From contig JAZROV010000002.1 of the NCBI GenBank assembly GCA_045648885.1, positions 94,628 to 158,627 of the forward strand: a stretch of DNA of 64,000 nucleotides. Direction: 5' to 3'. The notes beneath the pieces were generated by a model. The model had not been told where the DNA came from. It did no database searches and saw only the letters and a list, made by a program, of their open reading frames with translations. The translations under genes were made by a program, and so were the position numbers. Positions 1 through 64,000 of the stretch are shown here, piece by piece (position 1 is the first letter of the stretch; each line of letters opens with the position of its first letter). The stretch is from Candidatus Enterousia sp. GTDB lineage: Bacteria; Pseudomonadota; Alphaproteobacteria; Rs-D84.

Positions 1-40
1 ATATCATAATAAAACGAAATCAACAGCGTTTTTAAAAGAA

Positions 41-2365
41 ATGTTTGCAAAATATTATGATGTTGAAACTTTTGATTTTGACCCGTATAAAGATGATATG
101 TCAAAACATTTTTTACCGTTAAAGGGCAAAAAATATGACGTAGTTGTAATTTTTCAGATAATGCCGGAATTAGATAAATTAAAAAAATATATCAAATTCA
201 AACACTGTGCGTTTTTCCCAATGTATGACGGTGTTCCACCACGCGACAATTCGATTTGGTATCAATATAGAAATGTAAATATAATCAATTTTTCAAAAAC
301 TTTACACGATGAATTAAAATTACTAGGTTTTTCATCTTTTTATTTTCAATTTTTTCCAAAGCCCATAGAAATAACAGACCAAGGTGATGAAAAATCTATC
401 TTTTTCTGGCAAAGAATAAATGCGATAAATATCAATACGCTTGAAAAACTGATTGATTTCAAGGGTATTAAACATATTCATTTTCATCACGCAATTGATC
501 CAAAACATACTTTCGTTGAACCGTCAGACAAAATTGCAAAAAAGGCGACACATTCAACATGGTTTGAAACGCGCGAAGATATGCAAAAACAAATGCAGAA
601 ATCTGCTGTTTATATTGCACCACGCGCATTTGAAGGTATCGGAATGTCTTTTTTAGAAGCGATGTCGATGGGGCGTTGTGTGATTGCACCAAACAATCCG
701 ACGATGAATGAATATATTGTGAACGGTGAAAATGGAATATTGTATGATTTAAATAACCCCATGCCGATTGATTTGTCTGATATTCGCGGTATTCAAAAAC
801 GTACTGAAAAATTCATCAAAGATGGATACGAAAAATGGGAATCAGAAAAGTGGAAAATTATAGATGTTTTGACACACAAGCCTGTCATAAATAAATCAAA
901 ATTAAATAACAAATATCTACAAAAACCAGACTTTGATAACCTTTATAATTTATTTGGAATATTGCCGATTATGCGCATAGTTGGACATAATTGGCACAAA
1001 GCATATAAATTATTTGGTTTTTTACCATTTTTGTTGATCAAAGGTAATGATTTTAGACGCCGTGTATATGTTTTTGGTTTGCCTGTTTTAAGAATAAAAG
1101 GTAATAAACCAGAAATAAAACCTGGACCCGTTAATAATATGCCAGCAGAAGTGACTATGAATTTGCAGAAAACACCAAACCCGAAAGGGCGTGTTTTGAT
1201 GGTTTTTCATATGAATTTTTTACGAAAAGATCAAGGTTGTTCAAATTATATATATGAAACCGCGATGTTGTTGAAAAAAATGGGCTATGCAATTGATTTT
1301 TTCTCAGCAGATTTGTTTAGTTTTAATGCATTTGGTGATTTGGCAGAATTAAATAAACGTGAAAAATTAATAGATAATTTTTATTTTGCAAATTATAAAA
1401 ATTCAACCAAATATGAAACGTCGTGGGATGTGCATGCATCTGATATAAACTGGGTTAACGATTTTACCCGCAGATTTTTTGAAAAAATAGTTACACAAAA
1501 TAAATATGATTATATTGATATACATTACATACAATGGGCAAATTTGTTGTTGAATCGTAAAAAGTTATTTCCAGATACTGTTGCTGTGTATCATTGTCAA
1601 GATAGCAATTTTATGCAAAAATTTTTAAACACTGTTGCAGATTTACCAACAACTGCAAATATTGTAGCAAATGCGTTTGCAAGTGAATATAAATCGTATG
1701 GTTTATTTGATAAATTTATGTGTATTTCATATGATGAAATGTTGTTTTGGCAAAAATTTTTCCAAAACAAAGAATTTTATTTTATGCCACATCCATTGAA
1801 CGCAATAAGATATGATAATAAAAAACATAAAGATATAGATGTATTATTTTTGGCGGCATATAATCCGTATAATTTACATGGTCTGCAATGGTTTGTTGAT
1901 GAGGTTTGTCCGCATTTAAGCAAAAATATAAAGATAACAGTTTGCGGACGTATAGTGCAGTTTTTGAAAACAAATAATCCAGAATATATAGACAAAATGA
2001 AAAATTTAGGTTTTAATTTAATTGATTATGCTAATAATTTGGAAGATTTGTATTCTAAAACAAAGATAGCAATGGTGCCTTTGTATGAAGGGACTGGTAT
2101 GAAAATTAAAACCATAGAGGCCATGTCACATAATATACCAATTGTGTCCAGAAGTGCCGGTGTTGATGGTTTTCCAGATAAAACAAATAATGGAATTTTA
2201 GTAACCGATGATCCACATCAGTTTGCAAAGTATTTGGAAAAATTGTACACAGATAAAAAGTTTTATAACAATATCAAAGATCGAGAATACGAATATTTTC
2301 AAACGCATTTTTCTAAAACAAATGTGCAAGATTTGATGAAACGTGTATTTGTTGTTAATAAATGA
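41..2365 (+). CDS. two-domain glycosyltransferase (GT-B/GT4-like N- and C-terminal domains) with central basic-hydrophobic repeats
   Basis: 774-aa ORF. N-terminal domain has EGIGMSFLEAMSMGRCVIAPN and the C-terminal domain has EGTGMKIKTIEAMSHNIPIV, both matching the GT4 E-x7-E-type nucleotide-sugar binding signature. The central region carries three LFGxLPxxxIKG repeats. Confidence 0.6.
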   Translation: MFAKYYDVETFDFDPYKDDMSKHFLPLKGKKYDVVVIFQIMPELDKLKKYIKFKHCAFFPMYDGVPPRDNSIWYQYRNVNIINFSKTLHDELKLLGFSSFYFQFFPKPIEITDQGDEKSIFFWQRINAININTLEKLIDFKGIKHIHFHHAIDPKHTFVEPSDKIAKKATHSTWFETREDMQKQMQKSAVYIAPRAFEGIGMSFLEAMSMGRCVIAPNNPTMNEYIVNGENGILYDLNNPMPIDLSDIRGIQKRTEKFIKDGYEKWESEKWKIIDVLTHKPVINKSKLNNKYLQKPDFDNLYNLFGILPIMRIVGHNWHKAYKLFGFLPFLLIKGNDFRRRVYVFGLPVLRIKGNKPEIKPGPVNNMPAEVTMNLQKTPNPKGRVLMVFHMNFLRKDQGCSNYIYETAMLLKKMGYAIDFFSADLFSFNAFGDLAELNKREKLIDNFYFANYKNSTKYETSWDVHASDINWVNDFTRRFFEKIVTQNKYDYIDIHYIQWANLLLNRKKLFPDTVAVYHCQDSNFMQKFLNTVADLPTTANIVANAFASEYKSYGLFDKFMCISYDEMLFWQKFFQNKEFYFMPHPLNAIRYDNKKHKDIDVLFLAAYNPYNLHGLQWFVDEVCPHLSKNIKITVCGRIVQFLKTNNPEYIDKMKNLGFNLIDYANNLEDLYSKTKIAMVPLYEGTGMKIKTIEAMSHNIPIVSRSAGVDGFPDKTNNGILVTDDPHQFAKYLEKLYTDKKFYNNIKDREYEYFQTHFSKTNVQDLMKRVFVVNK

Positions 2366-5300
2366 AAGAGAATAAAATGAAAAAACAATTAAACATATTG
2401 ATTGATGGACGCACTTTAAAATGGGGCTTATCTAAGGGTACGCGTAACGGTATTTTTTTCGTAACAAAAAATGTTTTTCAAGAATTAACGCAAAGAAACA
2501 ATGTAAACATACACATGTTTTTACCATGTGAAGATGCAAATTTATCAGATCAATTGATTAGTTTAATAGGTGCAAAATCTATGTCTGTTGTGACAGATCG
2601 AGATGATATGTCATCAATAGATGCATTTTTATCGCCATTGGAAAAAATACCGGATTGTGTGAAACAATATCCAAATATTTCGAATTATACAATATTATAT
2701 GATGTGACTCCGTTGATTTTTCCAATGTATTTTAAATCTGGGTCTACAGGTTGGTTTGAACAATTGGTGGCTTCATTAAATTTACAAGATTTCTATTTTT
2801 CAATTTCTGATTATACTAAATCTGATTTTTTAAGGTATTGTCCAAATTTAGATAGTGATAAAATTACAACAATACCTTTGTCGACAAATTTACCATATAA
2901 ACCAAATACAAAAGCAAAACAATTAGCGGCTGTGTGCAAAAAATATAATATACCAACCGACAAAAAATATCTTTTTTCCCTTTGTTCGCTGGAACCACGT
3001 AAAAATTTAATTCGTGCTGTAAAAACATTTTTGGATTTTATAAAAAAAAATAAAATCAATGATTTGGTTTATGTCTTGGGCGGTGGTGCGTGGAGCGGTT
3101 TTGTTGAAAAATTAGAAAAGGAAGTTCCAGATTATCAAAAATATTCTGATAAAATTATTCGTGCAGGCTATGTTGATGATGCTGATTTGGAAATTTTATA
3201 TTCCAACGCGTTGTGGTTTGTTTATACTTCGCAATACGAAGGTTTCGGTATGCCGCCATTAGAGGCAATGTCTTGCGGATGTCCTGTGATTACATCAAAT
3301 AATACCAGTTTGCCAGAAGTTGTTGGTGGGGCGGGTCAAATGATAGATTGGGACAGTGACGAACAACATGTTGCATCGTATGAAAAATATTATTTTGATG
3401 AAAAATATCGTAAATCAATGGCGAAAAAAGGGTTGGCACGTTCTAAAAAATTTTCATGGAAATCTGCCGTTGATATTATTTTAAATAAAATGAATGAAAT
3501 TGAAAAACGCAAATCAAACAAACCATTGGTGACTGTGGTCACAGGCTCTTTTAACCTGATTAAAAACGGTCGGCAGGAAACGTTTGCGCAAACAATAGAA
3601 TCTGTTCAAAAACAGACATATAAAAATATTGAACATATTGTGATTGACGGGGCTTCGACCGATGGCACAATCGATTTGTTAAAAGAATATGAAAAAAAAG
3701 GCCTTATTAAATACTATTCTGAACCAGACAAGGGTATTTATGATGCTATGAACAAAGGTATTTTAAAGGCCAAAGGAAAATATGTAGTTTGTTTGAACAG
3801 TGATGATTTTTATTCTGATGAACATGCGATTGAATGGTTAGTGAAAAAAGCAGAAGAACAAAATGCAGATGCTGTTTATGCTGATGCTGTGCGTGTTAAC
3901 CCAAAAACTTTGGCGGTTATAAATGTATGGCCAGGAAAAGGAAATTTCCAACCATGGAAACCGCAATTCCCGTGTCATCAAACATTTTTAATTAAAACAG
4001 ACGTAATGAAAGAATTAGGATTGTATAAATTAAAATACAAAGTGTGTGCGGATAATGCTTTTTTTTGTCGTTTGGAACAACATAATAAAAAAATTGCCGT
4101 GTTGGATAGAAAAATTATAACTTTTCGCGATGGTGGTTTTTCAAATGATAATATGGCTGTTGTAGAACAAGATAAAAAAGAGCTTTTGTTTGAAGAGTTG
4201 GGGCAATATCATAATTTAACAAAAGACGATTGTTCAAATTTGATTTTAAACAGATTTTGTTCTTTGCCTATTGATGATGCTATTAAATTAGGTGCTAAAC
4301 TTGAAAAATCAGAATGGGTTAAACAATATTTTAATATTTTATCTGATTATCATTTGCGCAATATACGTGTTCCAGATAAAACAGAAATAAATTGTGTTTT
4401 TAATTTATTTGATGTTTTTCGGTTATTTAAATATGAACAAACCAAAGATTTCGTGCGTTTAAAAATATTTGGTATCACAGTGTTTAAAATCAGAAAAACA
4501 TTATATTTTCAAAAATATTATTTGTTTGGGTTGCCTATTTTTAAAATAAATAATTTAACCCAGAAAAGAAATATACTGCAAAATATAATGTTTAAATTTG
4601 CAAATAAACAAAAAATATTCAAAAGAAATAAATTTTTATTGGTTGATAATACATTTAATAATACTGCCGAATTGACCGATAGTTTTGCTTTGTTTGAATA
4701 TTTACAGGCACATCCAAAATATAAAGATAAAAGTTATTATATTATAAACAAATTAAACGCACAATTTGACGAGATTGCAAAAAAATATCCGAACAATATT
4801 ATTCCGGTTGAACATGGTCGTTTAAATTGGTGTTTGCTTTGGAAAATGGTACGTGCAAAATATTGGATTGATTCATTCCAGGTTATTGGTTCTTTTGATC
4901 CAGATGGCGAGATTTGTAATGGACAAATCACAACTGTTTATGCACAACATGGTATCAATTATCTTAAACTGGGTTTTTTGGGTGATATGTCAATCAGTCC
5001 AAAATATTTTAATAAAATAATTTTCAGCAATGAAACAGAACGCGATTTATTCAAAAACTATTATGGCTATGACGATAAAAATACAATTATTGCGGGCTTG
5101 TCTCGTTGGGATTTAATGAAAGAGAAATCTGAAGAAAAAATAATTTTTGTGTTCTTTACTTTCCGAGATTATTTAAGAAAATTATCGGGAGATGCGATTG
5201 CTAAGACACGGTATTATGAAAATGTTTGCAGATTGTTAAATTCAAAAAAATTAAATGATTTGCTGAAAAAACATAACGTAAAATTATATGCAGCAGTTCA

Positions 5301-6189
5301 TCACGAAATGATAAATAATAAAACAATAAAAAATACTTTGTCGCATATCAATTTTATCGCAGATAAAGATATTGGTGAAATCAAACAAAAAGCGTCTATG
5401 TTGATTACTGATTTTTCCAGCATGTGTTTCGATTTTATGATAAAAGATAAACCTGTTGTTTTCTTCCACATAGATGCAGGTGATGAACTTTGTAAATTAT
5501 CGCCAGATAGTTATGAAAATGATTTAAATGTCGAATCTAAAAATGACGAACTTTATAATGTCTTTTACGATGTTGATGGTGTTTTAAATTCGATTGAATA
5601 TTATTTAAAACATAATTTTGAATTGGAAAAAGATAAAAAAGATAAACATTCAAAATTTTTCGCATATCAGCAAGATATTCGTCAACATATTATTGATGGT
5701 TTATTAAAATCGCCAGATAATATCTATAATGATGTTTTTCAATATGATTTATCTGATTTACCAGCGCTGCAATATGATACACAAATTATTTTCAATAATG
5801 ATATGCCTATGCATGTATATGGTTTAGCTGGCGCTGAACCATGGGGATGTTGGAGTGTTGATAAAAAATGCGCGATGGCTTTTAAATTACCAAATGAAAG
5901 TGAGGTTGTTTTGAAATTTGATTGTTCTGGATATGTCAATGATTTGCATCGAAATTTAATTGTAGATGTGTTTACTAATAATAAACGAAAAACACAATGG
6001 AAATTCAGATATGGCAAAACATTTAATGCACCAGAAATTAAAATTACTAAGCAAGATTGTGACGACAATAATATATGCAAAATCTATTTCGTTGTACGTA
6101 ATGCTAAATCTCCATATAAACTTGGCATCAGTAATGATAAGCGTTCTTTGGGAATCGGATTTAAGTCTTTGATAATTCATAAGTGTTAA
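2362..6189 (+). CDS. multidomain glycopolymer synthase: GT4 + GT2 + TagF-like CDP-glycerol/ribitol phosphotransferase + conserved C-terminal module
   Basis: 1275-aa ORF whose start overlaps the upstream stop by 4 nt (ATGA). GT4 motif EGFGMPPLEAMSCGCPVITSN. GT2 region VTGSFNLIKNGRQETFAQTIESVQKQTYKNIEHIVIDGASTDGT with DxD at CLNSDDF. TagB/TagF-like region ending ITDFSSMCFDFMIKDKPVVFF. C-terminal module PWGCW ... SPYKLGISNDKRSLGIGFKSL. Confidence 0.6.
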   Translation: MKENKMKKQLNILIDGRTLKWGLSKGTRNGIFFVTKNVFQELTQRNNVNIHMFLPCEDANLSDQLISLIGAKSMSVVTDRDDMSSIDAFLSPLEKIPDCVKQYPNISNYTILYDVTPLIFPMYFKSGSTGWFEQLVASLNLQDFYFSISDYTKSDFLRYCPNLDSDKITTIPLSTNLPYKPNTKAKQLAAVCKKYNIPTDKKYLFSLCSLEPRKNLIRAVKTFLDFIKKNKINDLVYVLGGGAWSGFVEKLEKEVPDYQKYSDKIIRAGYVDDADLEILYSNALWFVYTSQYEGFGMPPLEAMSCGCPVITSNNTSLPEVVGGAGQMIDWDSDEQHVASYEKYYFDEKYRKSMAKKGLARSKKFSWKSAVDIILNKMNEIEKRKSNKPLVTVVTGSFNLIKNGRQETFAQTIESVQKQTYKNIEHIVIDGASTDGTIDLLKEYEKKGLIKYYSEPDKGIYDAMNKGILKAKGKYVVCLNSDDFYSDEHAIEWLVKKAEEQNADAVYADAVRVNPKTLAVINVWPGKGNFQPWKPQFPCHQTFLIKTDVMKELGLYKLKYKVCADNAFFCRLEQHNKKIAVLDRKIITFRDGGFSNDNMAVVEQDKKELLFEELGQYHNLTKDDCSNLILNRFCSLPIDDAIKLGAKLEKSEWVKQYFNILSDYHLRNIRVPDKTEINCVFNLFDVFRLFKYEQTKDFVRLKIFGITVFKIRKTLYFQKYYLFGLPIFKINNLTQKRNILQNIMFKFANKQKIFKRNKFLLVDNTFNNTAELTDSFALFEYLQAHPKYKDKSYYIINKLNAQFDEIAKKYPNNIIPVEHGRLNWCLLWKMVRAKYWIDSFQVIGSFDPDGEICNGQITTVYAQHGINYLKLGFLGDMSISPKYFNKIIFSNETERDLFKNYYGYDDKNTIIAGLSRWDLMKEKSEEKIIFVFFTFRDYLRKLSGDAIAKTRYYENVCRLLNSKKLNDLLKKHNVKLYAAVHHEMINNKTIKNTLSHINFIADKDIGEIKQKASMLITDFSSMCFDFMIKDKPVVFFHIDAGDELCKLSPDSYENDLNVESKNDELYNVFYDVDGVLNSIEYYLKHNFELEKDKKDKHSKFFAYQQDIRQHIIDGLLKSPDNIYNDVFQYDLSDLPALQYDTQIIFNNDMPMHVYGLAGAEPWGCWSVDKKCAMAFKLPNESEVVLKFDCSGYVNDLHRNLIVDVFTNNKRKTQWKFRYGKTFNAPEIKITKQDCDDNNICKIYFVVRNAKSPYKLGISNDKRSLGIGFKSLIIHKC

Positions 6190-6210
6190 TAAAAAGGCAG
6201 TGGTGAAATC

Positions 6211-7176
6211 ATGAAAAAACAAACAAACAATTTAAGTAAAAAAACTGAGCATGTTGAAAATGTTCTGTATTTAGCGAATCAGAACGAAATTGAAAAGTTT
6301 TTTTCTGAATATGGTCAATATCATGGGCTTAGTCGGTATGATATCAACAGATTGGTTAACAATAATTTTCTTGGAATTCCATTAAATGAAGCTATTGAGT
6401 TGGGTGCAAAATTGGAACGGCCAGAATGGAAACAAGAATATTTTGATATTTTATTAAATAATCATATCTATTCAAAAAAACAAAATTTTTCAGTTATTGG
6501 TAATAGTATGCCTTTTGTGAAAAAATATTATTTGTTTGATTTATTGCTGTTGATGAAAACGAAGTTGAAATATGGTATTAAACGTTATTTGTTATTTGGC
6601 TTTTTGCCTTTGATTCGTATCAGGTATCAAGACAATAAATTAAAAGATATTTTATTGTTGTCTGTGATACCGTTTTTTTCCAATACATATGATAGTATTC
6701 GTTTGTTCGGTATACCGGTGTTTTTTAAACAAAAACTGAACGAAACTTATATTCCGATTAAACCGGGCTTTTACAGCACTGCTAGGATGTTAAAGTTTGT
6801 CTTGAAAGGGATGTTTGCTTGTGAAGCATGGGGTGCGTGGTCGCGTGGTGATTCGACATCTTTTTTATTAAAAACCGATGATAAATATATTGCAGAATTT
6901 GATGTGAAACCTTTTTGGGCCAAAGGTAAAGAAAAACAAATCGTGACAGTTTATCTGAATGGTCACAGAAAAAATAAATATGTTTTTGAAGCAGGACAAA
7001 AAATTCCAAAAATCAGTCTTGTTTTGCCTAAATCAGAAAGATTGCACATAATGTTTAAATATACAGATGTAAAATCACCAAAGGATTTAGGGTTATCTGC
7101 AGATGGACGCAAAATCACGATAGGGTTTAAATCGTTAGAAGTAAAAAATATCATGGACGAGAAACATAAATGTTAA
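6211..7176 (+). CDS. paralogous accessory protein sharing a linker region and the C-terminal module with the upstream polymerase
   Basis: 321 aa. The N-terminal segment (GQYHGLSRYDINRLV...AIELGAKLERPEWKQEYFDIL) aligns with residues about 620-690 of the 1275-aa protein. The C-terminus EAWGAWS...SPKDLGLSADGRKITIGFKSLEV is the conserved module. It carries LLFGFLPLIRIRY and IRLFGIPVFFKQK repeats. Confidence 0.5.
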   Translation: MKKQTNNLSKKTEHVENVLYLANQNEIEKFFSEYGQYHGLSRYDINRLVNNNFLGIPLNEAIELGAKLERPEWKQEYFDILLNNHIYSKKQNFSVIGNSMPFVKKYYLFDLLLLMKTKLKYGIKRYLLFGFLPLIRIRYQDNKLKDILLLSVIPFFSNTYDSIRLFGIPVFFKQKLNETYIPIKPGFYSTARMLKFVLKGMFACEAWGAWSRGDSTSFLLKTDDKYIAEFDVKPFWAKGKEKQIVTVYLNGHRKNKYVFEAGQKIPKISLVLPKSERLHIMFKYTDVKSPKDLGLSADGRKITIGFKSLEVKNIMDEKHKC

Positions 7177-8807
7177 AAAAACAAGAAACGCCATATTGTA
7201 AAAAATATTTTTTATTTGGAAAATGTATTTGGCAACACCGAAAGCCAATTAAAGAAATAGCAGAATATTTATTATCTGTGGTTTCAGATTCAATAAAATC
7301 TGAAATTGATAAATCAAATGCGGCTTTGCGGATGCTGTCTGATGCGATAGATAAAAAATTTTCAATTTTGAATGAATCTGATATTAAAAATGCAAATCAA
7401 ATTGATAAAATAAATTCAAATTTAAAAAAATATACTTTGAATACGCAAACGGATAATTTAAACCGCGCTGTTCAATTGTTGTCTGAAACTGTTGATGCAC
7501 GCTTTGATGTTTTGCAATCTGATGTTAAAGATTATATTAAAAATATATATGAAAAAGTCAGATATTTTAAAATATGCGACAATAAATTATTAATTGATGG
7601 TTTATACAACATAGAAGATTGGGGTGGATGGATAAATGAAACATGTAATATCTATTTGCGGTTTGATAAAAGTATAAAAAATGACGTTGATATTCAAATT
7701 GATATTTCTAGATTTAATACCAAATCAGAACAAGATCTAATTGTATTTATCAATGATGAGTTTTATCAAAAATTTGTAAATGTGTCTGGAAAGATTTTGG
7801 TACAAATACCATATCAAGATTTGATAAAACATGATTATAAAATTATTTTATCTTTTGTTGCCCCAAACCAAATTTCACCATTTGAATTAGGTGTTGGTAA
7901 TGATACTAGAAAATTAAGTTATGGTATTATCAGTATTGAATCAAATGCAGATGTCATATTGTCTGGGTTTGATTCAAAAAGTTTTTATGATTTCAATAAA
8001 TACACAACTTGTTTTATGCAAAATGAATGGTTGCAGTATATCTCAGAAGATTTAAATAATAACAAATTGCAAAATTTATATTGTGGTTTATCCAAAGACA
8101 GTGTTGATATATTGAATCTTTTAATGTATCGCAGACAAAATGAATATAAATTTTCTGGAATGGAATTATATCAAAAACATTTAGCGTGGACTAATGATGT
8201 TTCAAAATATAAAATTGTGAACAAAATTGGTTTTCAACCAGAAGTGTTCTTTTTCAAAAATGGTTTAAAATTTATTGACGATAAAATTATAGAAAGACAT
8301 TTATCAAATGGATGTATCATAGACGGTGGTGCCTGTAGTGGTGATTCTGCGTTGATGTTCGCTGAATATGATTTTGTTAAAAAAATTTATGCGTTTGAAC
8401 CAGTTAAAAATACATTTGCCGATATGGCAGAAACATTGACAATAAATAATTGTTCAAAAGCCGAAGCAATAAATGAGGGTTTGGGCGATAAAAACGGAAT
8501 TACAGAAATTATGGGTGAAAAATGTAAAGTCACAACATTGGATAATTTTGCAAAAAATAAAACTATATCATGTATAAAGTTAGACGTAGAAGGTATGGAA
8601 TATAAAGTAATTCAAGGGGCCTTAGAAACAATTAAACGTGATAAACCGTTGTTGTTGATTTGTATATATCATACACCAAAAGATTTTTTTGAAATAAAAC
8701 CGCTTATTGAATCTTTAAATTTAGGTTATAAATTCAAAGTTGTTGATACAGAACCGTGTAATTATGCGGTTGGTATTCATGCAATGTTGATTGGGTATAC
8801 GGAGTAA
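7170..8807 (+). CDS. coiled-coil / conserved-module / FkbM-family methyltransferase fusion protein
   Basis: 545 aa. The central DWGGWI...SPFELGVGNDTRKLSYGIISIES is the conserved module. The C-terminus IIDGGACSGDSALMFAEY...AFEP matches the FkbM/SAM-dependent methyltransferase signature. Start overlaps the previous stop. Confidence 0.55.
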   Translation: MLKKQETPYCKKYFLFGKCIWQHRKPIKEIAEYLLSVVSDSIKSEIDKSNAALRMLSDAIDKKFSILNESDIKNANQIDKINSNLKKYTLNTQTDNLNRAVQLLSETVDARFDVLQSDVKDYIKNIYEKVRYFKICDNKLLIDGLYNIEDWGGWINETCNIYLRFDKSIKNDVDIQIDISRFNTKSEQDLIVFINDEFYQKFVNVSGKILVQIPYQDLIKHDYKIILSFVAPNQISPFELGVGNDTRKLSYGIISIESNADVILSGFDSKSFYDFNKYTTCFMQNEWLQYISEDLNNNKLQNLYCGLSKDSVDILNLLMYRRQNEYKFSGMELYQKHLAWTNDVSKYKIVNKIGFQPEVFFFKNGLKFIDDKIIERHLSNGCIIDGGACSGDSALMFAEYDFVKKIYAFEPVKNTFADMAETLTINNCSKAEAINEGLGDKNGITEIMGEKCKVTTLDNFAKNKTISCIKLDVEGMEYKVIQGALETIKRDKPLLLICIYHTPKDFFEIKPLIESLNLGYKFKVVDTEPCNYAVGIHAMLIGYTE

Positions 8808-9063
8808 AAAATGGCAAAAAAACGAATATGTGTTATCGAAAGATGATAATCAAAAATATATTATTAAAAATATAGAAAAAGAATTTTTGAATGATTGGGT
8901 TACACCAATATTGCCGAGTGTCGAAAAAAAGTTAAAACTAGAAATAACAGATAGTTGGTACAATACAAAATATACAATTGATTTTATAAAAGCGACATAT
9001 GCTTATTATGACAAACATCCAGAATTGGTAAGTTTAAATAAACACATTGTTGATAATATTTAA
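8791..9063 (+). CDS. hypothetical small protein
   Basis: 90-aa ORF overlapping the end of the upstream gene by 17 nt. No recognisable motif. Confidence 0.2.
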   Translation: MGIRSKKWQKNEYVLSKDDNQKYIIKNIEKEFLNDWVTPILPSVEKKLKLEITDSWYNTKYTIDFIKATYAYYDKHPELVSLNKHIVDNI

Positions 9064-9068
9064 AAATT

Positions 9069-9100
9069 TTGTTTATTTTTTAACCAATTTGTGATATAAT
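9069..9100 (+). promoter_or_regulatory. candidate sigma70 promoter with extended -10 (TGaTATAAT) upstream of the tail-fibre-like gene
   Basis: tgtgatataat at 9090-9100, followed by a strong Shine-Dalgarno AAGGAG 7 nt before the ATG at 9188. Confidence 0.35.
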
Positions 9101-9187
9101 ACCAAACATAGGCGGTGATTTGTATCATCGCTGTTTTTTTGTGCCTGGTTTTTTATCAGGCGTTTTTTTATTATTTAAGGAGAAATA

Positions 9188-10378
9188 ATGTCTAGACAAA
9201 TACAAATCCGGCGCGGCAGTGCCGCTGAACACGATAATTTTACCGGTGCAATTGGCGAAATTACTATGGATACAACAAACAAAACTCTGCGTGTACATGA
9301 TGGGGTTACGGTTGGGGGTAATGAAATTATGTCAATGGATAAATTTTATTCAAATATAACGAATTGTATTACATGTATTCCACAAGATATAAATTTAAAA
9401 TTATCTGATGGGACATTGACTTTAAAGGCTGGTAGTAAATGTTATCTGAAAACAGACACAACTACACCAAGTATTGCTGTTTCATCTGATTTAACAACTA
9501 CACAAACAACGAATGGTAGTTATTTTGTGTTTTATGATGGAACTGGTTTGACGACAGCTTTGACTAATACGTATGATTATTCTAGTTTGCCAGATACATA
9601 TTCATTGCCTTTGGCGATAGTGACTGTTTCAGGAAATACTATATCGTCCATTGATCAAATATTTAATGGTTTTGGGTTTATTGGTGCTAAGGTTTTTGTT
9701 TTACCTGGTGTCAAAGGGTTGGCTCCAAATGGAAAAAATTCAGATGGAACTTTGAAAAATACAACTATTTCTATATCATCTGTAAAAATATCAGATACAT
9801 ATAATTCAAAATATGTTATGAATTCAGACGGTATAGTTCCTGCCAGTTATACAACGTATGTTGAACAGGACACCAAACCAAGTTTTTCTAATGGTGATTG
9901 GTATAATCCAGACGAAAATATTATGTATCAAATAGTCAATGGGGTTGCCATACCAAAGGTTAGATTATACGCGTTCGATGTTTTTGCAGCTGGCAGTGGT
10001 GTTCAACCGGCTATAGGAATAAAACTAAAACAAACATTTCATTCGTTAAGTTATGGTGACAAAGGTGTTGTTGCAGGTTGGAGTATGCCATCAGGTAAAA
10101 AAATATCTTTGACATTAGGGGCGTCGGATTCAACATACAAAGCACCAGCAAATGGTTGGTTTTATTTAGAAGCAATTGTTCCAACTAATGGGTATGCAGT
10201 TCGACTTGTTGCAACAGATGGGACTGCAAAGAAATCCCAAGTTCGTTCTGGTGCAAATAACCAATATTGTATTGTTCCATTATATCCCACATATGCTGGT
10301 GAAATAGTTCAGGTTCACTATGATGGAACTTTATCAAGCGTATCATTTTTATTTATTTATGCGCAAGGCGAAAAATAG
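9188..10378 (+). CDS. phage tail-fibre-like protein (conserved tail-fibre N-terminal motif)
   Basis: N-terminus IQIRRGSAAEHDNFTGAIGEITMDTTNKTLRVHDGVTVGG matches the RRGxAAxW...GEIGxETDTxKxKIGDGVT motif shared by phage tail fibre and hyaluronidase-type proteins. The remainder is Thr/Ser/Gly-rich and beta-rich. Confidence 0.5.
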   Translation: MSRQIQIRRGSAAEHDNFTGAIGEITMDTTNKTLRVHDGVTVGGNEIMSMDKFYSNITNCITCIPQDINLKLSDGTLTLKAGSKCYLKTDTTTPSIAVSSDLTTTQTTNGSYFVFYDGTGLTTALTNTYDYSSLPDTYSLPLAIVTVSGNTISSIDQIFNGFGFIGAKVFVLPGVKGLAPNGKNSDGTLKNTTISISSVKISDTYNSKYVMNSDGIVPASYTTYVEQDTKPSFSNGDWYNPDENIMYQIVNGVAIPKVRLYAFDVFAAGSGVQPAIGIKLKQTFHSLSYGDKGVVAGWSMPSGKKISLTLGASDSTYKAPANGWFYLEAIVPTNGYAVRLVATDGTAKKSQVRSGANNQYCIVPLYPTYAGEIVQVHYDGTLSSVSFLFIYAQGEK

Positions 10379-10387
10379 GAGAATAGA

Positions 10388-10735
10388 ATGTTTAAAGCAA
10401 TAAAAGATAATAAAATTATAGCAATCAGCGATACCGATTCAGAGTTTTTATGTATTGTGAAAGATACTGTGGAAGCAGATGATACCTGTGTTTGTGAAGA
10501 TTTTGGGCAATATAATGGTGAATATTTATTAAAATCCAAAATCCCAATTCCGACAAAAGAAGAACAAAGAGAAAAACGTGCGATGGCATATCGTGATGAA
10601 ATAGATCCAATAACTGCGCATATATCTCGGCTGCGTGATGAAGAACAATCAGAAGAAATTATTTCGGAAATATCAGATTTAATTTTAGAACGCGCACAAA
10701 AGGTTGCAGAAATAAAACAAACCTATCCGTATTAA
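10388..10735 (+). CDS. hypothetical acidic protein, possible tail-fibre assembly chaperone
   Basis: 115-aa ORF 10 nt downstream of the tail-fibre-like gene. The call rests on position only; a rho-independent terminator follows. Confidence 0.25.
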   Translation: MFKAIKDNKIIAISDTDSEFLCIVKDTVEADDTCVCEDFGQYNGEYLLKSKIPIPTKEEQREKRAMAYRDEIDPITAHISRLRDEEQSEEIISEISDLILERAQKVAEIKQTYPY

Positions 10736-10743
10736 AAATTTTT

Positions 10744-10776
10744 AACTGCATACGTTTGGCGTATGCAGTTTTTTTA
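10744..10776 (+). terminator. rho-independent terminator
   Basis: ctgcatacgtttggcgtatgcag hairpin followed by a T-run. Confidence 0.6.
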
Positions 10777-10832
10777 TATAAATCTTGATTGTATACATTT
10801 ATTTTTGTATGCTAAATCTAAAGTTATAATTA

Positions 10833-11903
10833 TTGGATAATGTAATTATGAAAAAAAAGTTATTATTTCTTGTTTTGGGGTTCATATTCGTTTTGACGAT
10901 ACTGTTATTTTTTGTGTTTGTCGAAACAAAACAAGCTGGTCCAGAAGATTTAATCATATATTTTAATAAAAATGGGAATATATCTGAATATAAAACAACA
11001 GGTTTTTCACATCCGGAAACAGACAGAACGTGGACCGATGGGCGAACAGCATCTATTGTTGTTCCATATAATAAAGTTCAAGATTATTTTGTGCGTGCCA
11101 CGTTTGATATCAACCCATTTTTGACTAAGAAAATAAAAAAACAAACTGTTAATGTTTTGGTAAACGATAAATTTGTAACAAAGTGGAATATTAGTAAGGC
11201 CGGAACTTATGCATTTGATTTGCCTGTTGATTTTGAAACAGATGATAATAAGATGACTATTAAATTTGAAATTCCTGATGCAAAAAGCCCTAAAGAATTA
11301 AAACTATCGTCTGATGCCCGTAAATTAGGCTTGGGAATGAAAAGATTAGTTTTATCGCAAGTTAGTCAAGAAAATCCGAATAATTACAAACATTATCATA
11401 TTGGCGACAGAATATATTTTAATGCTGGTGGAAATTCCAAACTTTATACTGGCACTGGTTGGTCATCGCAAGAAAAAGATTTTACTTGGACCGATGGAAA
11501 TGATGCTTATTTGAATTTATTTATAGAAGATGCGTTGGATAAAAAATTACAACTGAATATTTTTGGATACGGAATTTTTGAACAATCAGATGAATGTCAA
11601 AAGGTAACAGTATATGCAAATAATTCAGAATTAACAACATGGTGTTTGTCATGCCAAGACGATAATTATGCGGTTGAAATACCAGAAACAGTAATTGGTT
11701 ATGGAGCGGTTCAAATTAGATTACATATAGAAAAACCATTCGTTGCAAAACCAGATCCCAGACATTTAGGAGCGGCTGTGAAAAATGTTTATATTTCACA
11801 AGTGTTTGCAGCAAAAACAAAAGTTAAAATAGCGCGTTGGATAAAAAATAAAGTTTTGAAATCGTCTGATGCTAAGCCATCGCCCGATGCACCGATTGAA
11901 TGA
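10833..11903 (+). CDS. membrane-anchored protein with two tandem copies of the conserved C-terminal module
   Basis: N-terminal TM helix LLFLVLGFIFVLTILLFFVFV. Copy 1 is TDRTWTDGRTAS...SPKELKLSSDARKLGLGMKRLVLSQV. Copy 2 is KDFTWTDGNDAY...DPRHLGAAVKNVYISQV. Confidence 0.5.
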   Translation: MDNVIMKKKLLFLVLGFIFVLTILLFFVFVETKQAGPEDLIIYFNKNGNISEYKTTGFSHPETDRTWTDGRTASIVVPYNKVQDYFVRATFDINPFLTKKIKKQTVNVLVNDKFVTKWNISKAGTYAFDLPVDFETDDNKMTIKFEIPDAKSPKELKLSSDARKLGLGMKRLVLSQVSQENPNNYKHYHIGDRIYFNAGGNSKLYTGTGWSSQEKDFTWTDGNDAYLNLFIEDALDKKLQLNIFGYGIFEQSDECQKVTVYANNSELTTWCLSCQDDNYAVEIPETVIGYGAVQIRLHIEKPFVAKPDPRHLGAAVKNVYISQVFAAKTKVKIARWIKNKVLKSSDAKPSPDAPIE

Positions 11904-12126
11904 ATTTTGGACAAATCAATTTGACAATTTATTAATAAAATGTAATATTATTCTTAAGCGGCAGGTGTTCTGTCGTTTGGGTATCACTAACCCTTGTGTA
12001 CAGAAGTCAGCGATGACTGAAAAAATCTCCAACATTGGTTGGAGTGTGCGAATATATTGAATAAGCACAACAAATTCTGTACTTTGTTAGTGAACTCCAA
12101 CCACCAGGTATTTTTATGGTGGTTTT

Positions 12127-12486
12127 ATGTTTTATGGGGGTATAGATATGTCCGGAAAGGGTGGTTATATTACAGATACAGATAAAACCATCGGAAAACG
12201 TATTAAATTGCGCAGAATCATGCTTCGAATGACACAATCTGATTTGGCACAGATGTGTGGCATTTCTTTTCAGCAAATACAAAAATATGAATCTGGGGTG
12301 AATCGAATATCTTGTTCGCGATTGTTCAAAATAAGTCATGTATTAAATGTTCCAATTGAATTTTTCTTTGATAACATAAATGAAATGTACAGAACAGAAA
12401 CGCTGGAATTAATCGTTTTGTATTGGGCTTTGTCGAAAGATATCAGAAAAAATCTTGTTTTAAATGTAATTAAACAGTTCAGGTAA
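12127..12486 (+). CDS. XRE-family helix-turn-helix transcriptional regulator
   Basis: IGKRIKLRRIMLRMTQSDLAQMCGISFQQIQKYESGVNRIS is a classic HTH_3 (Cro/CI) signature. The true start may be the internal Met at 12148. Confidence 0.6.
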   Translation: MFYGGIDMSGKGGYITDTDKTIGKRIKLRRIMLRMTQSDLAQMCGISFQQIQKYESGVNRISCSRLFKISHVLNVPIEFFFDNINEMYRTETLELIVLYWALSKDIRKNLVLNVIKQFR

Positions 12487-12488
12487 TC

Positions 12489-12505
12489 TTGCGGGAGATG
12501 GATTT
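12489..12505. repeat. 17-bp direct duplication of the tRNA-fMet 3' end (att-like scar)
   Basis: ttgcgggagatggattt is identical at 12489-12505 and 12672-12688, the latter inside the tRNA. Confidence 0.6.
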
Positions 12506-12668
12506 ATTTCGCTTCGCTTCATTGGCGGCGGATTTTTGCGTTTCACGCAAACCGGCATACTGTCGTCTGCCTAATCCTTGCACTGAACCACCTTATCTCG
12601 GTGGCTCAAATTCAACACAACACACATTAAATAAAAAATACACCACAGGGGTGTATTTTTCATTTAAC

Positions 12669-12745
<77 letters not shown>

Positions 12746-12868
12746 ATGACAGTTGTGTATTATATCCATTTTTGTCAAGGTGTCAAATAAAAAGTTTTTA
12801 TTCTTGTTTTTTACGTATTGCCAATGCTTGCATTGTGTTTGTTTTGTTGCTAGACTTTCCCCCGTGGG

Positions 12869-13627
12869 GTGTGTTCAATGAAAAAATCACACAAAAGAAA
12901 AATTAAAAAATTTTTTAGATTGCTTTATGGCTGGGGCGTCGTTCAATGGGCGGCTGCGCTGGTTTATTATGTGCTGATTTGGTTCGTGTTCATTACATCT
13001 AAAAAGCAAATGTCAGGACTGGAAATTTTGCATGAATACGCCAAAAAACCTGCGATTTTTGTGTTTTGGCATGGGCGGACGATGATGTTGTCGCCGGTTA
13101 TATCTTTGGCGCGTGTTCGGGGGTATATTATTGCAGATAAACGCAAAGACGGTCGGGCGATTGCCAAAATGGAAAAATTATTCGGGTTAAAGACTATTTA
13201 TGGATCATCGCGTGATGGTGGCGTTTCTGTGCTGCGTAAAGGGGTGGCTGCCCTGCGTGGGGGGAAAAATTGTTTAGCCTTTTCGCCTGATGGGCCAAAT
13301 GGGCCGTCTATGCGGTTTCATGATGGGGCATTGTATTTTGCCAAGATGACTGGTGCGCCGATAATACCGGTTTGTTATTCGTGTTCGCGGCCGTGGTTTT
13401 TAAATCGTTGGGATCGGTATTTGCTGGCTAAACCTTTTTCGATTATCGCAGGAAATGTCGGAACGCCTATATTCATAGATGCCAAGACAAAGACAAATGA
13501 GTTTGAAAAAATTCGTAAAAATCTGGAAGATTTAATGGTCAAACAGGCGCGAGATTTGGACAGAAAATTTACTGATTTTACAGTAGAGCAAGATTTAACA
13601 CCTGAGAATTTTAGCGAGAAAAAATGA
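12869..13627 (+). CDS. DUF374-type lysophospholipid/lipid A acyltransferase-like protein
   Basis: FVFWHGRTMMLSPV...GKNCLAFSPDGPNGPSMRFHDGALYFAKMTGAPIIPV is typical of DUF374 proteins found next to lpxK/waaA. Translationally coupled to lpxK. Confidence 0.5.
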   Translation: MCSMKKSHKRKIKKFFRLLYGWGVVQWAAALVYYVLIWFVFITSKKQMSGLEILHEYAKKPAIFVFWHGRTMMLSPVISLARVRGYIIADKRKDGRAIAKMEKLFGLKTIYGSSRDGGVSVLRKGVAALRGGKNCLAFSPDGPNGPSMRFHDGALYFAKMTGAPIIPVCYSCSRPWFLNRWDRYLLAKPFSIIAGNVGTPIFIDAKTKTNEFEKIRKNLEDLMVKQARDLDRKFTDFTVEQDLTPENFSEKK

Positions 13628-14550
13628 AAACACCAAATTGGTTTTTAAAAAGAAATTTAATAAGTTTTTTACTTTACCCGCTTTCTGGGTTGTATTATGT
13701 TGCGTCCAGATGTGTTTTTGTTTTGCGGAAAAATCGTGAATATGTATCGCGTCGTCCTGTTATTTGTTTTGGCAATATTTTGGCTGGGGGGGTTGGTAAA
13801 ACACCGTTAGTTCGTGAGATGGCTCGTTTTTTTGATGCGCCGGTGGTTATGCGCGGATACAAAAAGACAAAATATACTGATAATGTTGGGGACGAAGCCA
13901 AAATGTTGATGAATGATGGAATTTTAGTGCATGTTGGAAATCGTAAAAGCAATCTGGTTTTATTAAATAAACAAAAATCAAATACCCCGATTATAATGGA
14001 TGATGGGTTTCAAAATTCGTCTATTAAAAAAGATATTTCTGTGTTGGTGTTTGATGAAAGTTTGGGGTTTGGAAACGGTTTTTTGTTGCCTGCGGGCCCA
14101 TTGCGTGAAAAACCGACAGCTATAAACCGCGCAGATGCCATTATCGTTATAAAAAGAAAAAAAATCGCAAAAAATTTTTATTTGCCAACTGATGTTCCTA
14201 TTTTTTATGCGACGACAAACGAAGATTGTCCGTATAATGCAAAAACTTCTGTGGTTGCTTTTGCAGGTATCGGATATCCAAAAAAATTTTTTGAAAATAC
14301 ACCATGTAAAATCGTGGCGCAACGTGTTTTCCCAGATCATTATCAATACACTGACCAAGATATTCACGATTTAATTAAATTGGCAGATGAAAAACATGCG
14401 CATTTATTGACGACTGAAAAAGATTGGGTTCGTTTACCAGATTGGGCAAAAGAAAAAATTGCTTTTTCGAAATTAAATATTCAAATTGAAAAAGATTTTT
14501 ACGATTGGATAAAGGAAAGGATACATGACAACAATAACAAAAAAAGTTAA
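13624..14550 (+). CDS. lpxK: tetraacyldisaccharide 4'-kinase
   Basis: P-loop GNILAGGVGKTPLV with length and context matching LpxK. ATGA overlap with the upstream gene. Confidence 0.7.
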   Translation: MKTPNWFLKRNLISFLLYPLSGLYYVASRCVFVLRKNREYVSRRPVICFGNILAGGVGKTPLVREMARFFDAPVVMRGYKKTKYTDNVGDEAKMLMNDGILVHVGNRKSNLVLLNKQKSNTPIIMDDGFQNSSIKKDISVLVFDESLGFGNGFLLPAGPLREKPTAINRADAIIVIKRKKIAKNFYLPTDVPIFYATTNEDCPYNAKTSVVAFAGIGYPKKFFENTPCKIVAQRVFPDHYQYTDQDIHDLIKLADEKHAHLLTTEKDWVRLPDWAKEKIAFSKLNIQIEKDFYDWIKERIHDNNNKKS

Positions 14551-15460
14551 AATATCCGGGGTTGGTATTCATTCTGGGTTGCCAGTTGATTTGGTTGTTT
14601 TGCCATCTAAGAAAAATGGGATTTTTTTTAAACGTGTTGATATGCCGGGTGCTGATTTAATTCCTGCCAGATTTGATAATGTTGGTGATACGTTTATGCG
14701 TAATACTACGATTGGCAAAAAAGATGGCGCACATGTTCAAACAATTGAACATTTGATGGCGACATTGTTTTTATTAGGTGTGGACAGTGCTGTTATCGAA
14801 ATCAATGGCCCCGAAACCCCGATTTTAGACGGCAGCGCCTATGAATTTTACAATGCGTTGAAAGACGCAGTCGGTAAAAAAACAAAAATGAAAAAAATCA
14901 TTGTTAAAAAGACAGTTGTTGCACACAGAAATGAATTAGCAAAACAATTACCTTTTTGGCGCCGTTTAAAGACGATAATTTTAAACCATACAGTTGGTCG
15001 GCGCGGAAATGGTTTCGTTAAATTGTCGCCAAATGACAAAGGATTATTTATCAATGCGACGTTGGTTTATCCTGATAAAATTATCGGGACACAATCGTTT
15101 TCTTGTGTGTTGGACGGAACAAAAAAATCTGTTGATAATTTTGTGAAAAATATTTCGAAATCTAGAACGTTTGGAAAATATTCTGAATGGGAATGGTTAA
15201 AGGCACACGGTATGGCACGTGGCGCAAATGAAAACAATATTATCGCGTTAAATGATTCAGGAGACGGAACATTGAATAAATTGCTGTATCCTGATGAATT
15301 TGTGCGGCATAAGATAATAGATGCTGTTGGCGATATGTTTACCAGTTCTGGATTTGTTTACGGTACGTTGGAATCGGTTAAAGGTTCGCATGCGTTAAAC
15401 AATTTGGTGTTAAGAAAATTATTCAGTGATAAATCTAATTATGAAATCATTGAAGAATAA
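14525..15460 (+). CDS. lpxC: UDP-3-O-acyl-N-acetylglucosamine deacetylase
   Basis: KISGVGIHSGLPV, HKIIDAVGDM and the zinc-deacetylase fold signature over about 310 aa. Confidence 0.8.
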   Translation: MTTITKKVKISGVGIHSGLPVDLVVLPSKKNGIFFKRVDMPGADLIPARFDNVGDTFMRNTTIGKKDGAHVQTIEHLMATLFLLGVDSAVIEINGPETPILDGSAYEFYNALKDAVGKKTKMKKIIVKKTVVAHRNELAKQLPFWRRLKTIILNHTVGRRGNGFVKLSPNDKGLFINATLVYPDKIIGTQSFSCVLDGTKKSVDNFVKNISKSRTFGKYSEWEWLKAHGMARGANENNIIALNDSGDGTLNKLLYPDEFVRHKIIDAVGDMFTSSGFVYGTLESVKGSHALNNLVLRKLFSDKSNYEIIEE

Positions 15461-15485
15461 AAAATTTTTTTAAGGAGGAAAGGCG

Positions 15486-15800
15486 ATGAAAAAAATAATG
15501 TTTATTTGTTTTGGTGTTTTGTTGGCGTCTTGTGCACAATCAACAAAAGAAGGCACGGGTTTAATAAGGGTAAACCAAGAACCAACAAATTGTGAATTTT
15601 TGTATGCTATTAAATCTGATTTTTCGGGGTATTCTGAACAAGACGCGTTCGATTTTGTGGAAAAAAGAATCGTGGAAGAAAACGGTTTTGGGGATACTTA
15701 TTACATCGAAAAACAAGATATTGCTGAAAATATCGGGGCGATATTTGGGCCAAAACATACCTATAAAATAAAAGCAAAAGTTTATAACTGTAAAAAATAA
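15486..15800 (+). CDS. small lipoprotein
   Basis: Signal peptide with lipobox LLASC. Confidence 0.4.
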   Translation: MKKIMFICFGVLLASCAQSTKEGTGLIRVNQEPTNCEFLYAIKSDFSGYSEQDAFDFVEKRIVEENGFGDTYYIEKQDIAENIGAIFGPKHTYKIKAKVYNCKK

Positions 15801-15892
15801 GTTTTTTATAGTGAGATAAGTGTGTTTTTATCTAATTTTCGTCTTTCTTTTTTTTTCGCGTTTATGTATAATAAATTTACATAGAGAGAGAA

Positions 15893-17140
15893 TTGATGAA
15901 ACAAGTCATAACCGTTCGTCGCAGAAAATATGCAACAGGTCTTTTTTGGCAGCCTGTAAATCCGGGCGTGACACCGTATCTTTATGCGCGACAATTGGTC
16001 GCAAAAAGCGATAAAAAATATACTCTGTTGACCGAATATAAATCGATGATCGGGTTGGCAGAATCGCGCGACGGTGTTCGGTCGGGAATGAATACTGCTG
16101 CGGCAGAGGTTATGAACGCATTTCCTGAATTTTCATCATTTTTGGGTGTTTTTCGTGTAGATAATCGGTTTTATCTGGTTGCGGTGCGTAATGGTGTTAT
16201 TATTCGTGATGTTTTGGTGGAAAAAGAAAGCGATGCCCGAAAATTATACGCTGAATTATCAAATATGCCAGATTGGGGGGCGTTGTTTGCCCCGTCAAGT
16301 TGGGGTATGCCTCGTTCCCAGGAAAAATTTTTGCAAGATATTGTGAAAAATGAATCTGTGGCACGGTTGCGTCAAATCAGTATTGTAAAATCTGTCGCGC
16401 CGTCAATTGTTTTGTTTTTAATTTTATTGGGTGTTGGTTTGTATTTTCTTTATTCTCCGTTGTTTAAATCTATGTCTGCGCCAAAAAGCACAGGGTTGAA
16501 TCCTGAATTGATGGCCGAATATCAAAAGCAATTGGAAGCGAAAAACCAAGAATTAGACAAAGAGTTTGAGATTGTAAAATCTGCATTGGTTTATCCATAT
16601 GATAATTTGCCCGATGTCATGGAACGGGCGCGGCTTTGTTATAAAGCAACCGGGTTTGTGATGCAGCCTGTGATGGGTTGGGACCAGAAAAATACAATGT
16701 GTGACGAAGAACATGTATCTGTGGTCTTTACGCGTGATTTTGGAACATTAAATGATTTTTATTTGGTTGGTGGTGATGTTATGCCGGGCGGTATAGTGCA
16801 CCAGGTATCTGATAATGAAATTCGTGTGCGTGCAAAATTGCCGGCATTAAAAACACATTCTTCGGTTGATGAACGTGACCAAGAAACGGCTATGCGTGAC
16901 ATAGTTTCTGTTTTTCAACAGGTAAATATGAAAGCGGGTATCAGGGCATCAAATGAAATTATTCGTAATAATAAAGAAAAAGCAACTGTGAATTTTATAG
17001 AAGTCAGCGCGAGTTCTAAATTAGTGCCGTCTGAATTTATGCAGATATTTAATGATTTTGATGGTGTTTATATGAAATCTGTTGGGTGGGATGCAAGAGA
17101 TAGAATCTGGAATTACAACGTTGTTATTTATACAAAATAA
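15893..17140 (+). CDS. bitopic inner-membrane assembly protein (GspL/PilO-like) of a T2SS/T4P-family apparatus
   Basis: 415 aa with an ~160-aa cytoplasmic domain, a single TM (SIVLFLILLGVGLYFLY) and a periplasmic domain. It lies directly upstream of the PilP-like, ATPase and platform genes. Confidence 0.35.
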   Translation: MMKQVITVRRRKYATGLFWQPVNPGVTPYLYARQLVAKSDKKYTLLTEYKSMIGLAESRDGVRSGMNTAAAEVMNAFPEFSSFLGVFRVDNRFYLVAVRNGVIIRDVLVEKESDARKLYAELSNMPDWGALFAPSSWGMPRSQEKFLQDIVKNESVARLRQISIVKSVAPSIVLFLILLGVGLYFLYSPLFKSMSAPKSTGLNPELMAEYQKQLEAKNQELDKEFEIVKSALVYPYDNLPDVMERARLCYKATGFVMQPVMGWDQKNTMCDEEHVSVVFTRDFGTLNDFYLVGGDVMPGGIVHQVSDNEIRVRAKLPALKTHSSVDERDQETAMRDIVSVFQQVNMKAGIRASNEIIRNNKEKATVNFIEVSASSKLVPSEFMQIFNDFDGVYMKSVGWDARDRIWNYNVVIYTK

Positions 17141-17152
17141 AAAGGTGAAAAA

Positions 17153-17824
17153 ATGTTAAAGAAAATCTGTTTTTATTTGTGCTTTGGTGTATTTTGTGTG
17201 TGCGTTGGTGTCAATGCGTATGCAGAAGAATTCGAAGAAGTTTTTATTGAAGAAAGAAGTCCAGATGAAATTTCTGCCCAGGCGTTGGAAGATTACCAGG
17301 TAGAAGGTTCTTTGTTTGAACGTATTACAAATCTGGAACAAGAAAAATTAGTTATGCAATTGGAAAAAGACCGTATCGAATTAGATTTGGCGTTGGACAG
17401 ATTGAACAAAGAAAAAATCAAAATCCAACAAGAATTAGAAGATATGTCTGGGCGTGCAGACCGTCAACAGCAAGAATTAGAATTGGCCAAGGCTCAATTG
17501 GAAGAACAAACCATGGAATTGAAACGCAAAATGGAAGCGTTGGATAACAGGGTAGAAGAAGCACCTGTACAAAGAGAAACGCCAAAAAGACAAGAAGAGC
17601 CAGTCGATACATCTGTGCAGATTGTTGGTAAATATAAATTATTAAATGTTGTTGGTGTTGGTAATCAATTACAGGCTACAATTCAAGATATTGCAACGGG
17701 TCAAAATAAACGCATAGCAGTTGGTAAGCAATTAGATGGATATACTGTCAAATCTATTTCGTTAAACGACGGAATTGTGTTTGAAAAAGATGGTGTTTCA
17801 GAAAATTTGAATGTTGGAAAATAA
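17153..17824 (+). CDS. PilP/GspC-HR-like periplasmic coiled-coil protein
   Basis: Signal peptide, a long coiled coil, and a C-terminal beta-domain VGKQLDGYTVKSISLNDGIVFEKDGVSENLNV. Confidence 0.35.
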   Translation: MLKKICFYLCFGVFCVCVGVNAYAEEFEEVFIEERSPDEISAQALEDYQVEGSLFERITNLEQEKLVMQLEKDRIELDLALDRLNKEKIKIQQELEDMSGRADRQQQELELAKAQLEEQTMELKRKMEALDNRVEEAPVQRETPKRQEEPVDTSVQIVGKYKLLNVVGVGNQLQATIQDIATGQNKRIAVGKQLDGYTVKSISLNDGIVFEKDGVSENLNVGK

Positions 17825-17827
17825 AAT

Positions 17828-19456
17828 ATGGCGAACGAAGATAATTCTTTTGTAGAAATGTCAAATAAACCGTCTGTGCCAGCCGGGTTGGAGAACGCGG
17901 GCAGTAAAGACATTTTGGAATATTTGTTTTCAAATGATAATAAATTGCTGACGGCGACATCTGCGGAATATGCTTTGTCAAAAGACACCCAAGGATTGGT
18001 TGCGTATTTTTCTGGTGGTGAAATAATTATATCCAGAACACATCGATATGATGGTCGCGTGTTGGCTTTCTTAGATTTATTGCATCGTAATAATATTGTA
18101 ACAAAACAGCCGTTTTATTCTGATTTGGCGTTGTTGTCAAATATTTATAAAACAAATGATCAACGTATTGGCGAAGCAGATGCATCACGTTTTGATTATG
18201 AAAACCAGATGCAGAAAGATTTTGTTGATATTATCGCGCGTGCGGCCGCTCAAAAGGTGTCTGATATTCACGTTGAAGTTGCAGACCAGACAACAATTTA
18301 TTTCCGTATTGATGGAAGTATGCAACCGGTTTTGGAATATAATTCTCAATGGGGGGAATCTTTTGTTCGTGCGGCATTTGCGTCTGCGGATATATCTAAT
18401 TCTTCGTATGCACAAAATGAATACCAGGCTGCCCAGAAAGACGGTCGAACCCCATTGCGTGGTACGCGTGATTTGTATTTGCCGTCGGCTGTGTTGGGGG
18501 TTCGTATGCAATTTAACCCGATTGCGTTCGGCAGTCAATATTTGGTTATGCGTTTGCTTTATGATAACCCCAGCGAAGGTATCAAAACCGAACAGGAATT
18601 TAATGATTATGAACAAAAATTATTGATGCGTTTGCGTTCGGCGCCAACAGGTTTGGTTGTGGTTGCAGGGCCTACATCTTCGGGTAAATCGACAACGCTG
18701 GTGCATAATATGGCGTTGATGTTGAAAGAACACAGATACGAAATCAATTTGATTACCGTGGAAGATCCGGCAGAACAGAAAATTTTCGGCGCGCATCAAA
18801 TGCCTGTGGTGAACGCGTCTAATGAAGAACAACGTGATGCGAAATTTACAGAAGCGTTGGCAGCGGCATTGCGAAGCGACCCTGATACAATGATGGTCGG
18901 TGAGGTTCGTACTTTGTCTGCGGCGCAATTGACGGTCAAAGGCGCGTTGTCTGGGCATAATGTGTGGACAACGTTGCATGCGAACTCTGCAATGGGTGCG
19001 TTGACGCGTTTGTTGGATATGGGGGTAGAAGCGTTTAAATTAAAAGACGAAACCATGATGCGTGGATTGGTTTCAATGCGTTTGTTTAAAAAACTTTGTC
19101 CGTATTGTCGTGAACGTTTGATTGATAAACCTGATTTGCCGGTGTATCAACGTATGAAAGAAGCGTTCGGTGATTTGGGACTGCAACAGGCGTTTGTTCG
19201 TGGCGCAGGTTGTGAAAATTGCAAGGGCGCAGGAACAATCGGGCGTATCAAAGCAGGCGAAATCATTTTAACAAACAGTGAATTTTTAAGTTTCGCACTG
19301 GCCGGTGAAACTGAAGCGGCTTTGCGCTATTGGCTTGAAAAATTAGACGGCAGAACATTGAAAGAAGCCGCCATAGAATTGATGTTAAAAGGTATCATCG
19401 GCGTGGACGAAGTAGAACGTTGGGTTGGATTGTTGGACAGACCGTGGGTATATTAA
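17828..19456 (+). CDS. type II secretion / type IV pilus assembly ATPase (GspE/PilB family)
   Basis: Walker A AGPTSSGKSTT, His box TTLHANSAMGAL, and a tetracysteine zinc motif CPYCRE...CENCKG. Confidence 0.8.
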   Translation: MANEDNSFVEMSNKPSVPAGLENAGSKDILEYLFSNDNKLLTATSAEYALSKDTQGLVAYFSGGEIIISRTHRYDGRVLAFLDLLHRNNIVTKQPFYSDLALLSNIYKTNDQRIGEADASRFDYENQMQKDFVDIIARAAAQKVSDIHVEVADQTTIYFRIDGSMQPVLEYNSQWGESFVRAAFASADISNSSYAQNEYQAAQKDGRTPLRGTRDLYLPSAVLGVRMQFNPIAFGSQYLVMRLLYDNPSEGIKTEQEFNDYEQKLLMRLRSAPTGLVVVAGPTSSGKSTTLVHNMALMLKEHRYEINLITVEDPAEQKIFGAHQMPVVNASNEEQRDAKFTEALAAALRSDPDTMMVGEVRTLSAAQLTVKGALSGHNVWTTLHANSAMGALTRLLDMGVEAFKLKDETMMRGLVSMRLFKKLCPYCRERLIDKPDLPVYQRMKEAFGDLGLQQAFVRGAGCENCKGAGTIGRIKAGEIILTNSEFLSFALAGETEAALRYWLEKLDGRTLKEAAIELMLKGIIGVDEVERWVGLLDRPWVY

Positions 19457-20531
19457 TATGACAAAATTAGATTATTGGTGGGCAAAATTTAGTTTCAGAT
19501 TTGATACGCAAAAGCGTATGGCGGTCAGTAATAAAATCGCGTCATTGTTACGGAATGATTTTACTTTGATGGATGCGTTGCATCGTATTGAAATGATTGA
19601 ATCTCAAAATGGTAAAAAACCAGATGAAGCCTTTGCCATAGCTATGCGTGAAATCCAAAAAAATATGGAACAGGGGATGAGTTTTTCTGAGGCTACGCGT
19701 GGGTGGGTACCCCCAGATGAAACGTTATTATTGATGTCTGGAAATATGTCCAGTTTGGTTATATCTTTGGAAAATGTTTCGCGCGTTGTCAACGGGGTCA
19801 GTCGCATTAAACGTGCCATGACATCTGCGCTGGCATATCCGTTATTTCTGTTGGTGTTGACAATCGGTATTATTGTTATGGTCGGTGTTTATTTGGTGCC
19901 ACCATTGACAGAGGCAGCAGGCAGCAACATTGTTTGGCACGGGTCTGCACGATCTTTGATTTGGGCGTCTGATTTTTCAAATAAATATCTTTATCCTTTT
20001 TCCATAGGTTTGGGGGTTGCGATTCTTTTGATATGGATATCGCTTGCAAATTGGACTGGTAAATTGCGGACTGTGTTTGATAATTATCCGCCGTGGAATA
20101 TATATAAACTGCAAATATCGGTCAGTTGGATGATGTCTTTGGCTGCTATGGTTTCTGCGGACGTTTCTGTCCCAGATGCAATGCGGTTGTTGGCTGATAA
20201 TTCAAATCGGTATTTGGCGAATATTTTAAATGAAGCGCTGCATTATATTTCAAACGGTGATAATTTAGGAACTGCATTGGCCCAGACTGGTAAAAAATTC
20301 CCCAGTGAAGAAATCATAGGTGATTTGACGATTTATTCTGATATGAATGATTTTGATAAAAATATTAATAAAATCGCTAATGATTATATGGAAAATGCAG
20401 TGCGTCGTATGGAATCTTTGTCCAGTGCTATGAATGCAGCGGGGATGGCGTTGGTATCCGTTGTTATGGGTTGGGTCGTGTTGGGAACTTTTGCAATGCA
20501 AGAGCAAATTACGGCCGTATTGACAACCTAG
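19425..20531 (+). CDS. GspF/PilC-like inner-membrane platform protein
   Basis: 368 aa with three predicted TM helices at GspF-like positions, located immediately after the GspE-family ATPase. Confidence 0.5.
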   Translation: MDCWTDRGYINMTKLDYWWAKFSFRFDTQKRMAVSNKIASLLRNDFTLMDALHRIEMIESQNGKKPDEAFAIAMREIQKNMEQGMSFSEATRGWVPPDETLLLMSGNMSSLVISLENVSRVVNGVSRIKRAMTSALAYPLFLLVLTIGIIVMVGVYLVPPLTEAAGSNIVWHGSARSLIWASDFSNKYLYPFSIGLGVAILLIWISLANWTGKLRTVFDNYPPWNIYKLQISVSWMMSLAAMVSADVSVPDAMRLLADNSNRYLANILNEALHYISNGDNLGTALAQTGKKFPSEEIIGDLTIYSDMNDFDKNINKIANDYMENAVRRMESLSSAMNAAGMALVSVVMGWVVLGTFAMQEQITAVLTT

Positions 20532-20552
20532 GTGAAAAAAATACATATAAAA

Positions 20553-20590
20553 AAACAGGCATCGTTTTCGAGATGCCTGTTCTTTTTTAT
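20553..20590. terminator. bidirectional rho-independent terminator
   Basis: acaggcatcgttttcgagatgcctgt hairpin with flanking T/A runs between convergent genes. Confidence 0.6.
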
Positions 20591-21159
20591 TATGCCATGA
20601 AAGGCAGGTTTTCAATCGTGCCTTCGGTCACACGGACATTCACGTCAATCAACATAAATACAGAATCGTTGCTGATTGAACCACGGTGTTTTATTACGTC
20701 TGGTGCCAAAAGGTGGCTGGTGTTCACGGTCAATTTTGTGACCAAATGATCATCATCCAATAATGTATAAATAGGCCCAATATCACGTGGTGTATTTTGA
20801 CCAATTTCATGTTCGTTTTGTGGGCAACGCAGGCCGTCCAGAATTGTTTTAACGCGATTATCGATATCTGAATGTGGCATACCAACAATTTCAGGATGCA
20901 TCAACAAGATATCCAATTCTGCAATCATTTTCAAATTTGGTGTGATGATTGGATTCCAGTCTATGCCACCAATATGACGGGTTATGCTGGGGCTTTTGTC
21001 TGCATCAGGGTCCATAAATTTGGTTAAATGATTCCATGGTTTGAAATCAACCAGTCTTTTTAATTGTGGATGGAATTGCATGCGAATGTCTGCGATATGT
21101 TGGGCCCGTTTTTTTGGGTTTGTTAAAATATCGCCAAAATATAATAATTTGAATTTCAT
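20590..21159 (-). CDS. hypothetical protein
   Basis: 189-aa ORF with no recognised motif. Confidence 0.4.
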   Translation of the reverse strand: MKFKLLYFGDILTNPKKRAQHIADIRMQFHPQLKRLVDFKPWNHLTKFMDPDADKSPSITRHIGGIDWNPIITPNLKMIAELDILLMHPEIVGMPHSDIDNRVKTILDGLRCPQNEHEIGQNTPRDIGPIYTLLDDDHLVTKLTVNTSHLLAPDVIKHRGSISNDSVFMLIDVNVRVTEGTIENLPFMA

Positions 21160-21165
21160 TTGTGT

Positions 21166-21480
21166 TTAGCCTTTTTGATTTTCAAGTTGTTGTTGGAATA
21201 TAGCTTGTGCCATTGGGTGCAAAAGCAGGCTGCCATTTCCTTTTGGTTTTAAAACAACCGGAGATTTGTGCCCGTTTAACACGAATGCAGTCTGGCGCAT
21301 ATAAAGTTTTTTCATCAATTTTTCTGCTTCGGCTGTGGTGATAGAGAATTTTTCACCGACTTTGCTGGGGCTTAAAAAATCATCCCTGGTAAACCCTTTT
21401 TCTGGTTTGAACGAAGAGCCAACATTTACCATGTTTTTTCTGGCTTCGGTTGTTGCAAATTTATCATGAACAGACTTCAT
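21166..21480 (-). CDS. hypothetical small basic protein
   Basis: 104-aa ORF, possibly DNA-binding, not recognised. Confidence 0.4.
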   Translation of the reverse strand: MKSVHDKFATTEARKNMVNVGSSFKPEKGFTRDDFLSPSKVGEKFSITTAEAEKLMKKLYMRQTAFVLNGHKSPVVLKPKGNGSLLLHPMAQAIFQQQLENQKG

Positions 21481-21578
21481 AATTTTTTCCTTTGTTTTTT
21501 TAGTTTTTTTCTTATTTTTTCTTGATAATTATAACATAAATTGCTATGTTTTGCATAGCAAAAAGAAAGGAATTTTAA

Positions 21579-23978
<2,400 letters not shown>

Positions 23979-24002
23979 AATCATAAAACCAAAGGGGGGA
24001 TT

Positions 24003-24368
24003 ATGAGCGACGATTATATAATAAATGAAGCCGGCGAAATAATCTTCAAAGACGGTGTTGATAGGGTTGAACCTGAACAAAAAGACCCCCTTTGGGTAGA
24101 GTATATAAAACTGGAATACGAAGTTGTAAATAATCATCGTAATCTAACCAAAGACCCTGTAAAAATTGCAAGATATAAAGAATTAAAAAAATATTTCGAT
24201 GACGAGAAAACTGATGTTGTGTCCGGCAAAAATCATGCTGATGGATACGCAGATGCATTAAACAAAGCCAGAGAAAAAATTAAACAAGAAATGATTGCGT
24301 CTGATGAATCGCCTGATAATTCTGTGTTATATACTGCGATAACCAATTTTAAAAAAAGAAATGAATAA
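24003..24368 (+). CDS. hypothetical protein
   Basis: 121-aa ORF. Confidence 0.3.
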   Translation: MSDDYIINEAGEIIFKDGVDRVEPEQKDPLWVEYIKLEYEVVNNHRNLTKDPVKIARYKELKKYFDDEKTDVVSGKNHADGYADALNKAREKIKQEMIASDESPDNSVLYTAITNFKKRNE

Positions 24369-25035
24369 TCTGTTTTCGGCTTCTTGGTTTTTTGATTTAG
24401 AATCACGGCTTCGTAAAATGGGGCTGGACAGTGATGACAAAACTTTCGATGAAATTCGCGAAATGTTGTTGCATCCAAAAAAATTATCGATGGATGAATT
24501 TGCTTCTGCCGTTGCCTATGTAATTCTGGCGGGCGGTTTTTCTCAAAAGACTGCAAAAAAAATTCATCAGATAATAATGGAAAAAATGCCTGAAAACCCA
24601 TGTGTAGACGATTTGTTAAAAATTTTTAATAATAAAAATAAAATCAATGCGATTAAAAAAGTTTGGGATAATCGAGAGATATATTGCACTGGGTTTTATA
24701 ATTGTAAAACATTAGATGAAAAATTAAATTATCTGGTTAAATTGCCGCATATTGGAAAGATAACAGCAAATCATTTGGCGCGAAATCTGGGTGAAAATGT
24801 TGTTAAATACGATATTTGGATCCAGCGTTTGGGAGTGCTGTACGGCGGAAACAGCCGCATAGCGCAAAAAATAGATAACGGAAATTTAGATTTTGGTATA
24901 AAAAATTTATGCGATGATATGTTTGAACATTTGGCACATGAAACAAATTTACCAATCGGATATATAGACGTTGTTTTATGGAAAAGCGCACAAAATGGTT
25001 TAATCAAGGAATTAAAAAATGGATGTAAAGATTGA
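24361..25035 (+). CDS. helix-hairpin-helix (HhH-GPD-like) putative DNA glycosylase
   Basis: LVKLPHIGKITANHLARNLG followed by VVKYDIW resembles the HhH plus Gly/Pro-Asp loop of EndoIII/AlkA-type enzymes. Overlaps ung by 17 nt. Confidence 0.35.
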   Translation: MNNLFSASWFFDLESRLRKMGLDSDDKTFDEIREMLLHPKKLSMDEFASAVAYVILAGGFSQKTAKKIHQIIMEKMPENPCVDDLLKIFNNKNKINAIKKVWDNREIYCTGFYNCKTLDEKLNYLVKLPHIGKITANHLARNLGENVVKYDIWIQRLGVLYGGNSRIAQKIDNGNLDFGIKNLCDDMFEHLAHETNLPIGYIDVVLWKSAQNGLIKELKNGCKD

Positions 25036-25684
25036 ACAGTCTTGGAAAGACGCTCTGAACAAAGAATTTGAAAAAGATTATTTTAAAAATCTGACCAATT
25101 TTGTGCGGGGTGAATATTTATCTGGGAAAACAATTTATCCGGCGGCGAAAAATATTTTTAATGCGTTTAATTTGTGTCCATTGACGGATGTCAAAGTTGT
25201 TATTATCGGCCAAGACCCATATCATGAACCTGGCCAGGCACACGGGCTTTGTTTTTCAGTAGAATCAGGTGTAGATTTGCCGCCGTCTTTGATGAATATT
25301 TACAAAGAAATCGAATCTGATTTAGGACACAAAAGTATCACAAATGGTGATTTGACCGCCTGGGCAAATCAGGGTGTGTTGTTGTTGAATGCTACTTTGA
25401 CTGTGCGGGCGCATGCGGCAGCATCACACGCAGGGCATGGTTGGGAAACATTTACAGATGCGGTTATCAAAACCGTTGCGGCAAACCAGAAAAATGTTGT
25501 TTATATGCTTTGGGGATCGTTCGCACAACAGAAAGCAGTCATGGTTGATAAAAATCAAAACTTGGTGTTGATGAGCGCACATCCATCACCATTGTCTGCG
25601 TATCGCGGATTTTTCGGTAATCATCATTTTTCACGTGCGAATGAATACCTGGTTCAACACGGCAAACAGCCGATAAATTGGTAG
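25019..25684 (+). CDS. ung: uracil-DNA glycosylase
   Basis: GQDPYH and HPSPLSA motifs with LLLNATLTV. Confidence 0.88.
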   Translation: MDVKIEQSWKDALNKEFEKDYFKNLTNFVRGEYLSGKTIYPAAKNIFNAFNLCPLTDVKVVIIGQDPYHEPGQAHGLCFSVESGVDLPPSLMNIYKEIESDLGHKSITNGDLTAWANQGVLLLNATLTVRAHAAASHAGHGWETFTDAVIKTVAANQKNVVYMLWGSFAQQKAVMVDKNQNLVLMSAHPSPLSAYRGFFGNHHFSRANEYLVQHGKQPINW

Positions 25685-25696
25685 ATTTTTGTGGAT

Positions 25697-26272
25697 TTAA
25701 TAATTGTATGTAAAGCCCAGACCGTAAAAAGCATATGAATGGTTTTCTTCGGCAGTGTTGGCATTCGAAAAATGTTGGATAAATAATTCCCCAGACCATT
25801 TGTCGTTAAAGTTGTATCCAAATAATACTTTGAATTCAAACAGTAATTTTGCACCCAGACGAGTGTTTTCTTTCGCCTGTAATCCCACGCCTGCACCCAT
25901 TCCAGCATATATTTTTTCGTATTTAAAAAGGGCGATATCTTCCGTCACATATGCCATAGGAACAGTATAATCAGGCCAATCCCAGCCGTATTTTTTATAT
26001 AACCCCAATGTTTCAGATATATTTATCGAACGACGCGCAGGAACGCGGAAAAATGTCGTCGGTTGAGAATATTGAAATGTGGCAATATAAAACGGAACAG
26101 GGCGTGTTGGGGGCGGTAACAAGATACCAGTGTCAAAACCCTGGCCAATGCCAAATGCAATTTGATTTTGGTATGTCCCCATGAATGGGTTGCGTTCAGG
26201 CAATATGCAAGAATCAGCCCAAGATATAATCGGACATATTACCATGAATAAAAATAAAATGGAGTGTTTCAT
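25697..26272 (-). CDS. small outer-membrane beta-barrel protein, PagL-like (possible lipid A deacylase)
   Basis: Signal peptide, alternating amphipathic beta-strands, a C-terminal aromatic residue (..TYNY) and an H-x-S-N motif (IQHFSNA) near the C-terminus. Confidence 0.35.
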   Translation of the reverse strand: MKHSILFLFMVICPIISWADSCILPERNPFMGTYQNQIAFGIGQGFDTGILLPPPTRPVPFYIATFQYSQPTTFFRVPARRSINISETLGLYKKYGWDWPDYTVPMAYVTEDIALFKYEKIYAGMGAGVGLQAKENTRLGAKLLFEFKVLFGYNFNDKWSGELFIQHFSNANTAEENHSYAFYGLGFTYNY

Positions 26273-26365
26273 GAGTAGTTATTTTACCATAAAAACAGTG
26301 GTAAAACAAATTGTTTTGCAATTATAGTTGCAAATCAGAAAAAGTTTGATATAATGCACCCTGCT

Positions 26366-26440
26366 GGCGGCGTAGCTCAGTGGTAGAGCAGAGGAATCAT
26401 AATCCTTTGGTCAGGGGTCCGAATCCCTTCGCCGCTACCA
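26366..26440 (+). tRNA. tRNA-Met (anticodon CAT; elongator Met or Ile2-type)
   Basis: GGCGGCGTAGCTCAGTGGTAGAGCAGAGGAATCATAATCCTTTGGTCAGGGGTCCGAATCCCTTCGCCGCTACCA folds as a cloverleaf with a 7-bp acceptor stem (G1-U72 wobble) and CAT in the anticodon loop. Confidence 0.8.
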
Positions 26441-26479
26441 AAATTCAAACCGGGTTTATCCCGGTTTTAATTTTGGTAT
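26396..26479. repeat. 84-bp direct repeat, copy A (3' half of tRNA-Met plus 39 bp downstream)
   Basis: Matches 29174-29257 with 2 mismatches. Confidence 0.7.
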
Positions 26480-26750
26480 TGGGATTTGGAGCACGATGAA
26501 GGGGTTCGACCCGCAGCAAAAAGGCGGGATAACGCCAGTTTGCCGTCAGGCAAATTTTGCAAGGGAGTGAAGCGCAGCGAAACAATCCCGAGCCGCATAG
26601 TATCAAAACCAAAAAACATGAATTTTGTTAAAACTGTCCAATCTTTACATAATTCTACACATCGACTATACGGCGGTTTACACGGTGTATATGTTGTAAA
26701 TTAGACAGTTTTATGATATAATGCCGAAAAGAAAAACAAAGGTTTTTATA

Positions 26751-27275
26751 ATGATTTATTACAATGAAAACGATATTTTAATCAGAGATTTGGTTGAATC
26801 TGATGCCGAAGTAATATCCCACGAAGAACATTTACAAGGGTTGCTAGACAAACAACCAGCTAGATATTTTCGTAGATTGAAAGACGTAGCAGACGGGAAA
26901 TGTGTTTCCTTGGTTGCTGAATACAAAGGTAATCCTGCTGGTTATATCAATGTCTATTTTGATTCACAATGGGGTGCATTTGCTGGTAAAGGTTGGCCAG
27001 AAATTATTGATATGAGAGTGCTGGAGAAATATCAAAAAAATGGTGTTGGTAATATGTTAATGAATATTGCAGAAGATATATCGAAAAAATATTCTGATAC
27101 TGTTTATTTGGGTGTTGGTGTAAATAGTAATTATGGTTCTGCATTCAGAATGTATGTTAAACACGGATTTGTCCCAGACGGTACTGGTTTGTGGAGAAAT
27201 GATGAACATTTAGAAAATTATACAGATATAAAATATGACGACGACGTTATTATTTATATGTCAAAGAAATTCTAA
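26751..27275 (+). CDS. GNAT-family N-acetyltransferase
   Basis: Motif A QKNGVGNMLMNIAE. The ATG at 26721 falls inside a TGaTATAAT -10 element, so 26751 (MIYYNE) is the likelier start. Confidence 0.55.
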   Translation: MIYYNENDILIRDLVESDAEVISHEEHLQGLLDKQPARYFRRLKDVADGKCVSLVAEYKGNPAGYINVYFDSQWGAFAGKGWPEIIDMRVLEKYQKNGVGNMLMNIAEDISKKYSDTVYLGVGVNSNYGSAFRMYVKHGFVPDGTGLWRNDEHLENYTDIKYDDDVIIYMSKKF

Positions 27276-28144
27276 TGGGTTTGAATATGAATGATTATTT
27301 AGCAATTATCAAAGAAACATTTCCTGAATTAAATATTCAAGATTTTTCTATTCTGGGAAAAGGTAATTTGGCTGCAACTTGTTTGGTTAATAAAAACATT
27401 GTTTTTAAAATTACAGGTTCAAGTGAAAAAGCCCTTAAAGATACAGAACACGAAATATACCTTTTGAAACTGATAAACCACAATCTGTCATTTAATATCC
27501 CTAAAATTCTTTATGACGGTAAAATAAACAATGGTGGTTGGGTGTTTGGTGAAAGTTTGTTGCCAGGAATCACTTATTCAAAAAAATTACACGACAGTTT
27601 TGACAAAAACACCCAGGTAGATATTCTAAGACAAATTGGCAAAGTTATGCACAAATTACATTCTATCAAAGTCAATGACGACAAGAAATTGTTGTTTGTG
27701 GGTGATTATAAACAAAATATTGCTATGTTTAACAAATACTTTTCTGACGAAGTTAAACAATGTTTCAGCCAATCAGATATTGAACGAATAAATACTGTTC
27801 GTGAAAGATATGAATATCTCTCTATTCATTATCCTATTGAATTGGTTTTGGTGCACGCTGATATGCATTTTGGTAATTTTATGTTTGATACAGAACACAA
27901 AAAGATTACTGGTTTAATAGATTTTGGTGCAGCACATTTCTCAGAACCAGCACGTGATATGCATTATTACTATGGCGAAGATATAAAACATATTTTGGAG
28001 GGTTATGGTGAAACTAAAGATATTTATTTACCAGAACGTCAGAAATTCCATTCCGTAACAAACTTTCTGGAAAATATAGGTGGATATATACAAGAAAACC
28101 TATCACCAGATAATGAAATACAAAAATTGTTAAGTATTCTATAA
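27275..28144 (+). CDS. APH-family phosphotransferase (aminoglycoside/antibiotic kinase-like fold)
   Basis: Brenner motif VHADMHFGNFMF and IDFGAAHFSEPARDMHY. The start overlaps the GNAT stop (TAATG). Confidence 0.6.
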   Translation: MGLNMNDYLAIIKETFPELNIQDFSILGKGNLAATCLVNKNIVFKITGSSEKALKDTEHEIYLLKLINHNLSFNIPKILYDGKINNGGWVFGESLLPGITYSKKLHDSFDKNTQVDILRQIGKVMHKLHSIKVNDDKKLLFVGDYKQNIAMFNKYFSDEVKQCFSQSDIERINTVRERYEYLSIHYPIELVLVHADMHFGNFMFDTEHKKITGLIDFGAAHFSEPARDMHYYYGEDIKHILEGYGETKDIYLPERQKFHSVTNFLENIGGYIQENLSPDNEIQKLLSIL

Positions 28145-28146
28145 AA

Positions 28147-28176
28147 CAAAAAACCGGTCGAACGACCGGTTTTGTA
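28147..28176. terminator. bidirectional terminator hairpin
   Basis: aaaaccggtcgaacgaccggtttt between convergent genes. Confidence 0.55.
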
Positions 28177-28183
28177 TTTCGTA

Positions 28184-28507
28184 TTATACTTCCCAAGATT
28201 TGGTTTGGTATGTATTGATCGTCCCATCAGCAGAAACAGATGTTTTCCATTTTGGATAATCGTCACATTTAGAACGATTATTTTCCCACTGTAATGGTAC
28301 CAAGTTGATAATATCATCTGTACCACCTTTTGATACCGGTTTTTGATGATCTATTTCCCAACCATATTGAGATTCACAATTACCGTATTCTGATTTTTTG
28401 ATCCAAGCACCAGCATAGTCTTTGCGCCAAACATCAGCTTGTTCAGTGTTTACTATCTTTGCTTTCTTCCAAACATCATCAACAGTTTTTTCTTCAAAAT
28501 ATGCCAT
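28184..28507 (-). CDS. HNH endonuclease
   Basis: WEIDHQKPVSKGGTDDIINLVPLQWENNRSK is an HNH motif. Confidence 0.55.
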   Translation of the reverse strand: MAYFEEKTVDDVWKKAKIVNTEQADVWRKDYAGAWIKKSEYGNCESQYGWEIDHQKPVSKGGTDDIINLVPLQWENNRSKCDDYPKWKTSVSADGTINTYQTKSWEV

Positions 28508-29173
28508 TTTTTACTCCTTGAGTTATGGCATCGGAAAAAACTTATTACAAATCTTATTTTTTTATGATACACTCATAAGCAAGTCGATATGTAGTCGGTT
28601 TTTTCCGATTATTTATTTTTCCACCGATTTTCATGGCAGTGAATTTCGGTGGGACTTTCAAAATCAACATGTGGACCATATTGATTTATCAAACACAATA
28701 TATAGTATTTCCGGTTTATTAACAATATGTAAAATGTGAAAAAATATCATTTTATACTTGCATTTTTGTAAAGCCCGATAACAGCGCTTTGTAGGCACCG
28801 ATTCGCTGCAGAAATCAGCAGTTTTTTTGTACAAAATACTCTGAAGTGTGGGATTTTTAAACAATTTTTGTTAAAAATAATTATTTTTGCCCGGAAAACC
28901 GATTCGTTTTATTGAATTTTTGGGTTCTTTTATGCAAATTATAGACATAAAAATCTCGTAATTCTAGTTTGGTGTTATTTGTGTTTAAAATCAAAATAAA
29001 ATCCATAATTACAGTTTCGGTTTAATGTGCGATGGGGTATGATAAAACTATAAACGCATAGTGTCTTTTTGTATGCATGGTTCTACATATTGACTACACG
29101 GGAAATTTTGGCGTGGCAGAAAATCGGCCACAACCCGCATAAATGCGTGTTATTCGGTTTTGTGTGTCAAAAC

Positions 29174-29257
29174 ATCATAATCCTTTGGTCAGGGGTCCGA
29201 ATCCCTTCGCCGCTACCAAAATTTAGACCGGGTTTATCCCGGTTTTAATTTTGGTAT
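29174..29257. repeat. 84-bp direct repeat, copy B (partial tRNA-Met 3' half plus flank); attR-like
   Basis: See copy A. It lacks the 5' half of the tRNA. Confidence 0.7.
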
Positions 29258-29371
29258 AGTCGCGAAAGATGAGGACCCTGGTCCGACAAAATAGCAGTTG
29301 AGAACAAGTGAAACGCCGTTCGAAACGTTGCGATTTGGAAAGGGGCCCGTTGCGAAGCAATGGGAATATAC

Positions 29372-29390
29372 AATCCCTTCGCCGCTACCA
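29372..29390. repeat. third 19-bp copy of the tRNA-Met 3' end
   Basis: aatcccttcgccgctacca matches 26422-26440. A hairpin terminator follows at 29398-29424. Confidence 0.6.
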
Positions 29391-29498
29391 AGATAACAAA
29401 CGACCCTTGTGGTCGTTTTTTATTTTGATATAATCGCGACGGATACCAAGAAAATTTCGCGTTTTTTCTCTTTTTTGTTTTTATTTTTTGTTTGATTT

Positions 29499-30134
29499 GT
29501 GTATGATTTTAATCAGTTAAAGGTTTTAATAATGAAAAAGATTGTCTATTATTTATTCATTTCAATTATCTTTTCATTGATGTTCACATTGGTAGATGTT
29601 TTAAATCGCCGGGTTGTAATAAATAATAAAACTGGCGTTGTCAGTGATTTGATAAATGGTGGATTAGGTCTGGGCAGTACAGGGTTAGGCAGTATAGGTT
29701 TTGGTGATTTTAATGTAAAACAAAATATGGATGCTAATTCGGTATGTACGGATGATAAACCTTTGTTGTTGACCAATGGTGAATGTGTTGCGTGCGATTA
29801 CATGTTGGATGAAAATACAGATGTTTTAATCGGATGTGAAAAATGTTCTGGGAATGCAAAATGTTTGTTGAAAATGGATGGTGAAGAAAAAAATAAAATT
29901 CAGCCGCGTATAAATAAACCGAGAATAGAAAGCAAACATAAATACAAATTGATAAAAATTACAGGTAGTGATGAAAATTTGCGCGGCGAAGTATTGGAAA
30001 CTCAGTCAGGACGTAAAAAATTCGTTTTTATTGGCGGTCTGGTTGATGGGGCGGTTGTAAAATCTGTTTCTGGAGACGGTAAAATCGTAGTTGAAAAAGA
30101 CGGCGAAAGCCAGAGTTTGGATATTGAAATGTAA
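29499..30134 (+). CDS. secreted/membrane-anchored protein with PilP-like C-terminal beta-domain
   Basis: N-terminal hydrophobic segment and a Cys-rich middle region. The C-terminus GGLVDGAVVKSVSGDGKIVVEKDGESQSLDI parallels the C-terminus of the 17153-17824 protein. The likely start is MKKIVYY at 29532. Confidence 0.4.
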   Translation: MYDFNQLKVLIMKKIVYYLFISIIFSLMFTLVDVLNRRVVINNKTGVVSDLINGGLGLGSTGLGSIGFGDFNVKQNMDANSVCTDDKPLLLTNGECVACDYMLDENTDVLIGCEKCSGNAKCLLKMDGEEKNKIQPRINKPRIESKHKYKLIKITGSDENLRGEVLETQSGRKKFVFIGGLVDGAVVKSVSGDGKIVVEKDGESQSLDIEM

Positions 30135-30378
30135 TATCGGCAATAATCTGTTTTTTATATTGCAACTTATATTTTTTAGGTTTAAAATATCGCGTATCAA
30201 AGGTTTTGTATGATGTGTTGATGCGATTAACGCCCGCGGAATGTCGTATAAAATTGAAAAAGCGAAAAAACTGGGGTGGCACCGCGCGAAAGAATCTTAG
30301 CGCCCCCGGGATGTAAGATTTGAATTGGTGCCGAAAAAATCTATTTTTTTTCAGGGCGCCACAAACAAGGGTGTAAAA

Positions 30379-32133
30379 ATGCTTTCTTTGAAATCAAAAT
30401 ACAGAACGCATACATGTGGTGAATTGAATGCGTCAAATGTTGGTGAAACTGTCACTTTGTCAGGATGGGTGCATCGTAAACGTGATCATGGATCGCTGCT
30501 TTTTATTGATTTGCGTGATAATTACGGTATCACCCAGATTGTGATTGACGGCGGAAATGATGATTTGGAACGCGTACGGCCTGAATCTGTGTTGCAGATT
30601 ACTGGTAAAGTCGTTGCACGTGATGCGTCCCAAAAAAACGATAAAATTCCAACCGGGGAAATAGAAGTCAGTGTTGAATCGTGGAAAGTTTTAACCGCTG
30701 CTGAAGTTTTACCATTCCAGGTCTTTGGCGATGATGACACTGTTGCGGAAGATTTACGTTTAAAATATCGCTATGTCGATTTGCGTCGTGACAGTCTGCA
30801 CAACAATATTTTGACGCGTAATCGCATTATGAAATTTTTGCGCGATAAAATGTGGGATATGGGATTTTCAGAATTCCAAACACCTATTTTGACTGTGTCC
30901 AGTCCAGAAGGTGCGCGCGATTATATCGTCCCAAGTCGTAATCATCATGGAATGTTTTATGCATTGCCCCAGGCACCTCAGCAATTTAAACAGTTGATTC
31001 AAATCGCTGGGTTTGATAGATATTTTCAAATTGCACCATGTTTCCGTGATGAAGATTTGCGTGCAGACAGATTGCTGGAATTTTATCAATTAGATTTGGA
31101 AATGTCTTTTGTTGATTTAAAAGATATCCAGGCGGTTGGTAATGAATTGATGCCTGAATTGATTAAAACTTTTGTTCCAGATGCAATTGTTGCACCAGAA
31201 ATTCCACATATCCCGTTTGATGAAGCGATGTTGAAATATGGGTCTGATAAACCTGATTTGCGCAATCCTATTTTAATCAGTGATGTGACGGAAATTTTCC
31301 GTGGCTCTGAATTCGGTATTTTCGCAAATGCAGTTGAAAATGGCAGTGTGGTTCGTGCGATTCCTGCACCAAACAGCGCAGATAAACCACGTTCTTGGTT
31401 CGATAAACTGGGTGAATATGCAACCAAAGAATTAGGATTGGGCGGTTTGGGTTATATTGTTTTTGCTGATGAAGCCAAGGGGCCAGTTGCAAAAAAATTA
31501 GATGCAGACCGTATTGCAAAACTGCGTGAAATTGCGGGGGATAATTCTTCGTTGTTCTTTGTTTGTGATACGCCAGAAAATGCAGCCAAAGCCGCAGGTA
31601 AATTGCGTATCAAATTGGGTGAAGATTTAAATCTGATAAATCCGCATGAATTTAAATTCTGTTGGATAGAAGATTTCCCAATGTATGAATTAAATGAAGA
31701 AACTGGCGCAATTGATTTTGGGCATAACCCGTTCAGTTTGCCAAAAGGTGAATTAGACGGTGATCCGTTGAAAATCAAAGCAAATCAATTTGATATGGTG
31801 TTAAATGGTGCTGAAATTTGCAGCGGCGGATTACGTAATTATAATCCTGAGACCATGGTCAAAGCGTTTGCCGTCGCGGGATATGGTCCAGAAGTTGTGA
31901 AAGAAAAATTCGGCGGAATGTATGCTGCGTTCCAATATGGTGCGCCACCACATGGCGGATGTGCTTTTGGAATTGACAGATTGGTGTCGATTATTTTAGG
32001 CACAACGAACCTGCGCGAAGTGGTTTTGTTCCCGACAAATCAACGTGGCCAAGATTTAATGTTAGGTGCACCACGTGAAGTCACAGAACAACAATTACGT
32101 GAAGTTCATATCCAGGTCAGAAAAAAGAATTAA
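30379..32133 (+). CDS. aspS: aspartate--tRNA ligase
   Basis: RTHTCGEL, FRDEDLRADR and GGCAFGIDRL class II motifs. The ORF track starts at 30325, but the Met at 30379 matches the canonical N-terminus. Confidence 0.85.
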   Translation: MLSLKSKYRTHTCGELNASNVGETVTLSGWVHRKRDHGSLLFIDLRDNYGITQIVIDGGNDDLERVRPESVLQITGKVVARDASQKNDKIPTGEIEVSVESWKVLTAAEVLPFQVFGDDDTVAEDLRLKYRYVDLRRDSLHNNILTRNRIMKFLRDKMWDMGFSEFQTPILTVSSPEGARDYIVPSRNHHGMFYALPQAPQQFKQLIQIAGFDRYFQIAPCFRDEDLRADRLLEFYQLDLEMSFVDLKDIQAVGNELMPELIKTFVPDAIVAPEIPHIPFDEAMLKYGSDKPDLRNPILISDVTEIFRGSEFGIFANAVENGSVVRAIPAPNSADKPRSWFDKLGEYATKELGLGGLGYIVFADEAKGPVAKKLDADRIAKLREIAGDNSSLFFVCDTPENAAKAAGKLRIKLGEDLNLINPHEFKFCWIEDFPMYELNEETGAIDFGHNPFSLPKGELDGDPLKIKANQFDMVLNGAEICSGGLRNYNPETMVKAFAVAGYGPEVVKEKFGGMYAAFQYGAPPHGGCAFGIDRLVSIILGTTNLREVVLFPTNQRGQDLMLGAPREVTEQQLREVHIQVRKKN

Positions 32134-32154
32134 TGTAATTGTGAATGATAAATA

Positions 32155-32188
32155 AAAACGCCTGCATTTTTTATGCAGGTGTTTTTTA
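32155..32188. terminator. rho-independent terminator between convergent aspS and asmA-like genes
   Basis: acgcctgcattttttatgcaggtgt hairpin with a T-run. Confidence 0.6.
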
Positions 32189-34669
32189 TTAAAATTTGTC
32201 ATGAGATTTTATAAAACTGCGCATATAATCGGGGTCAAAATTATTCATAATTTCATACAAATAATAATCACGATAATTGTCATCATACACAGTCAATTCG
32301 ATTGGTTCTGGGTTTGGTGATGTTCCGCGCAATATCAATTTAAAAGATGCAAACATTTTATCGTCATTTATTTTTAAATCGCCGATTGCATCAATGTGTC
32401 GCATAGATAATGCAATTGGTTGTGTGTTATTTATATCGCCCATATTATATGTTCCAACAATTCTCATTTTTTTGATTGGCATAGTGCCGCCGTCCAGTGC
32501 GCGGGCCAAGGCATATTCTGCATTTAATATTGTTATGTTGTCTGCAGATGCATAAAATTCTTGGAACCCCAGGCCGTGTAAAATTCCGCCATTAAACGTT
32601 GCATCAAATGTTCCAGATAAATTTTCACGAAAATCATGTGCTATTTTCCCAGATGTTTTCAATTTTATTTCAGCAGTGATTGCGGAATTCGACAGATTTA
32701 ACGGCATTTTATTTGGTAATAATTTTTCATCAATGACAAATTTATTTAATTGAATATTTATCGCGTAATTTGTGTTGTCTTTGTTGATAGTTGTTAATAA
32801 ATTACCACGATTTGAATCAGATATTGAAAAAGTTTGAGTGTTTTTCTTTAACGAATAAACAAAATTATTATATTCATTGTCGCGGTAAATCAAAGCGTTC
32901 GCAGACAATGCTATATTTGTATCAAAATTAAACGGCACAACAACGGGGGACGGATAAAAGAATGAATTTTGTTCGAAATTATTCATATATTTTTGTGAAA
33001 CAAAAGAATCAAGATTTAAAACATCTGTTTTTAATGTTATCGATTTATTCGATGCAGTGCCGATAAATTTATGTTTCGCGATTTCCAATGTTAAATCAGA
33101 AATTGTGCCTTTCTTGTAATTACCAGACAAAGTGTATGGTAAATCTGTCAAGAAATTCAGATTTGTGTCTGGAAACCAGACTTTGAAATTTTTGCCAACG
33201 ATATGAAAGTTGTCTTTGGTCACAGATATATTCCAATCCCCAGATTTTGGGACAAACATCATTGTTTCGTTTTCCCAAACAAAATCGCCAGTTTCATTGT
33301 ACATAGATTTTGGCAAAAATGGTAAATCTGCATTCAGCCAAGCCAGGTTTTTATTGTTGACAATATCGTATGTCACAGACGCTTTGTTGTTTTTAATTAT
33401 CATGGTTCCAGATGCGTCAGAAAAATTGAATTTGATTATGCCACTGGTTCCGAATCTTTTCGACGCATCAATAATCGTTTTTGTGTCTGGTAATTTTATT
33501 TTGCCGTTCACAGTTGCCAAAAATCCGTCGCGATTCACATGTAAATCACCAAATATTTTATTGTCGTATGAAAATTTTACACATGACCAATCGTTCGGTG
33601 TGCCATTAAATATACAAGTTGTTTTTTTACCGTTTTCCGACATTTCAATAGACAGATTATGTGCGCCATTTTTATCAATCGTTCCACCACGAATGTCCAA
33701 ATCGTCAGCAATCAATCTGTTTATTTTTACTTCATTATTTAACCCAACAATGTTTACATAAAGATGTTTGAATGTTTGTTTGATGAATTTTATTTTACCA
33801 TAAAAATCTAAATCAAAACTGGCGTTTCTTAATATTTCATAATCTTTCACAACAAAAGACATATCGTAATCTGCATTTTTATTTTGCAATTTGATGATTT
33901 TATATCCGTCGTCTTGCAAAGTGGCACTGCCCGTGATGCCGTTTGCGTGTATGTTTGAAAATTCTATCCCGTATTCGCCGTCCCATTTGATGTCTGCGGT
34001 TATAGGAAATCGTGCAGATATTTTTGGCTTTTCAAATTCAAACCACCTGTTTATATCTTGGGCGTTTATATTTATATGTGCAGTTGCAGTACCGTCTGGG
34101 AATAATGTCCCGGTTAATGTTAATTCATTATTTTTATTTTTTATTAAAAATTCGTTATTGATACATGTTATTTGATATCTGTGTTGGTCGGTTTCAACAT
34201 TTATCTTTGATGTGTTTTTTGAAAGTCTGGCGCGATTGACATAGTATTCTTTGTTTAAGAATTTGATTTTCGATTTTTTTATATTCACATTTGTATTCAT
34301 ATCAAATGGTGTGATTTTATCAAACATCAATGATGCACCCTTGATATTTATATCGCCAGAAATAGTCGCATTTTGCAGATTGAATATATTCCAAAATGGA
34401 ATTGTGAATTCGCATGCCGATATGACGCCATTTGGAACAAAGATATCGTGTGCGACAATAGTGGTTTGTCCCAAAAGACTGAAATTCACGTTGCCTTGGA
34501 TTTTTGCTGCAATACCTGTTTGTTTTAATATGATTTCTTCGATTTTAGGTTTAAGGGAATTCAAATGAATCATCGGGGGCACTGTTAAGATTAAAAGCAA
34601 TAAAAACCCCAGCCCTGCAATCGTGGCCCATAAAATACGATGTTTATGTTTTGGTCTTAAATGAAACAT
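32189..34669 (-). CDS. AsmA-family outer-membrane assembly protein
   Basis: 826 aa. The N-terminal TM and AsmA-like start ILWATIAGLGFLLLLILTVPPMIHLNSLKPKIEEIILKQTGIAAKIQG are followed by a long beta-rich repetitive body. Confidence 0.6.
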   Translation of the reverse strand: MFHLRPKHKHRILWATIAGLGFLLLLILTVPPMIHLNSLKPKIEEIILKQTGIAAKIQGNVNFSLLGQTTIVAHDIFVPNGVISACEFTIPFWNIFNLQNATISGDINIKGASLMFDKITPFDMNTNVNIKKSKIKFLNKEYYVNRARLSKNTSKINVETDQHRYQITCINNEFLIKNKNNELTLTGTLFPDGTATAHININAQDINRWFEFEKPKISARFPITADIKWDGEYGIEFSNIHANGITGSATLQDDGYKIIKLQNKNADYDMSFVVKDYEILRNASFDLDFYGKIKFIKQTFKHLYVNIVGLNNEVKINRLIADDLDIRGGTIDKNGAHNLSIEMSENGKKTTCIFNGTPNDWSCVKFSYDNKIFGDLHVNRDGFLATVNGKIKLPDTKTIIDASKRFGTSGIIKFNFSDASGTMIIKNNKASVTYDIVNNKNLAWLNADLPFLPKSMYNETGDFVWENETMMFVPKSGDWNISVTKDNFHIVGKNFKVWFPDTNLNFLTDLPYTLSGNYKKGTISDLTLEIAKHKFIGTASNKSITLKTDVLNLDSFVSQKYMNNFEQNSFFYPSPVVVPFNFDTNIALSANALIYRDNEYNNFVYSLKKNTQTFSISDSNRGNLLTTINKDNTNYAINIQLNKFVIDEKLLPNKMPLNLSNSAITAEIKLKTSGKIAHDFRENLSGTFDATFNGGILHGLGFQEFYASADNITILNAEYALARALDGGTMPIKKMRIVGTYNMGDINNTQPIALSMRHIDAIGDLKINDDKMFASFKLILRGTSPNPEPIELTVYDDNYRDYYLYEIMNNFDPDYMRSFIKSHDKF

Positions 34670-34730
34670 TCTCTTTCCTTGTATTTTTATTATAATGAAT
34701 TATATTAGATAAAGTGAATAAAAAAATAAC

Positions 34731-36728
34731 ATGAATAACAGAAAAAGTGTTTTTGAACTCGAATCTGATTTTGCGCCGATGGGGGACCAGCCAACGGCGA
34801 TATCTGAATTGGTTAATGGGGTTCGTGAAGGCCGTAAATCTCAGGTTTTATTGGGGGTGACGGGGTCTGGGAAAACATTTACTATGGCTAACGTTATTCA
34901 AAAATTGTCGCGGCCGACGATGATAATGGCGCCTAATAAGATTTTGGCAGCGCAGTTATATACAGAAATGAAATCATTTTTTCCGCGCAATCATGTCGAA
35001 TATTTTGTTTCTTTTTATGATTATTATCAACCCGAAGCCTATGTCCCCACAACAGATACATATATCGACAAAGATGCCGCTATCAATGAACAACTGGATC
35101 GTATGCGACACAGTGCGACACGCGCGATGTTGGAAGAAAAAGACGTTATTGTGGTTTCATCTGTGTCGTCTATTTATGGTATTGGGGCGCCTGAACAGTA
35201 TGCCCAGATGAAATTGGCGTTAAATGTCGGGGATAAAGTTTCTGAGAAAGATGTTATGCGCGCATTGGTCGATATTCAATACAAAAGAAACGATATCGGT
35301 TTTGCGCGTGGTGATTTTCGTGTGCGTGGTGATACTTTGGATATATTCCCATCGCATTCGATGGATCGTGCTTGGAAAGTATCTTTCTTTGGCGATGAAA
35401 TTGATGAAATTTGGGAATTTGATACGCTGACCGGTGGAAAATTATTTAAATTAGACCGAATTGTTATTTATCCAAATACACATTATGCAACGCCTATGCC
35501 GTCTGTGTTGCAGGCGATATCTCAAATCAGAATTGATTTAGAAGAACGTTTGAAATATTTTCACGACAATATGAAATTTGTTGAAGAACAAAGATTGCGT
35601 GAACGTGTGAATTTTGATATCGAAATGATGGAATCAACAGGGACGTGTCGTGGAATTGAAAATTATTCGCGATATATGACGGGACGTTTGCCGGGGCAAC
35701 CACCACCAACACTGTTTGAATATCTACCGAAAGATGCGGTTTTGTTTGTGGACGAAAGCCATGTTTCTGTTCCCCAGATTGGCGCGATGTCGCGTGGCGA
35801 TCGTGCGCGTAAAGAAACTTTGGCACAATACGGTTTTCGGTTGCCATCGTGTGTGGATAATCGACCGTTGACGTTTGAAGAATGGGATAATTTGCGGCCG
35901 CAAACTATATTCGTATCGGCTACGCCGGCACAATGGGAATTAGAACAATCAAATGGTATCGTTTCTGAACAATTAATTCGACCGACGGGATTATTAGACC
36001 CAATTTGTGATGTTCGGCCAACCGCACACCAAGTGGACGATTTATTGGGTGAAGTTAAAAAAACATCAGGTCGCGTGATTGTGACGACTTTGACCAAGAA
36101 AATGGCAGAACAATTGACTGATTATTTCGTCGAAAATGGCGTTCGGGCGCGGTATTTACATTCTGATATTGAAACGCTGGAACGTATAGATTTATTGCGT
36201 GATTTGCGTTTGGGAAAATATGATGTTTTGGTTGGAATAAATTTGCTGCGTGAAGGTTTGGATGTCCCGGAATGTGAATTGGTCGCGATTATGGACGCAG
36301 ACAAAGAAGGTTTTTTGCGGTCTACGCGTTCGCTGATTCAAACAATCGGACGTGCGGCGCGTAATGCAAATGGACGCGTGATTTTGTATGCCGATAAAAT
36401 AACAGATTCTATGCGGGTCGCGCTGGACGAGACTGCGCGTCGTCGTGAAAAGCAAGAAAAATACAATCGTGAACACAATATTACGCCGAAAACAGTTTCA
36501 AAGGCTGTGTTTGAAGAAGTGAAAATCAAAGAAGAAAAAACAGATAAAATAAAAAAGTTTGTTTACAGCAAAGATGGTGGTATTATGGACAAAGAATCTT
36601 TGCAACGCGAAATAAAGGTGTTAACCAAAAAGATGCATGCGTTTGCTGAAAATTTGGAATTTGAAGCGGCGGCCCAGTTGCGTGATACAATTCATAAAAT
36701 GGAAGACGATTTATTATTATTGGAATAA
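34731..36728 (+). CDS. uvrB: excinuclease ABC subunit B
   Basis: GVTGSGKTFTMA Walker A, helicase motifs and the C-terminal UVR domain. Confidence 0.92.
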   Translation: MNNRKSVFELESDFAPMGDQPTAISELVNGVREGRKSQVLLGVTGSGKTFTMANVIQKLSRPTMIMAPNKILAAQLYTEMKSFFPRNHVEYFVSFYDYYQPEAYVPTTDTYIDKDAAINEQLDRMRHSATRAMLEEKDVIVVSSVSSIYGIGAPEQYAQMKLALNVGDKVSEKDVMRALVDIQYKRNDIGFARGDFRVRGDTLDIFPSHSMDRAWKVSFFGDEIDEIWEFDTLTGGKLFKLDRIVIYPNTHYATPMPSVLQAISQIRIDLEERLKYFHDNMKFVEEQRLRERVNFDIEMMESTGTCRGIENYSRYMTGRLPGQPPPTLFEYLPKDAVLFVDESHVSVPQIGAMSRGDRARKETLAQYGFRLPSCVDNRPLTFEEWDNLRPQTIFVSATPAQWELEQSNGIVSEQLIRPTGLLDPICDVRPTAHQVDDLLGEVKKTSGRVIVTTLTKKMAEQLTDYFVENGVRARYLHSDIETLERIDLLRDLRLGKYDVLVGINLLREGLDVPECELVAIMDADKEGFLRSTRSLIQTIGRAARNANGRVILYADKITDSMRVALDETARRREKQEKYNREHNITPKTVSKAVFEEVKIKEEKTDKIKKFVYSKDGGIMDKESLQREIKVLTKKMHAFAENLEFEAAAQLRDTIHKMEDDLLLLE

Positions 36729-36732
36729 AAAA

Positions 36733-37137
36733 ATGAAAGAAAAAATTTATTATTTGAAAAATTTAGACGAAACACACGCGTGGGCGCGTGATTTTGCAAA
36801 AACACTGCATGCGCCGCAAACCGTGGCTTTGCACGGTGATTTGGGTATGGGAAAATCAGAGATTGCACGCGTTATAATTAAAACTTTGCGCGGGGAAGAT
36901 ACGGTTGTGCCATCGCCTACATTTACATTGGTGCAAAATTATGATGGTATTTCGCATTTTGATTTATACAGAATTGGCGATAAATCTGAATTGGAAGAAA
37001 TCGGTTTGAAATACGCAATTGATAATGATATTACTTTGATTGAATGGCCAGAAATAGCAATGGACATTTTACCGTCAAATACAATACATGTTTATATCAC
37101 ACAAGATGGTGATGGGCGTAAATTAATGCTTCAATAA
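36733..37137 (+). CDS. tsaE: tRNA threonylcarbamoyladenosine biosynthesis ATPase TsaE
   Basis: LHGDLGMGKSEIARVI P-loop. The start MKEKIYY at 36733 lies in the frame of the longer track ORF. Confidence 0.7.
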   Translation: MKEKIYYLKNLDETHAWARDFAKTLHAPQTVALHGDLGMGKSEIARVIIKTLRGEDTVVPSPTFTLVQNYDGISHFDLYRIGDKSELEEIGLKYAIDNDITLIEWPEIAMDILPSNTIHVYITQDGDGRKLMLQ

Positions 37138-38907
37138 ACTTTGCACCGCCAATGGGAAATCGGGCGCTTTGGCAAGGTATGAACCGCTGACCAATAAATT
37201 TGCACCTGCATCCCAACATAATTTTGCAGTTTCGGGATTTATTCCGCCGTCAACACTGATTAAATATTTCAATCCGTGTTTTTTTCGTGTGTAATCTAAC
37301 ATTTTTATTTTCTGTAAAACAGATGGATTGAATTCTTGACCTGCAGCCCCAGGTGTGACGGCCATTACCATTATTTCATCAATGTCTTTTAATATCGGAA
37401 CCAATATTTCCAGATTTGATTCAGGATTGACAGCAATTCCACAACGTTTGCCAGAATTTTTTATAACATTTATTGCATCGCGAACCCCGGCAGTGTTCGT
37501 AGATATTATAATCGTGTCTGCACCAGCATTTATCGCGTCACGCGCCCAGACAGATGGGCTTTCTGTCATTAAATGGACATGCAGATGCGCGTTTGTGTTG
37601 GTGCGAATCATTGCCAATTCATCAATGCCGCCTGCGATTTTATCAACATAAAATCCATCCATAATATCAACGTGAATCATTGATATGCCGCCGCTGGCAA
37701 ACAATGTATATGTCGATGGATCACGCATGTTAAAACAAAGCGTGCTGGGTAAAATAGGGATAAACTTCTTTTTCGGCTTTGTTTTTTTCTTGTGAAATAT
37801 TTTTGTAATTTTTTTTGCAATATTTTGAATCTTTATTTGTTTTTGTAAATACGCGTTGCGTTCAGGCATACGTAATTGCCAAATGTATTCAGACAATGCG
37901 TTGATAGATGCAGATTCACTTTGATTATCAACAGGCATATTAAATGCGCGTTCAAAAACAGTGTTAATGTTTTCTATGGCGGTTCCGCCGCCGGATAAAA
38001 CGATTTTTTCAGGTTTATATTGTGCAATATATTTTTTTGATTGTTCAAAGATTTCTTTGATTAATTCATAAAGTTTCGGAATAAAGATGTCGTTCACATC
38101 TGCCCGTGAAAATTTCGAAAATTTTTCATCTGATGATGCAGGTGTAAAACGGTCCATTTCATTTGGCATCGCGTTTGCAACCAACCTTTTTAATGTGTCC
38201 GCATCCATTGTTCCAATCTGTAATTGCAGTGCCAATGTGTTTGTAATATCGCGTTGGCCAAATTTTATTTTATTGAAATAAAGCGGACCGCGATTTGTCC
38301 ATATCGATACAGTCGTGAATTCTTCGCCCAAATCTATAAATAAAATTTTTTCGTTTTCGTGTCTGAAAACCGCGTTTTGTAAAAATGCAGAATCAAAAAA
38401 ACCCGCAGATTGAATGTGCGCGCGTCGCATTATGTCAGAAATATAACGGGTGCGTTCTTGTTCATATGAAATTACGCTGTATATAGATTTTAATTGTGTT
38501 GCAATATGTCCAACCGGTGTGTTTTTTATGTTTGATATTGTCGGTGTTCCGTAAAATACAGGTATCAAATGCATTAAATAAAAATCATCGGGTGGTGTTA
38601 TTTTTGCAATTTGATGTTTCAGGTCTAATTCGGATATTTTATGTTCATCGTTCCATGTAATTGTATCGGACACGGTTTGAAAATCACAAACCCCGAAATT
38701 CCCAGTCACAAAAGTAGAATCAAAATGTGTGTTTAATTGTTTTTCCAGTTCATCAACAACATGGTTCAAAGCAAAAATCGTATTAGTATTTTTTACAAAA
38801 TGCGTTGCAGATTGTATTATTTTCGCATTTTTTACAATATGTGCAAACCCACGGACACCATATGTGCCAATATCCAGACAAAGAAATGATGAATGTGTCA
38901 AATTCAT
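37123..38907 (-). CDS. in-frame fusion of FtsA-like actin-fold ATPase (N-terminal) and ribulose-phosphate 3-epimerase (C-terminal)
   Basis: N-terminal ~375 aa show actin-fold motifs LCLDIGTYGVRG, LFIDLGEEFTTVSIW and KIVLSGGGTAI, followed by a Lys-rich linker. The C-terminal part GISMIHVDIMDGFYV...ISVDGGINPETA is Rpe. The ORF overlaps the ftsQ stop by 4 nt. Confidence 0.55.
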   Translation of the reverse strand: MNLTHSSFLCLDIGTYGVRGFAHIVKNAKIIQSATHFVKNTNTIFALNHVVDELEKQLNTHFDSTFVTGNFGVCDFQTVSDTITWNDEHKISELDLKHQIAKITPPDDFYLMHLIPVFYGTPTISNIKNTPVGHIATQLKSIYSVISYEQERTRYISDIMRRAHIQSAGFFDSAFLQNAVFRHENEKILFIDLGEEFTTVSIWTNRGPLYFNKIKFGQRDITNTLALQLQIGTMDADTLKRLVANAMPNEMDRFTPASSDEKFSKFSRADVNDIFIPKLYELIKEIFEQSKKYIAQYKPEKIVLSGGGTAIENINTVFERAFNMPVDNQSESASINALSEYIWQLRMPERNAYLQKQIKIQNIAKKITKIFHKKKTKPKKKFIPILPSTLCFNMRDPSTYTLFASGGISMIHVDIMDGFYVDKIAGGIDELAMIRTNTNAHLHVHLMTESPSVWARDAINAGADTIIISTNTAGVRDAINVIKNSGKRCGIAVNPESNLEILVPILKDIDEIMVMAVTPGAAGQEFNPSVLQKIKMLDYTRKKHGLKYLISVDGGINPETAKLCWDAGANLLVSGSYLAKAPDFPLAVQSLLKH

Positions 38908-39593
38908 TTTTTCGTTTTTACCAAAATTCTGGCATTATCACGCATGTCTATGATATCAATGTCGCGTGATAATATTTGATGTGTTTGATTTAATACGCTG
39001 ATTTTATTCACCGCAGATGCAGGGGTGTTTTCGGGTAAATAAATTGTCGTGCCGTTTTTTGTGTGAATGTTCCAGCGGCGACCTTCGACCATGTTTATAT
39101 AATCTATGTATTCAGACAATCCAGATACGTTTGCAATTATATCGGTTAAATTGTCGGGTAATTCACCACTGAATACAATCGTGTTTTCATTTGGTGTTTC
39201 AAACGGAGTGTCTATTTTTGTTCCGTCATCAGATAATGGATAATACATTGCGCCATCGGTCCACATAGCGATTGCGTTGTGTTGTTTTGTCTTGATAATC
39301 AAATTCCCATTAGGTAAACGGCGTGTTGCGGCATTTTTTATCCATGGAATAGATACCACGCGATTGTTTATTTGATGCAAATCCAGACCACGCAGTGGGG
39401 TCCCATGACGAATTCCAACCGCCATGCCAATTGGTTCCAAATCGGCGTCCCTGTGGTCAGATGTTATTTCAATATGTTTCACCGTAGATATCGGTCCGCG
39501 CCCAAGGTAAGAGGTTATAATACGCGTCGCAAAATATATTGCCAACAAAATAGACAACACAAAATACAGCCAAAACAGCAATGATTTTTTCAT
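38904..39593 (-). CDS. ftsQ: cell division protein FtsQ
   Basis: N-terminal TM, POTRA-like IEITSDHRDADLEPI, and a position upstream of the ftsA-like gene. Confidence 0.65.
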   Translation of the reverse strand: MKKSLLFWLYFVLSILLAIYFATRIITSYLGRGPISTVKHIEITSDHRDADLEPIGMAVGIRHGTPLRGLDLHQINNRVVSIPWIKNAATRRLPNGNLIIKTKQHNAIAMWTDGAMYYPLSDDGTKIDTPFETPNENTIVFSGELPDNLTDIIANVSGLSEYIDYINMVEGRRWNIHTKNGTTIYLPENTPASAVNKISVLNQTHQILSRDIDIIDMRDNARILVKTKK

Positions 39594-39642
39594 AAGATTG
39601 ATTATATCACAATTTTATAAAATAGCCAACCAATACGATATT

Positions 39643-40026
39643 TTATTTTGCACGCAATAAATATCCGCGCTGTAACATGCATTTACGATAATATCCGGTT
39701 GTTTTTGATGCCTGGTTTGGCGGAACAGATAATAATGCGCGTTGGCCGACATCTTGGTATTCATTTGATTGGAATGTCACCCACAGACCGTCCCATTTTG
39801 GCATTTGTGCGCTTTGATTCGGGGACAATAACTTTGCAATTCGGGAACGCGGTTCATAATCTTTGCTTTTTATTCCCAGACAAGATTTATGGTCACGAAC
39901 AAACTGTTCCGTCGTGACAGCGTCATTTTCCCAATTTAATATTGTTGCATCGTCAATCGAACCATGGTTGACAGACGCACATGCCACTAAAAAAATAGGC
40001 AATAAAAATAAATATTTCATTCTCAT
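39643..40026 (-). CDS. small lipoprotein
   Basis: Lipobox FLVAC. Confidence 0.4.
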   Translation of the reverse strand: MRMKYLFLLPIFLVACASVNHGSIDDATILNWENDAVTTEQFVRDHKSCLGIKSKDYEPRSRIAKLLSPNQSAQMPKWDGLWVTFQSNEYQDVGQRALLSVPPNQASKTTGYYRKCMLQRGYLLRAK

Positions 40027-40103
40027 GTTATTATATTATAATTTAATTGCGTTCGGGGGGCAATAGTTTTTATAATGTAAAAAACAAAGGCAGGGAATAT
40101 ACC

Positions 40104-40427
40104 ATGGCAATAAATATTCAAAACTATGTAAAACTGGCAAATTTCTATAATGAAATGACGCGCGTTTTGTCTGCAATTTGTGTAGAAAAAGGCGGAATTG
40201 CGCTGGAAAATTATGTTGGACGTTTTTTTGCTGCCGATTGTTTGGAATATATTGTTGAATATGGAAAAAGATTAAAAAAATCTGGTGCACAATTAACAAA
40301 AGAAACACTGGATGTGATGGATTTGTTCGAAAAAAGATTTGAAACGGTCAAAGATTTTGTCACGCCAAATCAAAAACCTGTTTATGAAATGACGCTTGAA
40401 GAATTTGAAAAAATCATGAATATTTAA
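40104..40427 (+). CDS. hypothetical protein
   Basis: ORF 40047-40427. The Met at 40104 has a better RBS context. Confidence 0.3.
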   Translation: MAINIQNYVKLANFYNEMTRVLSAICVEKGGIALENYVGRFFAADCLEYIVEYGKRLKKSGAQLTKETLDVMDLFEKRFETVKDFVTPNQKPVYEMTLEEFEKIMNI

Positions 40428-40451
40428 CACTGGCAAAGAAAGGAAAGAAAT

Positions 40452-41777
40452 ATGACATTAAAAAAATATATAATTTTTGGACTTTTTATATGTGTCGGCC
40501 TGGGTGGGTGCGTGAAAAACGATTCTTTGGACACTGGTTATGACACGGTAAATGTTGTTGAAAATTTGGTCATAGATGAACGTTCTGTTCCAATTTTTCC
40601 GAAAAAGGCTGCGCTGACAACCGATACGGCACAACATTTTTCATTAGATTTACCAAAAAGATGCCGCGTTGATTGGAATAACCAGAGTATTGTTTCGGTT
40701 GTCCCCGAAGAAAAAGTCGAAATTGTTCGTTTGAATACTGGCGATGCATTGCCTGATTTAATGGTGTCTGATTATGAATTTAAAAATCGCTCTGTGAAAG
40801 ATGCGTTGGAAATTTTGTTGCAAGATACAGATATTTCTGTGTTGGAAGATTTGCCAATGTTGGAAAAAATAACAGGTACAATATCCAGTGGTTCCCTGCA
40901 AGATGCGGTTGATTTGATGACTAAATTGGGACGCGTGTATTATTCGTATGATGCAGAATTTGGCGAAATTCATTTAACTTCGCATGGTAAATGGATGATA
41001 AAAATGCCAAAAGACGAAACAATGATAATGGCTATGTTAGATGCAATGCGCGGTGGTGATGTGCGCAATTTGTTGGTCAACTGGCAAGATAAAACTGTTG
41101 TTTTCGAAGGTGATTATCAAACTGAACGCGAAGTAGCCAAATTGATAACAGATATTGCTGCAAAAAAATATGTTTTGGCGTGGGATATAGATGTATATCG
41201 CGTTTATCCGAAAACTGACAGTGCGATAGTTTGGATGGATATGTTGCCGGCATTCGGTGAAAAAAATATCAGAATGTCTATACCGGGGGTTGTTGGTCGG
41301 ACTTTGGTGGTCAGTCCAGAGATAAATACAAAAACACTGCAAGAATTTTTGTCGCGCCAGGCCAGTGTCGTTTTGATTTCCCAGGGGACTTTTGCGATAC
41401 CAAATGATTGGCAATCGCGATTTGATATCGGTCAATGCAGCAAAGAAGACAGATTAGAAACAGATTTAATAATTGGTGCGACGGGACATTACGGCGATTA
41501 CGGTGGATATAAAAAAATTGATGCGAAAATAGTGTTGGCAACGTCTAATGGCGAATTGTCTTCGTTCAAAATACCAACGAATATCGGTGATAATTATGTA
41601 ATTGTTGGTATCCCGACACATTCGTTTGTGACAACGCCGGAAACATTGATTTCTCCGTTTGCAGAATTAGTTGTGTTTATGTCGCCACGTTTGATATCTA
41701 TCGTTGATGACAGGGCGCATGTGTCGCGTATGACACCTCTTTATGGTGATGATTTGCGAGATTTTTTAGATCAATAG
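40452..41777 (+). CDS. outer-membrane lipoprotein, possibly secretin-like (TcpC/BfpB/PilN class)
   Basis: Lipobox GLGGC. A secretin-N/STN-like segment VKDALEILLQDTDISVLED. Near the C-terminus, ELVVFMSPRLI resembles the secretin domain ending. Confidence 0.35.
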   Translation: MTLKKYIIFGLFICVGLGGCVKNDSLDTGYDTVNVVENLVIDERSVPIFPKKAALTTDTAQHFSLDLPKRCRVDWNNQSIVSVVPEEKVEIVRLNTGDALPDLMVSDYEFKNRSVKDALEILLQDTDISVLEDLPMLEKITGTISSGSLQDAVDLMTKLGRVYYSYDAEFGEIHLTSHGKWMIKMPKDETMIMAMLDAMRGGDVRNLLVNWQDKTVVFEGDYQTEREVAKLITDIAAKKYVLAWDIDVYRVYPKTDSAIVWMDMLPAFGEKNIRMSIPGVVGRTLVVSPEINTKTLQEFLSRQASVVLISQGTFAIPNDWQSRFDIGQCSKEDRLETDLIIGATGHYGDYGGYKKIDAKIVLATSNGELSSFKIPTNIGDNYVIVGIPTHSFVTTPETLISPFAELVVFMSPRLISIVDDRAHVSRMTPLYGDDLRDFLDQ

Positions 41778-41786
41778 GATTATAAA

Positions 41787-43043
41787 ATGTTGTTTTCAAA
41801 ACTGGAAAGAAAAGTTGCTTTTCGATATATGGCCGCGAAAAAACGTGGATTTGGTTCTGTGGTTTCGTGGGTTTCGTTTATTGGTATTATGTTAGGTGTG
41901 GCAACTTTGATTGTTGTGATGTCTGTGATGGGCGGGTTTCATGAAACACTGCTTTCGCGCATTATTGGTATGAATGGGCATGTTGTGGTTTATCATCAAA
42001 ACGGAACAATTTCTGATTTCGATTTTTTAATTGAGAAAATGCGCCAAAACAAAGTCGTTGAAAAATATGCCACATCAATTGTCCCAATCGCAGAAGGACA
42101 AATTATGGCGTCCGCTAATGGTAATAATTCGGGCGCAATTGTGCGTGGAATTCGTATGCCTGATTTGATTGCGAAAACAAAGAATGGAACGCGTATCTAT
42201 GGCAAAAGTTTGGATAAAATAAATGATGGCGAATTGATAATCGGTTCGTCGCTTTCGCGCGCTTTGCGGGTGTCTGCGGGGGATAAAGTATCTTTGATTT
42301 CTGCGAATTCTGGAACTGCAACACCATTTGGAACAATGCCACGAATTATGGCTTATCCGGTGGTTTCTTCGTTCTTTGTCGGAATGTATGAATATGACAG
42401 TGGGTATATTTTTATGCCACTTGATACCGCACAAAAATATTTAAATATTGAAAATTCTGTGACGCATATCGATTTGTTTTTAACAGATGCGGAACAAAGT
42501 GAAGTTGTAGTCAAAGCATTAGATAACTTGTTGCCAGATGGTTTTGTCATTCGTGATTGGCGTGATTTAAATCGTGGGTTTGTGGGTGCTTTGCAGGTCG
42601 AATCCAGTGTGATGTTTTTAATTTTATTGTTGATAGTTATTGTTGCTGCTTTCAATATTATTTCGTCGCTGGTTATGTTGGTCAAAGATAAAAATAAAGA
42701 TATCGCAGTGTTGCGGACATTTGGTGTATCGCGTAAATCTATGATGAAAATATTCATTTTGTCTGGAACAACGATTGGAATCTTGGGTGCATTTTTTGGT
42801 ACTGTCTTGGGTGTATTGGTGGCGATATACATCGAACCAATTCGAAAGTTTTTCCAATACGTGACAGGACGTGATTTGTTTCCTGCCCAGTTATATTCGT
42901 TATCTGAATTACCATCTAAATTGATTCCATCGACGGTCGTCAGTATCGCGGTTATCGCAATAGCGTTGGCTTTCTTGGCTACGCTTTATCCTGCGTGGCG
43001 TGCGGCAAATACGGATCCGGTTGAAACATTGAAAAACGAATAG
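41787..43043 (+). CDS. lolE: lipoprotein-releasing system permease (LolC/LolE, FtsX family)
   Basis: N-terminal AFRYMAAKKRGFGSVVSWVSFIGI, four TM helices with a large periplasmic loop, and lolD immediately downstream. Confidence 0.75.
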   Translation: MLFSKLERKVAFRYMAAKKRGFGSVVSWVSFIGIMLGVATLIVVMSVMGGFHETLLSRIIGMNGHVVVYHQNGTISDFDFLIEKMRQNKVVEKYATSIVPIAEGQIMASANGNNSGAIVRGIRMPDLIAKTKNGTRIYGKSLDKINDGELIIGSSLSRALRVSAGDKVSLISANSGTATPFGTMPRIMAYPVVSSFFVGMYEYDSGYIFMPLDTAQKYLNIENSVTHIDLFLTDAEQSEVVVKALDNLLPDGFVIRDWRDLNRGFVGALQVESSVMFLILLLIVIVAAFNIISSLVMLVKDKNKDIAVLRTFGVSRKSMMKIFILSGTTIGILGAFFGTVLGVLVAIYIEPIRKFFQYVTGRDLFPAQLYSLSELPSKLIPSTVVSIAVIAIALAFLATLYPAWRAANTDPVETLKNE

Positions 43044-43047
43044 GGGC

Positions 43048-43764
43048 GTGACGATGGCAAGTATATTAAATTCTTTATCAAAAATTTCAAAGCGCGATGT
43101 TGTGTTGTCTGTTCGTGATATCAAAAAGACTTTTGTAGAAGGCGGGCAACCCTTAAAAGTTTTGCGTGGCGGTGGTTTCGATTTATATCGTGGTGAAATA
43201 ATCGCGTTGGTTGGACCAAGTGGCTCTGGAAAATCTACGCTGTTGCAATGTGTTGGGTTGCTGGATAAACCAACCAGTGGCGACATTTTTATTGATGGTT
43301 TGCCAATCGATAAAATCAGTGAAGAAACACGCACTGTATTGCGTCGGAAAAAAATTGGTTTTGTATATCAACGTCATAATTTGTTGTCTGATTTTACCGC
43401 GTTGGAAAATGTAGTTTTGCCGATGATGGCAAATGGTATAGATGAAGAAAACGGTAATATCCGTGCAATGAAACTATTGCGTGCGGCCAATGTAGCGCAT
43501 CGTGCATCGCATTTGCCGGGCGAAATGTCGGGGGGTGAACAACAACGTGTTGCGTTGGCGCGTGCGTTGGCGAATAATCCCCAGATTTTATTAGCAGACG
43601 AACCAACAGGATCTTTGGATCCACAACATGCCACGGGTGTTTTTGATTTGCTGTTAGATTTAGTGCGTAAAAATAATATGTCTATGTTATTCGTCACGCA
43701 TGATATGAATTTGGCAAAACGTGCGGACAGAACAATAACTATCCGTGACGGAATTGTAAAATAA
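43048..43764 (+). CDS. lolD: lipoprotein-releasing system ATP-binding protein
   Basis: GPSGSGKSTLL, LSGGEQQRVALARAL and LLADEPTGSLD. Confidence 0.85.
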   Translation: MTMASILNSLSKISKRDVVLSVRDIKKTFVEGGQPLKVLRGGGFDLYRGEIIALVGPSGSGKSTLLQCVGLLDKPTSGDIFIDGLPIDKISEETRTVLRRKKIGFVYQRHNLLSDFTALENVVLPMMANGIDEENGNIRAMKLLRAANVAHRASHLPGEMSGGEQQRVALARALANNPQILLADEPTGSLDPQHATGVFDLLLDLVRKNNMSMLFVTHDMNLAKRADRTITIRDGIVK

Positions 43765-43789
43765 TAAAAAAAACAACAGGAGAGATAGA

Positions 43790-44710
43790 ATGAAACAAAC
43801 AATAAAAACAAATGATACTAAAAATCGTGTATACGGCGTGATTGGCATGATTGCGCTGTTTTTGATGGGTGCAATTTTCGGATATATTATCAATGGTTCA
43901 GATCGGGTGAATCATTCAATGATGTCTGAAAGACAGTGCATGGAATTACAAGATCAAATAATGAACATGGTCAGAAATGTACATGCTTATGATGCACAAA
44001 AAATTGCGCAACTGGATAAAATGTTTTCTGAAAATTGTAATAATCGTGATTTTGGAAAAAATGTTGTTCAGCCAAAGCCTCAGCCAAAACCAATTGAAGA
44101 AAAATTGCCAGATACAACATGTGAAGCAATTGAAAAGTTATTAAAAGATGAATTGTATGACGAATCTGCACCAGATTGGGAGGCGCACAGAGATAATTCA
44201 GATGTTTATAATAGATTAGCAGAAAATGGTTGCGAAAAAAATAAAGAAATGTATCAAAAAATGGCTCAACGTGAAATAGAAATCGCCAAAGCGTTAAATA
44301 AATATGATGAACCTTTTGATGTTGATGTTATAGATAATGATGCGCGGTCAACTTGTGAAGAAATAGAACACGTTTTGACAATGCAGTTGCAATGTCGTGG
44401 GAAAAATGAAACATGTTTTGATGTTGATGACCATGTCAGAAACGCGCAAATTTATGCGAATTTGTCTGAACGTGGATGTGCTGAAAATTCGACAAAATAT
44501 AAAGATTTAGCAGCAAAAGAATTAGAAATCGCACGTGCGTTGACTGATGATAATATTGAACAAAATAAACACGAAGCAACCGAAATGGTTGAAACGTATA
44601 AACGTCTGCACATGCAACAGGAAGCAGCCAGAATGTTGGAAAAAGCAAAAAAATTGACCAATCCTGCGATTGATTTCATAATTGAATTAGAAAAAATCAT
44701 AGAAGAATAG
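43790..44710 (+). CDS. membrane-anchored protein with two ~65-aa Cys-containing internal repeats
   Basis: N-terminal TM. The repeats are CEAIEKLLKDE...NGCEKNKEMYQKMAQREIEIAKALNKYDE and CEEIEHVLTMQ...RGCAENSTKYKDLAAKELEIARALTDDN. Confidence 0.45.
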   Translation: MKQTIKTNDTKNRVYGVIGMIALFLMGAIFGYIINGSDRVNHSMMSERQCMELQDQIMNMVRNVHAYDAQKIAQLDKMFSENCNNRDFGKNVVQPKPQPKPIEEKLPDTTCEAIEKLLKDELYDESAPDWEAHRDNSDVYNRLAENGCEKNKEMYQKMAQREIEIAKALNKYDEPFDVDVIDNDARSTCEEIEHVLTMQLQCRGKNETCFDVDDHVRNAQIYANLSERGCAENSTKYKDLAAKELEIARALTDDNIEQNKHEATEMVETYKRLHMQQEAARMLEKAKKLTNPAIDFIIELEKIIEE

Positions 44711-44720
44711 GGGACCACAG

Positions 44721-44993
44721 ATGAAAATAGAACGTACCAGAAAAAATAACAAAAATATCATTAAATCGCGTCTTTGGTGGCTGGTGTTGTTTGCGTTTAT
44801 TTTTGGTTTTGCGACCGGTTATGTGACGCATTATTTAATTGTAAATTGGCATGGTTTCTGGGCGGTCTGTTCGGATGGCAATCGGCCTGATAAAAACGGT
44901 TGTTGTATGGGTGAAGTTTATACCGATGCAGGTGACGGTTGGATGGTTTGTTGTCCAGACGGGGGTGATAACTGTTTCCCACCGATTAAATAA
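44721..44993 (+). CDS. small membrane protein
   Basis: 90 aa with one TM helix and a Cys-rich tail. Confidence 0.3.
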   Translation: MKIERTRKNNKNIIKSRLWWLVLFAFIFGFATGYVTHYLIVNWHGFWAVCSDGNRPDKNGCCMGEVYTDAGDGWMVCCPDGGDNCFPPIK

Positions 44994-45007
44994 AAGGCTT
45001 AACAAGA

Positions 45008-45035
45008 AATCCGCCGTTTGTTGGCGGGTTTTTTG
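45008..45035. terminator. rho-independent terminator
   Basis: ccgccgtttgttggcgg with a T-run. Confidence 0.55.
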
Positions 45036-45758
45036 TTATTCAATTACAAAACTGCGCGGATAATAGTCACTGTAAAAACGACCGTCAATCGCTGTAAATT
45101 TCAGAACACAATAATTTGGATCTGTGGGGCCGCCGGGATAATATTCTGTATCCCCGTCACGCCAAATCATTTTTTTAGTTTCGATGTCTGTTAATACCTG
45201 CATCGTTCCGCGCAATAACATTCCTTTGAACCCGCGGTCGTCACAGAAATAAATACTAGCTTTTGCATTGTTTTTATAATGTGCGACGCGCAGGGAAAAA
45301 GTATTGGTCGTAAAATAGAATACTTTGATTCCTTCACGAACGCGCGGGGATAACATAGCCTTGGTACACGGAAAACCGTTTTCATCAACAGACGATATAT
45401 ATGTGATTGGCAATGTGTCTGCCATTGTCGAAATCATTTCTTTGATGCCAATCAACGCAGGATTTTCGATTTTTGTGTTCATGATATTCAGCCTATTGTG
45501 CCAACGTTTCAGATTTGGAAAATACATTTTCATTTGGCCGATATATTCTTCTTTGCTGATTGGTTGGGGCAGATTTTTGTTAACATCATTTATGAATTGC
45601 GCACAATGTTCAATCATTTCATCCATTGTAAAATCTTGTGTGAATTTGCCGTCTTTGTAGCAATAAATGCAATATTCTGAATTTTTTGTGCCATCAATAT
45701 TTGTTCCAAACAAAGATTCTTCAACCATAGGCATTCCGCAACTTTGACATATGTTCAT
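45036..45758 (-). CDS. zinc-ribbon plus PNPOx-like (FMN-binding split-barrel) domain protein
   Basis: CQSCGMP...CIYCY zinc ribbon at the N-terminus. The C-terminus resembles the pyridoxamine 5'-phosphate oxidase/general stress protein 26 family. Confidence 0.4.
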   Translation of the reverse strand: MNICQSCGMPMVEESLFGTNIDGTKNSEYCIYCYKDGKFTQDFTMDEMIEHCAQFINDVNKNLPQPISKEEYIGQMKMYFPNLKRWHNRLNIMNTKIENPALIGIKEMISTMADTLPITYISSVDENGFPCTKAMLSPRVREGIKVFYFTTNTFSLRVAHYKNNAKASIYFCDDRGFKGMLLRGTMQVLTDIETKKMIWRDGDTEYYPGGPTDPNYCVLKFTAIDGRFYSDYYPRSFVIE

Positions 45759-45850
45759 AATTATTTCCTTTCGTTATGTTGATGAATTGTAGCATTTAAT
45801 ATTTTTTATGTAAAATATAAATCTCTGTCAATTGGCAGAGTGTGTGTTTT

Positions 45851-45946
45851 GTGTGGGAGTATGCTTGCACAAATCGAGCAGAAAACAAGCAAGAATTTAC
45901 TGATTTAATGTTGCAGATAAAATTGTTCAAAGAGAAGTGGCTGTAA
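45851..45946 (+). pseudogene. P4-type integrase C-terminal fragment (scar) abutting an att-like core
   Basis: Translates to ...YACTNRAENKQEFTDLMLQIKLFKEKWL*, matching the AYNRAEY..ERR.MMQ.WADYL ending of P4-family tyrosine recombinases. It is preceded by ttttgtgtgggagt (tRNA-Tyr 3'-end-like). Confidence 0.35.
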
Positions 45947-45947
45947 A

Positions 45948-46498
45948 TTATTTCTTCTTAAATTTTGCAAAACAGTTAGTGTCACGAAAACGATTTTCAT
46001 ATACTAACCATCTGTCTTGTTTCAAAACACCTTCTAATTCGTATCCTAATTTTTTTGCTACGTTTACAGAATTTTTATTTAACACATCGTTATGAATAAT
46101 TATTTTATTAAAACCATTTCTAAACAATTCTTGTTCCAATAAACGCACAGATTCCATAACATAGCCGTTTCCACGATAGTCATTTGCCAACCAAAAACCT
46201 AATGCGACTTTTTTATTTTTTATATCAACTTCTACAGCACCGCAACTGCCTATAATCACATTATTTAATACAATTGCATACTCATAGGCATCGTTATTAT
46301 CCCATTTTTTATCAGATTGAATTAAAAAATTATGTGTATCTTTTTCGGATTTTGTATCGTTTAACCACTGCATCCAAGGCAACAAGAAATTTCTATTTTG
46401 AACCAAAACTTCATACATCAATTTCGCATTATCTAATGTTGGTTCCAAATGCATCAATGTGATTCTTGGACCTTTTAATACATATTTCATAATATCTC
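45948..46498 (-). CDS. GNAT N-acetyltransferase (RimJ/RimL-like)
   Basis: PRITLMHLEPTLDNAKLMYEVL...LLPWMQW and a GNAT core. The longer track ORF (to 46664) probably over-extends, and the Met at 46498 fits the family N-terminus. Confidence 0.5.
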
Positions 46499-46593
46499 CT
46501 TTTGATACGAATTGTATCATAATTTTATTTGTATTTGAAACTAAAACCGCCTTGGTGGATTCGAACGGAGCAAACACTTGGAAATCTAAAGAA

Positions 46594-46725
46594 AAACCGC
46601 ACTTTTTAAGTTCGGTGTATCTTTTGGTGGGAGTGGGTGGATTGGCTCGGTCAAAGACCTGCACCGCATTCGTTAGCGCTCAAACTGCGTTTACACTTGT
46701 TTTCGCTTACTCATAGACGAACCAA
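46594..46725. repeat. ~130-bp direct repeat, copy 1, containing a tRNA-Tyr 3'-end fragment (tggtgggagtgggtggatt)
   Basis: Near-identical to 47816-47947. Confidence 0.7.
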
Positions 46726-46808
46726 ATGAACTTCGTTTATATGGCCGAATACCATAAACCACATCACAGCAAAAACAAAAACCAACCGCAAGGGTTGGTT
46801 TGTGCTTT

Positions 46809-46904
46809 TGGTGGGATACCGCTTGCATTAATCGAGCAAAAAACAAACAACTATTCACCGATTTGATGCAACGGGTAAAAGAATTTAAAGAAAAATGGTT
46901 ATGA
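46809..46904 (+). pseudogene. second P4-type integrase C-terminal fragment abutting an att-like core
   Basis: ...WWDTACINRAKNKQLFTDLMQRVKEFKEKWL*. The att-like core ttttggtggga precedes it. Confidence 0.35.
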
Positions 46905-46983
46905 TTTCACCTGTGGGTGAAATTGAAAAAAATAGAAAGGTATGATACAATTATGATAAGAATAATAAAAAAGGTGATGTTTA

Positions 46984-47748
46984 ATGGCTATTATACTTGG
47001 TGGTGGCGGCAGTGCAGAACAAACCATTATTACAAATAAGTTATTTGAGAGTTTGATAGATTCTAAGAAACCAATTTTGTATATTCCTTTGGCATGGAAT
47101 CATTATGATGAAGGTTATCAAAATTGTAAGAAGTTTTTAATTGGAGAATTTTGCAATATTAAACATGGTGAAATAGAAGTTGTACAATCTGCCGATGAAA
47201 TTTTAAATAAAAATTTGTTTGATTATTCTGCTATTTTTATAGGTGGTGGGAATACCTATAAATTATTAAAAGGATTGAAAGATAGTGGTGCGTTTGGAAA
47301 AATAAAACAGTATACTGATAACGGTGGTATAGTTTATGGTGGCAGTGCTGGTGCGGCAATATTTGGAAAAGATATTGATTCTATTTTGTATATGGATACA
47401 AATAATGTTGGATTAAAAGATACAAATGGCTTTAATTCTTTGTTCGGTTTTTCGCTTACTGTACATTATACAAATCAAAGTGAGGAGAAGCATAAAAAAG
47501 CCACAGAATATTTAATAGAATATTCTATGCGTGAACCGATAATCGCGTTACCAGAAGAAGATAGCCTTTATACAGATGGAAAAATTGTAAAAATTGTTGG
47601 AACAAGACCTTGGTATATTTTTAATAAAGGCAAAAGTATACAATTAAACCCAGGTGTTGAATATAAAAAGGCTAATTTTACCAACATTGTAAAGAATGTT
47701 GGTGTATTCGAACAGAGCAAAGTATTGGAAAACCGGAGCATTCGATAA
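46984..47748 (+). CDS. S51-family peptidase (PepE/cyanophycinase-like)
   Basis: IFIGGGNTYKLL and the catalytic serine context GGSAGAAIFG. Confidence 0.55.
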   Translation: MAIILGGGGSAEQTIITNKLFESLIDSKKPILYIPLAWNHYDEGYQNCKKFLIGEFCNIKHGEIEVVQSADEILNKNLFDYSAIFIGGGNTYKLLKGLKDSGAFGKIKQYTDNGGIVYGGSAGAAIFGKDIDSILYMDTNNVGLKDTNGFNSLFGFSLTVHYTNQSEEKHKKATEYLIEYSMREPIIALPEEDSLYTDGKIVKIVGTRPWYIFNKGKSIQLNPGVEYKKANFTNIVKNVGVFEQSKVLENRSIR

Positions 47749-47815
47749 TCAGTAAAAATTAGTTGTTTTCAAAAACGCCATTATCGAACTCGTAAAATTA
47801 TTAGAAATCCAACAA

Positions 47816-47947
47816 AAAACCGCACTTTTTAAGTTCGGTGTATCTTTTGGTGGGAGTGGGTGGATTGGCTCGGTCAAAGACCTGCACCGCATTCGTTAGC
47901 GCTCAAACTGCGTTTACACTTGTTTTCGCTTACTCATAGTCGAACCA
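47816..47947. repeat. ~130-bp direct repeat, copy 2, containing a tRNA-Tyr 3'-end fragment
   Basis: See 46594-46725. Confidence 0.7.
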
Positions 47948-48030
47948 AACAAACTGCGTTTGTATGGTCTAATACCACAAACCACGACCGACAAAATAAA
48001 AAATGCACCCGTTGGGTGCATTTTTTGTTT

Positions 48031-48117
48031 TGGTGGGAGTGGGTGGATTCGAACCACCTCAGTCGTAAGACAACAGATTTACAGTCTGCCCCGGCTCTCC
48101 AACTCCGGCGCACGCCC
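48031..48117 (-). tRNA. tRNA-Tyr (anticodon GTA), long variable arm
   Basis: The reverse complement GGGCGTGCGCCGGAGTTGGAGAGCCGGGGCAGACTGTAAATCTGTTGTCTTACGACTGAGGTGGTTCGAATCCACCCACTCCCACCA has the GCAGACTGTAAATCTG anticodon arm, as in bacterial tRNA-Tyr. It has one C4·U69 acceptor mismatch. Confidence 0.7.
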
Positions 48118-48151
48118 AGAACTCTTTGTCCGCCTTTGGCAAGACATTCTG

Positions 48152-48226
48152 TGGTGCGAGCAGCGGGAATCGAACCCGCATTTCAAGCTTGGAAGGCTTG
48201 CATTCTAGCCCTTGAACTATGCTCGC
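48152..48226 (-). tRNA. tRNA-Gly (anticodon TCC)
   Basis: The reverse complement GCGAGCATAGTTCAAGGGCTAGAATGCAAGCCTTCCAAGCTTGAAATGCGGGTTCGATTCCCGCTGCTCGCACCA is a clean cloverleaf. Confidence 0.8.
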
Positions 48227-48301
48227 TATGAATTCAAAGCCCTGTAATTATATCTTATTTTTTTCTGAACGCAAGCATTTATTCAACCCAGATTATCTGG
48301 T

Positions 48302-49507
48302 TTAATCTCTTTCTTTGCTTTGGCTTTTCATGTGTTTTTTCATTTTCATTACACGATTATATGATTCACGAATTCTGGAACGTTTTATTTTCCCGTCACG
48401 AACCAATTTAGCAATCGTTTGGTTTACATCACGACCACGATTTTTATCGAAAGTCAAATTATTTCCGAAAACCAAAATGTCATTACCTGCATTGATTGCC
48501 ATTTCAATGGCGGTCTCCGTTCCGTATTTATTTGATATTGCGCCCATGTCCATATCGTCTGAAACAATCACACCGTCAAAGCCCATATCACGAACCATTT
48601 GAATTGTTTTTTTAGAAAGTGATGCAGGCAAAGTATCAAAATTATTATTGATTACATGTGCAACCATAACCATTGTGTATGGGGAAGAATCTTTTAATAA
48701 TTCACGATATGGTTCCAATTCATAATCTTGGTATGTGTTTGTTATGTCGGTCAATCCTTCGTGAGTGTCGCCGGCCGCGCTGCCATGTCCGGGGAAATGT
48801 TTAAAAGAATAGGCGATGTTTGCGTCGGCCAGGCCGTTTGCAAATGCGCGACCATGTTTTGTGACGATTTTTGGGTCGGCGGAAAAACTTCTTTCTTTTG
48901 CGCCAATGGCCGGAGATTGTGGGTTTACATCTACATCTAACAATGGTGCAAAATCAACATTTATACCCAAATCAGATAAACGTTTGCCCAAATCGTATGA
49001 AATTTCATAGGTTGTTTTTGCATCGCCCTGTGCTAATTGTTTATGTGACGGAATCGGTGCAAAACCATGTTCTGATTTTAAACGTTGAACATTGCCACCT
49101 TCTTGGTCTACTGCGATGAAAAGTTTTTGTGGTGCGATTGATTGCAGTTGCGTTGTCAACTGTTTTACCTGGGCCATGTCTTTGATGTTCGATGAAAATA
49201 TTTGCTGTTTCGCTTCTGCCATGGTCATACCCTTGGCCAACAGACCAGAAACATCAATATCAAACAAAATTACACCACCAATTTGGCCGCGTTTGATTTG
49301 ATTGCTGATTGCGGCAAATTCTTCGGCGTTTTCGCCCATGCCGTCACCGTGAAAGCCAGTGATTATCATTTGACCAGCCATTTTTTCAACAGATGGTCTG
49401 AGACAATAATATCCAGATAAACATCCCAAAAAAACCATTGCCAACAACATAGGAATAAATTTTTTCATATTATTTTTTTTTATGTTTTTTTGTTGCATAA
49501 TTTGCAC
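48302..49507 (-). CDS. nagZ: beta-N-acetylhexosaminidase (GH3, NagZ-like), exported
   Basis: KHFPGHGSAAGDTHEG, the GH3 catalytic region and an N-terminal signal sequence. Confidence 0.65.
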   Translation of the reverse strand: MQIMQQKNIKKNNMKKFIPMLLAMVFLGCLSGYYCLRPSVEKMAGQMIITGFHGDGMGENAEEFAAISNQIKRGQIGGVILFDIDVSGLLAKGMTMAEAKQQIFSSNIKDMAQVKQLTTQLQSIAPQKLFIAVDQEGGNVQRLKSEHGFAPIPSHKQLAQGDAKTTYEISYDLGKRLSDLGINVDFAPLLDVDVNPQSPAIGAKERSFSADPKIVTKHGRAFANGLADANIAYSFKHFPGHGSAAGDTHEGLTDITNTYQDYELEPYRELLKDSSPYTMVMVAHVINNNFDTLPASLSKKTIQMVRDMGFDGVIVSDDMDMGAISNKYGTETAIEMAINAGNDILVFGNNLTFDKNRGRDVNQTIAKLVRDGKIKRSRIRESYNRVMKMKKHMKSQSKERD

Positions 49508-49552
49508 CTTTTCGTTTTTTATTATATGTCAATTCTGGGTTGTTGCAAGAAT

Positions 49553-51184
49553 TTATTCTTCGATTTCAACACTGTCGATATATTTACGAGAAATGTTTTC
49601 CAGTTTCACAGGTTGATATTCGGGGTTGGATATAGTTTCATTGTCATCGTGTGAAACACTGATAACAGTTTCTGTTTTTGGTTCGTTTGTTGATGATGCA
49701 ACATGTTTTGCACCGATGTTCTTTGTTTTATATTTTTGCTGTTTTGTTAAATCTTCGGGAATATTTATGTAATCACCCGGATTTATGCCATAGTCACTGA
49801 TTTCGCGTTCAGGCACAGTTTTTGTCCCGTTTGTGTGAACGTTATAAAGCGGAACCAAGAAATTATTTGGAGCATTTTTGATTGTTTTTGGTGTTCCAGA
49901 ACCGTCTAATTCCATTATGCGCAAAGCGCGTTCAGATTCCCCGGTTGGTTGGATTCTGAATGCACCAAATGCACCGATATATCCACTGGGGTCAAAGAAA
50001 TAGGCCGGTCCAGATTTTTGTGAATATATCATGCCCAATGCCAGATTGGCAGCATCATATCCAAATGCAGAAAGATAATCAGGGCGCGTTCCCAATACCA
50101 TATCTTGCAGTGCGATAAAACTGTCTGAGATTTCAGGCAATGTTGCATATTTTGCGCCTGCCATTGTGAAATCAGATGTGACAGCAGAATCGTGCCAAAG
50201 CGTTGTTCCATAGAATTTGATATCACGATTGCTGATTCCGTAATAGCGTAAAAATGATGCCAATTTTTTTGAATCATCGCCGTTGCCCAAGAATAAAATT
50301 GCGTCGTATGGAATCTTGCCTAATGTTTCAGAACGAGAAATATGTTCCAATTGATGTGATAAATTTGATTTTAATTCGCCGGATAATTCTTCGTTTGTTA
50401 AAATGTCAGATAAAACCTCACGCGCGCGGGTGTTGGCTGCGCTGCGGATTTTATACAAAGATGCGCGCATCGCGACGTCTTTGATAGAATCTGATTTGCC
50501 GGCATCATAGTAAAATATACCAATGGCTGGAATGTCGTATAAATTTGCCGCCATGTCTGCCAAAGAAACCATCTTTTCCCCAGACGCATCATTTGGTGCG
50601 AATATTATCATATTTTTGATTTTATCGTTTTGCATTTGGCGAATGATTGTTTCAATACTTTGTGTCGGAATTAAATTTACAGTCATAACGCCGTCGCCCA
50701 ATGCATCTGTATCAGATGTGAAAGATATTACCGGCAGACTGGACGGTTTGATGTCGTGTAATAATTTTGCGTCTTCACCAAAAAGTGGGCCGATTATTAC
50801 GTCCGGGTCTGTGGATAATGCTTTGTTCATTATTTCATATCGTTTGTCCATATCACCAGACAAATCAAAGAACGAAATTTTTACATTGTTTTTGGGTTTG
50901 CGCAAAAATGCGGTTTCAATTGATGTTTTTATTTCGTTGCCATGTGCTTTGGCAATACCACTGGATGGCAATAACACGGCGATATCTGCCCCAGGGCCAG
51001 CGTCGTCAGATCCATAAAGTGATGATGAATAAATAAAGCTGTCTTGGACATCGGTCGGATTTGATGTGCCGGTCGCGTTATATCGTCCGACCCCAGAATC
51101 AAATACATCGCCGCCACAGCCGGCTAATAAACCTGTTAACCCAATAAAAATTAAAAATTTATTCATAGACATTGAAAAACCCAT
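49553..51184 (-). CDS. lpoA: penicillin-binding protein activator LpoA-like lipoprotein (periplasmic-binding-protein type I fold)
   Basis: Lipobox LLAGC and a LivJ-like PBP1 fold. It is divergent from rsmI, as lpoA(yraM)-rsmI(yraL) is in enterobacteria. Confidence 0.45.
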   Translation of the reverse strand: MGFSMSMNKFLIFIGLTGLLAGCGGDVFDSGVGRYNATGTSNPTDVQDSFIYSSSLYGSDDAGPGADIAVLLPSSGIAKAHGNEIKTSIETAFLRKPKNNVKISFFDLSGDMDKRYEIMNKALSTDPDVIIGPLFGEDAKLLHDIKPSSLPVISFTSDTDALGDGVMTVNLIPTQSIETIIRQMQNDKIKNMIIFAPNDASGEKMVSLADMAANLYDIPAIGIFYYDAGKSDSIKDVAMRASLYKIRSAANTRAREVLSDILTNEELSGELKSNLSHQLEHISRSETLGKIPYDAILFLGNGDDSKKLASFLRYYGISNRDIKFYGTTLWHDSAVTSDFTMAGAKYATLPEISDSFIALQDMVLGTRPDYLSAFGYDAANLALGMIYSQKSGPAYFFDPSGYIGAFGAFRIQPTGESERALRIMELDGSGTPKTIKNAPNNFLVPLYNVHTNGTKTVPEREISDYGINPGDYINIPEDLTKQQKYKTKNIGAKHVASSTNEPKTETVISVSHDDNETISNPEYQPVKLENISRKYIDSVEIEE

Positions 51185-51222
51185 TTTTTGTATGCTATTA
51201 TTCTACTACAAAAGGATTAAAA

Positions 51223-52011
51223 ATGCAATCAGGGCTTTATGTCGTTGGAACACCAATTGGAAATTTATCTGATATGTCGCCGCGTGCGATTGAAACACTG
51301 AAAAATGTTGATTTAATTGCAGCTGAAGATACGCGGGTGTTTTCTAAATTGGCAAAACATTTTGATATAAAAACACGCGTTGTTTCATGTCATGAACATA
51401 ATGAACGTGATATAGTTGACGGTTTAATTGCAAAAATTCAAAGCGGAATGGCAATTGCAACCGTTTCTGATGCAGGAATGCCGGGCGTCAGTGATCCGGG
51501 ATTTCGTATTATACATGCTGCGCGTCGTGGGGGTGTTGATGTGTTTATGGTGCCGGGGGCGACGGCTGCGATATCTGCGCTGGTGTTATCTGGTTTTCCA
51601 ACGGACAGATTTACATTCTGTGGTTTTTTTGATGAAAAAAAAGTGCGCGAAGATAACAAAATTCGGCATACAATTATTTATTACGAAAGTCCAAATCGTA
51701 TTATGGATACTATTAAATTGTTGGCCCAGGTTATGCCTGAACGGCAAATTGCGATTGTTCGTGAAATTACTAAAATTCACGAAGAAACAATTATTGGATA
51801 TCCGGCTGATTTAATCAATATAGAATCGCCACGTGGCGAAATTGTTATTGTTGTAGGGCCGGCCCCAGATAAAAAAATGTCAGATGATGAAATATCACAA
51901 ATTGTAAATGATATCGTTGCAAATTCTACAAAATCCGCAGCGGCTCAATTGGCCGCTGTGTCCGGAATTTCAAAGAAAGAAGCATATAAAAAATTGGTGA
52001 AAAATAAATGA
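51223..52011 (+). CDS. rsmI: 16S rRNA (cytidine1402-2'-O)-methyltransferase
   Basis: LYVVGTPIGNLSDMSPRAIETLKNVDLIAAEDTR is a tetrapyrrole-methylase-fold RsmI signature. The track ORF starts at 51172; the Met at 51223 fits the family. Confidence 0.8.
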   Translation: MQSGLYVVGTPIGNLSDMSPRAIETLKNVDLIAAEDTRVFSKLAKHFDIKTRVVSCHEHNERDIVDGLIAKIQSGMAIATVSDAGMPGVSDPGFRIIHAARRGGVDVFMVPGATAAISALVLSGFPTDRFTFCGFFDEKKVREDNKIRHTIIYYESPNRIMDTIKLLAQVMPERQIAIVREITKIHEETIIGYPADLINIESPRGEIVIVVGPAPDKKMSDDEISQIVNDIVANSTKSAAAQLAAVSGISKKEAYKKLVKNK

Positions 52012-52562
52012 TAAAATTTGTTGGTTCTTTTTCAACAGTTAAATCTTTGCCGCGAACAATGTTTCCTGAATACGCATTCGTTGGGCGCAGTAATGTTGGT
52101 AAATCGTCGCTTATCAATGCGATTGTTGAAGAACATGTTGCGCGGACATCTAATACGCCAGGGCGTACGCAAAGTTTGAATTTATTTAATGTTGATGACA
52201 AAACGATGATTGTAGATTTGCCTGGTTATGGTTATGCCCGTGTGTCCAAAGTGGAATCAGTAAAATGGTTGGAAAGATTAGAAGAATATTTATTAAATCG
52301 TTCGCAATTACGTCGATTGTTCATTTTGATAGATTCGCGGGTTGGTGCAAAAGATTCTGATTTAGAATTGATGGAATTTTGTGATGCAAATGGAATTTGC
52401 TATCAGGTTGTTTATACAAAAAAAGACAAACGCGTGCGTGAAAAAAATCAGTTGAATTTATCGCATGAAAATCATCCCGCGATGATTGAAAATATTCTCG
52501 AAACATCGGCCGAGAAAAAAATCGGTCTGGATGAATTAAAGGAAATTATTGGTGTTAAATAA
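52008..52562 (+). CDS. engB: ribosome biogenesis GTP-binding protein YihA/EngB
   Basis: FVGRSNVGKSSLINAI, DLPGYGYA and YTKKDK G-motifs. Confidence 0.8.
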   Translation: MIKFVGSFSTVKSLPRTMFPEYAFVGRSNVGKSSLINAIVEEHVARTSNTPGRTQSLNLFNVDDKTMIVDLPGYGYARVSKVESVKWLERLEEYLLNRSQLRRLFILIDSRVGAKDSDLELMEFCDANGICYQVVYTKKDKRVREKNQLNLSHENHPAMIENILETSAEKKIGLDELKEIIGVK

Positions 52563-55041
52563 AAATGTTTTTAATGTTTCAGACCCAACGCATATTACAG
52601 ATGCGCTTTGGTCCATGATTGAAAAACATAAAAATAATTTTTCAGATGTTTTGATTTTTCTGCCTTCGCGGCGCGCAGTGCGTGGCGTGGAACGTATGAT
52701 TGTTGAAAAAATCGGGCATGCTGTTGTTCTCCCGAATTTAATACCGCTGGGGACAGGGGTTGAAGATGATGAATTTGATGATTGTGATTTTGATACTGTA
52801 TCAAATCAAGAGCGCATAGTCGTTTTATCCGAATTATTATCGATGGATGCGAATATAAAAAATATGTCGTCTGGTTTGCCGATAGCCTGTGATTTTGTTC
52901 GTATGCAAGATTATTTGAATAACGAAGGTATTGATATTCGTGATATAAATTGGGCAACGCTGGTTGATGAAAAATATTCAAATCATTTTCAAAACAAAGC
53001 AAAAATCTTAGACATATTAAAACAATTACCAAATGACAGAAAAACAATTACTCAAAAGCGAAATGATGATATTCGTGCGTGGATAAAAAATTTAGATAAA
53101 TATAAACTGGTTATTGTGTGTGGGTCAACTGGTTCTGTGCCTGCGACATGTGATTTAATGTGTGAGATTGTGCGTCGTGATAATGGTCGAATTATTTTGT
53201 CTGGGAAAATATCTGGAAATACATCTGATTTTACATTGGATACAAACCCATATAATTCAGAATATAAATTTTTACAGAAATTAAATTTATCAATTGATGA
53301 TGTGCAAACGATTGATGTTGGTAAAAATGATGTTATTGATATTATGAATATCGCGTTTTCAAATTCTGGTACGCATATTGATAAAAATTTAGATAATTGT
53401 AAATTGATTGAATGTGCGCGCGAAAGTGAAGAGGCGCGTGTTGCGACCGAAATAACGCGTCGCGCGATAAAAGAAAATAAATCTGTGTTGATAATTACAC
53501 CAGATGCGGCTGCAAATCAAAGAATGAAAATGGAAATGGCACGTCGTGGCGTGGATGCTGATTTTTCTTCGGGAATATCGGGAACCATGACTGATTTAGG
53601 TCGCGCGATATTAAATTTATTTGATGATTTTGCTCAAAATTTAAAATTTAAATTTGAAGATTTATATGCAGATGCAAATTACAATTTATTTGATATGTTG
53701 GTTAAATTTGTTGATGAAAACGAAAAAGATATTTTTCATCCACAATTTAAAATTGAAAATGATGATGATATCGCAATTTGGGAAAATATAAAAAACTTAT
53801 CCAATATTTTATGCGAAAATAATATCAGATTAAATTTACAGGATGCTCGTGCGTTTGTTGCGGACGCCATTGGTACTGTGTCCGTACGTGATAAAAAAGT
53901 ACAAGATTGTCGTGTTTGTGTTTTGGGGACGATTGAATCGCGTATGCAGACGGCTGATGTTGTTATATTGACGGGGTTGAACGAAGGAATGTTTCCGGCC
54001 CAGGGATATGAAAATTCATGGCTGCCGCGCGATGTTGCAAAGAAAATAGGTCTGCCGTCGCCAAATCGCAAAGTGTCTTTGATGGCGTTAGATTTTATGA
54101 CTTTGTCGTGTGGCCCAGAAGTTTATTGGTTGCGTTCAAAGCAATCTGGGGGGGCGTTGACAACCGAATCCAGGTTTTTATCCCGTGTACGTGTGGCAAT
54201 TGGCGATGTAAAAAACGATGATGAAATTTTAAATTTTGTTCGCAATCAAGATAATGTTGAATATAAACCATTGGATTATTCACCGCCAATTCCGCCGATT
54301 GATAAAAGTGATGTTTATGTGACGGAAATTGAATTGTTGATTCATAACCCATATGCGTTTTATGCAAAACATATTTTAAGATTGAAACATATGGATGATT
54401 ATTGGGTTTTGCCAGATGCGCGTGATTTCGGAATTTTGGTGCATGATGTAATTGAAAACGCGACCGATTTTAATGCGGATAGTTTAATTCGTGAAATGGA
54501 CGCACGTGCAAAAGACATATTAAAAGATAACCATGTTTTATTTTATTTTTGGCATAAACGTTTTTGTGAAATTGCGCCATTTGTTGAAAAATATTTTGAA
54601 AATAAAAAAATTGAACATATCGAAGTTTTGGGTAGCGTAAATATCGCCGGGCGTAATGTTCGTGCGCGGGCTGATTTGATTTGGGACGGTGTTGTTATGG
54701 ATATTAAAACCGGGGGGGCACCATCTAAAAAACAATTACTGGATGGAACAATGCCACAAATTGCGCTGGAAGGATACATAATGCAATCTGGTGGTTTTCC
54801 AATAAAAATGCGTGATGTTTCGATAACCCCAGTTCTGCAATTTTTACAATTAAAAAATGGCGACGTTGGTTTGATTGAATATGATGGCGATATTGCGCAA
54901 GAGATGATAGATAACACAATTCAAAAAGTGAAAGAATTATTCGGACAATACAGTGGTGATATGCCGGTCGCATACGAATATCGTGACAGTGTCGGTGTTA
55001 AATATCATGAATGGGATGATTTAGCGCGCGCAGATGATTGA
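52549..55041 (+). CDS. AddB-like PD-(D/E)XK nuclease family protein (no adjacent addA)
   Basis: 830 aa. The C-terminal D...DIKTGGAPSKK is a RecB-type nuclease motif. The N-terminus lacks a Walker A. Confidence 0.4.
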   Translation: MVLNKNVFNVSDPTHITDALWSMIEKHKNNFSDVLIFLPSRRAVRGVERMIVEKIGHAVVLPNLIPLGTGVEDDEFDDCDFDTVSNQERIVVLSELLSMDANIKNMSSGLPIACDFVRMQDYLNNEGIDIRDINWATLVDEKYSNHFQNKAKILDILKQLPNDRKTITQKRNDDIRAWIKNLDKYKLVIVCGSTGSVPATCDLMCEIVRRDNGRIILSGKISGNTSDFTLDTNPYNSEYKFLQKLNLSIDDVQTIDVGKNDVIDIMNIAFSNSGTHIDKNLDNCKLIECARESEEARVATEITRRAIKENKSVLIITPDAAANQRMKMEMARRGVDADFSSGISGTMTDLGRAILNLFDDFAQNLKFKFEDLYADANYNLFDMLVKFVDENEKDIFHPQFKIENDDDIAIWENIKNLSNILCENNIRLNLQDARAFVADAIGTVSVRDKKVQDCRVCVLGTIESRMQTADVVILTGLNEGMFPAQGYENSWLPRDVAKKIGLPSPNRKVSLMALDFMTLSCGPEVYWLRSKQSGGALTTESRFLSRVRVAIGDVKNDDEILNFVRNQDNVEYKPLDYSPPIPPIDKSDVYVTEIELLIHNPYAFYAKHILRLKHMDDYWVLPDARDFGILVHDVIENATDFNADSLIREMDARAKDILKDNHVLFYFWHKRFCEIAPFVEKYFENKKIEHIEVLGSVNIAGRNVRARADLIWDGVVMDIKTGGAPSKKQLLDGTMPQIALEGYIMQSGGFPIKMRDVSITPVLQFLQLKNGDVGLIEYDGDIAQEMIDNTIQKVKELFGQYSGDMPVAYEYRDSVGVKYHEWDDLARADD

Positions 55042-55809
55042 TTAAATTTCAAGCATTAATCCACAATGGTCGGTCGGTTTGTTGGCCAGGCGGGGGTCTA
55101 TATCTATTTCGCAATTTTTAACCATTTTTATTGCGGTTTTATTGCAAAGGAAATAGTCTAAACGAAGCCCCTGTTTGTTTTCAACTGTATCGCGGCCGCG
55201 ATAACCATACCATGTGTAATCTATATCGTTCGGATGTTTGTTGCGCCATGCGTCGACCCATCCCATATCCAGCCATTGTTGCATTATTTCGCGGGCGGCA
55301 GGTGCGGAAATAGATGATCCAACATAACCACGTGGGTTCCAAATGTCGCGGTCTTTGATTGCGACATTAAAGTCCCCGCCGATAATAACCGGTTCTTCGG
55401 AATCTATATATTGTTCCAGGTATTTAGTAAATGCATTCATCCAATCAATTTTATATGGAAATTTTGGCGATTCAATACAATCGCCATTTGGCATATACAC
55501 ATTGATTATACGAATGCGTCCGTCAATTACACATTCGAGGAATCTCGCGTTTACATCTGGATATGTCGGCAGACCCATTGTGACATCTTCGATAGAATTT
55601 TTAGAGAAAGTTGCGACGCCATTCCATGATTTTTGTCCGAATACTTTGATATTATACCCAAATTCATCGAATATATTGTGCGGAAAATTTGCTGTTTCGA
55701 CCTTTAATTCTTGGACCAATATAGTGTCATATTCGTTTTTGCGCAAAATATCCATAAAACTTTCGATATGGGCGCGTATAGAATTGATATTCAGTGTCAG
55801 TATTTTCAT
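55042..55809 (-). CDS. xth: exodeoxyribonuclease III
   Basis: MKILTLNINSIRA, and EEP-fold motifs QELK, GDFN and PTDHCGL. Confidence 0.82.
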   Translation of the reverse strand: MKILTLNINSIRAHIESFMDILRKNEYDTILVQELKVETANFPHNIFDEFGYNIKVFGQKSWNGVATFSKNSIEDVTMGLPTYPDVNARFLECVIDGRIRIINVYMPNGDCIESPKFPYKIDWMNAFTKYLEQYIDSEEPVIIGGDFNVAIKDRDIWNPRGYVGSSISAPAAREIMQQWLDMGWVDAWRNKHPNDIDYTWYGYRGRDTVENKQGLRLDYFLCNKTAIKMVKNCEIDIDPRLANKPTDHCGLMLEI

Positions 55810-55879
55810 ATTTGCAATCTTTATTTTGTAATACTATAATACACATTGTCCGATATAAAAACAACAAGGATTTTATGTT

Positions 55880-57460
55880 ATGAATATGTATCAAGTGTTA
55901 AAGCAAGTGGCGCAAGAATCGCCAAATGCTTTGTTTTTGGTACGCGAAAAAATCAGTTTTAAACAGGCTATGACCCTGATTCATGCACGGGCAAATACGC
56001 TGCATAAACTGGGGGTAAAATTCGGTGATGTTGTTGGTTTGTTGGCACATAATATACCTGAATTTCCTTTGACTCTTTTTGCGTGCTGGTATTTGGGGGC
56101 AACTGTTTTGTTGCTGGACACAAATTTAACACCGTTTGAATATGATAATATGACGAAAACGGTCGGTTGCAAATTGGTGTGTGCTGAAAAATCTTTCTTT
56201 TATGATACTAAAAAATTTAAGTTTTTTGATATTCAAACGCCAGATGATGGTGTGGATAAAGATTTAAAGCCGGCCAAAGTAGATGAAAATGATATTGCAA
56301 CTATGTCGTTTACATCTGGGTCAACCGGTACACCAAAGGTTGTTCCGTTGACGCACGGGAATTTGAAGACGTCGTCTGATTGTTATTCGGACATGGGGCA
56401 ATGGATACATAAAAATGAAATTATGTATGGATTTTTGCCGCTTTATCATGTGTTTGGTTTTGCAGCGGGGATTTTAGCGCCTTTGCATTTCCATATGGGA
56501 ATTTTATTACAGCCGACGGTGAATCCGAAAAATATTTTGGACGATTTTAAAACATATCGGCCACATTGTATTCCTGCGGTGCCACGCCTTTATGAGGTTT
56601 TTCGTAATAAAATAATCGAAGGTATCAAAGCGCAACACAAATGGTGGTTGGTTTCGTTTGTTTTGAAAAACCAAAAGTTTTTGAAAAAAATCGGCATGGG
56701 CTGGTTGGTGCGAATGATTCAAAAGCCTTTGTTGGCGATATTCGGTGGACGTGTGAATCTGATGATTGCAGGTGGTGCCGCTACAAAACCGGAAGTCGAA
56801 AGTTTCTATGAATCTTTGGGGTTGGCATTTGTCCAGGGATATGGAATGACTGAAACGGTTGGACCGTTTTGTTGTTCGCGTCCGGTCAAACACCGTGTAC
56901 CGTTTGCGTTTGGAACGCCGGTCGGATGTTCAGAATGCACTATTCGTGATATGGATGAAAACGGTGTTGGAACACTTTGGGTGCGTGGACCGAATGTCTT
57001 TCGTGGATATTTGAATAATAAATCTGCGAACGATGAATCTTTTGATAAAGATGGTTGGTTCAACACTGGTGATTTGGTCTATATGGATAAAAACAAACAA
57101 TATCATTTCGCAGGTCGTAAAAAACAAGTCATTGTTTTAGACAGTGGTAAAAATGTTTATCCTGATGAATTAGAAGGTTTGTTCATTGAAATCGAAGGCG
57201 TCAAAAATGTTGCGGTTTTTGAACACAAAGTGAATAATAAAACTGTCACATATGGCGTATTCCAGGTGGACGAAGATATGACCATGGAAAAGCTGGCTAA
57301 GGCCGTTGCAGAGGCAAACAAAAAAGTCGCGTCCTATAAATGGGTGACGCATTTTGCAATGACAACGGAAGATTTACCGATGACCAGTACTCAAAAGATT
57401 AAACATCATGTTGTTCGTCAGAATTTAATTGATGGAAAATATCCGAACAAACATGAATAA
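55880..57460 (+). CDS. AMP-dependent acyl-CoA synthetase/ligase, paralog 1
   Basis: TSGSTGTPKVV, GYGMTETVGP, TGDLVYMD and GRKKQVIVLDSGKNVYPDELE ANL-superfamily motifs. Confidence 0.75.
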   Translation: MNMYQVLKQVAQESPNALFLVREKISFKQAMTLIHARANTLHKLGVKFGDVVGLLAHNIPEFPLTLFACWYLGATVLLLDTNLTPFEYDNMTKTVGCKLVCAEKSFFYDTKKFKFFDIQTPDDGVDKDLKPAKVDENDIATMSFTSGSTGTPKVVPLTHGNLKTSSDCYSDMGQWIHKNEIMYGFLPLYHVFGFAAGILAPLHFHMGILLQPTVNPKNILDDFKTYRPHCIPAVPRLYEVFRNKIIEGIKAQHKWWLVSFVLKNQKFLKKIGMGWLVRMIQKPLLAIFGGRVNLMIAGGAATKPEVESFYESLGLAFVQGYGMTETVGPFCCSRPVKHRVPFAFGTPVGCSECTIRDMDENGVGTLWVRGPNVFRGYLNNKSANDESFDKDGWFNTGDLVYMDKNKQYHFAGRKKQVIVLDSGKNVYPDELEGLFIEIEGVKNVAVFEHKVNNKTVTYGVFQVDEDMTMEKLAKAVAEANKKVASYKWVTHFAMTTEDLPMTSTQKIKHHVVRQNLIDGKYPNKHE

Positions 57461-57490
57461 AAGATTTGGTTTTTATAAAAGGATGAAAAG

Positions 57491-59071
57491 ATGAATATGT
57501 ATGATTTATTACTTAAAAATGTAAAACGCAACCCGGATACTGTATTTCTGGTTCGCGAAAATGTGAATTTTAAAGATTTTGAAAAAATGGTGCGTGCGCG
57601 TGCGACAACTTTGCATAATGCGGGCGTGAAAGCTGGCGATGCGGTTGGTTTGTTGTCGCATAACATACCGCAATTTCCATTGACACTGTTTGCAATTTGG
57701 TATTTGGGGGCACGTGTGTTGCTGTTGGATACAAATTTAACTGCGACTGAATATGATAATATGACGCATTTAACAGATTGCAAATTGGTGTGTGCTGAAA
57801 AATCTTTCTTTTACGATGCCAAAGGTTTTAAATTTTTTGATATAGAAACAGAAGATAAAAAGACAGACGAAAAATTAAAACAATATCAATCAAAAGATGA
57901 CGATATTGCAACTTTGTCTTTCACATCTGGATCAACCGGTGTGCCAAAGATTGTGCCGTTGACACATTTTAATTTGGTTTCGTGTTCTGATAATTTGGAA
58001 TATTTAAATCAATGGTTAAAACCTGGTGAAATATTTTATGCGTTTTTGCCGCTTTATCATGTGTTTGGTTTCGCAGTTGGATTTTTAGCACCACTGCATT
58101 TCGGTATGGGAATATTGTTGCAATCGACAATCAATCCAAATGCGATATTGCAAGATTTTGCGCAATATAAACCACATGTTATTCCGGCTGTGCCGAAATT
58201 GTGGGAAATTTTCCGCAAAAAGATTATCGAAGGAATCAAAGCCAAAAAGAAGTGGGCGTTGGTTTCTTTCATTATGAATAATCAGAAATTATTGCGGGCA
58301 ATCGGTTTGGGTAAATTGGTTGATAAAGTTTTAACCCAGATTCGTTCTGTGTTCGGTGGTCGTGCCAGATTGCTGGTGGCGGGTGGTGCCGCTACAAAAC
58401 CGGAAGTGGAAAAATTCTATACTCAATTGGGTATGGCGTTCGTCCAGGGTTATGGTTTGACTGAAACCGTGGGACCAATCTGTTGTTCGAAACCATTGAA
58501 AAAACGTGTTGCATATGCGTTCGGTGCACCGATGGGTGATACAGAATGTCAAATTCGCAATAAAGACGAAAATGGTATTGGAATGCTTTGGGTGCGCGGT
58601 AACCAGATTTTGGGTGGTTATTTGAATAACGCAGATGCAAACAAAGACTGTTTCGACAAAGACGGATTTTTCTGCACTGGCGATTTGGTGTCTGTTGATA
58701 AAAACGGTGAATACCATTTTGCAGGTCGTAAAAAACAAGTTATTGTTTTGGACAGTGGTAAAAATGTTTATCCTGATGAACTGGAAGGTTTGTTCATTGA
58801 AATTCCAGGCGTGAAAAATGTTGCGGTCTTTGAACACGAAGTTGGTGGCAAAACTGTTGCATACGGTGTGTTCAGCGTCGAAGAGGGCATGACGATGGAT
58901 AAATTGGCGGCGGCTGTGGCGGCCACGAACAAAAAGGTTGCGTCTTATAAGTGGGTGACGCATTTTGCGATGACGACCGATGATTTGCCAGTGACCAGCA
59001 CTCAAAAGATTAAACATCACGTTGTGCGTCAATGGTTGATTGATGGTAAATATACACAAAGACATGAATAG
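57491..59071 (+). CDS. AMP-dependent acyl-CoA synthetase/ligase, paralog 2
   Basis: Same motifs as paralog 1. Identical length (526 aa) with long identical stretches. Confidence 0.75.
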   Translation: MNMYDLLLKNVKRNPDTVFLVRENVNFKDFEKMVRARATTLHNAGVKAGDAVGLLSHNIPQFPLTLFAIWYLGARVLLLDTNLTATEYDNMTHLTDCKLVCAEKSFFYDAKGFKFFDIETEDKKTDEKLKQYQSKDDDIATLSFTSGSTGVPKIVPLTHFNLVSCSDNLEYLNQWLKPGEIFYAFLPLYHVFGFAVGFLAPLHFGMGILLQSTINPNAILQDFAQYKPHVIPAVPKLWEIFRKKIIEGIKAKKKWALVSFIMNNQKLLRAIGLGKLVDKVLTQIRSVFGGRARLLVAGGAATKPEVEKFYTQLGMAFVQGYGLTETVGPICCSKPLKKRVAYAFGAPMGDTECQIRNKDENGIGMLWVRGNQILGGYLNNADANKDCFDKDGFFCTGDLVSVDKNGEYHFAGRKKQVIVLDSGKNVYPDELEGLFIEIPGVKNVAVFEHEVGGKTVAYGVFSVEEGMTMDKLAAAVAATNKKVASYKWVTHFAMTTDDLPVTSTQKIKHHVVRQWLIDGKYTQRHE

Positions 59072-59131
59072 TTTGATTTTGCGCCTGGGGGTATTTTTCC
59101 CCCAGACGCAATTTAAAAAAAGGTTTGTATT

Positions 59132-60712
59132 ATGAATATGTATCAAAAATTGGAAAATGCAGCAAATCAATGGCCGGAAAATTTATTTCTGGTGCGCGAA
59201 GGTGTAACGTATTCTCAATTTATTCAACAGGTGCGTGCGCGTGCAGCAACTTTGAACGAATTAGGAATTAAACATGGTGATGTGGTTGGTGTTTTATCTC
59301 ATAATTTACCACAATTTCCTTTGACGCTGTTTGCAATTTGGTATTTGGGTGGTGTTGTTTTAATGCTGGATACGAATTTGACGCCTTTTGAATATGATAA
59401 TATGGCGCAAATTGCAAATTGCAAATATGTTTGTGCGGAACCATCGTTTTTCTATAAAACAGATAAATTCAAATTTATAGATATAACACGCAAAGACGGG
59501 GATATAGATTATGATTTGCGTCCATATCCATCTGAATCAACGGATATTGCGACTATGTCTTTCACATCGGGGTCAACCGGCACGCCAAAGGTTGTTCCGT
59601 TAACACATTTTAATTTAACAGAATGTGCAAATTCATTGGAAGATATGTCTGATTATTATCATTCTGGTGAAATAATGTATGGCTTTTTGCCACTTTATCA
59701 TATCTTTGGTTTCGCGGTTTGCATATTGGGGACAATTCAATATGGGGGCGGTCTGGTATTACAGCCGGTTATAAACCCAAAATATATTTTGGACGATTTT
59801 CAAAAATTCAAACCACACGTTATCCCAATCGTGCCACGCGTTTTGGAATTGTTCCGTAATAAAATTATCGATGGAATGAAACAGCAAAAAAAATGGCGCG
59901 TTGCATCGTTCATTTTGAATAACCAAAAAACTTTGAAAGATATGGGGCTAGATTTCGTTGTTCGCAAAGTCCAAGAACCATTGTTGGCTATTTTCGGTGG
60001 ACGTGTAAAATTGCTGATTGCGGGTGGTGCGGCCACAAAACCAGAGGTTGAAAATTTCTATGAATCACTTGGACTGGCGTTTATCCAGGGTTATGGTTTA
60101 ACCGAAACTGTTGGGCCAATTTGTATTTCAAAACCGACAAACAAACGTATGCCATATTCTGTGGGTGCATCTACATCAAACAACGAATGCGAAATTCGTG
60201 ACAAAGATGAAAATGGCGTCGGTGTTTTGTGGGTGCGTGGACACCAGGTGTTTAATGGATACCTGAATAATCCAGAAGTCAATGCGACAGTTTTTGATGA
60301 AAATGGCTTTTTCAATACTGGCGATATGATGTACATGGATAAAAACGGCGAATTGCATTTTGCAGGTCGTAAAAAACAAGTCATCGTTTTGGACAGTGGT
60401 AAAAATGTTTATCCTGATGAACTGGAAGGTTTATTCATGGAAATTCCAGGCGTTAAAAATGTTGCGGTCTTTGAACACAAAGTTGGCGATAAAACCGTTG
60501 CATACGGCGTATTCCAGGTTGATGAAAATATGACGCTGGAAAAATTGTCGGCCGAAGTTGCAAACGCAAACAAAAAGGTTGCATCCTATAAATGGGTGAC
60601 GCATTTTGCGATGACAACGGATGATTTACCAATGACCAGCACGCAAAAGGTTAAACATCATCTGGTGCGACAAAATTTGATTGACGGTAAATATCCAGAC
60701 AGAAAGGAATAA
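59132..60712 (+). CDS. AMP-dependent acyl-CoA synthetase/ligase, paralog 3
   Basis: Same motifs as paralog 1, 526 aa. A terminator lies downstream at 60716-60745. Confidence 0.75.
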   Translation: MNMYQKLENAANQWPENLFLVREGVTYSQFIQQVRARAATLNELGIKHGDVVGVLSHNLPQFPLTLFAIWYLGGVVLMLDTNLTPFEYDNMAQIANCKYVCAEPSFFYKTDKFKFIDITRKDGDIDYDLRPYPSESTDIATMSFTSGSTGTPKVVPLTHFNLTECANSLEDMSDYYHSGEIMYGFLPLYHIFGFAVCILGTIQYGGGLVLQPVINPKYILDDFQKFKPHVIPIVPRVLELFRNKIIDGMKQQKKWRVASFILNNQKTLKDMGLDFVVRKVQEPLLAIFGGRVKLLIAGGAATKPEVENFYESLGLAFIQGYGLTETVGPICISKPTNKRMPYSVGASTSNNECEIRDKDENGVGVLWVRGHQVFNGYLNNPEVNATVFDENGFFNTGDMMYMDKNGELHFAGRKKQVIVLDSGKNVYPDELEGLFMEIPGVKNVAVFEHKVGDKTVAYGVFQVDENMTLEKLSAEVANANKKVASYKWVTHFAMTTDDLPMTSTQKVKHHLVRQNLIDGKYPDRKE

Positions 60713-60715
60713 ATA

Positions 60716-60745
60716 AAAACGGGCAAATCGCCCGTTTTTATTTTC
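60716..60745. terminator. bidirectional rho-independent terminator
   Basis: aacgggcaaatcgcccgtt hairpin with a T-run. Confidence 0.6.
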
Positions 60746-62030
60746 CCAAACATAATCTGGAAAATGTCATATCCGCAATTTCGTTGGTTGTAATTACACC
60801 AAGTATTTTCCCAATCGCATCGGCGGCGTGACGAATGTATTCTGAAAATATATCGTAATTGCCGTTGTATTTATTTACTGCATTGGTCAATTCATTTATT
60901 GCGTCGGTCAATAATTCATATGTGCGTTCATTTATTGCCACACGTGATTCGCTGCCCGACATTAAATTATTCATTTTTTGTTTTATTGTGTTTAAGAGTA
61001 TATCAAAACCTTCATCTTTTTTCACAGACGTATAAATCACGTTTTTATTGTTTTTGTTTTTTATCAAATCAGATTTATTTATAACCGTGATTTCATTCTT
61101 ATTTATGTGTTTTGGAACATCGTTATAAACGTGAATAACCAGGTCTGAATTTTCGATTTCTTGATGGGTTCTTTCGATGCCTATTTTTTCAATAGTGTCC
61201 GTTGATTCGCGGATTCCTGCCGTATCCGACAAATTGACCAGATATCCATCGATGTCCAATTGTGTTGATACTACATCACGCGTAGTGCCCGCGATATCAG
61301 AAACAATTGCACGGTTATACCCAACCAGTTTATTAAATATAGATGATTTGCCAACGTTTGTTTCGCCAATCAAAGTTATATTAAAACCGTTACGCAATGC
61401 GCGATTTGCGCGAAAACCATCAATTGCAGATTTTAATTCATTCAATAAATTTTGTGTTTCAAATAATATCTTTTTATCAATGTCTTTTGGTAAATCGTCA
61501 CTGTCGTAATCAAGAATGGCCGCCCCATACGCGGATATTTCAATCATTTTGTTGCGCCAATCGGCATAGATTCGTGAATCGCCGCCGGTCAACGATTTCA
61601 GCGCGCTTTGTCGTTGTTTGTCGGTTTGTGCGTCCAAAAGTGCGATTAAACCATCTACATCGGTTAAATCCATTTTGTTGTTATAAAATGCGCGTCTTGA
61701 AAATTCACCACGCGTTGCAATTCGTGCGCCATGTGCGCGCAAAAAATTAAAGATTTTATTTATTACTGCGGGTGAACCATGTGAATGAATTTCGATAATG
61801 TCTTCGCCAGTGAAAGAATGGGGCGCAGCAAAAAACACAACAACACATTGGTCAATTAAATCGCCATTATCATCGCGCAGGTTTGTAAAATATGCATGAC
61901 GTGTATCGAATTTGTTTTTGTTTATAATGTGTCCAAAAAGTTCGGATAAATTATTACCGCTGATGCGGATGACTGCGACGCCTGATTTTCCTGGCGCAGA
62001 TGATAATGCAAATATTGTGTCGTTATTCAT
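60738..62030 (-). CDS. mnmE: tRNA modification GTPase MnmE
   Basis: GETNVGKSS G-domain and the C-terminal CLGK tetrapeptide. Confidence 0.85.
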   Translation of the reverse strand: MNNDTIFALSSAPGKSGVAVIRISGNNLSELFGHIINKNKFDTRHAYFTNLRDDNGDLIDQCVVVFFAAPHSFTGEDIIEIHSHGSPAVINKIFNFLRAHGARIATRGEFSRRAFYNNKMDLTDVDGLIALLDAQTDKQRQSALKSLTGGDSRIYADWRNKMIEISAYGAAILDYDSDDLPKDIDKKILFETQNLLNELKSAIDGFRANRALRNGFNITLIGETNVGKSSIFNKLVGYNRAIVSDIAGTTRDVVSTQLDIDGYLVNLSDTAGIRESTDTIEKIGIERTHQEIENSDLVIHVYNDVPKHINKNEITVINKSDLIKNKNNKNVIYTSVKKDEGFDILLNTIKQKMNNLMSGSESRVAINERTYELLTDAINELTNAVNKYNGNYDIFSEYIRHAADAIGKILGVITTNEIADMTFSRLCLGK

Positions 62031-62035
62031 TTTTG

Positions 62036-62608
62036 TTATTTCCCGCTGATTTCTTTCAGTGCCAATGGAACCAATTTTGAAATGTCCAGGTCTGGATTTT
62101 TGGATACCAATTTTTGCGCTATATCAATAATATCCATACGGCGATATCCCAAGCTTTCCAATGCAGCCAACAAATCGGGCAGGGCGCCACCACCATTGTC
62201 ATCCCCAAAATCAAAGGATGCGCCGCCCATTTTGTTTTTTAATTCTACTATGATTTTTTCGGCAACTTTCTTACCGACGCCCGGTGCGGTCGCAATTGTT
62301 TTTGCATCCCCGGTTGCAATTGCGGTCATCAATGTATCGGTTTTTATAGTAGACATGATTGCCAATGCAACACGCGGTCCAACCCCAGATACAGTCGTCA
62401 ATTGGTTGAATAAATTTTGGCCGGCCAATGTCCCAAACCCAAACAGACGTATTGAATCTTCGCGCACAATCGTTTCAATCCAAAGCGCGATATTCGATTT
62501 CAAAGTCAATATTTCCGGTGTATAGACTTTGTATCCAACCCCGCCAGTCATTAAAATCACAAAATCAGGTCCGATATAATCAATTACACCTTGCAATTTT
62601 CCAATCAT
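62036..62608 (-). CDS. ruvA: Holliday junction branch migration protein RuvA
   Basis: MIGKLQGV..., an HhH pair and ~190 aa. Confidence 0.85.
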   Translation of the reverse strand: MIGKLQGVIDYIGPDFVILMTGGVGYKVYTPEILTLKSNIALWIETIVREDSIRLFGFGTLAGQNLFNQLTTVSGVGPRVALAIMSTIKTDTLMTAIATGDAKTIATAPGVGKKVAEKIIVELKNKMGGASFDFGDDNGGGALPDLLAALESLGYRRMDIIDIAQKLVSKNPDLDISKLVPLALKEISGK

Positions 62609-62658
62609 TTGTTATCCTTTTGTTGTAATTTTAATATAATAAAATCAAAAGGTCAAAT

Positions 62659-63375
62659 ATGAGTGGACACAGCAAATGGCACAACATCCAACACAAAAAA
62701 GGATTGGTTGATGCGGCGCGCAGTGGTTTATTTACTAAATTAGCGCGTGAAATAACTATGGCGGCGAAATTGGGTGATAAAAATCCAGATAATAACCCAA
62801 GATTGCGTTTGGCGATTTTACAAGCACGTAAAAATTCTATGCCGAATGATAATATTAAACGTGCAATTGAAAAAGCATCGGGCGCAAATACTGATAATTT
62901 TGTGGCGGTGCGATACGAAGGATATGGCCCGAACGCTGTGCCGGTTATTGTGGAAGCGTTAACCGATAATCCGCGTCGGACGGTGCCTGAAATTCGTAAT
63001 ATCTTTGCCAAAAACGGTGGCAATATGGGCGAAGAAGGTTCGGTCGTGTTTATGTTTTCGCATGTGGGCCAGATTATGTATCCTGCATCAATCGGAAAGA
63101 CCGAAGATGAAATGATGGAATTGGTTATGGAAGTTGACGCCGATAATTTGGAAACATCCGAAGAAGGCTTTATCATCACAACCAAAACCGATAATTTTAT
63201 GAATGTTCAAAAAGCGTTGAGCGATAAATTGGGTGAACCAGAAAATGCAGAAATTACATGGGTTCCAAATATGCCGGTTGATTTAGACGACGAAAATTAT
63301 GCGAAATTAGAAAAATTGGTCGATGCGCTGGATGAAAATGATGATGTGCAGAAAGTATTCACTGCCGCCGCATAA
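62659..63375 (+). CDS. yebC: YebC/PmpR-family transcriptional regulator
   Basis: MSGHSKWHNIQHKK N-terminus. Confidence 0.85.
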   Translation: MSGHSKWHNIQHKKGLVDAARSGLFTKLAREITMAAKLGDKNPDNNPRLRLAILQARKNSMPNDNIKRAIEKASGANTDNFVAVRYEGYGPNAVPVIVEALTDNPRRTVPEIRNIFAKNGGNMGEEGSVVFMFSHVGQIMYPASIGKTEDEMMELVMEVDADNLETSEEGFIITTKTDNFMNVQKALSDKLGEPENAEITWVPNMPVDLDDENYAKLEKLVDALDENDDVQKVFTAAA

Positions 63376-63560
63376 ATTAAATATAATTATTCATCTGCTC
63401 GTTGTCGGCGCGTTTATGTAACGTTTGTACACTGCACTTGCCGATACTTCGCATCTAAACAATTCTATTTAATTTTGATATCGGCGCATCTGCGCCGTTT
63501 TAATTTATTTCAAAAAACCGGCAAATGCCGGTATTTTTTTATTGTAATAATGAAAATCGA

Positions 63561-64000
63561 TTATTGATTTGCAGGTTTTTGTTCTGCTGATTTTGCTGCA
63601 TTCATTCTTTGTTCGTACAGCGCTTCGAAATCAACCATTTGCAAAGTCAATGGTTGGAACCCAGATTCAGATGTTAAACGTGTGACCAATGCACGGACAG
63701 ACGGGAACAAAATTGTTGGAACGTCAATCAATAATGTTCTGCGTTTGGTTTCTTCGTCTTGTTCTTCGTATTGGACCATTCCAGTATATGTCGATTCAAT
63801 CATAAATATAGATTTGTTATCTTTGTCCAATTTAGAATGAACGCGTGTCACCAAATCAACCATGTATAAATTGTTTTCAGAACCTTTGATATTTATATCA
63901 ATGTTGATTTCGATTTTTGCCTGGCCGTTGTCTTGTTTAAAGAATAATTCAGGCACATTTGGGCTTTCAAAAGAGATGTCTTTTAAGAATTGAGAGATAA
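63561..64000 (-). CDS. secB: protein-export chaperone SecB (5' end beyond window)
   Basis: VPTILFPSVRALVTRLTSESGFQPLTLQMVDFEALY matches the SecB core. The ORF runs off the window end. Confidence 0.6.
   Translation of the reverse strand, partial: ISQFLKDISFESPNVPELFFKQDNGQAKIEINIDINIKGSENNLYMVDLVTRVHSKLDKDNKSIFMIESTYTGMVQYEEQDEETKRRTLLIDVPTILFPSVRALVTRLTSESGFQPLTLQMVDFEALYEQRMNAAKSAEQKPANQ

Follow-up and report, generated by a model that had tools for sequence, protein, structure and literature searches.

How soluble glycosyltransferases reach the membrane and each other during the assembly of LPS, capsule, and teichoic-acid-like polymers is an old and still partly open question, and the answers so far are amphipathic helices, basic patches, and coiled-coil scaffolds. 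Among repeat modules, CW_binding_1 has a period of ~20 residues, one hairpin per repeat, conserved aromatic/Gly residues, and a variable tandem number at enzyme termini. Glycosyltransferases of the TarM/GtfA/SdgB type carry an inserted beta-sheet domain, known as DUF1975, which in TarM/GtfA serves oligomerization or partner binding. TagF, TarL, and Bcs3 are anchored by amphipathic alpha-helices (α4/α6 in S. aureus TarL, a two-helix region in S. epidermidis TagF, and a predicted C-terminal bundle in Hib Bcs3) that tether the polymerase monotopically to its lipid-linked acceptor, with binding raised by multivalency (PMC10901376, PMC10299916). WbdD is a terminator whose catalytic head is kept apart from its membrane-bound, polymerase-recruiting end by a coiled coil that serves as a molecular ruler (PMC11231755).

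The window examined here is a 64 kb stretch of DNA in which a ~20-residue motif, built on the peptide 'KxYxLFGxxPLLKIK', occurs in three to four tandem copies in each of ORF1, ORF2, and ORF3. The motif-bearing ORFs, counting a possible vestige in ORF4, are four consecutive genes in plus-strand frames, and the repeats lie at domain boundaries. E-values for the repeat modules refer to A4, a 50-member family profile to which ORF1 is the sole contributor from the window. The features are as follows.

1..2365, + strand: ORF1, a GT4 domain, a triple (predicted) hairpin module, and a second GT4 domain (Pfam Glycos_transf_1/Glyco_trans_1_4 at aa 168-240 and aa 600-738); the gene extends past the window start (frame open back to nt 2; 797 aa in L001)
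941..1105, + strand: ORF1 module, three copies (A4 E 2e-18): YNLFGILPIMRIVG at 944-985, YKLFGFLPFLLIKG at 1004-1045, and RRVYVFGLPVLRIKGN at 1058-1105, with starts at aa 304, 324, and 344 (period 20 residues)
2362..6189, + strand: ORF2, 1275 aa, with GT4, GT2, helical segment, hairpin module, TagF-like, and DUF7024 parts (Pfam, NCBIfam)
4153..4392, + strand: ORF2 conserved helical segment 'GQYHxLT...LGAKLE..EW' (aa 598-677), upstream of the hairpins
4393..4551, + strand: ORF2 module (A4 E 8e-12, ORF2 being absent from the profile): degenerate FNLFDVFRLFKYE at ~4396-4437, LKIFGITVFKIRK at 4459-4497, and QKYYLFGLPIFKINN at 4510-4554, this third copy also reaching E 1e-4 with a single-hairpin profile
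4651-5670, + strand: ORF2 TagF-like Glyphos_transf domain (aa 764-1103; Pfam), beginning only past the repeats
5812-6180, + strand: ORF2 DUF7024 (aa 1151-1273)
6211..7176, + strand: ORF3, 321 aa, with a helical segment, four putative hairpins, and a DUF7024-like beta domain; no catalytic domain
6520..6735, + strand: ORF3 module, four copies (A4 E 6e-8): copies 1, 2, and 4 are KKYYLFDLLLLMKTK at 6520-6564, KRYLLFGFLPLIRIRY at 6580-6627, and IRLFGIPVFFKQ at 6697-6732; copy 3 is degenerate (ILLLSVIPFFSN / ILLLSVIPFFSNT, ~6649-6687)
6793-7146, + strand: ORF3 DUF7024-like beta domain (aa ~195-312)
7170..8807, + strand: ORF4, 545 aa, with a possible vestigial hairpin, a helical/coiled-coil-like stretch, DUF7024, and an FkbM methyltransferase
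7200-7244, + strand: ORF4 N-terminal KKYFLFGKCIWQHRK, a first strand and FG turn only, with no Pro and no second-strand consensus
aa ~26-139, + strand: ORF4 helical/coiled-coil-like stretch (from sequence and a weak CCDC47 match)
7593-7940, + strand: ORF4 DUF7024 (aa 142-257)
8322-8732, + strand: ORF4 FkbM methyltransferase (aa 385-521; Pfam, NCBIfam)

The core motif, [LIVF]FG-x(1,2)-P-[LIVFM], was counted in ORF1-4 and in 2000 residue shuffles of the same four proteins. It occurs 6 times versus 0.058 expected, and no shuffle contained more than 2; a stricter pattern has 4 occurrences versus 0.002 expected and, in a six-frame scan of the full 64 kb, is confined to the ORF1-4 sites. A search of all stop-to-stop segments of the window with A4 matched ORF1, ORF2, and ORF3 and nothing else (next-best E 0.17). 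The initial annotation had reported such peptides in four glycosyltransferase proteins and had named a shuffled-sequence control for them. With that control run, the repeats in ORF1-3 are real and far above the composition expectation, and two further copies, both degenerate, were found in ORF2 and ORF3; the ORF4 copy lacks statistical support, and of the four proteins ORF3 is no glycosyltransferase and ORF4 a methyltransferase. An artefact of an AT-rich proteome rich in K, I, F, and L, as might be suspected in a region of 28-33% GC, is refuted by the shuffles (0.06 expected against 6), by the six-frame specificity of the profile, and by family E-values to 1e-42, and we give it virtually no credence. 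No 60-nt DNA tandem repeat was found; since the copies resemble one another in protein sequence only, the repeats are old and conserved rather than recently duplicated.

An exhaustive profile search of 1.84 billion proteins gave 272 protein clusters at 50% identity, a family of modest size, with E-values down to 1e-42. Among 148 hits, the module is C-terminal in 81 (55%), stands alone as a short protein in 40 (27%), is internal in 17 (11%), and is N-terminal in 10 (7%). Its fusion partners are mostly GT2, GT4, and GT8 enzymes, with occasional other glycan-pathway enzymes, including TagF-like phosphotransferases, acetyltransferases, and methyltransferases; they span at least a dozen unrelated folds, and the number of copies per module varies from 1 to 5. 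The tie to TagF-like enzymes suggested by the initial annotation thus did not hold for the family. The short proteins are 59-125 aa long, and those of 59-96 aa that consist of three hairpins alone are conserved, as is their leader, and have Shine-Dalgarno-like sites. In loci with such a stand-alone protein, most enzymes carry one hairpin with an acidic end (…LFGFIPLLSIEDK and the stop). No Pfam-A or NCBIfam family covers the ORF1-3 repeats, isolated modules gave sub-threshold matches only, and we found no match to the hairpin module in the literature. Strings of the repeat make up an undescribed tail module found on many enzymes that build sugar chains. Where the source of a family hit was checked, it was nearly always a metagenome assembly or a MAG, which is probably why a Pfam entry is missing.

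The module could instead be a passive structural spacer, or a functionless linker left by gene fusion. Its inter-domain position in this window would fit a spacer, as would the degenerate copies (ORF2 copy 1; ORF3 copies 1 and 3; ORF4) and the in-frame stops that truncate the tails in L015 and L017. Against this stand protein-level conservation without DNA repeat structure, the spread of module-bearing loci from GC 0.26 to 0.51, the 272 clusters with more terminal than linker positions, and the stand-alone genes; we regard a spacer as very improbable.

The internal positions seen here have a simpler reading in the homologues. The ORF1 homologue in L002 ends immediately past copy 3, and the ORF2 homologue in L003, which also has the helical segment, terminates in 4 copies at the equivalent position; because these proteins stop directly past the repeats, the internal module of this window marks gene fusion. 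We propose that in both ORF1 and ORF2 a tail, originally C- or N-terminal, became 'internal' when neighboring genes fused. ORF3, for which Pfam and NCBIfam gave no family match, is, judging from two collinear BLASTP matches, a paralogue of ORF2 minus the GT and TagF-like parts: its aa 19-91 match the ORF2 helical segment (30% identity, E 3e-17), and its C-terminal domain matches ORF4 aa 139-257. The module shuffling within the locus that had been suggested is thereby upheld.

AlphaFold2 was run on the stand-alone protein P0020 and on ORF3 aa 1-195 with shallow alignments of 19-20 sequences; ORF1 was aligned only, and its module aligns with the stand-alone three-hairpin proteins without internal gaps. 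P0020 is modeled with six strands and FG in the turns (pLDDT 86). In ORF3, the segment upstream is predicted helical, and strands are placed at 102-108/112-120, 123-128/132-140, 143-148, and 162-165/168-172; copies 1-2 have the same strand register as P0020, with pLDDT 83-92 over aa 101-140 and low values in copies 3-4. Each repeat is therefore predicted to be a beta-hairpin with a tight FG turn and a period of ~20 aa. The order within a hairpin would be a strand, the 'F-G' turn, 'x-P' with the second strand, and a G/N-rich loop, and tandem copies, usually three, would form an open, core-less, six-stranded beta-meander. Foldseek found no match in the PDB with E<0.2. The nearest shapes, all non-significant (E 0.4-1.3, TM-scores <0.5), were the single-layer sheet of OspA and the sheet domain of TarM/GtfA/SdgB, antiparallel meander sheets like the predicted module, which suggests a sheet without a core of its own. 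A search of PDB sequences with A4 also gave no match (best E 0.37).

The nearest analogues of the module share some features with it and differ in others. Like the TagF-type anchors, it combines a hydrophobic surface with basic clusters and can adjoin a TagF-like GT-B domain, lying just upstream in ORF2 and in P0126, where an N-terminal module leads directly into that domain. The amphipathic helices by which TarL and TagF bind the membrane occupy the corresponding place. The TagF-type anchors are alpha-helical whereas the module is predicted to be beta, there is no sequence or fold similarity, and the module is promiscuous and also stands alone. Membership in the TagF/TarL-type membrane-binding region was rejected, given predicted strands rather than helices and a Glyphos_transf domain that begins only at ORF2 aa 764; the 'amphipathic' helical peptides of the TagF kind envisaged by the initial annotation were accordingly not borne out. 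With CW_binding_1 the module has in common the period, the (here predicted) hairpin per repeat, the aromatic/Gly residues, and the variable tandem number at enzyme termini. Those choline/cell-wall-binding repeats form an extracellular solenoid that binds choline or glucan, whereas the module is predicted to be a flat meander on cytoplasmic, nucleotide-sugar-dependent enzymes without signal peptides, and no Pfam match to CW_binding_1 was obtained even at E up to 10. The TarM/GtfA/SdgB domain has no sequence similarity to the module and is an insertion within the GT fold rather than a set of terminal repeats.

Chemistry was computed on 242 hairpin instances. Turn positions -4 to +2 hold no acidic residue, with basic residues at -3 only, and the hydrophobic positions have Wimley-White means of -0.4 to -0.9 kcal/mol. 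The flanks are 40-62% K/R; the net charge of triple modules runs from +5 to +17, with +12 as the mean. Summed over the tips, the interfacial free energy is -10.8 kcal/mol for ORF1, -10.4 for ORF2, and -17.2 for ORF3. ORF1-4 contain no transmembrane segment and no hydrophobic N-terminal stretch (maximum 19-aa Kyte-Doolittle mean 1.11, compared with 3.22 in the neighboring ORF 10833). The carriers use nucleotide-sugar donors, and the gene cluster adjoins lpxK and lpxC. In the models, side-chain exposure was read from the strand register alone.

In our preferred reading, which we hold at about even odds, the module would anchor its carriers monotopically at the membrane interface, on the cytoplasmic side of the cell membrane. 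Its hydrophobic and aromatic tips (Y-x-L-F-G-F-L-P-L-L), all on one edge, would reach into the inner membrane's cytoplasmic leaflet, and the Lys/Arg along the opposite edge would form a basic collar that binds anionic head groups, with avidity set by copy number. Soluble glycan-assembly enzymes would in this way be tethered beside their lipid-linked acceptor, a proposed functional parallel, in a different structure, to the amphipathic helices of TagF, TarL, and WbdD. The many unrelated partner folds are as expected for a generic targeting device, and the variable copy number fits additive units better than a closed domain. Of the membrane association first suggested for these peptides, the chemistry fits (hydrophobic tips, K/R base, no transmembrane segment in ORF1-4) but the helical form does not. 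If the anchor is real, a portable beta-hairpin unit of ~20 residues, present on unrelated folds and also by itself as a mini-protein, would be a structurally new answer to the localization problem. Annotators could use it to spot, in glycan enzymes with several domains, the ends that lie near the membrane and the joints left by fusion; its removal could yield soluble enzymes for vaccine-glycan synthesis, as has been done by taking the helix bundle off Bcs3, and its grafting could target enzymes to membranes.

Several observations speak against an anchor. Hairpin backbone is costly to bury in a bilayer, and anchors of the beta-hairpin kind are unusual among bacterial glycosyltransferases. The conserved stand-alone three-hairpin proteins have no enzyme to tether, acidic-ended single hairpins would have low affinity for an anionic membrane and look more like partners of a basic hub, and the several carriers in nearly all multi-gene loci are also compatible with docking.

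The main rival, possible but rather unlikely, is a docking or assembly module, akin to the conserved interaction peptide that the initial annotation offered as an alternative, in which hairpins of different proteins would pair edge-to-edge (beta-augmentation) or tip-to-tip, with membrane binding absent or secondary, around a hub that would be the stand-alone basic triple-hairpin protein in some loci or the non-catalytic ORF3 here. There are 3-4 carriers in the window, 6 in L004, 4 each in L007 and L017, 3 in L003, and 2 in L019; the conservation of proteins made of three hairpins only, the co-occurrence of acidic-ended single terminal hairpins with basic triple modules, and the two edge strands left free by an open meander also favor docking. 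O-antigen assembly, moreover, relies on complexes whose modules are encoded separately and whose recruitment sites lie near the membrane (PMC11231755). However, a mean of +12 per module implies homotypic repulsion unless an anionic surface neutralizes it, the copies in the window are all basic, and in L015 a single gene within the stretch fetched carries the module, so docking between different carriers is not a strict requirement. Combining membrane and docking, we also raise, as an unlikely idea, a 'hub-and-tail' assembly code: a membrane-sited polybasic multi-hairpin hub (the stand-alone 60-90 aa protein, or the non-catalytic ORF3 in this locus) would nucleate a mixed intermolecular beta-sheet that enzyme tails join by beta-augmentation, with order or stoichiometry specified by tail charge (acidic singles versus basic triples) and copy number. 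If true, a ~20-residue tag would build a whole LPS, LOS, or capsule assembly line from interchangeable enzymes, and its free shuffling among unrelated enzyme folds would be accounted for.

The tips might also recognize, instead of bulk membrane, the polyprenyl or lipid A moiety of the acceptor, a reading we consider improbable. Attachment solely to enzymes that work on lipid-linked glycans, the hydrophobic, Pro-containing tip, and the adjacent lipid A genes agree with such binding, and the tip F-x-x-I-P-Φ presumably recalls proposed polyisoprenol recognition sequences. That resemblance is short, and those sequences were first described for helices; in addition, carriers include terminating methyltransferases and acetyltransferases, whose expected sites of action differ widely in their distance from the lipid, and the module also occurs as a stand-alone protein.

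Under the anchor reading, in coiled-coil terminator proteins the module would mark the membrane-proximal end. By analogy with WbdD, the order hairpin module, coiled coil, modifying enzyme is seen in an L003 acetyltransferase, whose N-terminal hairpins precede a Q-rich coiled coil, in P0061, P0087, and P0099, and perhaps in ORF4. The polarity is opposite to that of WbdD, as the module is N-terminal, and the WbdD end is an amphipathic helix whereas the module is predicted to be beta. In ORF4, KKYFLFGKCIWQHRK was missed by both the triple-module and the single-hairpin profiles and is at best a vestige; it is proposed by positional analogy with the L003 acetyltransferase and with P0104, a methyltransferase 54% identical to that of ORF4, which has a complete triple hairpin module at its start.

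DUF5963 (PF19388) is uncharacterized, and we found no literature on it. Weak matches to the same part of its profile, all under the gathering cut-off of 23 bits, came from 10 of 77 short hairpin proteins and from the ORF2 module; the best E-value among the 77 short proteins was 0.002, and the two scores shown were 13.3 and 15.4 bits.

Nucleotides 1–8807 of the window contain four tightly packed ORFs in the same direction. ORF1 is truncated by the window start, with its frame open to nt 2, and the full protein of 797 amino acids is found in a near-identical metagenome contig, L001. Scans with Pfam and NCBIfam profiles returned no family match for ORF3 and left unannotated gaps in the other proteins; these gaps are the exact sites of the peptides that the initial annotation had described as iterated. 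A core pattern, [LIVF]FG-x(1,2)-P-[LIVFM], occurs six times in ORF1–3 as compared to 0.058 expected from 2000 shuffles, and a strict form of the motif occurs four times (0.002 expected), with no further sites in the six frames of the 64-kb window. A 50-member family profile (A4), to which ORF1 was the only contributor from the window, was then run against 1097 six-frame segments and matched only three of the ORFs, the next-best segment having an E-value of 0.17.

Domain architecture and repeat modules of the window ORFs (coordinates are those of the profile match)
ORF1, nt 941–1105, + strand: GT4, gap, GT4; three copies with a period of exactly 20 residues; E 2e-18
ORF2, nt 4393–4551, + strand: GT4, GT2, gap, TagF-like Glyphos_transf, DUF7024; three copies, one of them degenerate; E 8e-12
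ORF3, nt 6520–6735, + strand: no Pfam or NCBIfam match; four copies, including a degenerate one at aa 147–160; E 6e-8
ORF4, + strand: gap, DUF7024, FkbM methyltransferase

The shuffled-sequence control and the profile E-values thus establish the peptides as real and non-random, with the exception of the copy thought to begin ORF4, which was rejected as the statistics give it no support. A recent origin of the repeats by DNA duplication was also rejected, since the copies are alike at the protein level only and no 60-nt DNA tandem repeat was found.

AlphaFold2 modeling of P0020, a stand-alone member of the family, with an alignment of 19 sequences that included the three window modules, resulted in a six-stranded structure (pLDDT 86, pTM 0.63) in which the tight turns hold F-G(-F) and GG/NG loops join successive hairpins. 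When ORF3 was modeled over aa 1–195, a helical N-terminal part was followed by hairpins exactly at the motif positions, with a pLDDT of 83–92 for copies 1 and 2 and low confidence for copies 3 and 4. A Foldseek search of the PDB returned nothing at E<0.2, the nearest shapes being the single-layer sheet of OspA and the sheet domain of TarM/GtfA/SdgB, and the family profile matched no PDB sequence. Isolated modules gave only sub-threshold noise against Pfam and NCBIfam. DUF5963 alone recurred, as a weak, sub-threshold signal in 10 of the 77 short hairpin proteins of alignment A7 (best E 0.002) and in the ORF2 module region (window 4393–4596). These matches all fall in one part of the DUF5963 profile; the family may be a distant relative or share a short motif with the module. 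Literature searches with the motif strings and with DUF5963 returned zero papers, and neither Pfam, NCBIfam, the PDB, nor the searchable literature appears to describe the module. A transmembrane beta-barrel or pore was dropped from consideration, as the uninterrupted hydrophobic stretch beside the turn is only ~2–4 residues per strand, as was a secreted cell-wall-binding repeat, given the cytoplasmic enzyme partners and the absence of a Pfam match.

Residue statistics were calculated for 242 distinct hairpins. The approximately nine turn positions (Y-K-L-F-G-F-I-P-L-L) lack acidic residues and are basic at position −3 only, the stretch flanking the turn is strongly hydrophobic and aromatic, and Lys or Arg makes up 40–62% at the open-end positions; a triple module carries a mean net charge of +12. 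In the predicted register, neither face of the sheet would be cleanly polar; the hairpins would instead be polarized lengthwise, greasy at the tips and basic at the base. The summed Wimley–White interfacial energy of the tips is −10 to −17 kcal/mol per window module. ORF1–4 act on lipid-linked acceptors although no transmembrane segment is found in any of them. Because of the greasy tips, the basic base, the favorable tip energies, and this lack of transmembrane segments, we consider it about an even call that the module serves as an interfacial, monotopic anchor on anionic bilayers, constructed from beta-hairpins. Such a function would be analogous to that of the amphipathic helices of TarL/TagF and of Bcs3 and of the membrane-proximal end of WbdD, whereas the module is predicted to consist of beta-hairpins. 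We file it as a new structural form, with a putative function, among the known appendages by which glycan-assembly enzymes are targeted to membranes or assembled.

The extent of the family was then examined. With the ORF1 linker as sole query, a word-indexed homology search found no match, and two profile-based searches of this kind yielded almost exclusively short proteins with little taxonomy. One of the latter returned proteins of 61–93 aa in which, where complete, three copies follow a short leader. When 1.84 billion representative sequences were searched exhaustively with HMMER, 272 clusters were recovered at E≤1e-3, of which 74 reached E≤1e-10. Of the top 148 matches, 81 carry the module at the C-terminus, 17 internally, and 10 at the N-terminus, and the other 40 are short proteins (≤125 aa; 39 with a Met start). 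In the 89 matches with a length of 190 aa or more, the partner domains were GT2 (50), GT4 (12), GT8 (11), DUF1796 (4), TupA ATP-grasp (3), HAD (3), AKR (2), Glyphos_transf (2), DUF7024 (2), and one each of Stealth, RgpF, WcbI, DUF4422, and FUT8-like. The GC content of carrier loci ranges from 26% to 51%, and a tblastn search of plasmids with two modules found no match. The nearest genomic relatives of the cluster are MAGs labeled Alphaproteobacteria; the family taxonomy is taken from the titles of the L002 and L003 MAGs and from P0024, a stand-alone module, each given as ‘Alphaproteobacteria bacterium’. Four proteins from outside the window (P0061, P0070, P0087, and P0099; 132–266 aa) are made up solely of an N-terminal triple module and an extended, Q/E/K-rich stretch resembling a coiled coil, with ‘…RVYHAELLERLDNLP’ at its end; they lack a catalytic domain and may serve as scaffolds or rulers.

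Three lineages of the small proteins (L004, L007–9, and L010–12) are encoded directly after a GT2 in glycosyltransferase clusters, with SD-like sequences and a conserved start, ‘M-x-E-x-x-K-H-S-K/R-x-I-K-L-F-G’. The upstream GT2 itself ends in a full triple module, most other enzymes at these loci end in one copy, and an acetyltransferase begins with one; the single copies frequently have acidic C-terminal ends (…YKLFGFIPLLSIEDK*). At L004:2038–7031 the hairpin is found on six consecutive genes, encoding a GT2, the stand-alone protein, a hexapeptide acetyltransferase, a 324-aa unknown protein, a GT2, and a GT8, and the single-copy tails end in acidic IEDK or IDDN as compared to the basic multi-copy modules. 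Stand-alone hairpin proteins, acidic single tails, and several carriers per locus favor the main alternative, a docking element with a hub, but the extreme positive charge of the modules and a locus with a single carrier (L015) argue against docking as the sole function, and we regard this explanation as less probable than the anchor. Anchoring and docking would nonetheless be compatible, WbdD combining the two in its C-terminal region.

In relatives of the window proteins the module is a terminal tail. The ORF1 homologue in L002 (73% identical) ends three stop codons after the third copy, and L003 encodes a 358-aa GT4 with two copies at its end, a 760-aa GT4-GT2 homologue of ORF2 with four copies at its end, and a hexapeptide acetyltransferase that opens with copies ahead of a Q-rich coiled coil. 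Because these ORF1 and ORF2 homologues terminate in the module, ORF1 and ORF2 are gene fusions, of a GT4-tail protein to an additional GT4 and of a GT4-GT2-tail protein to a TagF-like-DUF7024 protein, respectively. P0126 has an alternative layout, with the module N-terminal on a TagF-like enzyme. ORF3 is collinear with ORF2 aa 598–727 (E 3e-17) and aa 1154–1275 (E 4e-13), and by these alignments is an ORF2 paralogue without the catalytic domains. The fusions, the P0126 arrangement, and the ORF3 paralogy support the module shuffling within the locus that the initial annotation had proposed. Its reading of the peptides as membrane or interaction motifs also holds in spirit, but it errs in structure, since AlphaFold2 predicts beta-hairpins and not amphipathic helices, and in the TagF-type attribution, as most partners are GT2, GT4, or GT8.

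At two unrelated loci, a hairpin tail is in frame with an upstream GT2 or GT8 and separated from it by an in-frame stop.

In-frame stops preceding hairpin tails
L015, 7941–7943: TAG
L017, 7974–7976 and the 6785–6952 region: TAA twice

The L017 tail segment 6788–6952 has no in-frame ATG, GTG, or TTG start, and the L015 layout recurs in at least 24 contigs. The stops may be read through, may switch the tail on and off as a form of variation, or may be a sign of decay.

Genes for a DUF374 protein, lpxK, and lpxC come after the window cluster, which marks it as a locus for LPS or polysaccharide assembly.

Genes downstream of the glycan cluster
Window 12869–13627: DUF374 protein
Window 13624–14550: lpxK
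Window 14525–15460: lpxC
Window 15893–20531: type IV pilus/T2SS-like genes, beyond lpxC

The GC content is 0.28–0.33 in the cluster (window 1–12000) as compared to 0.35–0.43 elsewhere in the window, which points to a surface-glycan island that evolves fast or was acquired horizontally. A 90-aa ORF after ORF4 (window 8791–9063) is 100% identical to the final 77 residues of the 291-aa WcbI of L001 (12601–13476), ~214 N-terminal codons having been lost. The cluster also includes a 396-aa protein (window 9188–10378) whose N-terminus carries an Mtd_N domain (phage major tropism determinant) and an acidic 115-aa ORF (window 10388–10735). L001 retains both, and the flanking ORFs that were scanned revealed neither a reverse transcriptase nor any further phage genes. 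Literature string searches for DUF7024 returned zero papers. A DUF7024-like beta domain with a conserved ‘…KSPKELGLSxDxRKLGxGFKSL’ recurs at window 5812–6180 (ORF2), 6793–7146 (ORF3), 7593–7940 (ORF4), and 10833–11903, the last on a protein with an N-terminal transmembrane helix, and may be a carbohydrate-binding module.

Follow-up and report, generated by a model that had tools for sequence, protein, structure and literature searches.

A stretch of 64 kb of the source genome (hereafter, the window) was examined, and a unit of two genes was found on its plus strand within a surface-polysaccharide locus. The first gene is phage-derived tail-fibre (receptor-binding) DNA, and the second, which starts 9 nt past the fibre stop codon with an AGGAG of its own, encodes a small acidic protein. 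The features of this unit, hereafter the cassette, are the following, all on the plus strand and numbered within the window:

9069-9100 (+): promoter-like element, predicted, with the extended -10 TGATATAAT at 9092-9100
9111-9140 (+): leader terminator 1, predicted, with a 9-bp stem (9111-9119/9124-9132) and a T-run at 9134-9140
9141-9169 (+): leader terminator 2, predicted, with a 7-bp stem (9143-9149/9155-9161) and a T-run at 9163-9169
9177-9182 (+): ribosome-binding site AAGGAG, 5 nt before the ATG, with invariant G columns in the alignment
9188-10378 (+): fibre (receptor-binding protein) gene, 396 aa, from its ORF, Mtd_N match, AF2 model and dN/dS
Fibre residues about 1-48: Mtd_N adaptor
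Fibre residues about 55-200: conserved proximal domain with the motifs NCITxIPQDI, GTLTLKAGSK and FNGFGxIG
Fibre residues about 200-290: variable domain
Fibre residues about 292-396: C-terminal jelly-roll tip
10388-10735 (+): gene of the 115-aa acidic protein, a putative tip-specific fibre assembly chaperone, from its position and its co-variation with the fibre tip
10744-10776 (+): intrinsic terminator closing the two-gene unit, with 12 pairs, a loop of 3 and a T-run

The first-pass annotation of this DNA had described a tail-fibre-type N-terminus in the 396-aa protein, an acidic small ORF in the position of a chaperone and a separate transcription unit embedded in the polysaccharide locus. 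All three descriptions were borne out, the first by the Mtd_N match given below, the second by an ORF of 115 aa with a pI of 4.6 directly after the fibre gene, and the third by the predicted promoter and the strong closing terminator. Missing from that description were both tandem terminators, which sit between the predicted promoter and the ribosome-binding site.

Genomic surroundings of the cassette

In the part of the window from 12.8 to 64 kb, the 48 other ORFs with a length of 80 aa or more matched a total of 20 PHROG families at E <= 1e-8, with no head, tail, portal or terminase family among them. Moreover, the 66 IMG/VR loci presented homologues of the fibre and the small ORF only and of no other window gene, so the earlier statement that the window holds no capsid, terminase, portal or tail-tube genes was upheld by the PHROG and IMG/VR comparisons. 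An XRE gene (12127-12486) and a 17-nt copy of the 3′ end of tRNA-Met(CAT) (12489-12505 vs. 12672-12688) do lie nearby, as had been noted, and the copy is real; this repeat encloses about 166 bp and is placed outside the variable block. The block itself had been drawn at 41-12505, and its right edge was found near 11776 instead. The tRNA duplication had also been called att-like; neither an integrase nor an att site nor phage genes were found at the block edges. The whole block is low in G+C, and a cluster resembling type IV pilus genes is found 5 kb from the cassette.

The fibre protein and its downstream partner

The fibre ORF begins with MSRQIQIRRGSAAEHDNF, and its residues 5-41 matched the Pfam family PF18454 (Mtd_N; E = 5.8e-15) with 55 bits, above the gathering threshold of 26.3 bits, as well as PHROG 9648 (‘tail protein’). 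Mtd_N was the sole Pfam match of the protein, with DUF2793 not found, and the matches to annotated GenBank phages (INPHARED) were limited to the first 60 residues. In the AF2 model (mean pLDDT of 87.8), jelly-roll, C1q/TNF-like and CBM-like domains were recognized, and model comparison showed the tip to resemble C1q/TNF-like tips, including that of the Bdellovibrio fibre Bd2133. No beta-helix, glycanase/lyase or other enzyme fold was present in the model. Accordingly, of the two roles that had been offered as an alternative, the depolymerase was dropped, while a domesticated polysaccharide-binding fibre stays close to the reading favoured below. No signal peptide or membrane anchor was found in the fibre sequence, and therefore the protein could leave the cell by lysis or on a particle only.

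The fibre gene was also considered as a target of a diversity-generating retroelement of the Mtd type. This candidate was rejected for want of a repeat partner: no repeat touched positions 9188-10378, no template/variable repeat pair was found, and no reverse transcriptase appeared among the window ORFs scanned. In these respects the cassette differs from Mtd of Bordetella phage BPP-1, as it also does in having a fibre without the C-type lectin variable domain.

The 115-aa protein was modelled as a small beta domain with a helical hairpin. It had no Pfam match, and so belonged to neither Caudo_TAP nor Phage_tail_APC; its PHROG matches were weak and all to families of unknown function, and no match was obtained in annotated GenBank phages (INPHARED). 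Nevertheless, its gene was always directly 3′ of the fibre gene, an adjacency recorded in more than 25 loci, phages included, and two of its positional analogues matched PF16778 (2.8e-14). Furthermore, the type of chaperone tracked the type of fibre C-terminus (9:0 vs. 2:9, Fisher p = 3e-4), a pattern consistent with the putative role of a tip-specific assembly chaperone.

The leader and its predicted tandem terminators

The predicted promoter combines its extended -10 with a weak T-rich -35 (TTTATT, 9072-9077) at a spacing of 17 nt. All chromosomal fibre genes have the conserved motif TTTRTGATATAAT some 100 nt upstream, and in 14 out of 16 loci the -10 motif and the ATG were 100-107 nt apart. 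In the chromosomal copies, the order was invariably that of an extended -10 promoter, two intrinsic terminators and a ribosome-binding site. Such leaders were present in at least 20 loci, with both hairpins and U-runs in all the leaders examined and with stem sequences unrelated to one another. Within the window, the combination of promoter and tandem terminators occurred only once in 64 kb, both strands counted, and 10 terminator-like sites were counted in a 4-kb region (1.9 expected).

The leader hairpins were assessed by per-sequence folds and a custom hairpin scan. The folding z-scores ranged from -1.6 to -6.7, and no shuffle beat 14 of the 16 leaders. RNAalifold, run on a MAFFT alignment of the leaders, returned zero pairs, because the unrelated stem sequences were not aligned in register, and no known RNA family from Rfam was found in the leader at E <= 1. 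A palindrome of the T7-type leaders, TTGTTATAACAAAAGGAG, was found in IMG/VR in one cassette-bearing contig and otherwise in three chance matches only.

Two explanations of the gating were tried and rejected. One was ribosome-coupled attenuation by a translated leader peptide: 22 of 25 leaders had an open frame across the terminators vs. 11.4 in composition shuffles, but controls that kept the T-runs gave similar counts (23/25 reversed and 22/25 reverse-complemented leaders), so there was no excess beyond composition. The other was an RfaH-type element, proposed for the ops-like GGCGGTGATTTG in hairpin 1, which is not conserved in the other loci and was therefore discarded. The nearby XRE gene is missing from locus L007 and from the loci at the ychF site (both described below). 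In locus L095, a leader of the same kind stands before a DuOB-DUF488 operon that neighbours a C5 DNA methylase. As to their effect, the two leader terminators could merely fix a low constitutive expression.

Distribution, synteny and selection

The related loci all came from MAGs or metagenome contigs. The pair of fibre and small ORF was found in surface-polysaccharide loci of Candidatus Enterousia-like Alphaproteobacteria on at least 20 independent contigs, as in L001/2, L003/4, L005/6, L007, L008 and L134. Eight further MAG loci also carried it in polysaccharide loci, next to genes for GT2, RgpF, GDP-mannose dehydratase, MBOAT/AlgX, GT9 and PagL, and phage families were absent from the 25 commonest of the 99 families matched there. 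The sets of glycosyltransferases differed among the cassette-bearing loci.

The cassette of L007 occupies the same chromosomal site with a fibre of only 39% identity, beside DUF374-lpxK-lpxC genes that are 64-73% identical (64-85% for the shared flank of DUF374-lpxK-lpxC and pilus genes). The block is thus syntenic in a distant relative, the case that the first-pass annotation had named as refuting its own prophage reading. A second syntenic site was found after ychF, where fibres of 391 aa or of 156-175 aa were present, depending on the relative. In the comparison with L001, the block that includes the cassette was 60-91% identical at the DNA level, as opposed to 94-100% from about position 11776 on, and the flanking XRE gene had a dS of 0.045; the cassette diverges together with the hypervariable surface-polysaccharide block. 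Both genes of the cassette are under purifying selection, as are their neighbours, with dN/dS values of 0.21 for the fibre, 0.16 for the small ORF and 0.24-0.25 for the neighbours. In particular, the adaptor had the lowest dN of the fibre (0.044).

Genomes of Enterousia are <1 Mb in size and show no accumulation of pseudogenes, and the organism is probably partner-dependent (PMC12306168). Overall, the cassette is a stable chromosomal resident. Its host, a gut alphaproteobacterium with a reduced genome, is related to Candidatus Enterousia (order Rs-D84), and the cassette consists of two phage-derived genes, for a tail fibre of the trimeric type and for a small partner protein.

Phage relatives and exchange

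Homologues of the fibre were found in phages of these bacteria. In the T7-like podophage L013, the homologue occupies the tail-fibre slot, after the genes for the major head, tail tubular A/B and internal virion proteins, and the same slot is held by homologues in the temperate phage L137 and the 37-kb podophage L139. In all three phages, a homologue of the small ORF directly follows.

The first 48 aa were 72-93% identical among the chromosomal copies, as opposed to 47-56% when compared to phage Mtd_N. Likewise, T7-type adaptors of the chromosomes were 56-88% identical mutually, the adaptor of L125 being a divergent exception (37-46%), and 31-40% identical to those of phages, and no close adaptor of the chromosomal type was found in IMG/VR. 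Therefore, the front end of the cassette (the leader and the N-terminal virion-adaptor domain) forms a conserved, chromosome-specific lineage, while variation, and swapping with phages of these bacteria, affects the distal receptor-binding domains and the partner gene. The swapping of N-terminal adaptors and distal domains is mosaic. Moreover, a distal patch of 720 nt was 98-100% identical between phage L139 and the chromosomal cassette L003; its G+C content is 32%, compared to 29-31% in the host and 43.7% in the phage, so that, judging from base composition in this one case, it apparently moved from host to phage. In the contig IMGVR_UViG_3300033463_010496, both ends carry a fibre gene, and the whole has the appearance of a cassette fused to a prophage.

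Discussion

The reading that we favour, with a probability of about 0.5, is that of a resident, serotype-linked receptor-binding fibre with its chaperone, conditionally expressed and given in trans to a phage-like particle. According to this mechanism, a strong sigma-70 promoter, as predicted, would fire into the two tandem intrinsic terminators, and therefore full-length mRNA would be made at a trickle only, or with processive antitermination, an activity that a phage or phage-like element could supply, for instance, in its late programme. The small protein would fold the fibre tip, the distal domains would bind the polysaccharide built by the neighbouring genes, and the conserved adaptor would attach the fibre, supplied in trans, to a phage-like particle whose genes lie elsewhere. 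The host itself might provide this particle, of a GTA-like or defective kind, or it might be that of a resident or helper phage, although a GTA cluster is not expected a priori in a genome of <1 Mb. We infer the binding to the neighbouring polysaccharide from the linkage and from the use of the same domain by phages. In this manner, the specificity of the particle would stay genetically linked to the serotype of the cell, as with the head-spike and tail-fibre genes of RcGTA.

The closest precedent is indeed RcGTA of Rhodobacter capsulatus, with its head-spike genes ghsA/ghsB (rcc01079/rcc01080) and tail-fibre gene rcc00171. There, rcc01079/80 lie immediately upstream of capsule genes and are co-regulated with them (PMC5026251), rcc00171 lies downstream of EPS genes, and the products of these genes bind the capsule (PMC5026251; PMC10218006). 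Both systems have an alphaproteobacterial host and phage-derived, fast-evolving receptor-binding genes that stand apart from any structural cluster, adjoin genes of polysaccharide synthesis (with binding of that polysaccharide, for the cassette, as inferred above) and bear signs of exchange with phages (PMC5026251; PMC10218006). However, the proteins are not homologous, since the cassette joins Mtd_N to a new distal family and not to DUF2793, and no GTA is known in Rs-D84 or was detected in the 64 kb of this genome. Furthermore, the cassette unit includes a chaperone gene and a leader with tandem terminators, whereas the RcGTA genes are under the control of quorum sensing and CtrA.

Regarding the leader, terminator gating of phage-like cassettes is known from processive antiterminators by which late cassettes are read, namely, lambda Q at PR′-tR′, AlpA at alpBCDE of P. 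aeruginosa and GafZ of Caulobacter (PMC11150451). The shared order is that of a promoter, close intrinsic terminator(s) and then late genes of phage type, the signals being predicted ones in the cassette. In contrast to those systems, no antiterminator gene or binding element was identified for the cassette, and its two short hairpins begin only a few nucleotides past the expected start of transcription.

Other explanations were weighed against the favoured one. The cassette might serve as an anti-phage device, silent until read through by the late programme of an infecting phage; the cell would then produce free fibres matched to its own receptor, which would coat the receptors of sister cells after lysis or compete in tail assembly, cutting the success of the progeny phage. 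A gene kept off until triggered fits the terminator-gated leader, a 1.6-kb device suits a genome of <1 Mb, phages of these hosts use receptor-binding domains of this type, and the L095 operon with a like leader stands by its C5 DNA methylase in a defence-island-like setting. In addition, free RcGTA fibre, when added, blocks particle attachment (PMC5026251). Nonetheless, we consider this role unlikely: a blocker could do without a virion adaptor, whereas in this protein the adaptor is under the strongest constraint and forms a chromosome-specific lineage, the apparent transfer of a functional receptor-binding domain to a phage harms the host and does not defend it, and the regulatory association amounts to one extra operon.

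A selfish or neutral reservoir of receptor-binding domains, kept by recombination with phages (including integration by homology) and by hitch-hiking with a polysaccharide locus under diversifying selection, would bring no benefit to the host. The near-identical patch common to phage and chromosome, the apparent prophage-cassette junction and the mosaic of adaptors and distal domains all agree with it. It is rendered rather improbable by the purifying selection on both genes, by a leader and an adaptor conserved in chromosomes only, and by syntenic sites kept across species in genomes that do not retain pseudogenes.

A cell-surface lectin or adhesin, attaching the bacterium to partner cells or host glycans in the manner of the Bdellovibrio fibre adhesins, was judged distinctly improbable. 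A protein with a virion adaptor at its N-terminus (Mtd_N, or T7 gp17-like in relatives) and with neither signal peptide nor membrane anchor is ill suited to that role, phages use the distal domain to infect the same lineage, and terminator gating would be odd for a housekeeping adhesin, despite the Bd2133-like tip, the probable dependence on partners (PMC12306168) and the pilus-like cluster nearby.

Cryptic prophages of E. coli K-12 carry orphan stf/tfa pairs (side tail fibre and assembly protein). These pairs are strain-specific and embedded in remnants still recognisable as prophages, where an integrase, an invertase or other phage genes are present. The cassette resembles them as a chromosomal pair of fibre and chaperone able to recombine with incoming phages, and differs in having no phage neighbours, in being syntenic across species within polysaccharide loci and in its own conserved leader. 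The first-pass interpretation of a decaying seroconverting prophage that had brought the glycosyltransferases, comparable to such remnants, is largely refuted and very improbable: despite the phage origin of the genes, the low G+C content of the whole block and the tRNA-Met repeat and XRE gene nearby, the 64 kb hold no other phage gene, the repeat spans only ~166 bp outside the variable block, the position is conserved in the relative with a 39% identical fibre, dN/dS is 0.16-0.21, the cassette has a conserved leader and the glycosyltransferase sets vary between its loci.

Returning to the resident fibre given in trans, a broader view can be put forward tentatively, namely, a host-owned class of cassettes with a fixed terminator-gated leader and adaptor and with a swappable tip and chaperone that track the polysaccharide. 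These would be read through when triggered by a phage or phage-like late programme, and the fibre would either equip a domesticated particle for gene transfer or killing, or serve the population as an anti-phage decoy. Either way, a component of phage origin would be built into the host's serotype locus. With similar reserve, such a host-owned receptor-binding cassette class in reduced-genome gut Alphaproteobacteria may be previously undescribed; a literature search turned up no description of GTAs in Rs-D84 or of tail fibres that are orphan or encoded by a host.

The tandem-terminator leader may represent a new antitermination circuit of Alphaproteobacteria, a candidate that can be put to the test, and the 720-nt patch is a concrete instance of a phage apparently taking a host-range determinant from a host chromosome. 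If the favoured mechanism is right, the principle known from RcGTA, by which receptor-binding genes stand beside the genes of receptor synthesis, would reach an uncultured lineage with genomes of <1 Mb, in which each retained gene is likely to matter. Moreover, a simple signature open to searches would emerge, in which an extended -10 promoter and two terminators precede a conserved adaptor, followed by a variable tip and the chaperone that goes with it. The cassettes would then be host-encoded markers pairing polysaccharide loci with their cognate receptor-binding domains, which would help the prediction of phage-host pairs in gut and rumen metagenomes.

Organization of the fibre cassette

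The first-pass annotation had described a tail-fibre-like gene and a small acidic ORF without other phage genes, and this description was correct, given the domain match of the fibre, the small ORF, the closing terminator and the lack of head, tail, portal or terminase matches among the remaining ORFs of the window, the 64 kb of the genome that the analysis covered. The whole unit extends over about 9069-10776 and comprises the following features:

9092-9100, extended -10 element TGATATAAT, promoter-like, 5′ of the fibre gene
9111-9140, leader terminator 1, hairpin and T-run, between the promoter-like site and the RBS
9141-9169, leader terminator 2, hairpin and T-run, also between the promoter-like site and the RBS
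9177-9182, RBS of the fibre gene
9188-10378, + strand, fibre gene, 396 aa, N-terminus MSRQIQIRRGSAAEHDNF
10388-10735, + strand, small ORF, 115 aa, pI 4.6, starting 9 nt past the fibre stop codon with AGGAG ahead
10744-10776, closing terminator, 12-bp hairpin and T-run, 3′ of the small ORF

In particular, fibre residues 5-41 matched the Pfam domain Mtd_N above its curated cut-off (E = 5.8e-15) and also PHROG 9648 (‘tail protein’). Among the window genes, only the fibre and the small ORF had homologues in 66 related viral loci. The fibre gene opens with 20 nt (ATGTCTAGACAAATACAAAT, 9188-9207) that were shared without change by many Mtd_N-type loci whose proteins were only 40-50% identical overall, suggesting a nucleotide-level constraint near the start codon.

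Regarding the host, the flanking DUF374, lpxK, lpxC and PilO/T2SSE/T2SSF cluster showed 64-85% identity to a MAG named Candidatus Enterousia sp., and a JGI contig was 98-99% identical to the window across about 11.7 kb. Enterousia belongs to the order Rs-D84, with genomes of <1 Mb, normal coding density and no accumulation of pseudogenes (PMC12306168). The loci compared were MAG or metagenome contigs throughout, and some ‘viral’ contigs of IMG/VR contained host DNA.

Relatives of the fibre and its small partner

A total of 512 fibre relatives were found, with strongly conserved motifs. In the IMG/VR contig L013, the homologue followed the major head protein, tail tubular proteins A and B and the internal virion proteins, that is, it occupied the T7-type fibre slot. 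Furthermore, the temperate phage L137 (with integrase and holin) encoded an 807-aa fibre that has only about the C-terminal 100 residues in common with the window fibre; directly behind it lay a small ORF with 72% identity to its window counterpart. The window gene thus encodes a genuine phage fibre, and its partner is chaperone-like.

Many of the 535 small-ORF relatives came from contigs of 30-50 kb, and the small ORF lay directly 3′ of the fibre gene in more than 25 loci. Its type tracks that of the fibre C-terminus, as the partners were of the MFKA type for YA[QE]G tails (9:0) and of the MFGI type for YANG tails (9:2; p = 3e-4). Two positional analogues of the small ORF matched Phage_tail_APC (Pfam). 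However, the chaperone role of the 115-aa protein is only inferred, because it matched no curated chaperone family and its predicted fold, which combines a small beta domain with a helical hairpin (pLDDT 91), was uninformative on role.

Residence in polysaccharide loci

The fibre and small-ORF pair was found in the surface-polysaccharide loci of many contigs, with phage genes absent there.

Chromosomal loci carrying the pair
L001/2, synteny as in the window, fibre 73% identical
L005/6, polysaccharide locus, fibre 50% identical
L007, position as in the window, beside DUF374-lpxK-lpxC, fibre 39% identical
L003/4/75, downstream of ychF in a different polysaccharide locus
L008, flanked by AlgX/MBOAT genes and a giant GT2

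In eight more MAG loci, the commonest neighbour families were GT2, RgpF, GDP-mannose dehydratase/epimerases, GT1, MBOAT, AlgX, GT9 and PagL. At the ychF site, close relatives carried either a 391-aa fibre or a ‘mini-fibre’ of 156-175 aa, with the same leader in all of them. Such mini-fibres, consisting only of the conserved adaptor (the N-terminal virion-docking domain) and the C-terminal tip, came from JGI metagenome contigs (L168 and L170-L174), where this leader again preceded them and where part of them occupied the ychF site.

Compared with L001, the fibre had a dN/dS of 0.21 and the small ORF one of 0.16, with 0.24-0.25 for neighbouring polysaccharide genes, and the most constrained part of the fibre was the adaptor (dN 0.044). 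The cassette lies within a divergent block with 60-91% DNA identity to L001, rising to 94-100% from about 11776 onward (dS 0.045 for the flanking XRE gene), and therefore it travels with a serotype-type locus.

The proposal that the gene marks a decayed seroconverting prophage was not borne out, in view of the phage-gene-free loci in many contigs, the same position in L007 at 39% fibre identity and the dN/dS values of 0.16-0.21. The att-like tRNA duplication does not bound the block either: between the two copies of the 17-nt tRNA-Met repeat (12489-12505 vs. 12672-12688) there are only about 166 bp, and both copies are located beyond the divergent block. The cassette does not look like a decaying prophage.

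A leader with predicted tandem terminators

All chromosomal copies that were compared, from 20 or more loci and with both adaptor types, had the same three-part order of TTTRTGATATAAT motif, two hairpins with U-runs and RBS, the first hairpin and U-run coming about 10 nt past the motif, and 100-107 nt separated the -10 motif from the ATG in 14 out of 16 loci. The stems were unrelated in sequence and shared their architecture; folding z-scores ranged from -1.6 to -6.7, and 14 out of 16 leaders were unmatched by any shuffle. No Rfam family matched the leader, and it was absent 5′ of the fibre genes in phage contigs. The -10 motif also preceded ordinary genes, there without hairpins; therefore, this predicted promoter is the strong promoter of the lineage and the tandem terminators are the special part. 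In about 2 Mb of the loci compared, the combination of promoter and tandem terminators was confined to fibre genes with one exception, a DuOB (PF22557)-DUF488 operon beside a C5 cytosine methylase (locus L095, 15978-17132). As no room for a promoter is left downstream of the terminators, transcripts would have to cross both predicted terminators, suggesting that antitermination is conditional or that output is deliberately low.

Separately, leaders of the T7-adaptor type had, between terminator 2 and the RBS, the near-perfect palindrome TTGTTATAACAA(AAGGAG) (L008, L022, L081, L087, L094 and L095; variant copies in L088, L099 and L100). It may serve as an operator, or it may form an RNA hairpin in which the U-tract pairs with the sequence just 5′ of the RBS.

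Adaptor lineages and exchange with phages

Chromosomal Mtd_N adaptors were 72-93% identical to each other (whole proteins 39-73%), while they shared only 47-56% identity with phage Mtd_N adaptors. Other alphaproteobacterial MAGs had the same distal family with a T7 gp17-like adaptor instead, for which identity was 56-88% among chromosomes and 31-40% between chromosome and phage; the divergent adaptor of L125 was 37-46% identical to the other chromosomal ones. The chromosomal-type adaptor appeared on no IMG/VR contig. A docking domain that is this constrained and specific to chromosomes speaks for a partner that is itself conserved.

The 711-aa protein P0244 is encoded by a podophage contig (about 37.4 kb, three samples) with genes for a T7-type head-tail connector, for a holin and for an HNH protein. 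Over its C-terminal 342 aa, P0244 matched the chromosomal fibre of Enterousia SGB_6902 at 90% identity, and a 720-nt patch from mid-gene to just beyond the stop codon showed 98-100% DNA identity between phage and chromosome, compared to 65-80% in the flanks. The G+C content of the patch (32%) resembled that of the host locus (29-31%) and not that of the phage (43.7%), which suggests a move from host to phage. The shared patch therefore shows that phages of this type replicate in cassette-bearing cells, and that a distal domain of chromosomal type functions in a phage as its receptor-binding domain. The sample contained no second case of such a patch.

On another contig (L022/L071, IMGVR_UViG_3300033463_010496, 46,956 bp), a leader-bearing T7-adaptor fibre adjoined chromosomal RgpF-type genes on one flank and chaperone, holin, endolysin and replication genes on the other, with a structural module and then a second, Mtd_N-type fibre at the far end. 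This fits a prophage in a cassette, entered by homologous recombination within the fibre gene.

Other features of the window

The 90-aa ORF at 8791-9063 is the C-terminal remnant of wcbI, which is intact (291 aa) in the 99%-identical JGI contig L134, so that 615 bp were lost in the window strain. A DUF7024-like beta-sandwich module (SP.ELG.S.D.R.LG) occurred in four polysaccharide-locus proteins (2362-6189, 6211-7176, 7170-8807 and 10833-11903), one being an FkbM methyltransferase whose long N-terminal region has an unknown fold; the module seemingly occurs twice in the 356-aa membrane protein 3′ of the cassette, which is kept in relatives and absent from phages.

The 17-nt direct copy of the 3′ end of tRNA-Met (CAT, 12669-12745, minus strand) lies 183 nt from the tRNA gene; about 3.1 kb are inserted there in L134 (UbiE-type methyltransferase, peptidase M55), and this position resembles a hot spot of integration that has no relation to the cassette. 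Another tRNA-Met is encoded at 26366-26440, and its 3′ half recurs as an 84-nt direct repeat (98% identical) at 29174-29257. The repeats enclose a 2.7-kb islet that codes for a GNAT acetyltransferase, an unknown protein of 289 aa and an HNH-endonuclease-like product. At 46561-48049, 228-nt (86% identical) and 56-nt repeats whose ends copy the 3′ end of tRNA-Tyr (48031-48117) point to a pair of tandem islets, each about 1.2 kb long, beside this tRNA. Finally, 55880-60712 contains three tandem paralogues of 526 aa each (period 1611/1641 nt, DNA identity 65-85%) with the AMP-binding-type motif TSGSTGxPK.

Interpretation

The closest precedent for the cassette is RcGTA, whose head-spike genes lie directly upstream of capsule genes and are co-regulated with them, and whose tail fibre gene follows EPS genes, both proteins being capsule-binding (PMC5026251; PMC10218006). 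Some phage-like cassettes are likewise gated by terminators and are read by GafZ, AlpA or Q (PMC11150451). Infection-triggered receptor blocking or interference, a selfish reservoir of receptor-binding domains and a cell adhesin remain as rival explanations, while a prophage remnant is largely excluded.

The comparisons show a selected, resident, phage-derived cassette of fibre and partner, linked to polysaccharide loci, with a conserved leader and adaptor and swappable distal parts. The fibre tip would bind the polysaccharide encoded by the locus, a predicted specificity; expression of the cassette would be gated by antitermination, and the fibre may be furnished in trans to a phage-like particle.

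Follow-up and report, generated by a model that had tools for sequence, protein, structure and literature searches.

Among described systems, the closest are the type IVb pili of the 'PilO2' variant, namely, the R64 thin pilus, PAPI-1, and Burkholderia Tfp7 (pilN2-O2-P2-Q2-R2-S2...), and Pfam family PF06864 is defined as the PilO2/BfpC family of this variant (PMC3984277). Their operons carry TcpQ and a PilN-type lipoprotein secretin upstream of the core genes; an A24 peptidase in cis is missing from the PAPI-1 and Tfp7 operons, which borrow one (PMC3984277). The Bfp pilus of enteropathogenic E. coli is encoded by a 14-gene operon, including bundlin, the BfpP peptidase, the BfpB secretin, and the BfpF retraction ATPase, in which BfpC, BfpD, and BfpE act as bitopic protein, ATPase, and platform. 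More distant is the type II secretion system (T2SS) with GspC/D/E/F/L/M and pseudopilins. The locus described here comes from an uncultured rumen/gut alphaproteobacterium of the order Rs-D84 (Candidatus Enterousia), a lineage with streamlined genomes of <1 Mb, a coding density of 81-94%, no build-up of pseudogenes, and a predicted partner-dependent lifestyle (PMC12306168). Type IV pili are not listed for Rs-D84 in that comparative genomic study of the lineage (PMC12306168).

The window, i.e., the whole 64-kb stretch of DNA analyzed, contains at 15893-20531 a single four-gene operon on the + strand, flanked by lpxK-lpxC on one side and gyrB on the other. Its genes follow those of the R64/PAPI-1/Tfp7 variant in family and order (PilO2 PF06864, PilP-like, ATPase, platform). 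The operon and the associated features are as follows.

15486..15800, + strand, conserved orphan lipoprotein of 104 aa, immediately 5' of pilO (lipobox LLASC)
15896..17140, + strand, PilO2/BfpC-family bitopic inner-membrane protein (PF06864; relatives named 'type 4b pilus protein PilO2')
17153..17824, + strand, PilP-like periplasmic protein, 223 aa (TIGR03021; position as in the annotated cluster)
17828..19456, + strand, type IVb extension ATPase (BfpD/PilQ-like) with tetracysteine site, 542 aa (PF00437, BfpD 8dze)
19458..20531, + strand, polytopic platform of the PilR/BfpE/GspF family (two T2SSF domains, 3 transmembrane segments)
20549..20586, no strand assigned, bidirectional intrinsic terminator closing the operon (15-pair stem, T-runs on both strands)
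29499..30134, + strand, second protein with a PilP-type C-terminal domain, candidate accessory part (BLASTP, alignment)
40452..41777, + strand, divergent secretin-superfamily lipoprotein with an N0-N1-partial secretin domain, 441 aa, assigned by remote homology

The open reading frames of the first and last genes extend from TTG codons (15893-17140, + strand, 415 aa, and 19425-20531, + strand, 368 aa). The start of the PilO2-like gene is probably ATG 15896, giving 414 aa and matching the identical database protein P0001, and that of the platform gene is likely ATG 19458, the start called on identical contigs (357 aa). The gaps within the operon are 12, 3, and 1 nt, and the terminator at 20549-20586 was rated strong by sequence analysis. 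An earlier note on this DNA had likened four open reading frames of 415, 223, 542, and 368 aa, by size and order, to the pilO-pilP-pilQ-pilR genes of type IVb systems (R64 thin pilus, Tcp, or Bfp-like). The frames were recovered at these sizes with family matches far beyond chance, and the identification as an R64/PAPI-1/Bfp-like core was upheld by PF06864, the N-domains of BfpC and PilO2Bp, BfpD, and the gene order of a plasmid cluster, as detailed below.

The ATPase matched PF00437 (T2SSE) in Pfam with an E value of 1.6e-64, and its best match in the PDB over the full length was BfpD (8dze, E 2.4e-72). Among solved relatives, BfpD scored 247 bits compared to 155 bits for GspE and ≤146 bits for PilF/PilB. 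Walker A (residues 281-289), the Asp box (311-316), Walker B (351-361), and the His box (376-384) were identified, as was the tetracysteine Zn site (CPYC 424-427 and CENC 462-465), which had been called a complete GspE-type zinc site from the sequence; every catalytic and Zn motif is intact. The platform matched PF00482 (T2SSF) in two stretches (E 1.4e-24) and TIGR02120 (GspF) with an E value of 5e-17. Measured against the equivalog cut-offs, the scores were 215.8 bits versus 630 for GspE and 62 bits versus 424 for GspF.

The PilO2-like protein matched PF06864 (PAP_PilO) at 51 bits (E 9.8e-14, cut-off 26.7). It consists of a cytoplasmic N-domain, one transmembrane segment at approximately residues 159-192, a coiled coil, and a periplasmic C-domain; its AF2 model reached a pLDDT of >80 in the periplasmic part and <50 in the N-domain. 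When this model was compared with the PDB by Foldseek, only LAGLIDADG, tRNA-synthetase, and similar matches were returned, all nonsignificant. The PilP-like protein scored 32.6 bits against TIGR03021 (pilP_fam, E 1.3e-7), just under the cut-off of 34.65, and comprises a signal peptide, an acidic stretch, a long coiled coil, and a C-terminal beta domain of ~65 aa; gene order and alignment show that its position and architecture fit pilP of the annotated cluster. Profile checks of these accessory proteins against the PDB gave a divided result, the PilO family profile matching the N-domains of BfpC (3vhj) and PilO2Bp (4bz0/4byz), whereas the PilP alignment produced coiled-coil noise and a nonsignificant GspC match (E 0.8).

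The gene order equals that of an annotated Bordetella plasmid cluster, TcpQ-PilN-PilO2-PilP-ATPase-platform-pilin-A24-PilT-PilV-PilM, and the comparison of synteny with type IVb loci thus supported the assignment. Identity to R64/PAPI-1/Tfp7-type clusters is only ~23-29%. Unlike in these clusters, the module in the window has no secretin, TcpQ/PilL, pilin, PilV adhesin, PilM, or peptidase in cis, it lies on the core chromosome and is inherited vertically across the whole order rather than on a plasmid, integrative element, or island, and its host genome is <1 Mb. The operon shares the logic of BfpC-BfpD-BfpE, but none of the other bfp components named above is adjacent to it. Its ATPase and platform are of superfamilies that T2SS also uses, its bitopic protein is GspL-like, and its linker, which ends in a beta domain, is GspC/PilP-like; the operon differs from T2SS in the far lower score of the ATPase against GspE and in the lack of GspL, GspM, or GspC family matches and of pseudopilin genes.

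In more distant relatives the canonical order TcpQ-PilN-PilO-PilP-ATPase-platform(-pilin) was found, with TcpQ and PilN immediately upstream of the module in locus L077 and, as in R64/PAPI-1/Tfp7 operons, upstream in loci L079-L083, where bundlin-like and class-III-signal pilins follow downstream. One Enterousia clade has an intact TcpQ-PilN pair at a locus separate from the module. Judging from these loci, the module descends from a full type IVb cluster. The suggestion that the apparatus is dispersed is therefore plausible for the genome of the window, with indirect support from relatives in which TcpQ-PilN lies either beside the module or elsewhere.

The missing parts were sought in the window and in the flanks of the related loci. 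Translated in six frames, the 64-kb window showed no class-III signal (prepilin) motif, nor did the Enterousia flanks, while the pilins of L079 and L081 were recovered as positive controls. Nearly all window open reading frames of ≥100 aa were scanned with Pfam without a match to Peptidase_A24, Secretin, or TcpQ, tblastn of the window with PilN, TcpQ, PilS, A24, PilV, and PilM from canonical clusters gave zero matches, and Pfam and NCBIfam revealed no GspC, GspD, GspG-K, GspL, or GspM family in the window. The absence of pilin, peptidase, and secretin in cis, as first proposed from the sequence, was thus confirmed by the motif, Pfam, and tblastn scans. In Enterousia loci other than L056, no prepilin, A24 peptidase, PilN, or TcpQ was present within ≤10 kb of the module. 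A protein search with PilN yielded 57 proteins, all ≥67% identical to the L056 clade, compared to 665 with PilO, so that the clade of the window may lack PilN. The weaker PilN matches P0148 and P0152 lie on contigs of 2-3 kb attributable to no clade and were not counted as PilN of this clade. An apparent PilN frameshift in L084 proved to be an N-gap artifact.

The 441-aa lipoprotein at 40452-41777 had been put forward as a candidate secretin. It is 78-90% identical across Enterousia, phmmer connects its family to 13 true Pfam Secretin proteins, and hhalign aligned the family to PilN over residues 95-317 (90.8% probability, E 1.2e-6); Foldseek of its model, which is of low confidence (pLDDT 45.9), gave secretins as top matches (E 6e-4 to 1e-2). 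By remote homology it is probably a divergent member of the secretin superfamily, and the proposal was supported in part. The claim did not extend to a cognate PilN: PF00263 and the rest of Pfam, NCBIfam, and a PilN-type secretin HMM built here gave no direct match, and in hhalign against PilN no secretin barrel was aligned to the C-terminal 142 residues (300-441), so the protein was not classed as a true secretin. Its gene is operonic with lolCE-lolD, its other conserved neighbor encodes a small cytoplasmic-looking protein, and no genomic linkage to the module was observed in any locus; the protein is not a PilN orthologue. The N-terminal half is N0-N1-like, the region bound by PilP/GspC-type domains, and the protein is a candidate outer-membrane partner of the module. 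The protein at 29499-30134, with an N-terminal transmembrane segment, a Cys-rich middle, and a PilP-type C-terminal domain, was 37-46% identical to 74 PilP orthologues over that domain (BLASTP). On this similarity it is a true paralogue of the PilP C-terminal domain, in agreement with its earlier description as a second PilP-like protein. The 104-aa lipoprotein, which 60 Enterousia loci and L070 carry at the same position, matched no Pfam or NCBIfam family; for lack of a family match or similarity, the idea of a PilN remnant or known pilotin gained no support, and the protein remains a candidate part of the pilus machine.

These three proteins raise the rather improbable alternative that a type IVb motor was repurposed in a noncanonical envelope machine, in which the truncated secretin-family lipoprotein, the second PilP-domain protein, and the 104-aa lipoprotein would be lineage-specific partners replacing PilN/TcpQ. 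The strong conservation of the 441-aa protein with its N0-N1-like half, the occurrence of two PilP-domain proteins in one window, and the restriction of PilN matches to one clade in the protein search are in line with it. The lack of linkage to the module in every locus, the C-terminal third without a detectable barrel in a model of low confidence, and a member of the 441-aa family in a lineage that possibly also has canonical PilN (L086 versus L083, weak evidence) speak against it. In its boldest version, which we consider unlikely, most Rs-D84 would have lost the PilN/TcpQ pore, and the motor, the truncated lipoprotein, the second PilP protein, and perhaps noncanonical subunits would form a new organelle. 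If so, this new envelope-spanning organelle would be the main means of attaching to, or taking DNA and nutrients from, other cells.

A type II-like secretion device, or a type IVb machine that mainly secretes, as TCP exports TcpF, is likewise a doubtful reading. Substrates would then be driven by a short pseudopilus through a secretin, for which the lipoprotein at 40452-41777 is a possibility; the shared GspE/GspF superfamilies, the highly conserved secretin-superfamily lipoprotein in the same genome, and the lack of a visible long-pilus pilin close by would suit such a device. However, the ATPase fits BfpD far better than GspE, the bitopic partner belongs to PF06864 (PilO2/BfpC) and not to GspL, GspC, G-K, and M were not found by Pfam and NCBIfam in the window, relatives have TcpQ, PilN-type secretins, and bundlin-like pilins, and the gene for the secretin-like protein shares an operon with lolCE-lolD, not with the module.

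Conservation was analyzed in 61 loci of species-level relatives with enough sequence. The arrangement lpxK-lpxC/operon/gyrB was present in 58 of them, all four genes were at least 90% full length in 58/61, and synteny with lpxK-lpxC and gyrB persisted down to 35% PilO identity. Across Enterousia, the median identity to the window was 82.5% for the ATPase, 68% for the platform, 52% for PilO, and 53% for PilP, compared to 74% for the neighboring LpxC and 70% for LpxK. With the four genes intact in almost every species, the type IVb machine is probably in use in Rs-D84. The earlier note had also considered the apparatus partly decayed, which was rejected because the genes are intact in 58/61 species loci and conservation is higher for the ATPase than for LpxC and the other neighboring lipopolysaccharide gene. 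That the operon is a nonfunctional remnant of a once complete cluster is very improbable: secretin, pilin, and peptidase of the ancestral cluster are indeed gone in cis, but four full-length genes, ATPase conservation above that of LpxC and LpxK, intact catalytic motifs, and streamlined genomes without pseudogene build-up (PMC12306168) contradict decay. That the module is, like the thin-pilus genes of R64 and PAPI-1, part of a conjugative plasmid or of an integrative element is hardly tenable and was rejected on the conserved chromosomal synteny. The closest annotated clusters do lie on plasmids beside Dot/Icm-type or Tra genes, but the module has lpxK-lpxC and gyrB flanks that persist in relatives with PilO identity as low as 35%, its surroundings contain no relaxase, T4SS, or integrase, and its GC content is not atypical for the window.

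The operon, whose family identities, structure, conservation, and ancestry from a full cluster are documented above, is probably the working membrane/periplasmic core of an R64/PAPI-1 'PilO2'-type type IVb pilus related to Bfp, the cluster having been broken up with the remainder encoded elsewhere. By analogy with BfpC-BfpD-BfpE and PilO2-Q2-R2, from which we infer the contacts within the machine, a hexameric BfpD-like ATPase would dock both on the platform and on the PilO2/BfpC-like protein, at the actin-like cytoplasmic domain of the latter, and would power the pulling of processed pilins out of the membrane into the growing filament. The PilP-like coiled coil would span the periplasm, its C-terminal beta domain touching N0 of an outer-membrane secretin. 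The ancestral TcpQ-PilN-PilO-PilP-ATPase-platform(-pilin) cluster would have been split up in Rs-D84/Candidatus Enterousia, after which the O-P-Q-R core may have been fixed between lpxC and gyrB by vertical inheritance and purifying selection. Pilin, prepilin peptidase, and secretin must then sit elsewhere in the genome, and their presence there is presumed. The machine likely serves to attach the bacteria to partner or host cells, to take up DNA, or both.

The machine is of a known kind, and its setting is new and unreported. Type IV pili of Saccharibacteria, ultrasmall episymbionts, mediate host binding and motility (PMC9894109, PMC11623550) and offer an analogy of setting only, a reduced, partner-dependent genome that keeps a pilus machine; they belong to another phylum and another pilus class, and the Rs-D84 machine is predicted from its genes. 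Here a type IVb cluster of a kind that is normally contiguous and mobile has become part of the core of a streamlined genome, split and passed on vertically. Specific targets for follow-up are the ATPase, the conserved secretin-like lipoprotein, and the PilO2-like protein. Rs-D84/Candidatus Enterousia are widespread rumen/gut bacteria in which most biosynthetic capacities are missing and a dependence on other cells is predicted, and an intact type IVb motor in essentially every species is a concrete candidate for partner interaction or DNA uptake.

By ORF listing and translation, four genes run in the same direction at 15893-20531, bearing out the module proposed in the earlier note, and family matches were found for all four products.

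Genes of the putative pilus operon, in order
15896-17140 (by ATG start), PilO2-like protein, PF06864 PAP_PilO, E 9.8e-14
17153-17824, PilP-like protein, TIGR03021 pilP_fam, E 1.3e-7, 32.6 bits, slightly below the cut-off of 34.65
third gene, ATPase, PF00437 T2SSE, E 1.6e-64
from ATG 19458, platform protein, two PF00482 T2SSF domains, E 1.4e-24

For pilO, ATG 15896 is the better start, giving 414 aa with a sequence identical to that of database protein P0001; for the platform gene it is ATG 19458 (357 aa, the same call as on identical contigs). The genes are separated by 12, 3, and 1 nt, and a 15-pair bidirectional terminator at 20549-20586 marks the boundary between the operon and a convergent gene. 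The ATPase carries Walker A (residues 281-289), Asp box (311-316), Walker B (351-361), and His box (376-384) motifs, and the tetracysteine site already noticed earlier, CPYC (424-427) and CENC (462-465), was located. The AF2 model of PilO was confident (pLDDT >80) only in the periplasmic part, comprising two alpha-beta-beta modules, and a fold search with it was uninformative.

Among solved structures, the best match to the ATPase was BfpD, the ATPase for extension of the bundle-forming pilus, a type IVb pilus. The match spans the full length (E 2.4e-72, 247 bits), against 155 bits for GspE and no more than 146 bits for PilF/PilB. The profile of the PilO2-like family matched the N-domains of BfpC (3vhj) and Burkholderia PilO2 (4bz0/4byz), and tblastn against plasmids retrieved annotated pilO2 genes. 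The order of a Bordetella flabilis plasmid cluster, TcpQ-PilN-PilO2-PilP-ATPase-platform-pilin-A24 peptidase-PilT-PilV-PilM, places exactly the four window genes, order unchanged, at its center. PMC3984277 equates PF06864 with the PilO2/BfpC family, which belongs to the R64 thin-pilus variant and has a cytoplasmic domain resembling actin. The assignment to the pilO-pilP-pilQ-pilR core of type IVb systems was therefore correct, and the four genes probably encode a functional type IVb assembly core whose remaining parts are encoded elsewhere. T2SS-like secretion, with which the T2SSE and T2SSF domains and the GspE match would agree, is unlikely in view of the BfpD and BfpC/PilO2 matches.

The absence in cis of pilin, prepilin peptidase, and secretin held up in motif, family, and tblastn searches. 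No prepilin was seen in two six-frame motif scans of the window, the same scan having recovered the pilins of two related loci (L079 and L081) as a positive control; nearly all window ORFs of at least 100 aa were scanned with no match to Peptidase_A24, Secretin, or TcpQ, and PilN, TcpQ, PilS, A24, PilV, and PilM from canonical clusters gave no tblastn match in the window. A pilin, a peptidase, and PilN, the lipoprotein secretin, are presumed present in the organism. A protein search for PilN returned only 57 proteins, none less than 67% identical to the clade of L056, an Enterousia locus, so the clade of the window may lack PilN. This would suit an improbable alternative, in which the motor has been repurposed and works with outer parts specific to the lineage.

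In L077, from a termite-gut alphaproteobacterium, genes for a TcpQ-domain protein, PilN, PilO, PilP, ATPase, and platform are contiguous. TcpQ and PilN precede the core in five other gut alphaproteobacteria (L079-L083), three of which (L079-L081) have an additional upstream protein of ~640 aa and a downstream bundlin-like pilin, and two (L079 and L081) a further pilin with class III signal and a PilT-like ATPase. In L056, housekeeping genes separate PilN from pilO, 9 kb downstream, and on related contigs the TcpQ-PilN pair is beside the suf operon. Contiguous clusters in distant relatives and the separated PilN in Enterousia show that the ancestral cluster was split, which makes the earlier description "dispersed" plausible, with the remaining parts in the window's own organism presumed.

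Within L056 1-9900, PilN and pilO are separated by rpsT, plsY, genes for a secreted 284-aa protein and a DprA-like-looking protein (N-terminus only, judged by eye), and others. In L085, an Enterousia-like contig, codon 326 of the PilN gene (6470-6560), in a variable "GATHME-G" stretch, is an in-frame TAG, and this is also where PilN fragments P0174 and P0177 break. Either the site is genuine, as a nonsense codon or a point of phase variation, or the same assembly error has recurred.

Two further window proteins had been connected with the module.

29499-30134, PilP-domain protein
40452-41777, 441-aa lipoprotein
40047-43764, operon of the latter: small cytoplasmic-looking 126-aa protein, 441-aa lipoprotein, lolCE, lolD

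The PilP-domain protein, which has a TM segment at its N-terminus and is Cys-rich in the middle, was 37-46% identical to 74 PilP orthologues by BLASTP and aligned with them, confirming that it is truly paralogous to PilP in the C-terminal beta domain. Upstream of it, in a stretch at 28.1-29.5 kb that otherwise looks non-coding, a 107-aa ORF (28184-28507, minus strand) stands alone; its HNH-like motif reads EIDHQKPVSKGG...NLVPLQWENN.

The 441-aa lipoprotein matched nothing in Pfam or NCBIfam; it is 78-90% identical across Enterousia, exceeding most neighbors in conservation. An exhaustive phmmer search gave only 112 clusters, the weakest 13 being true PF00263 secretins (E 1e-7 to 1e-3, scaled to 1.8 billion sequences). 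By hhalign, residues 95-317 matched the N0, N1, and start of the secretin domain of the PilN alignment (90.8% probability, E 1.2e-6), N0 lying at about residues 95-180, and secretins were almost all of the best 20 Foldseek matches in the PDB to a poor AF2 model (pLDDT 45.9 overall, >80 at about residues 100-180). Residues 300-441 did not align to the secretin barrel. A bona fide lolCE (411 bits, exceeding the cut-off) begins 10 nt after the gene and is followed by lolD, a linkage maintained in L086, a relative's locus, at 43% identity. The lipoprotein gene also has its own conserved partner gene upstream. Together these point to a divergent secretin-superfamily lipoprotein rather than the cognate PilN; the earlier candidate secretin thus stands as a secretin relative, linked to lolCE-lolD and not to the module, with a connection to the pilus core only possible. 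The upstream partner is homologous to proteins of 376-406 aa in L086 and L087.

The PilO2-like homologues formed 665 clusters, mostly without a name, some titled "type 4b pilus protein PilO2 [Alphaproteobacteria bacterium]". A scan with one genome per GTDB species gave 77 loci, nearly all from rumen, gut, or fecal MAGs labeled Candidatus Enterousia or Alphaproteobacteria, which correspond to order Rs-D84; one of the loci, L045, is on OZ246409.1 (716,531 bp). Sixty-one species loci had space for the whole module, and in 58 of them each of the four genes was at least 90% full length; the other three were an N-gap, a shorter call of the ATPase, and an artifact of ORF picking.

Median identity to the window
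ATPase, 82.5%
platform, 68%
PilO, 52%
PilP, 53%
LpxC, 74%
LpxK, 70%
GyrB, 93%

These identities show that the module is under purifying selection. The description "partly decayed" was wrong, and a remnant undergoing decay, which the missing outer parts might suggest, is very unlikely given the intact loci and an ATPase median above that of LpxC. The neighborhood DUF374-lpxK-lpxC-(104-aa lipoprotein)-pilO-pilP-ATPase-platform...gyrB persists at 35-55% PilO identity, which indicates a core-chromosomal, vertically inherited module and leaves the thin pilus of a mobile element, despite the plasmid homologues, scarcely credible.

Several other features were observed in the window.

1-12000, low-GC (28-33%) island with large multi-domain glycosyltransferases and a methyltransferase, bounded by tRNA-Met (12669-12745)
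9188-10378, 396-aa protein in this island with a Major-tropism-determinant N-terminal domain (PF18454)
15486-15800, 104-aa lipoprotein with two further invariant cysteines
20590-21159, minus strand, orphan 189-aa protein without family match
37123-38907, minus strand, single 594-aa ORF in which an N-terminal FtsA part continues in frame into ribulose-phosphate 3-epimerase (residues 402-578)
55880-60712, three tandem 526-aa AMP-binding (acyl/aryl-CoA ligase-like) paralogues, mutually 64-68% identical

Variation between species upstream of DUF374 suggests that this is a hypervariable locus, for surface glycans or DGR-like. In Enterousia and the related locus L070, the 104-aa lipoprotein has a fixed place between lpxC and pilO; it is 88-94% identical within the L056 clade and matched no known family, and could be a pilotin-like accessory or unrelated. 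The orphan (median identity 84% across Enterousia, 70% in distant relatives) is always a neighbor of gyrB and the pilus operon, and may lie on either flank of gyrB. The FtsA/epimerase junction (...KKKTKPKKKFIPILPSTL...) contains neither stop codon nor Met and looks like a gene fusion. The AMP-binding triplication is unusual for a genome of <1 Mb.

In the proposed type IVb core, a BfpD-like hexamer would drive pilin polymerization by engaging the platform and the cytoplasmic domain of the PilO2/BfpC-like protein, PilP would bridge to an outer-membrane secretin, and the remaining machine parts would be encoded outside the module. For BfpD, stimulation of ATPase activity with BfpC has been shown. 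Rs-D84 genomes are 0.67-1.6 Mb, 81-94% coding, and lack most biosynthesis, and the bacteria are predicted to depend obligately on other cells as symbionts or parasites; the paper describing them mentions type IV pili only for a lineage other than Rs-D84 (PMC12306168). By analogy with other reduced episymbionts, which rely on type IV pili (PMC9894109, PMC11623550), the module may serve in attachment to host or partner cells, in DNA uptake, or in both. The machine is of a known kind in an unusual genomic and ecological setting, and the module is of moderate interest, chiefly as a testable handle on the interaction of Rs-D84 with its partners.

Follow-up and report, generated by a model that had tools for sequence, protein, structure and literature searches.

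An integrase-less islet and structured non-coding units at a probable tRNA-Met integration hotspot in Candidatus Enterousia

The tRNA-Met gene of Candidatus Enterousia, a gut bacterium of the order Rs-D84 (Alphaproteobacteria), is probably a hotspot for integration throughout the genus, and the locus analysed here, within a 64,000 nt stretch of DNA (the window), appears to be one stop among its sites. The region downstream of the gene most likely owes its structure to two or more site-specific insertions, which differ in kind, one being an islet of 2,778 bp at the anticodon loop that lacks an integrase and would have arrived as a hitchhiker. The spacer separating tRNA-Met from the next core gene is as short as 94 nt in one species and exceeds 7 kb in another. 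In the window, the gene has an unusual T-loop, UCCGAAU, and is preceded by a promoter-like site (26328-26355, promoter scan). The GC content of the islet is 33.1%, falling to 31.3% across its GNAT and APH genes, compared with 39-41% in the flanking core genes; it is just three or so points below the window mean of 36.4%.

Table 1. Features of the tRNA-Met locus and of related sites in the window
Feature	Position	Strand	Evidence
Type-A-like unit downstream of initiator tRNA-fMet (12669-12745)	12486-12625	-	alignment
tRNA-Met(CAT), intact, probable integration target	26366-26440	+	ARAGORN; Rfam tRNA, 66.4 bits
attL identity block: tRNA anticodon loop to CCA plus 39 nt hairpin H2	26396-26479	+	84 nt repeat; terminator scan
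Islet-borne structured unit, type A, degenerate, GC 54%	26480-26605	+	alignment with type A/D units
Left-arm cluster, candidate integrase arm-type sites TTCTACAC / CTATACGG / TTTACACGG	26645-26690	+	motif search
GNAT acetyltransferase, 174 aa	26751-27275	+	Pfam Acetyltransf_1, 1.4e-12
APH-fold small-molecule kinase, 289 aa	27275-28144	+	Pfam PF01636, 4e-15
Bidirectional terminator between APH and HNH; right edge of conserved GNAT-APH module	28150-28173	.	terminator scan
Stand-alone HNH nuclease, 107 aa	28184-28507	-	Pfam PF01844, 4.9e-5; PHROGs HNH / endonuclease VII
Conserved non-coding module	28482-28932	.	six-locus alignment, 84% mean identity; blastn
attR arm (P arm)	28938-29173	+	homologous arms in other loci
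attR identity block: putatively displaced chromosomal tRNA 3' half (29174-29218) plus H2 (29219-29257)	29174-29257	+	repeat; terminator scan
Type-B structured unit, 133 nt, GC 51%	29258-29390	+	covariance model match, 151 bits; covariation
H1, native tRNA-Met terminator hairpin, stem 29398-29418	29391-29425	+	terminator scan
Second tRNA-Tyr-type unit with flank	46561-46788	-	228 nt direct repeat with 47784-48011, 86% identity
Unit downstream of tRNA-Tyr (48031-48117)	47848-47993	-	weak R1 match, 19 bits

The islet is bracketed by an 84 nt direct repeat, located by a repeat search at 26396-26479 and 29174-29257, the copies of which are 98% identical, with both mismatches lying in the hairpin part. 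The sequence AATCCCTTCGCCGCTACCA is present three times (at 26422, 29200 and 29372), the last being an exact 19 nt copy at 29372-29390; shuffled sequences gave 0.01 matches on average. ARAGORN, Rfam and the repeat search return the same tRNA and the same 84 bp and 19 bp repeats as the initial annotation, made from this DNA alone, which had interpreted them as nested att repeats from two integrations. It is supported that tRNA-Met has received site-specific insertions one after another, of which the repeats are the att-type scars; what did not survive was the view of the third copy as the remnant of a second, decayed island, as it instead ends a complete and conserved 172 bp non-coding unit, consisting of a terminator hairpin, a structured body of around 115 nt and the 19-mer. 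The tRNA 3' end occurs a fourth time in degenerate form (AATCCCGAGCCGCATAGTATC, 26585-26605), where it closes a second structured unit, at 26480-26605.

Two relatives, L037 and L050, have an uninterrupted version of the site, in which the tRNA, hairpin, unit B, 19-mer and H1 follow one another in this order. L037 is 93.6% identical to window positions 29174-29431, and in it the sequence of the attR block runs on unbroken from the full tRNA. Because these empty sites carry unit B, the unit would have been present before the islet. H1 is found immediately 3' of tRNA-Met in many species and has been displaced downstream by the insertions in the window, whilst H2 is a bidirectional terminator hairpin (stem 26447-26467), the twin copy of which folds with a z score of -5.5. 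The two insertions differ in kind, the 172 bp unit being of the T-loop type, with 19 nt of identity, and the islet of the anticodon-loop type, with 84 nt. In the older event, the unit, composed of H2, a 114 nt structured body and a duplicated 19-mer, would have been placed at the T-loop-to-CCA end of tRNA-Met, pushing H1 downstream. A circular element of 2,778 bp would later have recombined in the anticodon loop through the 84 nt of identity, made up of the tRNA 3' half and H2, such that the functional tRNA is now completed by sequence that came with the element (attL) and the chromosomal 3' half has moved to 29174-29257 (attR). The load of this element would have been a degenerate unit, the GNAT-APH operon, a variable nuclease slot occupied by the HNH gene, a non-coding module and two arms, with no recombinase.

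The same cassette is carried by other species. Window positions 26338-28177 are 95.1% identical to L032 over 1,844 nt, with corresponding values of 94.3% for L022 and 91.6% for L027, and the GNAT copies at tRNA-Met in L022, L027, L032 and L002 are 98-100% identical. As the cassette DNA is approximately 95% identical while the adjacent core proteins of L032 share only 53% (PagL), 72% (UDG) and 59% (orf224) identity with those of the window, the GNAT-APH cassette has spread horizontally among species. Misassembly of the junction is unlikely, because the independent assemblies L002, L022, L027 and L032 show the same layout. Hallmarks of a tRNA islet of the tyrosine-integrase type are present, in that the element is enclosed by direct repeats derived from the tRNA 3' portion, with the intact gene at one end, and relatives have an empty site; an integrase of its own is lacking. 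The comparison of relatives that the initial annotation proposed thus found both empty sites and carriers, and its counter-reading, that the GNAT and APH genes are housekeeping enzymes in conserved synteny beside this tRNA, fails because the islet is foreign and patchy rather than a syntenic block.

Pfam matches and a TAATG overlap between the GNAT stop and APH start (27273-27277) bear out the reported pairing of these genes, with HNH on the opposite strand, and the kinase appears to be translationally coupled to the acetyltransferase. A promoter-like site precedes the pair (26694-26722, promoter scan), and homology with L032, L027, L022 and L002 stops at 28173-28187. The likeness to AAC/APH resistance cassettes that had been drawn does not hold up well. 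The AF2 model of the GNAT (pLDDT 91.7) finds generic GNATs as its top Foldseek matches, and comparison with AAC families gave no AAC signal by sequence or fold, with just weak PaiA and RimI matches. The kinase, of the APH/eukaryotic-like fold, has motifs of the HxDxxxxN and DFG-like types (HADMHFGN and IDFG, read in translation). In NCBIfam it comes closest to APH(2'')-Ie/IVa, scoring 64.8 bits where the curated cutoff is 600, and reaches 33 bits with Mph(B), for which the cutoff is 615; the closest solved relative, APH(2'')-Id, is reached only at E = 1e-17 (phmmer, PDB). These matches suggest a distantly APH(2'')-like enzyme. The arrangement recalls AAC(6')-Ie/APH(2'')-Ia, in which a GNAT is also coupled to an APH(2'')-like kinase with its catalytic motifs, but the Enterousia pair is two separate proteins of low similarity and the GNAT is not AAC-like. 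It seems unlikely that the two genes confer resistance to aminoglycosides or macrolides and that the cassette owes its spread to this, even though APH(2'') enzymes and Mph macrolide kinases are the best relatives of the kinase, its catalytic motifs appear intact and the operon is both horizontally spread and maintained in four different genomic contexts: the kinase scores fall far below curated cutoffs (65 against 600 bits) and the acetyltransferase has no AAC character. In addition, a missing respiratory chain limits aminoglycoside uptake. Enterousia has no respiratory chain (PMC12306168), so selection for aminoglycoside resistance is doubtful.

The HNH gene sits in a slot that varies between loci, being replaced by a 95 aa Cys-rich protein in L026, L014, L027 and L032, and by a 42 aa basic peptide in L002. 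From this gene to the second 84 nt repeat extend 666 bp without a credible gene (28508-29173), rather than the roughly 430 bp originally noted, formed by the non-coding module and the attR arm. The module holds a ribosome binding site and promoter for the minus-strand gene, a terminator (28805-28822), palindromes CCACCGA..TCGGTGG and AATCGG/CCGATT, and two copies of ACCGATTCG. The left-arm motif search gave two matches against none expected, and the motifs are equally placed in L025 and L054, both of which encode an integrase. The attR arm has two candidate sites 11 nt apart at 29076-29105 (GGTTCTACATATTGACTACACGG), and homologous arms stand before every partial tRNA half in L002, L025, L054, L060, L063 and L071. 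TCTACAC / TTACACG repeats around 11 nt apart are found in both arms of the window islet, L025 and L054; their repetition and position make them candidate arm-type sites. In the window a 126 nt unit lies between the core and the left arm sites, where L025 and L054 have none, and it may have disabled the window's element.

Neither the islet nor the 64 kb window yielded an integrase in tblastn and phmmer searches with the integrase of this family, in line with the earlier claim for the islet; 20 further, otherwise unidentified window ORFs had no Pfam match to an integrase, transposase or reverse transcriptase, the remainder of the approximately 56 ORFs being judged from their first residues only. 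A search for a cognate enzyme elsewhere, also suggested at the outset, was successful in related elements of other genomes: a 473 aa integrase is encoded by islets of 3.4-4.1 kb in L025 and L054, and in part by L060; of 72 related stretches, only these 3 carry it. In both L025 and L054 the islet lies at the site used in the window and has anticodon-loop half copies of the same kind at its bounds. The domains of the protein (HTH_17, Arm-DNA-bind_3 and Phage_integrase) suggest a P4-like tyrosine integrase. Tyrosine integrases are reportedly divided by sublocation within the tRNA into anticodon-loop and T-loop classes, and the Enterousia enzyme resembles the P4-like group in combining Arm-DNA-bind_3 and catalytic domains, with one identity block that begins in the anticodon loop and reaches the 3' end, and another that spans T-loop to CCA (19 nt). 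It differs in its additional N-terminal, excisionase-like HTH_17 domain and in that the 84 nt block extends 39 nt past the tRNA; moreover, none of the loci searched yielded a recombinase for the units of the T-loop type. We infer that this integrase was supplied in trans by sister elements, which use the site of the window islet and have its arm motifs, and that the islet, if still mobile, would move as a hitchhiker in the manner of a cis-mobilizable element (CIME).

An 84 nt identity extending 39 nt past the tRNA suffices for Campbell-type recombination by RecA, which means that this copy could in principle have done without an integrase. The islet might then have come through a RecA-dependent single crossover between a circle and the resident tRNA-H2, or through local duplication and divergence, which would suit a near-identical repeat exceeding the typical integrase identity block, the lack of an integrase in the window and the 228 nt repeat bracketing a cassette at tRNA-Tyr. 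This nevertheless appears quite improbable: the repeat begins at the identical anticodon-loop nucleotide (..|ATCATAATCC) in all islets of the family, including those encoding integrases, arm motifs are conserved at both islet ends, and the cargo duplicates nothing nearby.

The proposed integration in trans has parallels among CIMEs, which are flanked by attL and attR without integration and transfer genes and are known from ICE and genomic-island families (PMC6323972). Like these, the window islet has attL and attR but neither type of gene, occupies the site of integrase-encoding relatives and forms part of a tandem accretion at one att site; related autonomous elements exist in the L025 and L054 islets, albeit in other genomes than this one. 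CIMEs are, however, defined for ICE-derived elements of Firmicutes with conjugative helpers, whereas no conjugation genes were seen at Enterousia islets, the putative helpers being 3.4-4.1 kb islets with an integrase and only one or two cargo genes. Tycheposons of Prochlorococcus (bioRxiv 10.1101/2020.12.28.424599) likewise occupy tRNA hotspots in streamlined genomes with adaptive or defence-like cargo, successive insertions pushing older ones outward with partial tRNAs between them, and intact integrase-bearing elements being rare among remnants. The Enterousia elements are much smaller and have no visible primase/helicase replication module, the cargo ORFs examined being only integrase, DUF3800, AAA_21 ATPase, GH3, GNAT, HNH and RhuM; their arrays are also mostly non-coding structured 170 bp units, of which the searched passages of that preprint make no mention.

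These folded non-coding units, which copy tRNA ends and mark cassette insertion points, are previously undescribed. They follow tRNA-Met in 46 of 59 species, with some species having none, and number from zero to around five per locus in shuffled types; their length is conserved at 159-178 nt, and they fall into several sequence families, each kept across species. In the type-B unit, a 5' AGUCGCG pairs with a 3' CGCCGCU, and there are three hairpins, namely GGACC/GGUCC, a long one that covaries and contains tandem G.A pairs, and one more; the unit ends in the 19-mer. In the degenerate type-A unit a structured insert separates the 5' half of a T-arm (AAGGGGTTCG) from a tRNA 3' end that has itself degenerated (AATCCCGAGCCGCAT...). 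In an alignment fitted to the model, 93.4% of cells are paired, 14 of 29 pairs have changed on both sides and the covariation score is 0.372, compared with 0.135 on shuffling (0 of 500), slid controls giving no more than 0.058. Internal helices have 22 G.U against 2 A.C pairs, a bias towards the tRNA-sense strand, whereas single sequences fold only marginally better than shuffles (z = -1.8). Unit GC content is 49-54% in a 36% GC genome. Rfam 15 gave no match over the units at E values of up to 1-5, only tRNAs reaching the gathering score in the window, and ARAGORN called the units neither tRNA nor tmRNA. Each unit has the 5' half of the cognate T-arm around 90 nt upstream of its 19-mer, and its acceptor-like stem invariably retains a mismatch. 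By tally, hairpin type tracks the following body better than the preceding one. A clean unit insertion with 19 nt duplication distinguishes L024 (tRNA|CGAATTTTT) from L011 (tRNA|176 bp unit|CGAATTTTT), and in L021 units form the repeated ends of a 2 kb cassette.

Comparable units lie beside two further tRNA genes in the window. That at tRNA-Tyr ends in an exact copy of the 19 nt tRNA-Tyr 3' end (47848-47866), the site being empty in L201 and L203 but filled in L204, and the 228 nt repeat there brackets a 1,223 bp cassette with a peptidase S51 gene (46984-47748, +). That at tRNA-fMet ends in AATCCATCTCCCGCAA, the tRNA-fMet 3' end. The 5' strands and T-arm halves of units match those of the cognate tRNA in each case (Met AGUCGCG, GGUCCG; Tyr GGUCGUG, GGUUCG; fMet GGUGGUUCA).

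Our preferred, albeit tentative, interpretation regards the units as integrative elements in miniature, without coding capacity, or as att modules that are portable; a T-loop-type (P4-family) recombinase acting in trans would insert them into the final 19 nt of a tRNA gene. This would complement the main explanation. It is favoured by the clean presence and absence at both tRNA-Met (L024 and L011) and tRNA-Tyr, the variation in number and shuffling of types, the association of hairpin type with the following body, the units serving as repeated ends of cargo cassettes (S51 and L021), and the strong covariation and strand bias; a T-loop-to-CCA identity block of 19 nt is also reportedly typical of P4-like integrases. 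The fold, which would serve the element, might represent a tRNA-like RNA that both insulates and processes transcripts reading through from the promoter of the tRNA, and keeps the duplicated 3' end sequestered, or else a recombination site that folds as a single strand, like the attC of integrons. Less comfortable are the failure to find such a recombinase in any locus, the physical awkwardness of a 165 bp DNA circle, the upstream T-arm half, which a simple attP model does not predict, and the fitting of the alignment to the model.

It is more doubtful that the units are host-beneficial, tRNA-like small RNAs, cloverleaf-like four-way junctions with an acceptor-like stem ending in CCA, and became associated with islets only secondarily. 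Such RNAs would share a transcript with the adjacent tRNA or undergo similar processing, and might act on toxins or enzymes that bind tRNA, as decoys or sponges. The tRNA-sense covariation, conserved tandem G.A pairs, raised GC content and matches to cognate tRNAs suit this proposal, as does retention in 46 of 59 species despite genomes of less than 1 Mb (PMC12306168); yet a strong terminator precedes each unit, the scan found no convincing promoter of their own, copy number and type vary freely between species, some with none, the stem mismatch is always kept, single-sequence folding is marginal and there is no Rfam family. Degenerate or truncated copies at 26585-26605 and in L015, L020, L047 and L077 might suggest that the repeats and bodies are mere decaying scars of old islands, but this is scarcely credible in view of the conserved length and sequence families, and is contradicted by the compensatory base changes and the excess of G.U over A.C.

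Regarded as miniature elements, the units invite comparison with integrons, in which small cassettes, often of one operon each, are likewise arrayed on a single platform and the site modules, conserved more in structure than in sequence, fold on one strand. The Enterousia units covary and fold on one strand, be it as DNA or as RNA. GNATs are common integron cargo. The Enterousia locus differs in having no intI, attI or Pc, with no tyrosine recombinase found in the window, and in a repeated core that is 19 nt of tRNA rather than GTTRRRY, junctions of around 130 nt with multiple helices, and many units without cargo. With tRNA-like RNAs (the tmRNA domain, YrlA/Y RNA and viral examples) the units share an acceptor-like stem ending in CCA and a large structured insertion. 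Here, however, the insertion lies within the T-loop, between nt 57 and 58, with no Rfam or ARAGORN match, and the units are tandem and polymorphic, their 3' ends being literal copies of the neighbouring tRNA.

The tRNA-Met(CAT) gene and the repeats of its 3' end lie at the coordinates reported in the initial annotation, as confirmed by ARAGORN, Rfam, a repeat search and a terminator scan. The longer repeat runs from the anticodon loop through the CCA end and a 39-nt hairpin, and brackets a 2,778-bp islet. All three copies of the tRNA end from T-loop to CCA (hereafter the 19-mer) were present, but a degenerate fourth copy had been overlooked, and the gene-less stretch before the second long repeat, put at ~430 bp, is actually 666 bp in length. 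The tRNA itself has G1.U72 and G27.U43 pairs and the T-loop UCCGAAU, with C at position 55; it is either an elongator tRNA-Met or a lysidine-modified tRNA-Ile2. In the related stretch L037 (~2380-2410, minus strand), approximately 27 nt of the tRNA-Met 5' end (CTGGCGGCGTAGCTCAGTGGTAGAGC) are tandemly duplicated directly upstream of the intact gene.

Features of the three tRNA loci and of the islet, in window coordinates
Feature	Position	Strand	Details
tRNA-Met(CAT)	26366-26440		ARAGORN; Rfam tRNA model, 66.4 bits
84-nt direct repeat	26396-26479 / 29174-29257		98% identity (repeat search)
AATCCCTTCGCCGCTACCA, three copies	26422, 29200, 29372		repeat search
Degenerate fourth copy of tRNA-Met end	26585-26605		
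Terminator-like hairpins	26447-26467, 29225-29245, 29398-29418		one after each tRNA-end copy
GNAT	26751-27275		
APH-fold kinase	27275-28144		translationally coupled to GNAT
Bidirectional terminator	28150-28173		end of GNAT-APH operon
HNH nuclease	28184-28507	opposite to GNAT-APH	
450-bp non-coding module	28482-28932		palindrome-rich; 84% mean identity, six loci
Initiator tRNA-fMet	12669-12745	minus	
tRNA-Tyr	48031-48117	minus	
Exact copy of last 19 nt of tRNA-Tyr	47848-47866	minus	ends hairpin and body unit
Peptidase S51 gene	46984-47748	+	cassette cargo
Third exact tRNA-Tyr 19-mer	46625-46643		second unit
tRNA-Tyr locus with two units	46561-48117	minus	228-nt direct repeat, 86% identity, around 1,223-bp cassette

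When species-representative genomes were searched for exact matches to the tRNA 3' half, 72 stretches were obtained (those compared here carry L-numbers), all of them from Candidatus Enterousia or gut and rumen alphaproteobacterial MAGs. They belong to the order Rs-D84, which has genomes of less than 1 Mb and lacks a respiratory chain (PMC12306168). In the relatives, tRNA-Met is set between PagL and UDG on one side and aspS on the other, and its spacer is a hypervariable hotspot, with between 94 nt and over 7 kb separating the tRNA from the next core gene. A census of ~210 downstream ORFs consisted for the most part of ordinary core genes, because synteny differs among the species. Relative to PagL/UDG and aspS, and taking the window as reference, the tRNA and its downstream array are inverted in L009, L012, L028, L044, L056, L072, L077 and L078. 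Just upstream of aspS most relatives have a tRNA-Thr(GGT); the window has a 200-aa uncharacterised membrane or secreted ORF there (29532-30134). A T-box-like leader containing the AGGGTGGCACCGCG motif also precedes aspS in the window (30094-30310) and L002 (~4290-4340), at 28 bits where the gathering score is 93; such leaders are generally rare in Alphaproteobacteria.

The initial annotation had proposed looking for the islet in relatives and for a cognate integrase elsewhere. Uninterrupted sites, comprising tRNA, hairpin, 133-nt body with 19-mer and native terminator, are present in L037 and L050, the former matching window 29174-29431 at 93.6%. Conservation is much higher in the cassette than around it: between window 26338-28177 and L032 identity is 95.1% over 1,844 nt, with 91.6% for L027 and 94.3% for L022, whereas the PagL, UDG and orf224 proteins of L032 are 53%, 72% and 59% identical to those of the window. 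Islets of 3.4-4.1 kb in L025, L054, L060 and L071 are bounded by half-tRNA copies with the identical start nucleotide, and in L025 and L054 a 473-aa tyrosine recombinase (domains HTH_17, Arm-DNA-bind_3, SAM-like and Phage_integrase) is encoded beside the attR arm. Homology between the elements extends over ~90-230 nt upstream of each half copy. TCTACAC / TTACACG repeats, spaced ~11 nt apart, occur in both arms of the islet (26645-26690 and 29076-29105) and are equally placed in the integrase-encoding L025 and L054; these are candidate arm-type sites. The islet was correctly described as lacking an integrase: no homologue of this recombinase was detected in the 64-kb window or among the remaining 69 stretches, and Pfam searches of 20 further window ORFs found no integrase, transposase or reverse transcriptase. 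The islet is an integrative element that has spread horizontally and, given the empty sites, the spread, the sister elements with integrases, the arms and the missing integrase, corresponds to a cis-mobilizable element, or CIME, as defined in PMC6323972. In its setting it is also similar to the tRNA-linked arrays that tycheposons and tycheposon remnants form (10.1101/2020.12.28.424599). As such it is an ordinary object, another CIME or island remnant; it shows that gene exchange continues in bacteria with genomes below 1 Mb, in which classical mobile elements are few, through tiny integrase-less cassettes at a tRNA gene, common to species with as much as ~47% difference in their core proteins.

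The islet is built of modules. The GNAT-APH operon is kept in four contexts, and the slot following it is occupied by the HNH gene in the window, by a 95-aa Cys-rich protein in L026, L014, L027 and L032, and by a 42-aa peptide in L002. The 450-bp module has repeated CCGATT and ACCGATTCG motifs and several palindromes, and may give rise to a small transcript ending at a terminator (28805-28822); candidate roles are a regulatory region, binding sites for a recombinase or accessory proteins, or an origin. The earlier comparison of the operon to aminoglycoside AAC/APH resistance cassettes was an over-reading. Among curated families the kinase, the catalytic motifs of which are intact, best matches those of APH(2''), scoring 65 bits where the cutoffs are 600, and its nearest solved relative is APH(2'')-Id (E = 1e-17). 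The GNAT had weak PaiA and RimI matches and no others, and its model (pLDDT 91.7) matched generic GNATs (TM 0.64-0.73, identity at most 21%) with no preference for AAC in the fold comparison; homologues at 50-58% identity are found in gut Clostridia. None of the PADLOC defence-system models matched the islet cargo. The two enzymes are likely to be a small-molecule modifying pair, and resistance surveillance should be cautious of labelling them an aminoglycoside-resistance cassette. An IscB/Cas9-like RNA-guided function for the HNH protein, with the ORF-less stretch as guide RNA, was rejected, as its matches are limited to the HNH motif (E ~1e-3 to 1e-4) and unrelated small genes replace it in relatives.

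The third repeat copy, originally attributed to one of two successive integrations, belongs to a ~170-nt structured unit, recognisable directly 3' of tRNA-Met in 46 of the 59 species with enough downstream sequence. Each locus has from one to about five units in tandem, of 159-178 nt each, in which a GC-rich body of ~115 nt is preceded by a terminator hairpin and followed by the 19-mer. Several families of body, given type letters, can be told apart: window 29258-29390 (unit B) is type B and 26480-26605 a degenerate type A. Units behave as discrete insertions: the junction tRNA|CGAATTTTT of L024 corresponds in L011 to tRNA|176 bp|CGAATTTTT, where the 19-mer is present twice. In L021 (2031-2164, minus strand), a tRNA half copy (ATCATAATCCTTTGGTCAG) is joined directly to the GGTCCGAC.. 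segment of a unit, through either an insertion in the T-loop of the attR half copy or a deletion between two GGTCCGA repeats.

A covariance model (R1) trained on 11 type B and E units matched over 50 units at E <1e-6, every one on the tRNA strand. Amongst the 23 strong hits, 93.4% of cells were paired, 14 of 29 pairs had changes on both sides, the long hairpin covaried at six of its seven pairs, and the covariation score was 0.372, against 0.135 when shuffled (0/500) and at most 0.058 in slid controls, although the alignment was fitted to the model and the counts are hence biased toward structure. Read directly from the sequences, the helix around the long hairpin covaries across families (CAAA/UUUG, CAC/GUG, CAAC/GUUG, AAAUUUGUA/UACAAAUUU). 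The internal helices contain 22 G.U pairs but only two A.C pairs, indicating that it is the tRNA-sense strand that folds. The predicted fold is a four-way junction closed by pairing of 5' AGUCGCG with 3' CGCCGCU. In type-B units the candidate T-stem-like AGGGG/CCCUU and GAU/AUC pairings have an invariant 3' strand. Single-sequence folding energies were unconvincing (z = -1.8 and -0.6), so that it is the covariation that argues for structure. In metagenomes, a scan with GATGAGGACC..GGTCCGAC gave at least 120 stretches; 80 were searched with the model, eight having real units, each beside tRNA-Met, and the remainder being chance matches. Rfam contained no family matching the units, nor did a literature search reveal anything similar. 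A hammerhead-like GAUGAGG-stem-CCGAC arrangement was discounted, the A14 equivalent being C and Rfam ribozyme families giving no match, whilst tmRNA and two-piece tmRNA were ruled out by ARAGORN.

Units also follow two other tRNA genes in the window. The one after tRNA-fMet (12486-12745 region, minus strand) has a hairpin, a type-A-like body and the end AATCCATCTCCCGCAA, where 16 nt from the 3' end of tRNA-fMet are copied; it abuts an HTH_3 gene (12127-12486). At tRNA-Tyr the order is tRNA, hairpin, unit with exact 19-mer, peptidase S51 gene and second unit, mirroring the layout of the tRNA-Met locus; since the S51 cassette is bracketed by two units, they double as cassette ends. The tRNA-Tyr site is empty in L201 and L203 and filled by a unit in L204, where the insert is homologous to the type-C insert of tRNA-Met. 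Some 90 nt before the 19-mer, the body of every unit contains the cognate T-arm's 5' half (Met, GGUCCG; Tyr, GGUUCG; fMet, GGUGGUUCA), and on this basis each unit resembles a pseudo-tRNA with a structured insert placed between nt 57 and 58. The helices that close the units track the tRNA, with A1-U72 and C6-G67 (Met) becoming G1-C72 and U6-A67 (Tyr), and GGGAUU/AAUCCC becoming GAAUUU/AAAUCC in fMet. A GNAT gene (45948-46664) and a Zn-ribbon/PNPOx gene lie beside the S51 cassette, and belong to the same families as tRNA-Met cargo in other species. A palindromic insert between tRNA-Gly and tRNA-Tyr in L199 (5349-5486) and L204 (5317-5401), missing from L201 and L203, has CGAATTTTC right after CCA and ends in ..GAAAATTCAG or ..GAAAATCGAG; its start, CGAATTTT, recurs after tRNA-Met 19-mers in many loci.

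The islet was probably inserted through recombination at the anticodon loop by an integrase supplied in trans. Unit B would already have been in place by then, through an older insertion of the T-loop type. As the chief rival explanation, RecA-dependent recombination on the 84-nt repeat would have placed the islet there. Scans of viral contigs with the tRNA 3' half and a unit motif returned no matches, and so gave no evidence of a phage parent.

The unexpected part is the folded non-coding family of ~170 nt that copies the 3' end of the preceding tRNA and forms cassette ends: reached via the third repeat, it is widespread, covarying and outside Rfam. The covariation contradicts a reading of the units as nothing but decay. 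We tentatively prefer to see them as miniature integrative elements that are non-coding, or as att modules, with the fold needed as RNA or single-stranded DNA, although no recombinase was found for T-loop-type events. The main alternative, a host tRNA-like sRNA, seems unlikely; the T-arm 5' half within the units lies outside the explanation of any simple model. It is conceivable, if doubtful, that the units constitute a novel class of mobile element, non-coding and dependent on structure, with a pseudo-tRNA scaffold that a covarying insert of ~90 nt splits in the T-loop (nt 57/58), a literal 19-nt host tRNA end, and retargeting between Met, Tyr and fMet, serving as portable landing pads and cassette ends and jointly as an integron-like, tRNA-anchored gene-capture platform in genomes below 1 Mb. 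The fold acting as RNA or single-stranded DNA would then be a mode of recognition unprecedented among tRNA-targeting elements. Should they prove to be mobile att modules or tRNA-like RNAs, the units would represent a structured element of a new kind, and they might be usable as compact site-specific landing pads.

Elsewhere in the window are a protein whose N-terminal domain is of the major-tropism-determinant type (Mtd_N; 9188-10378), a PilO / T2SS-E / T2SS-F gene set (15893-20531) and three tandem 526-aa paralogues (55880-60712), AMP-binding-like by their N-termini alone.
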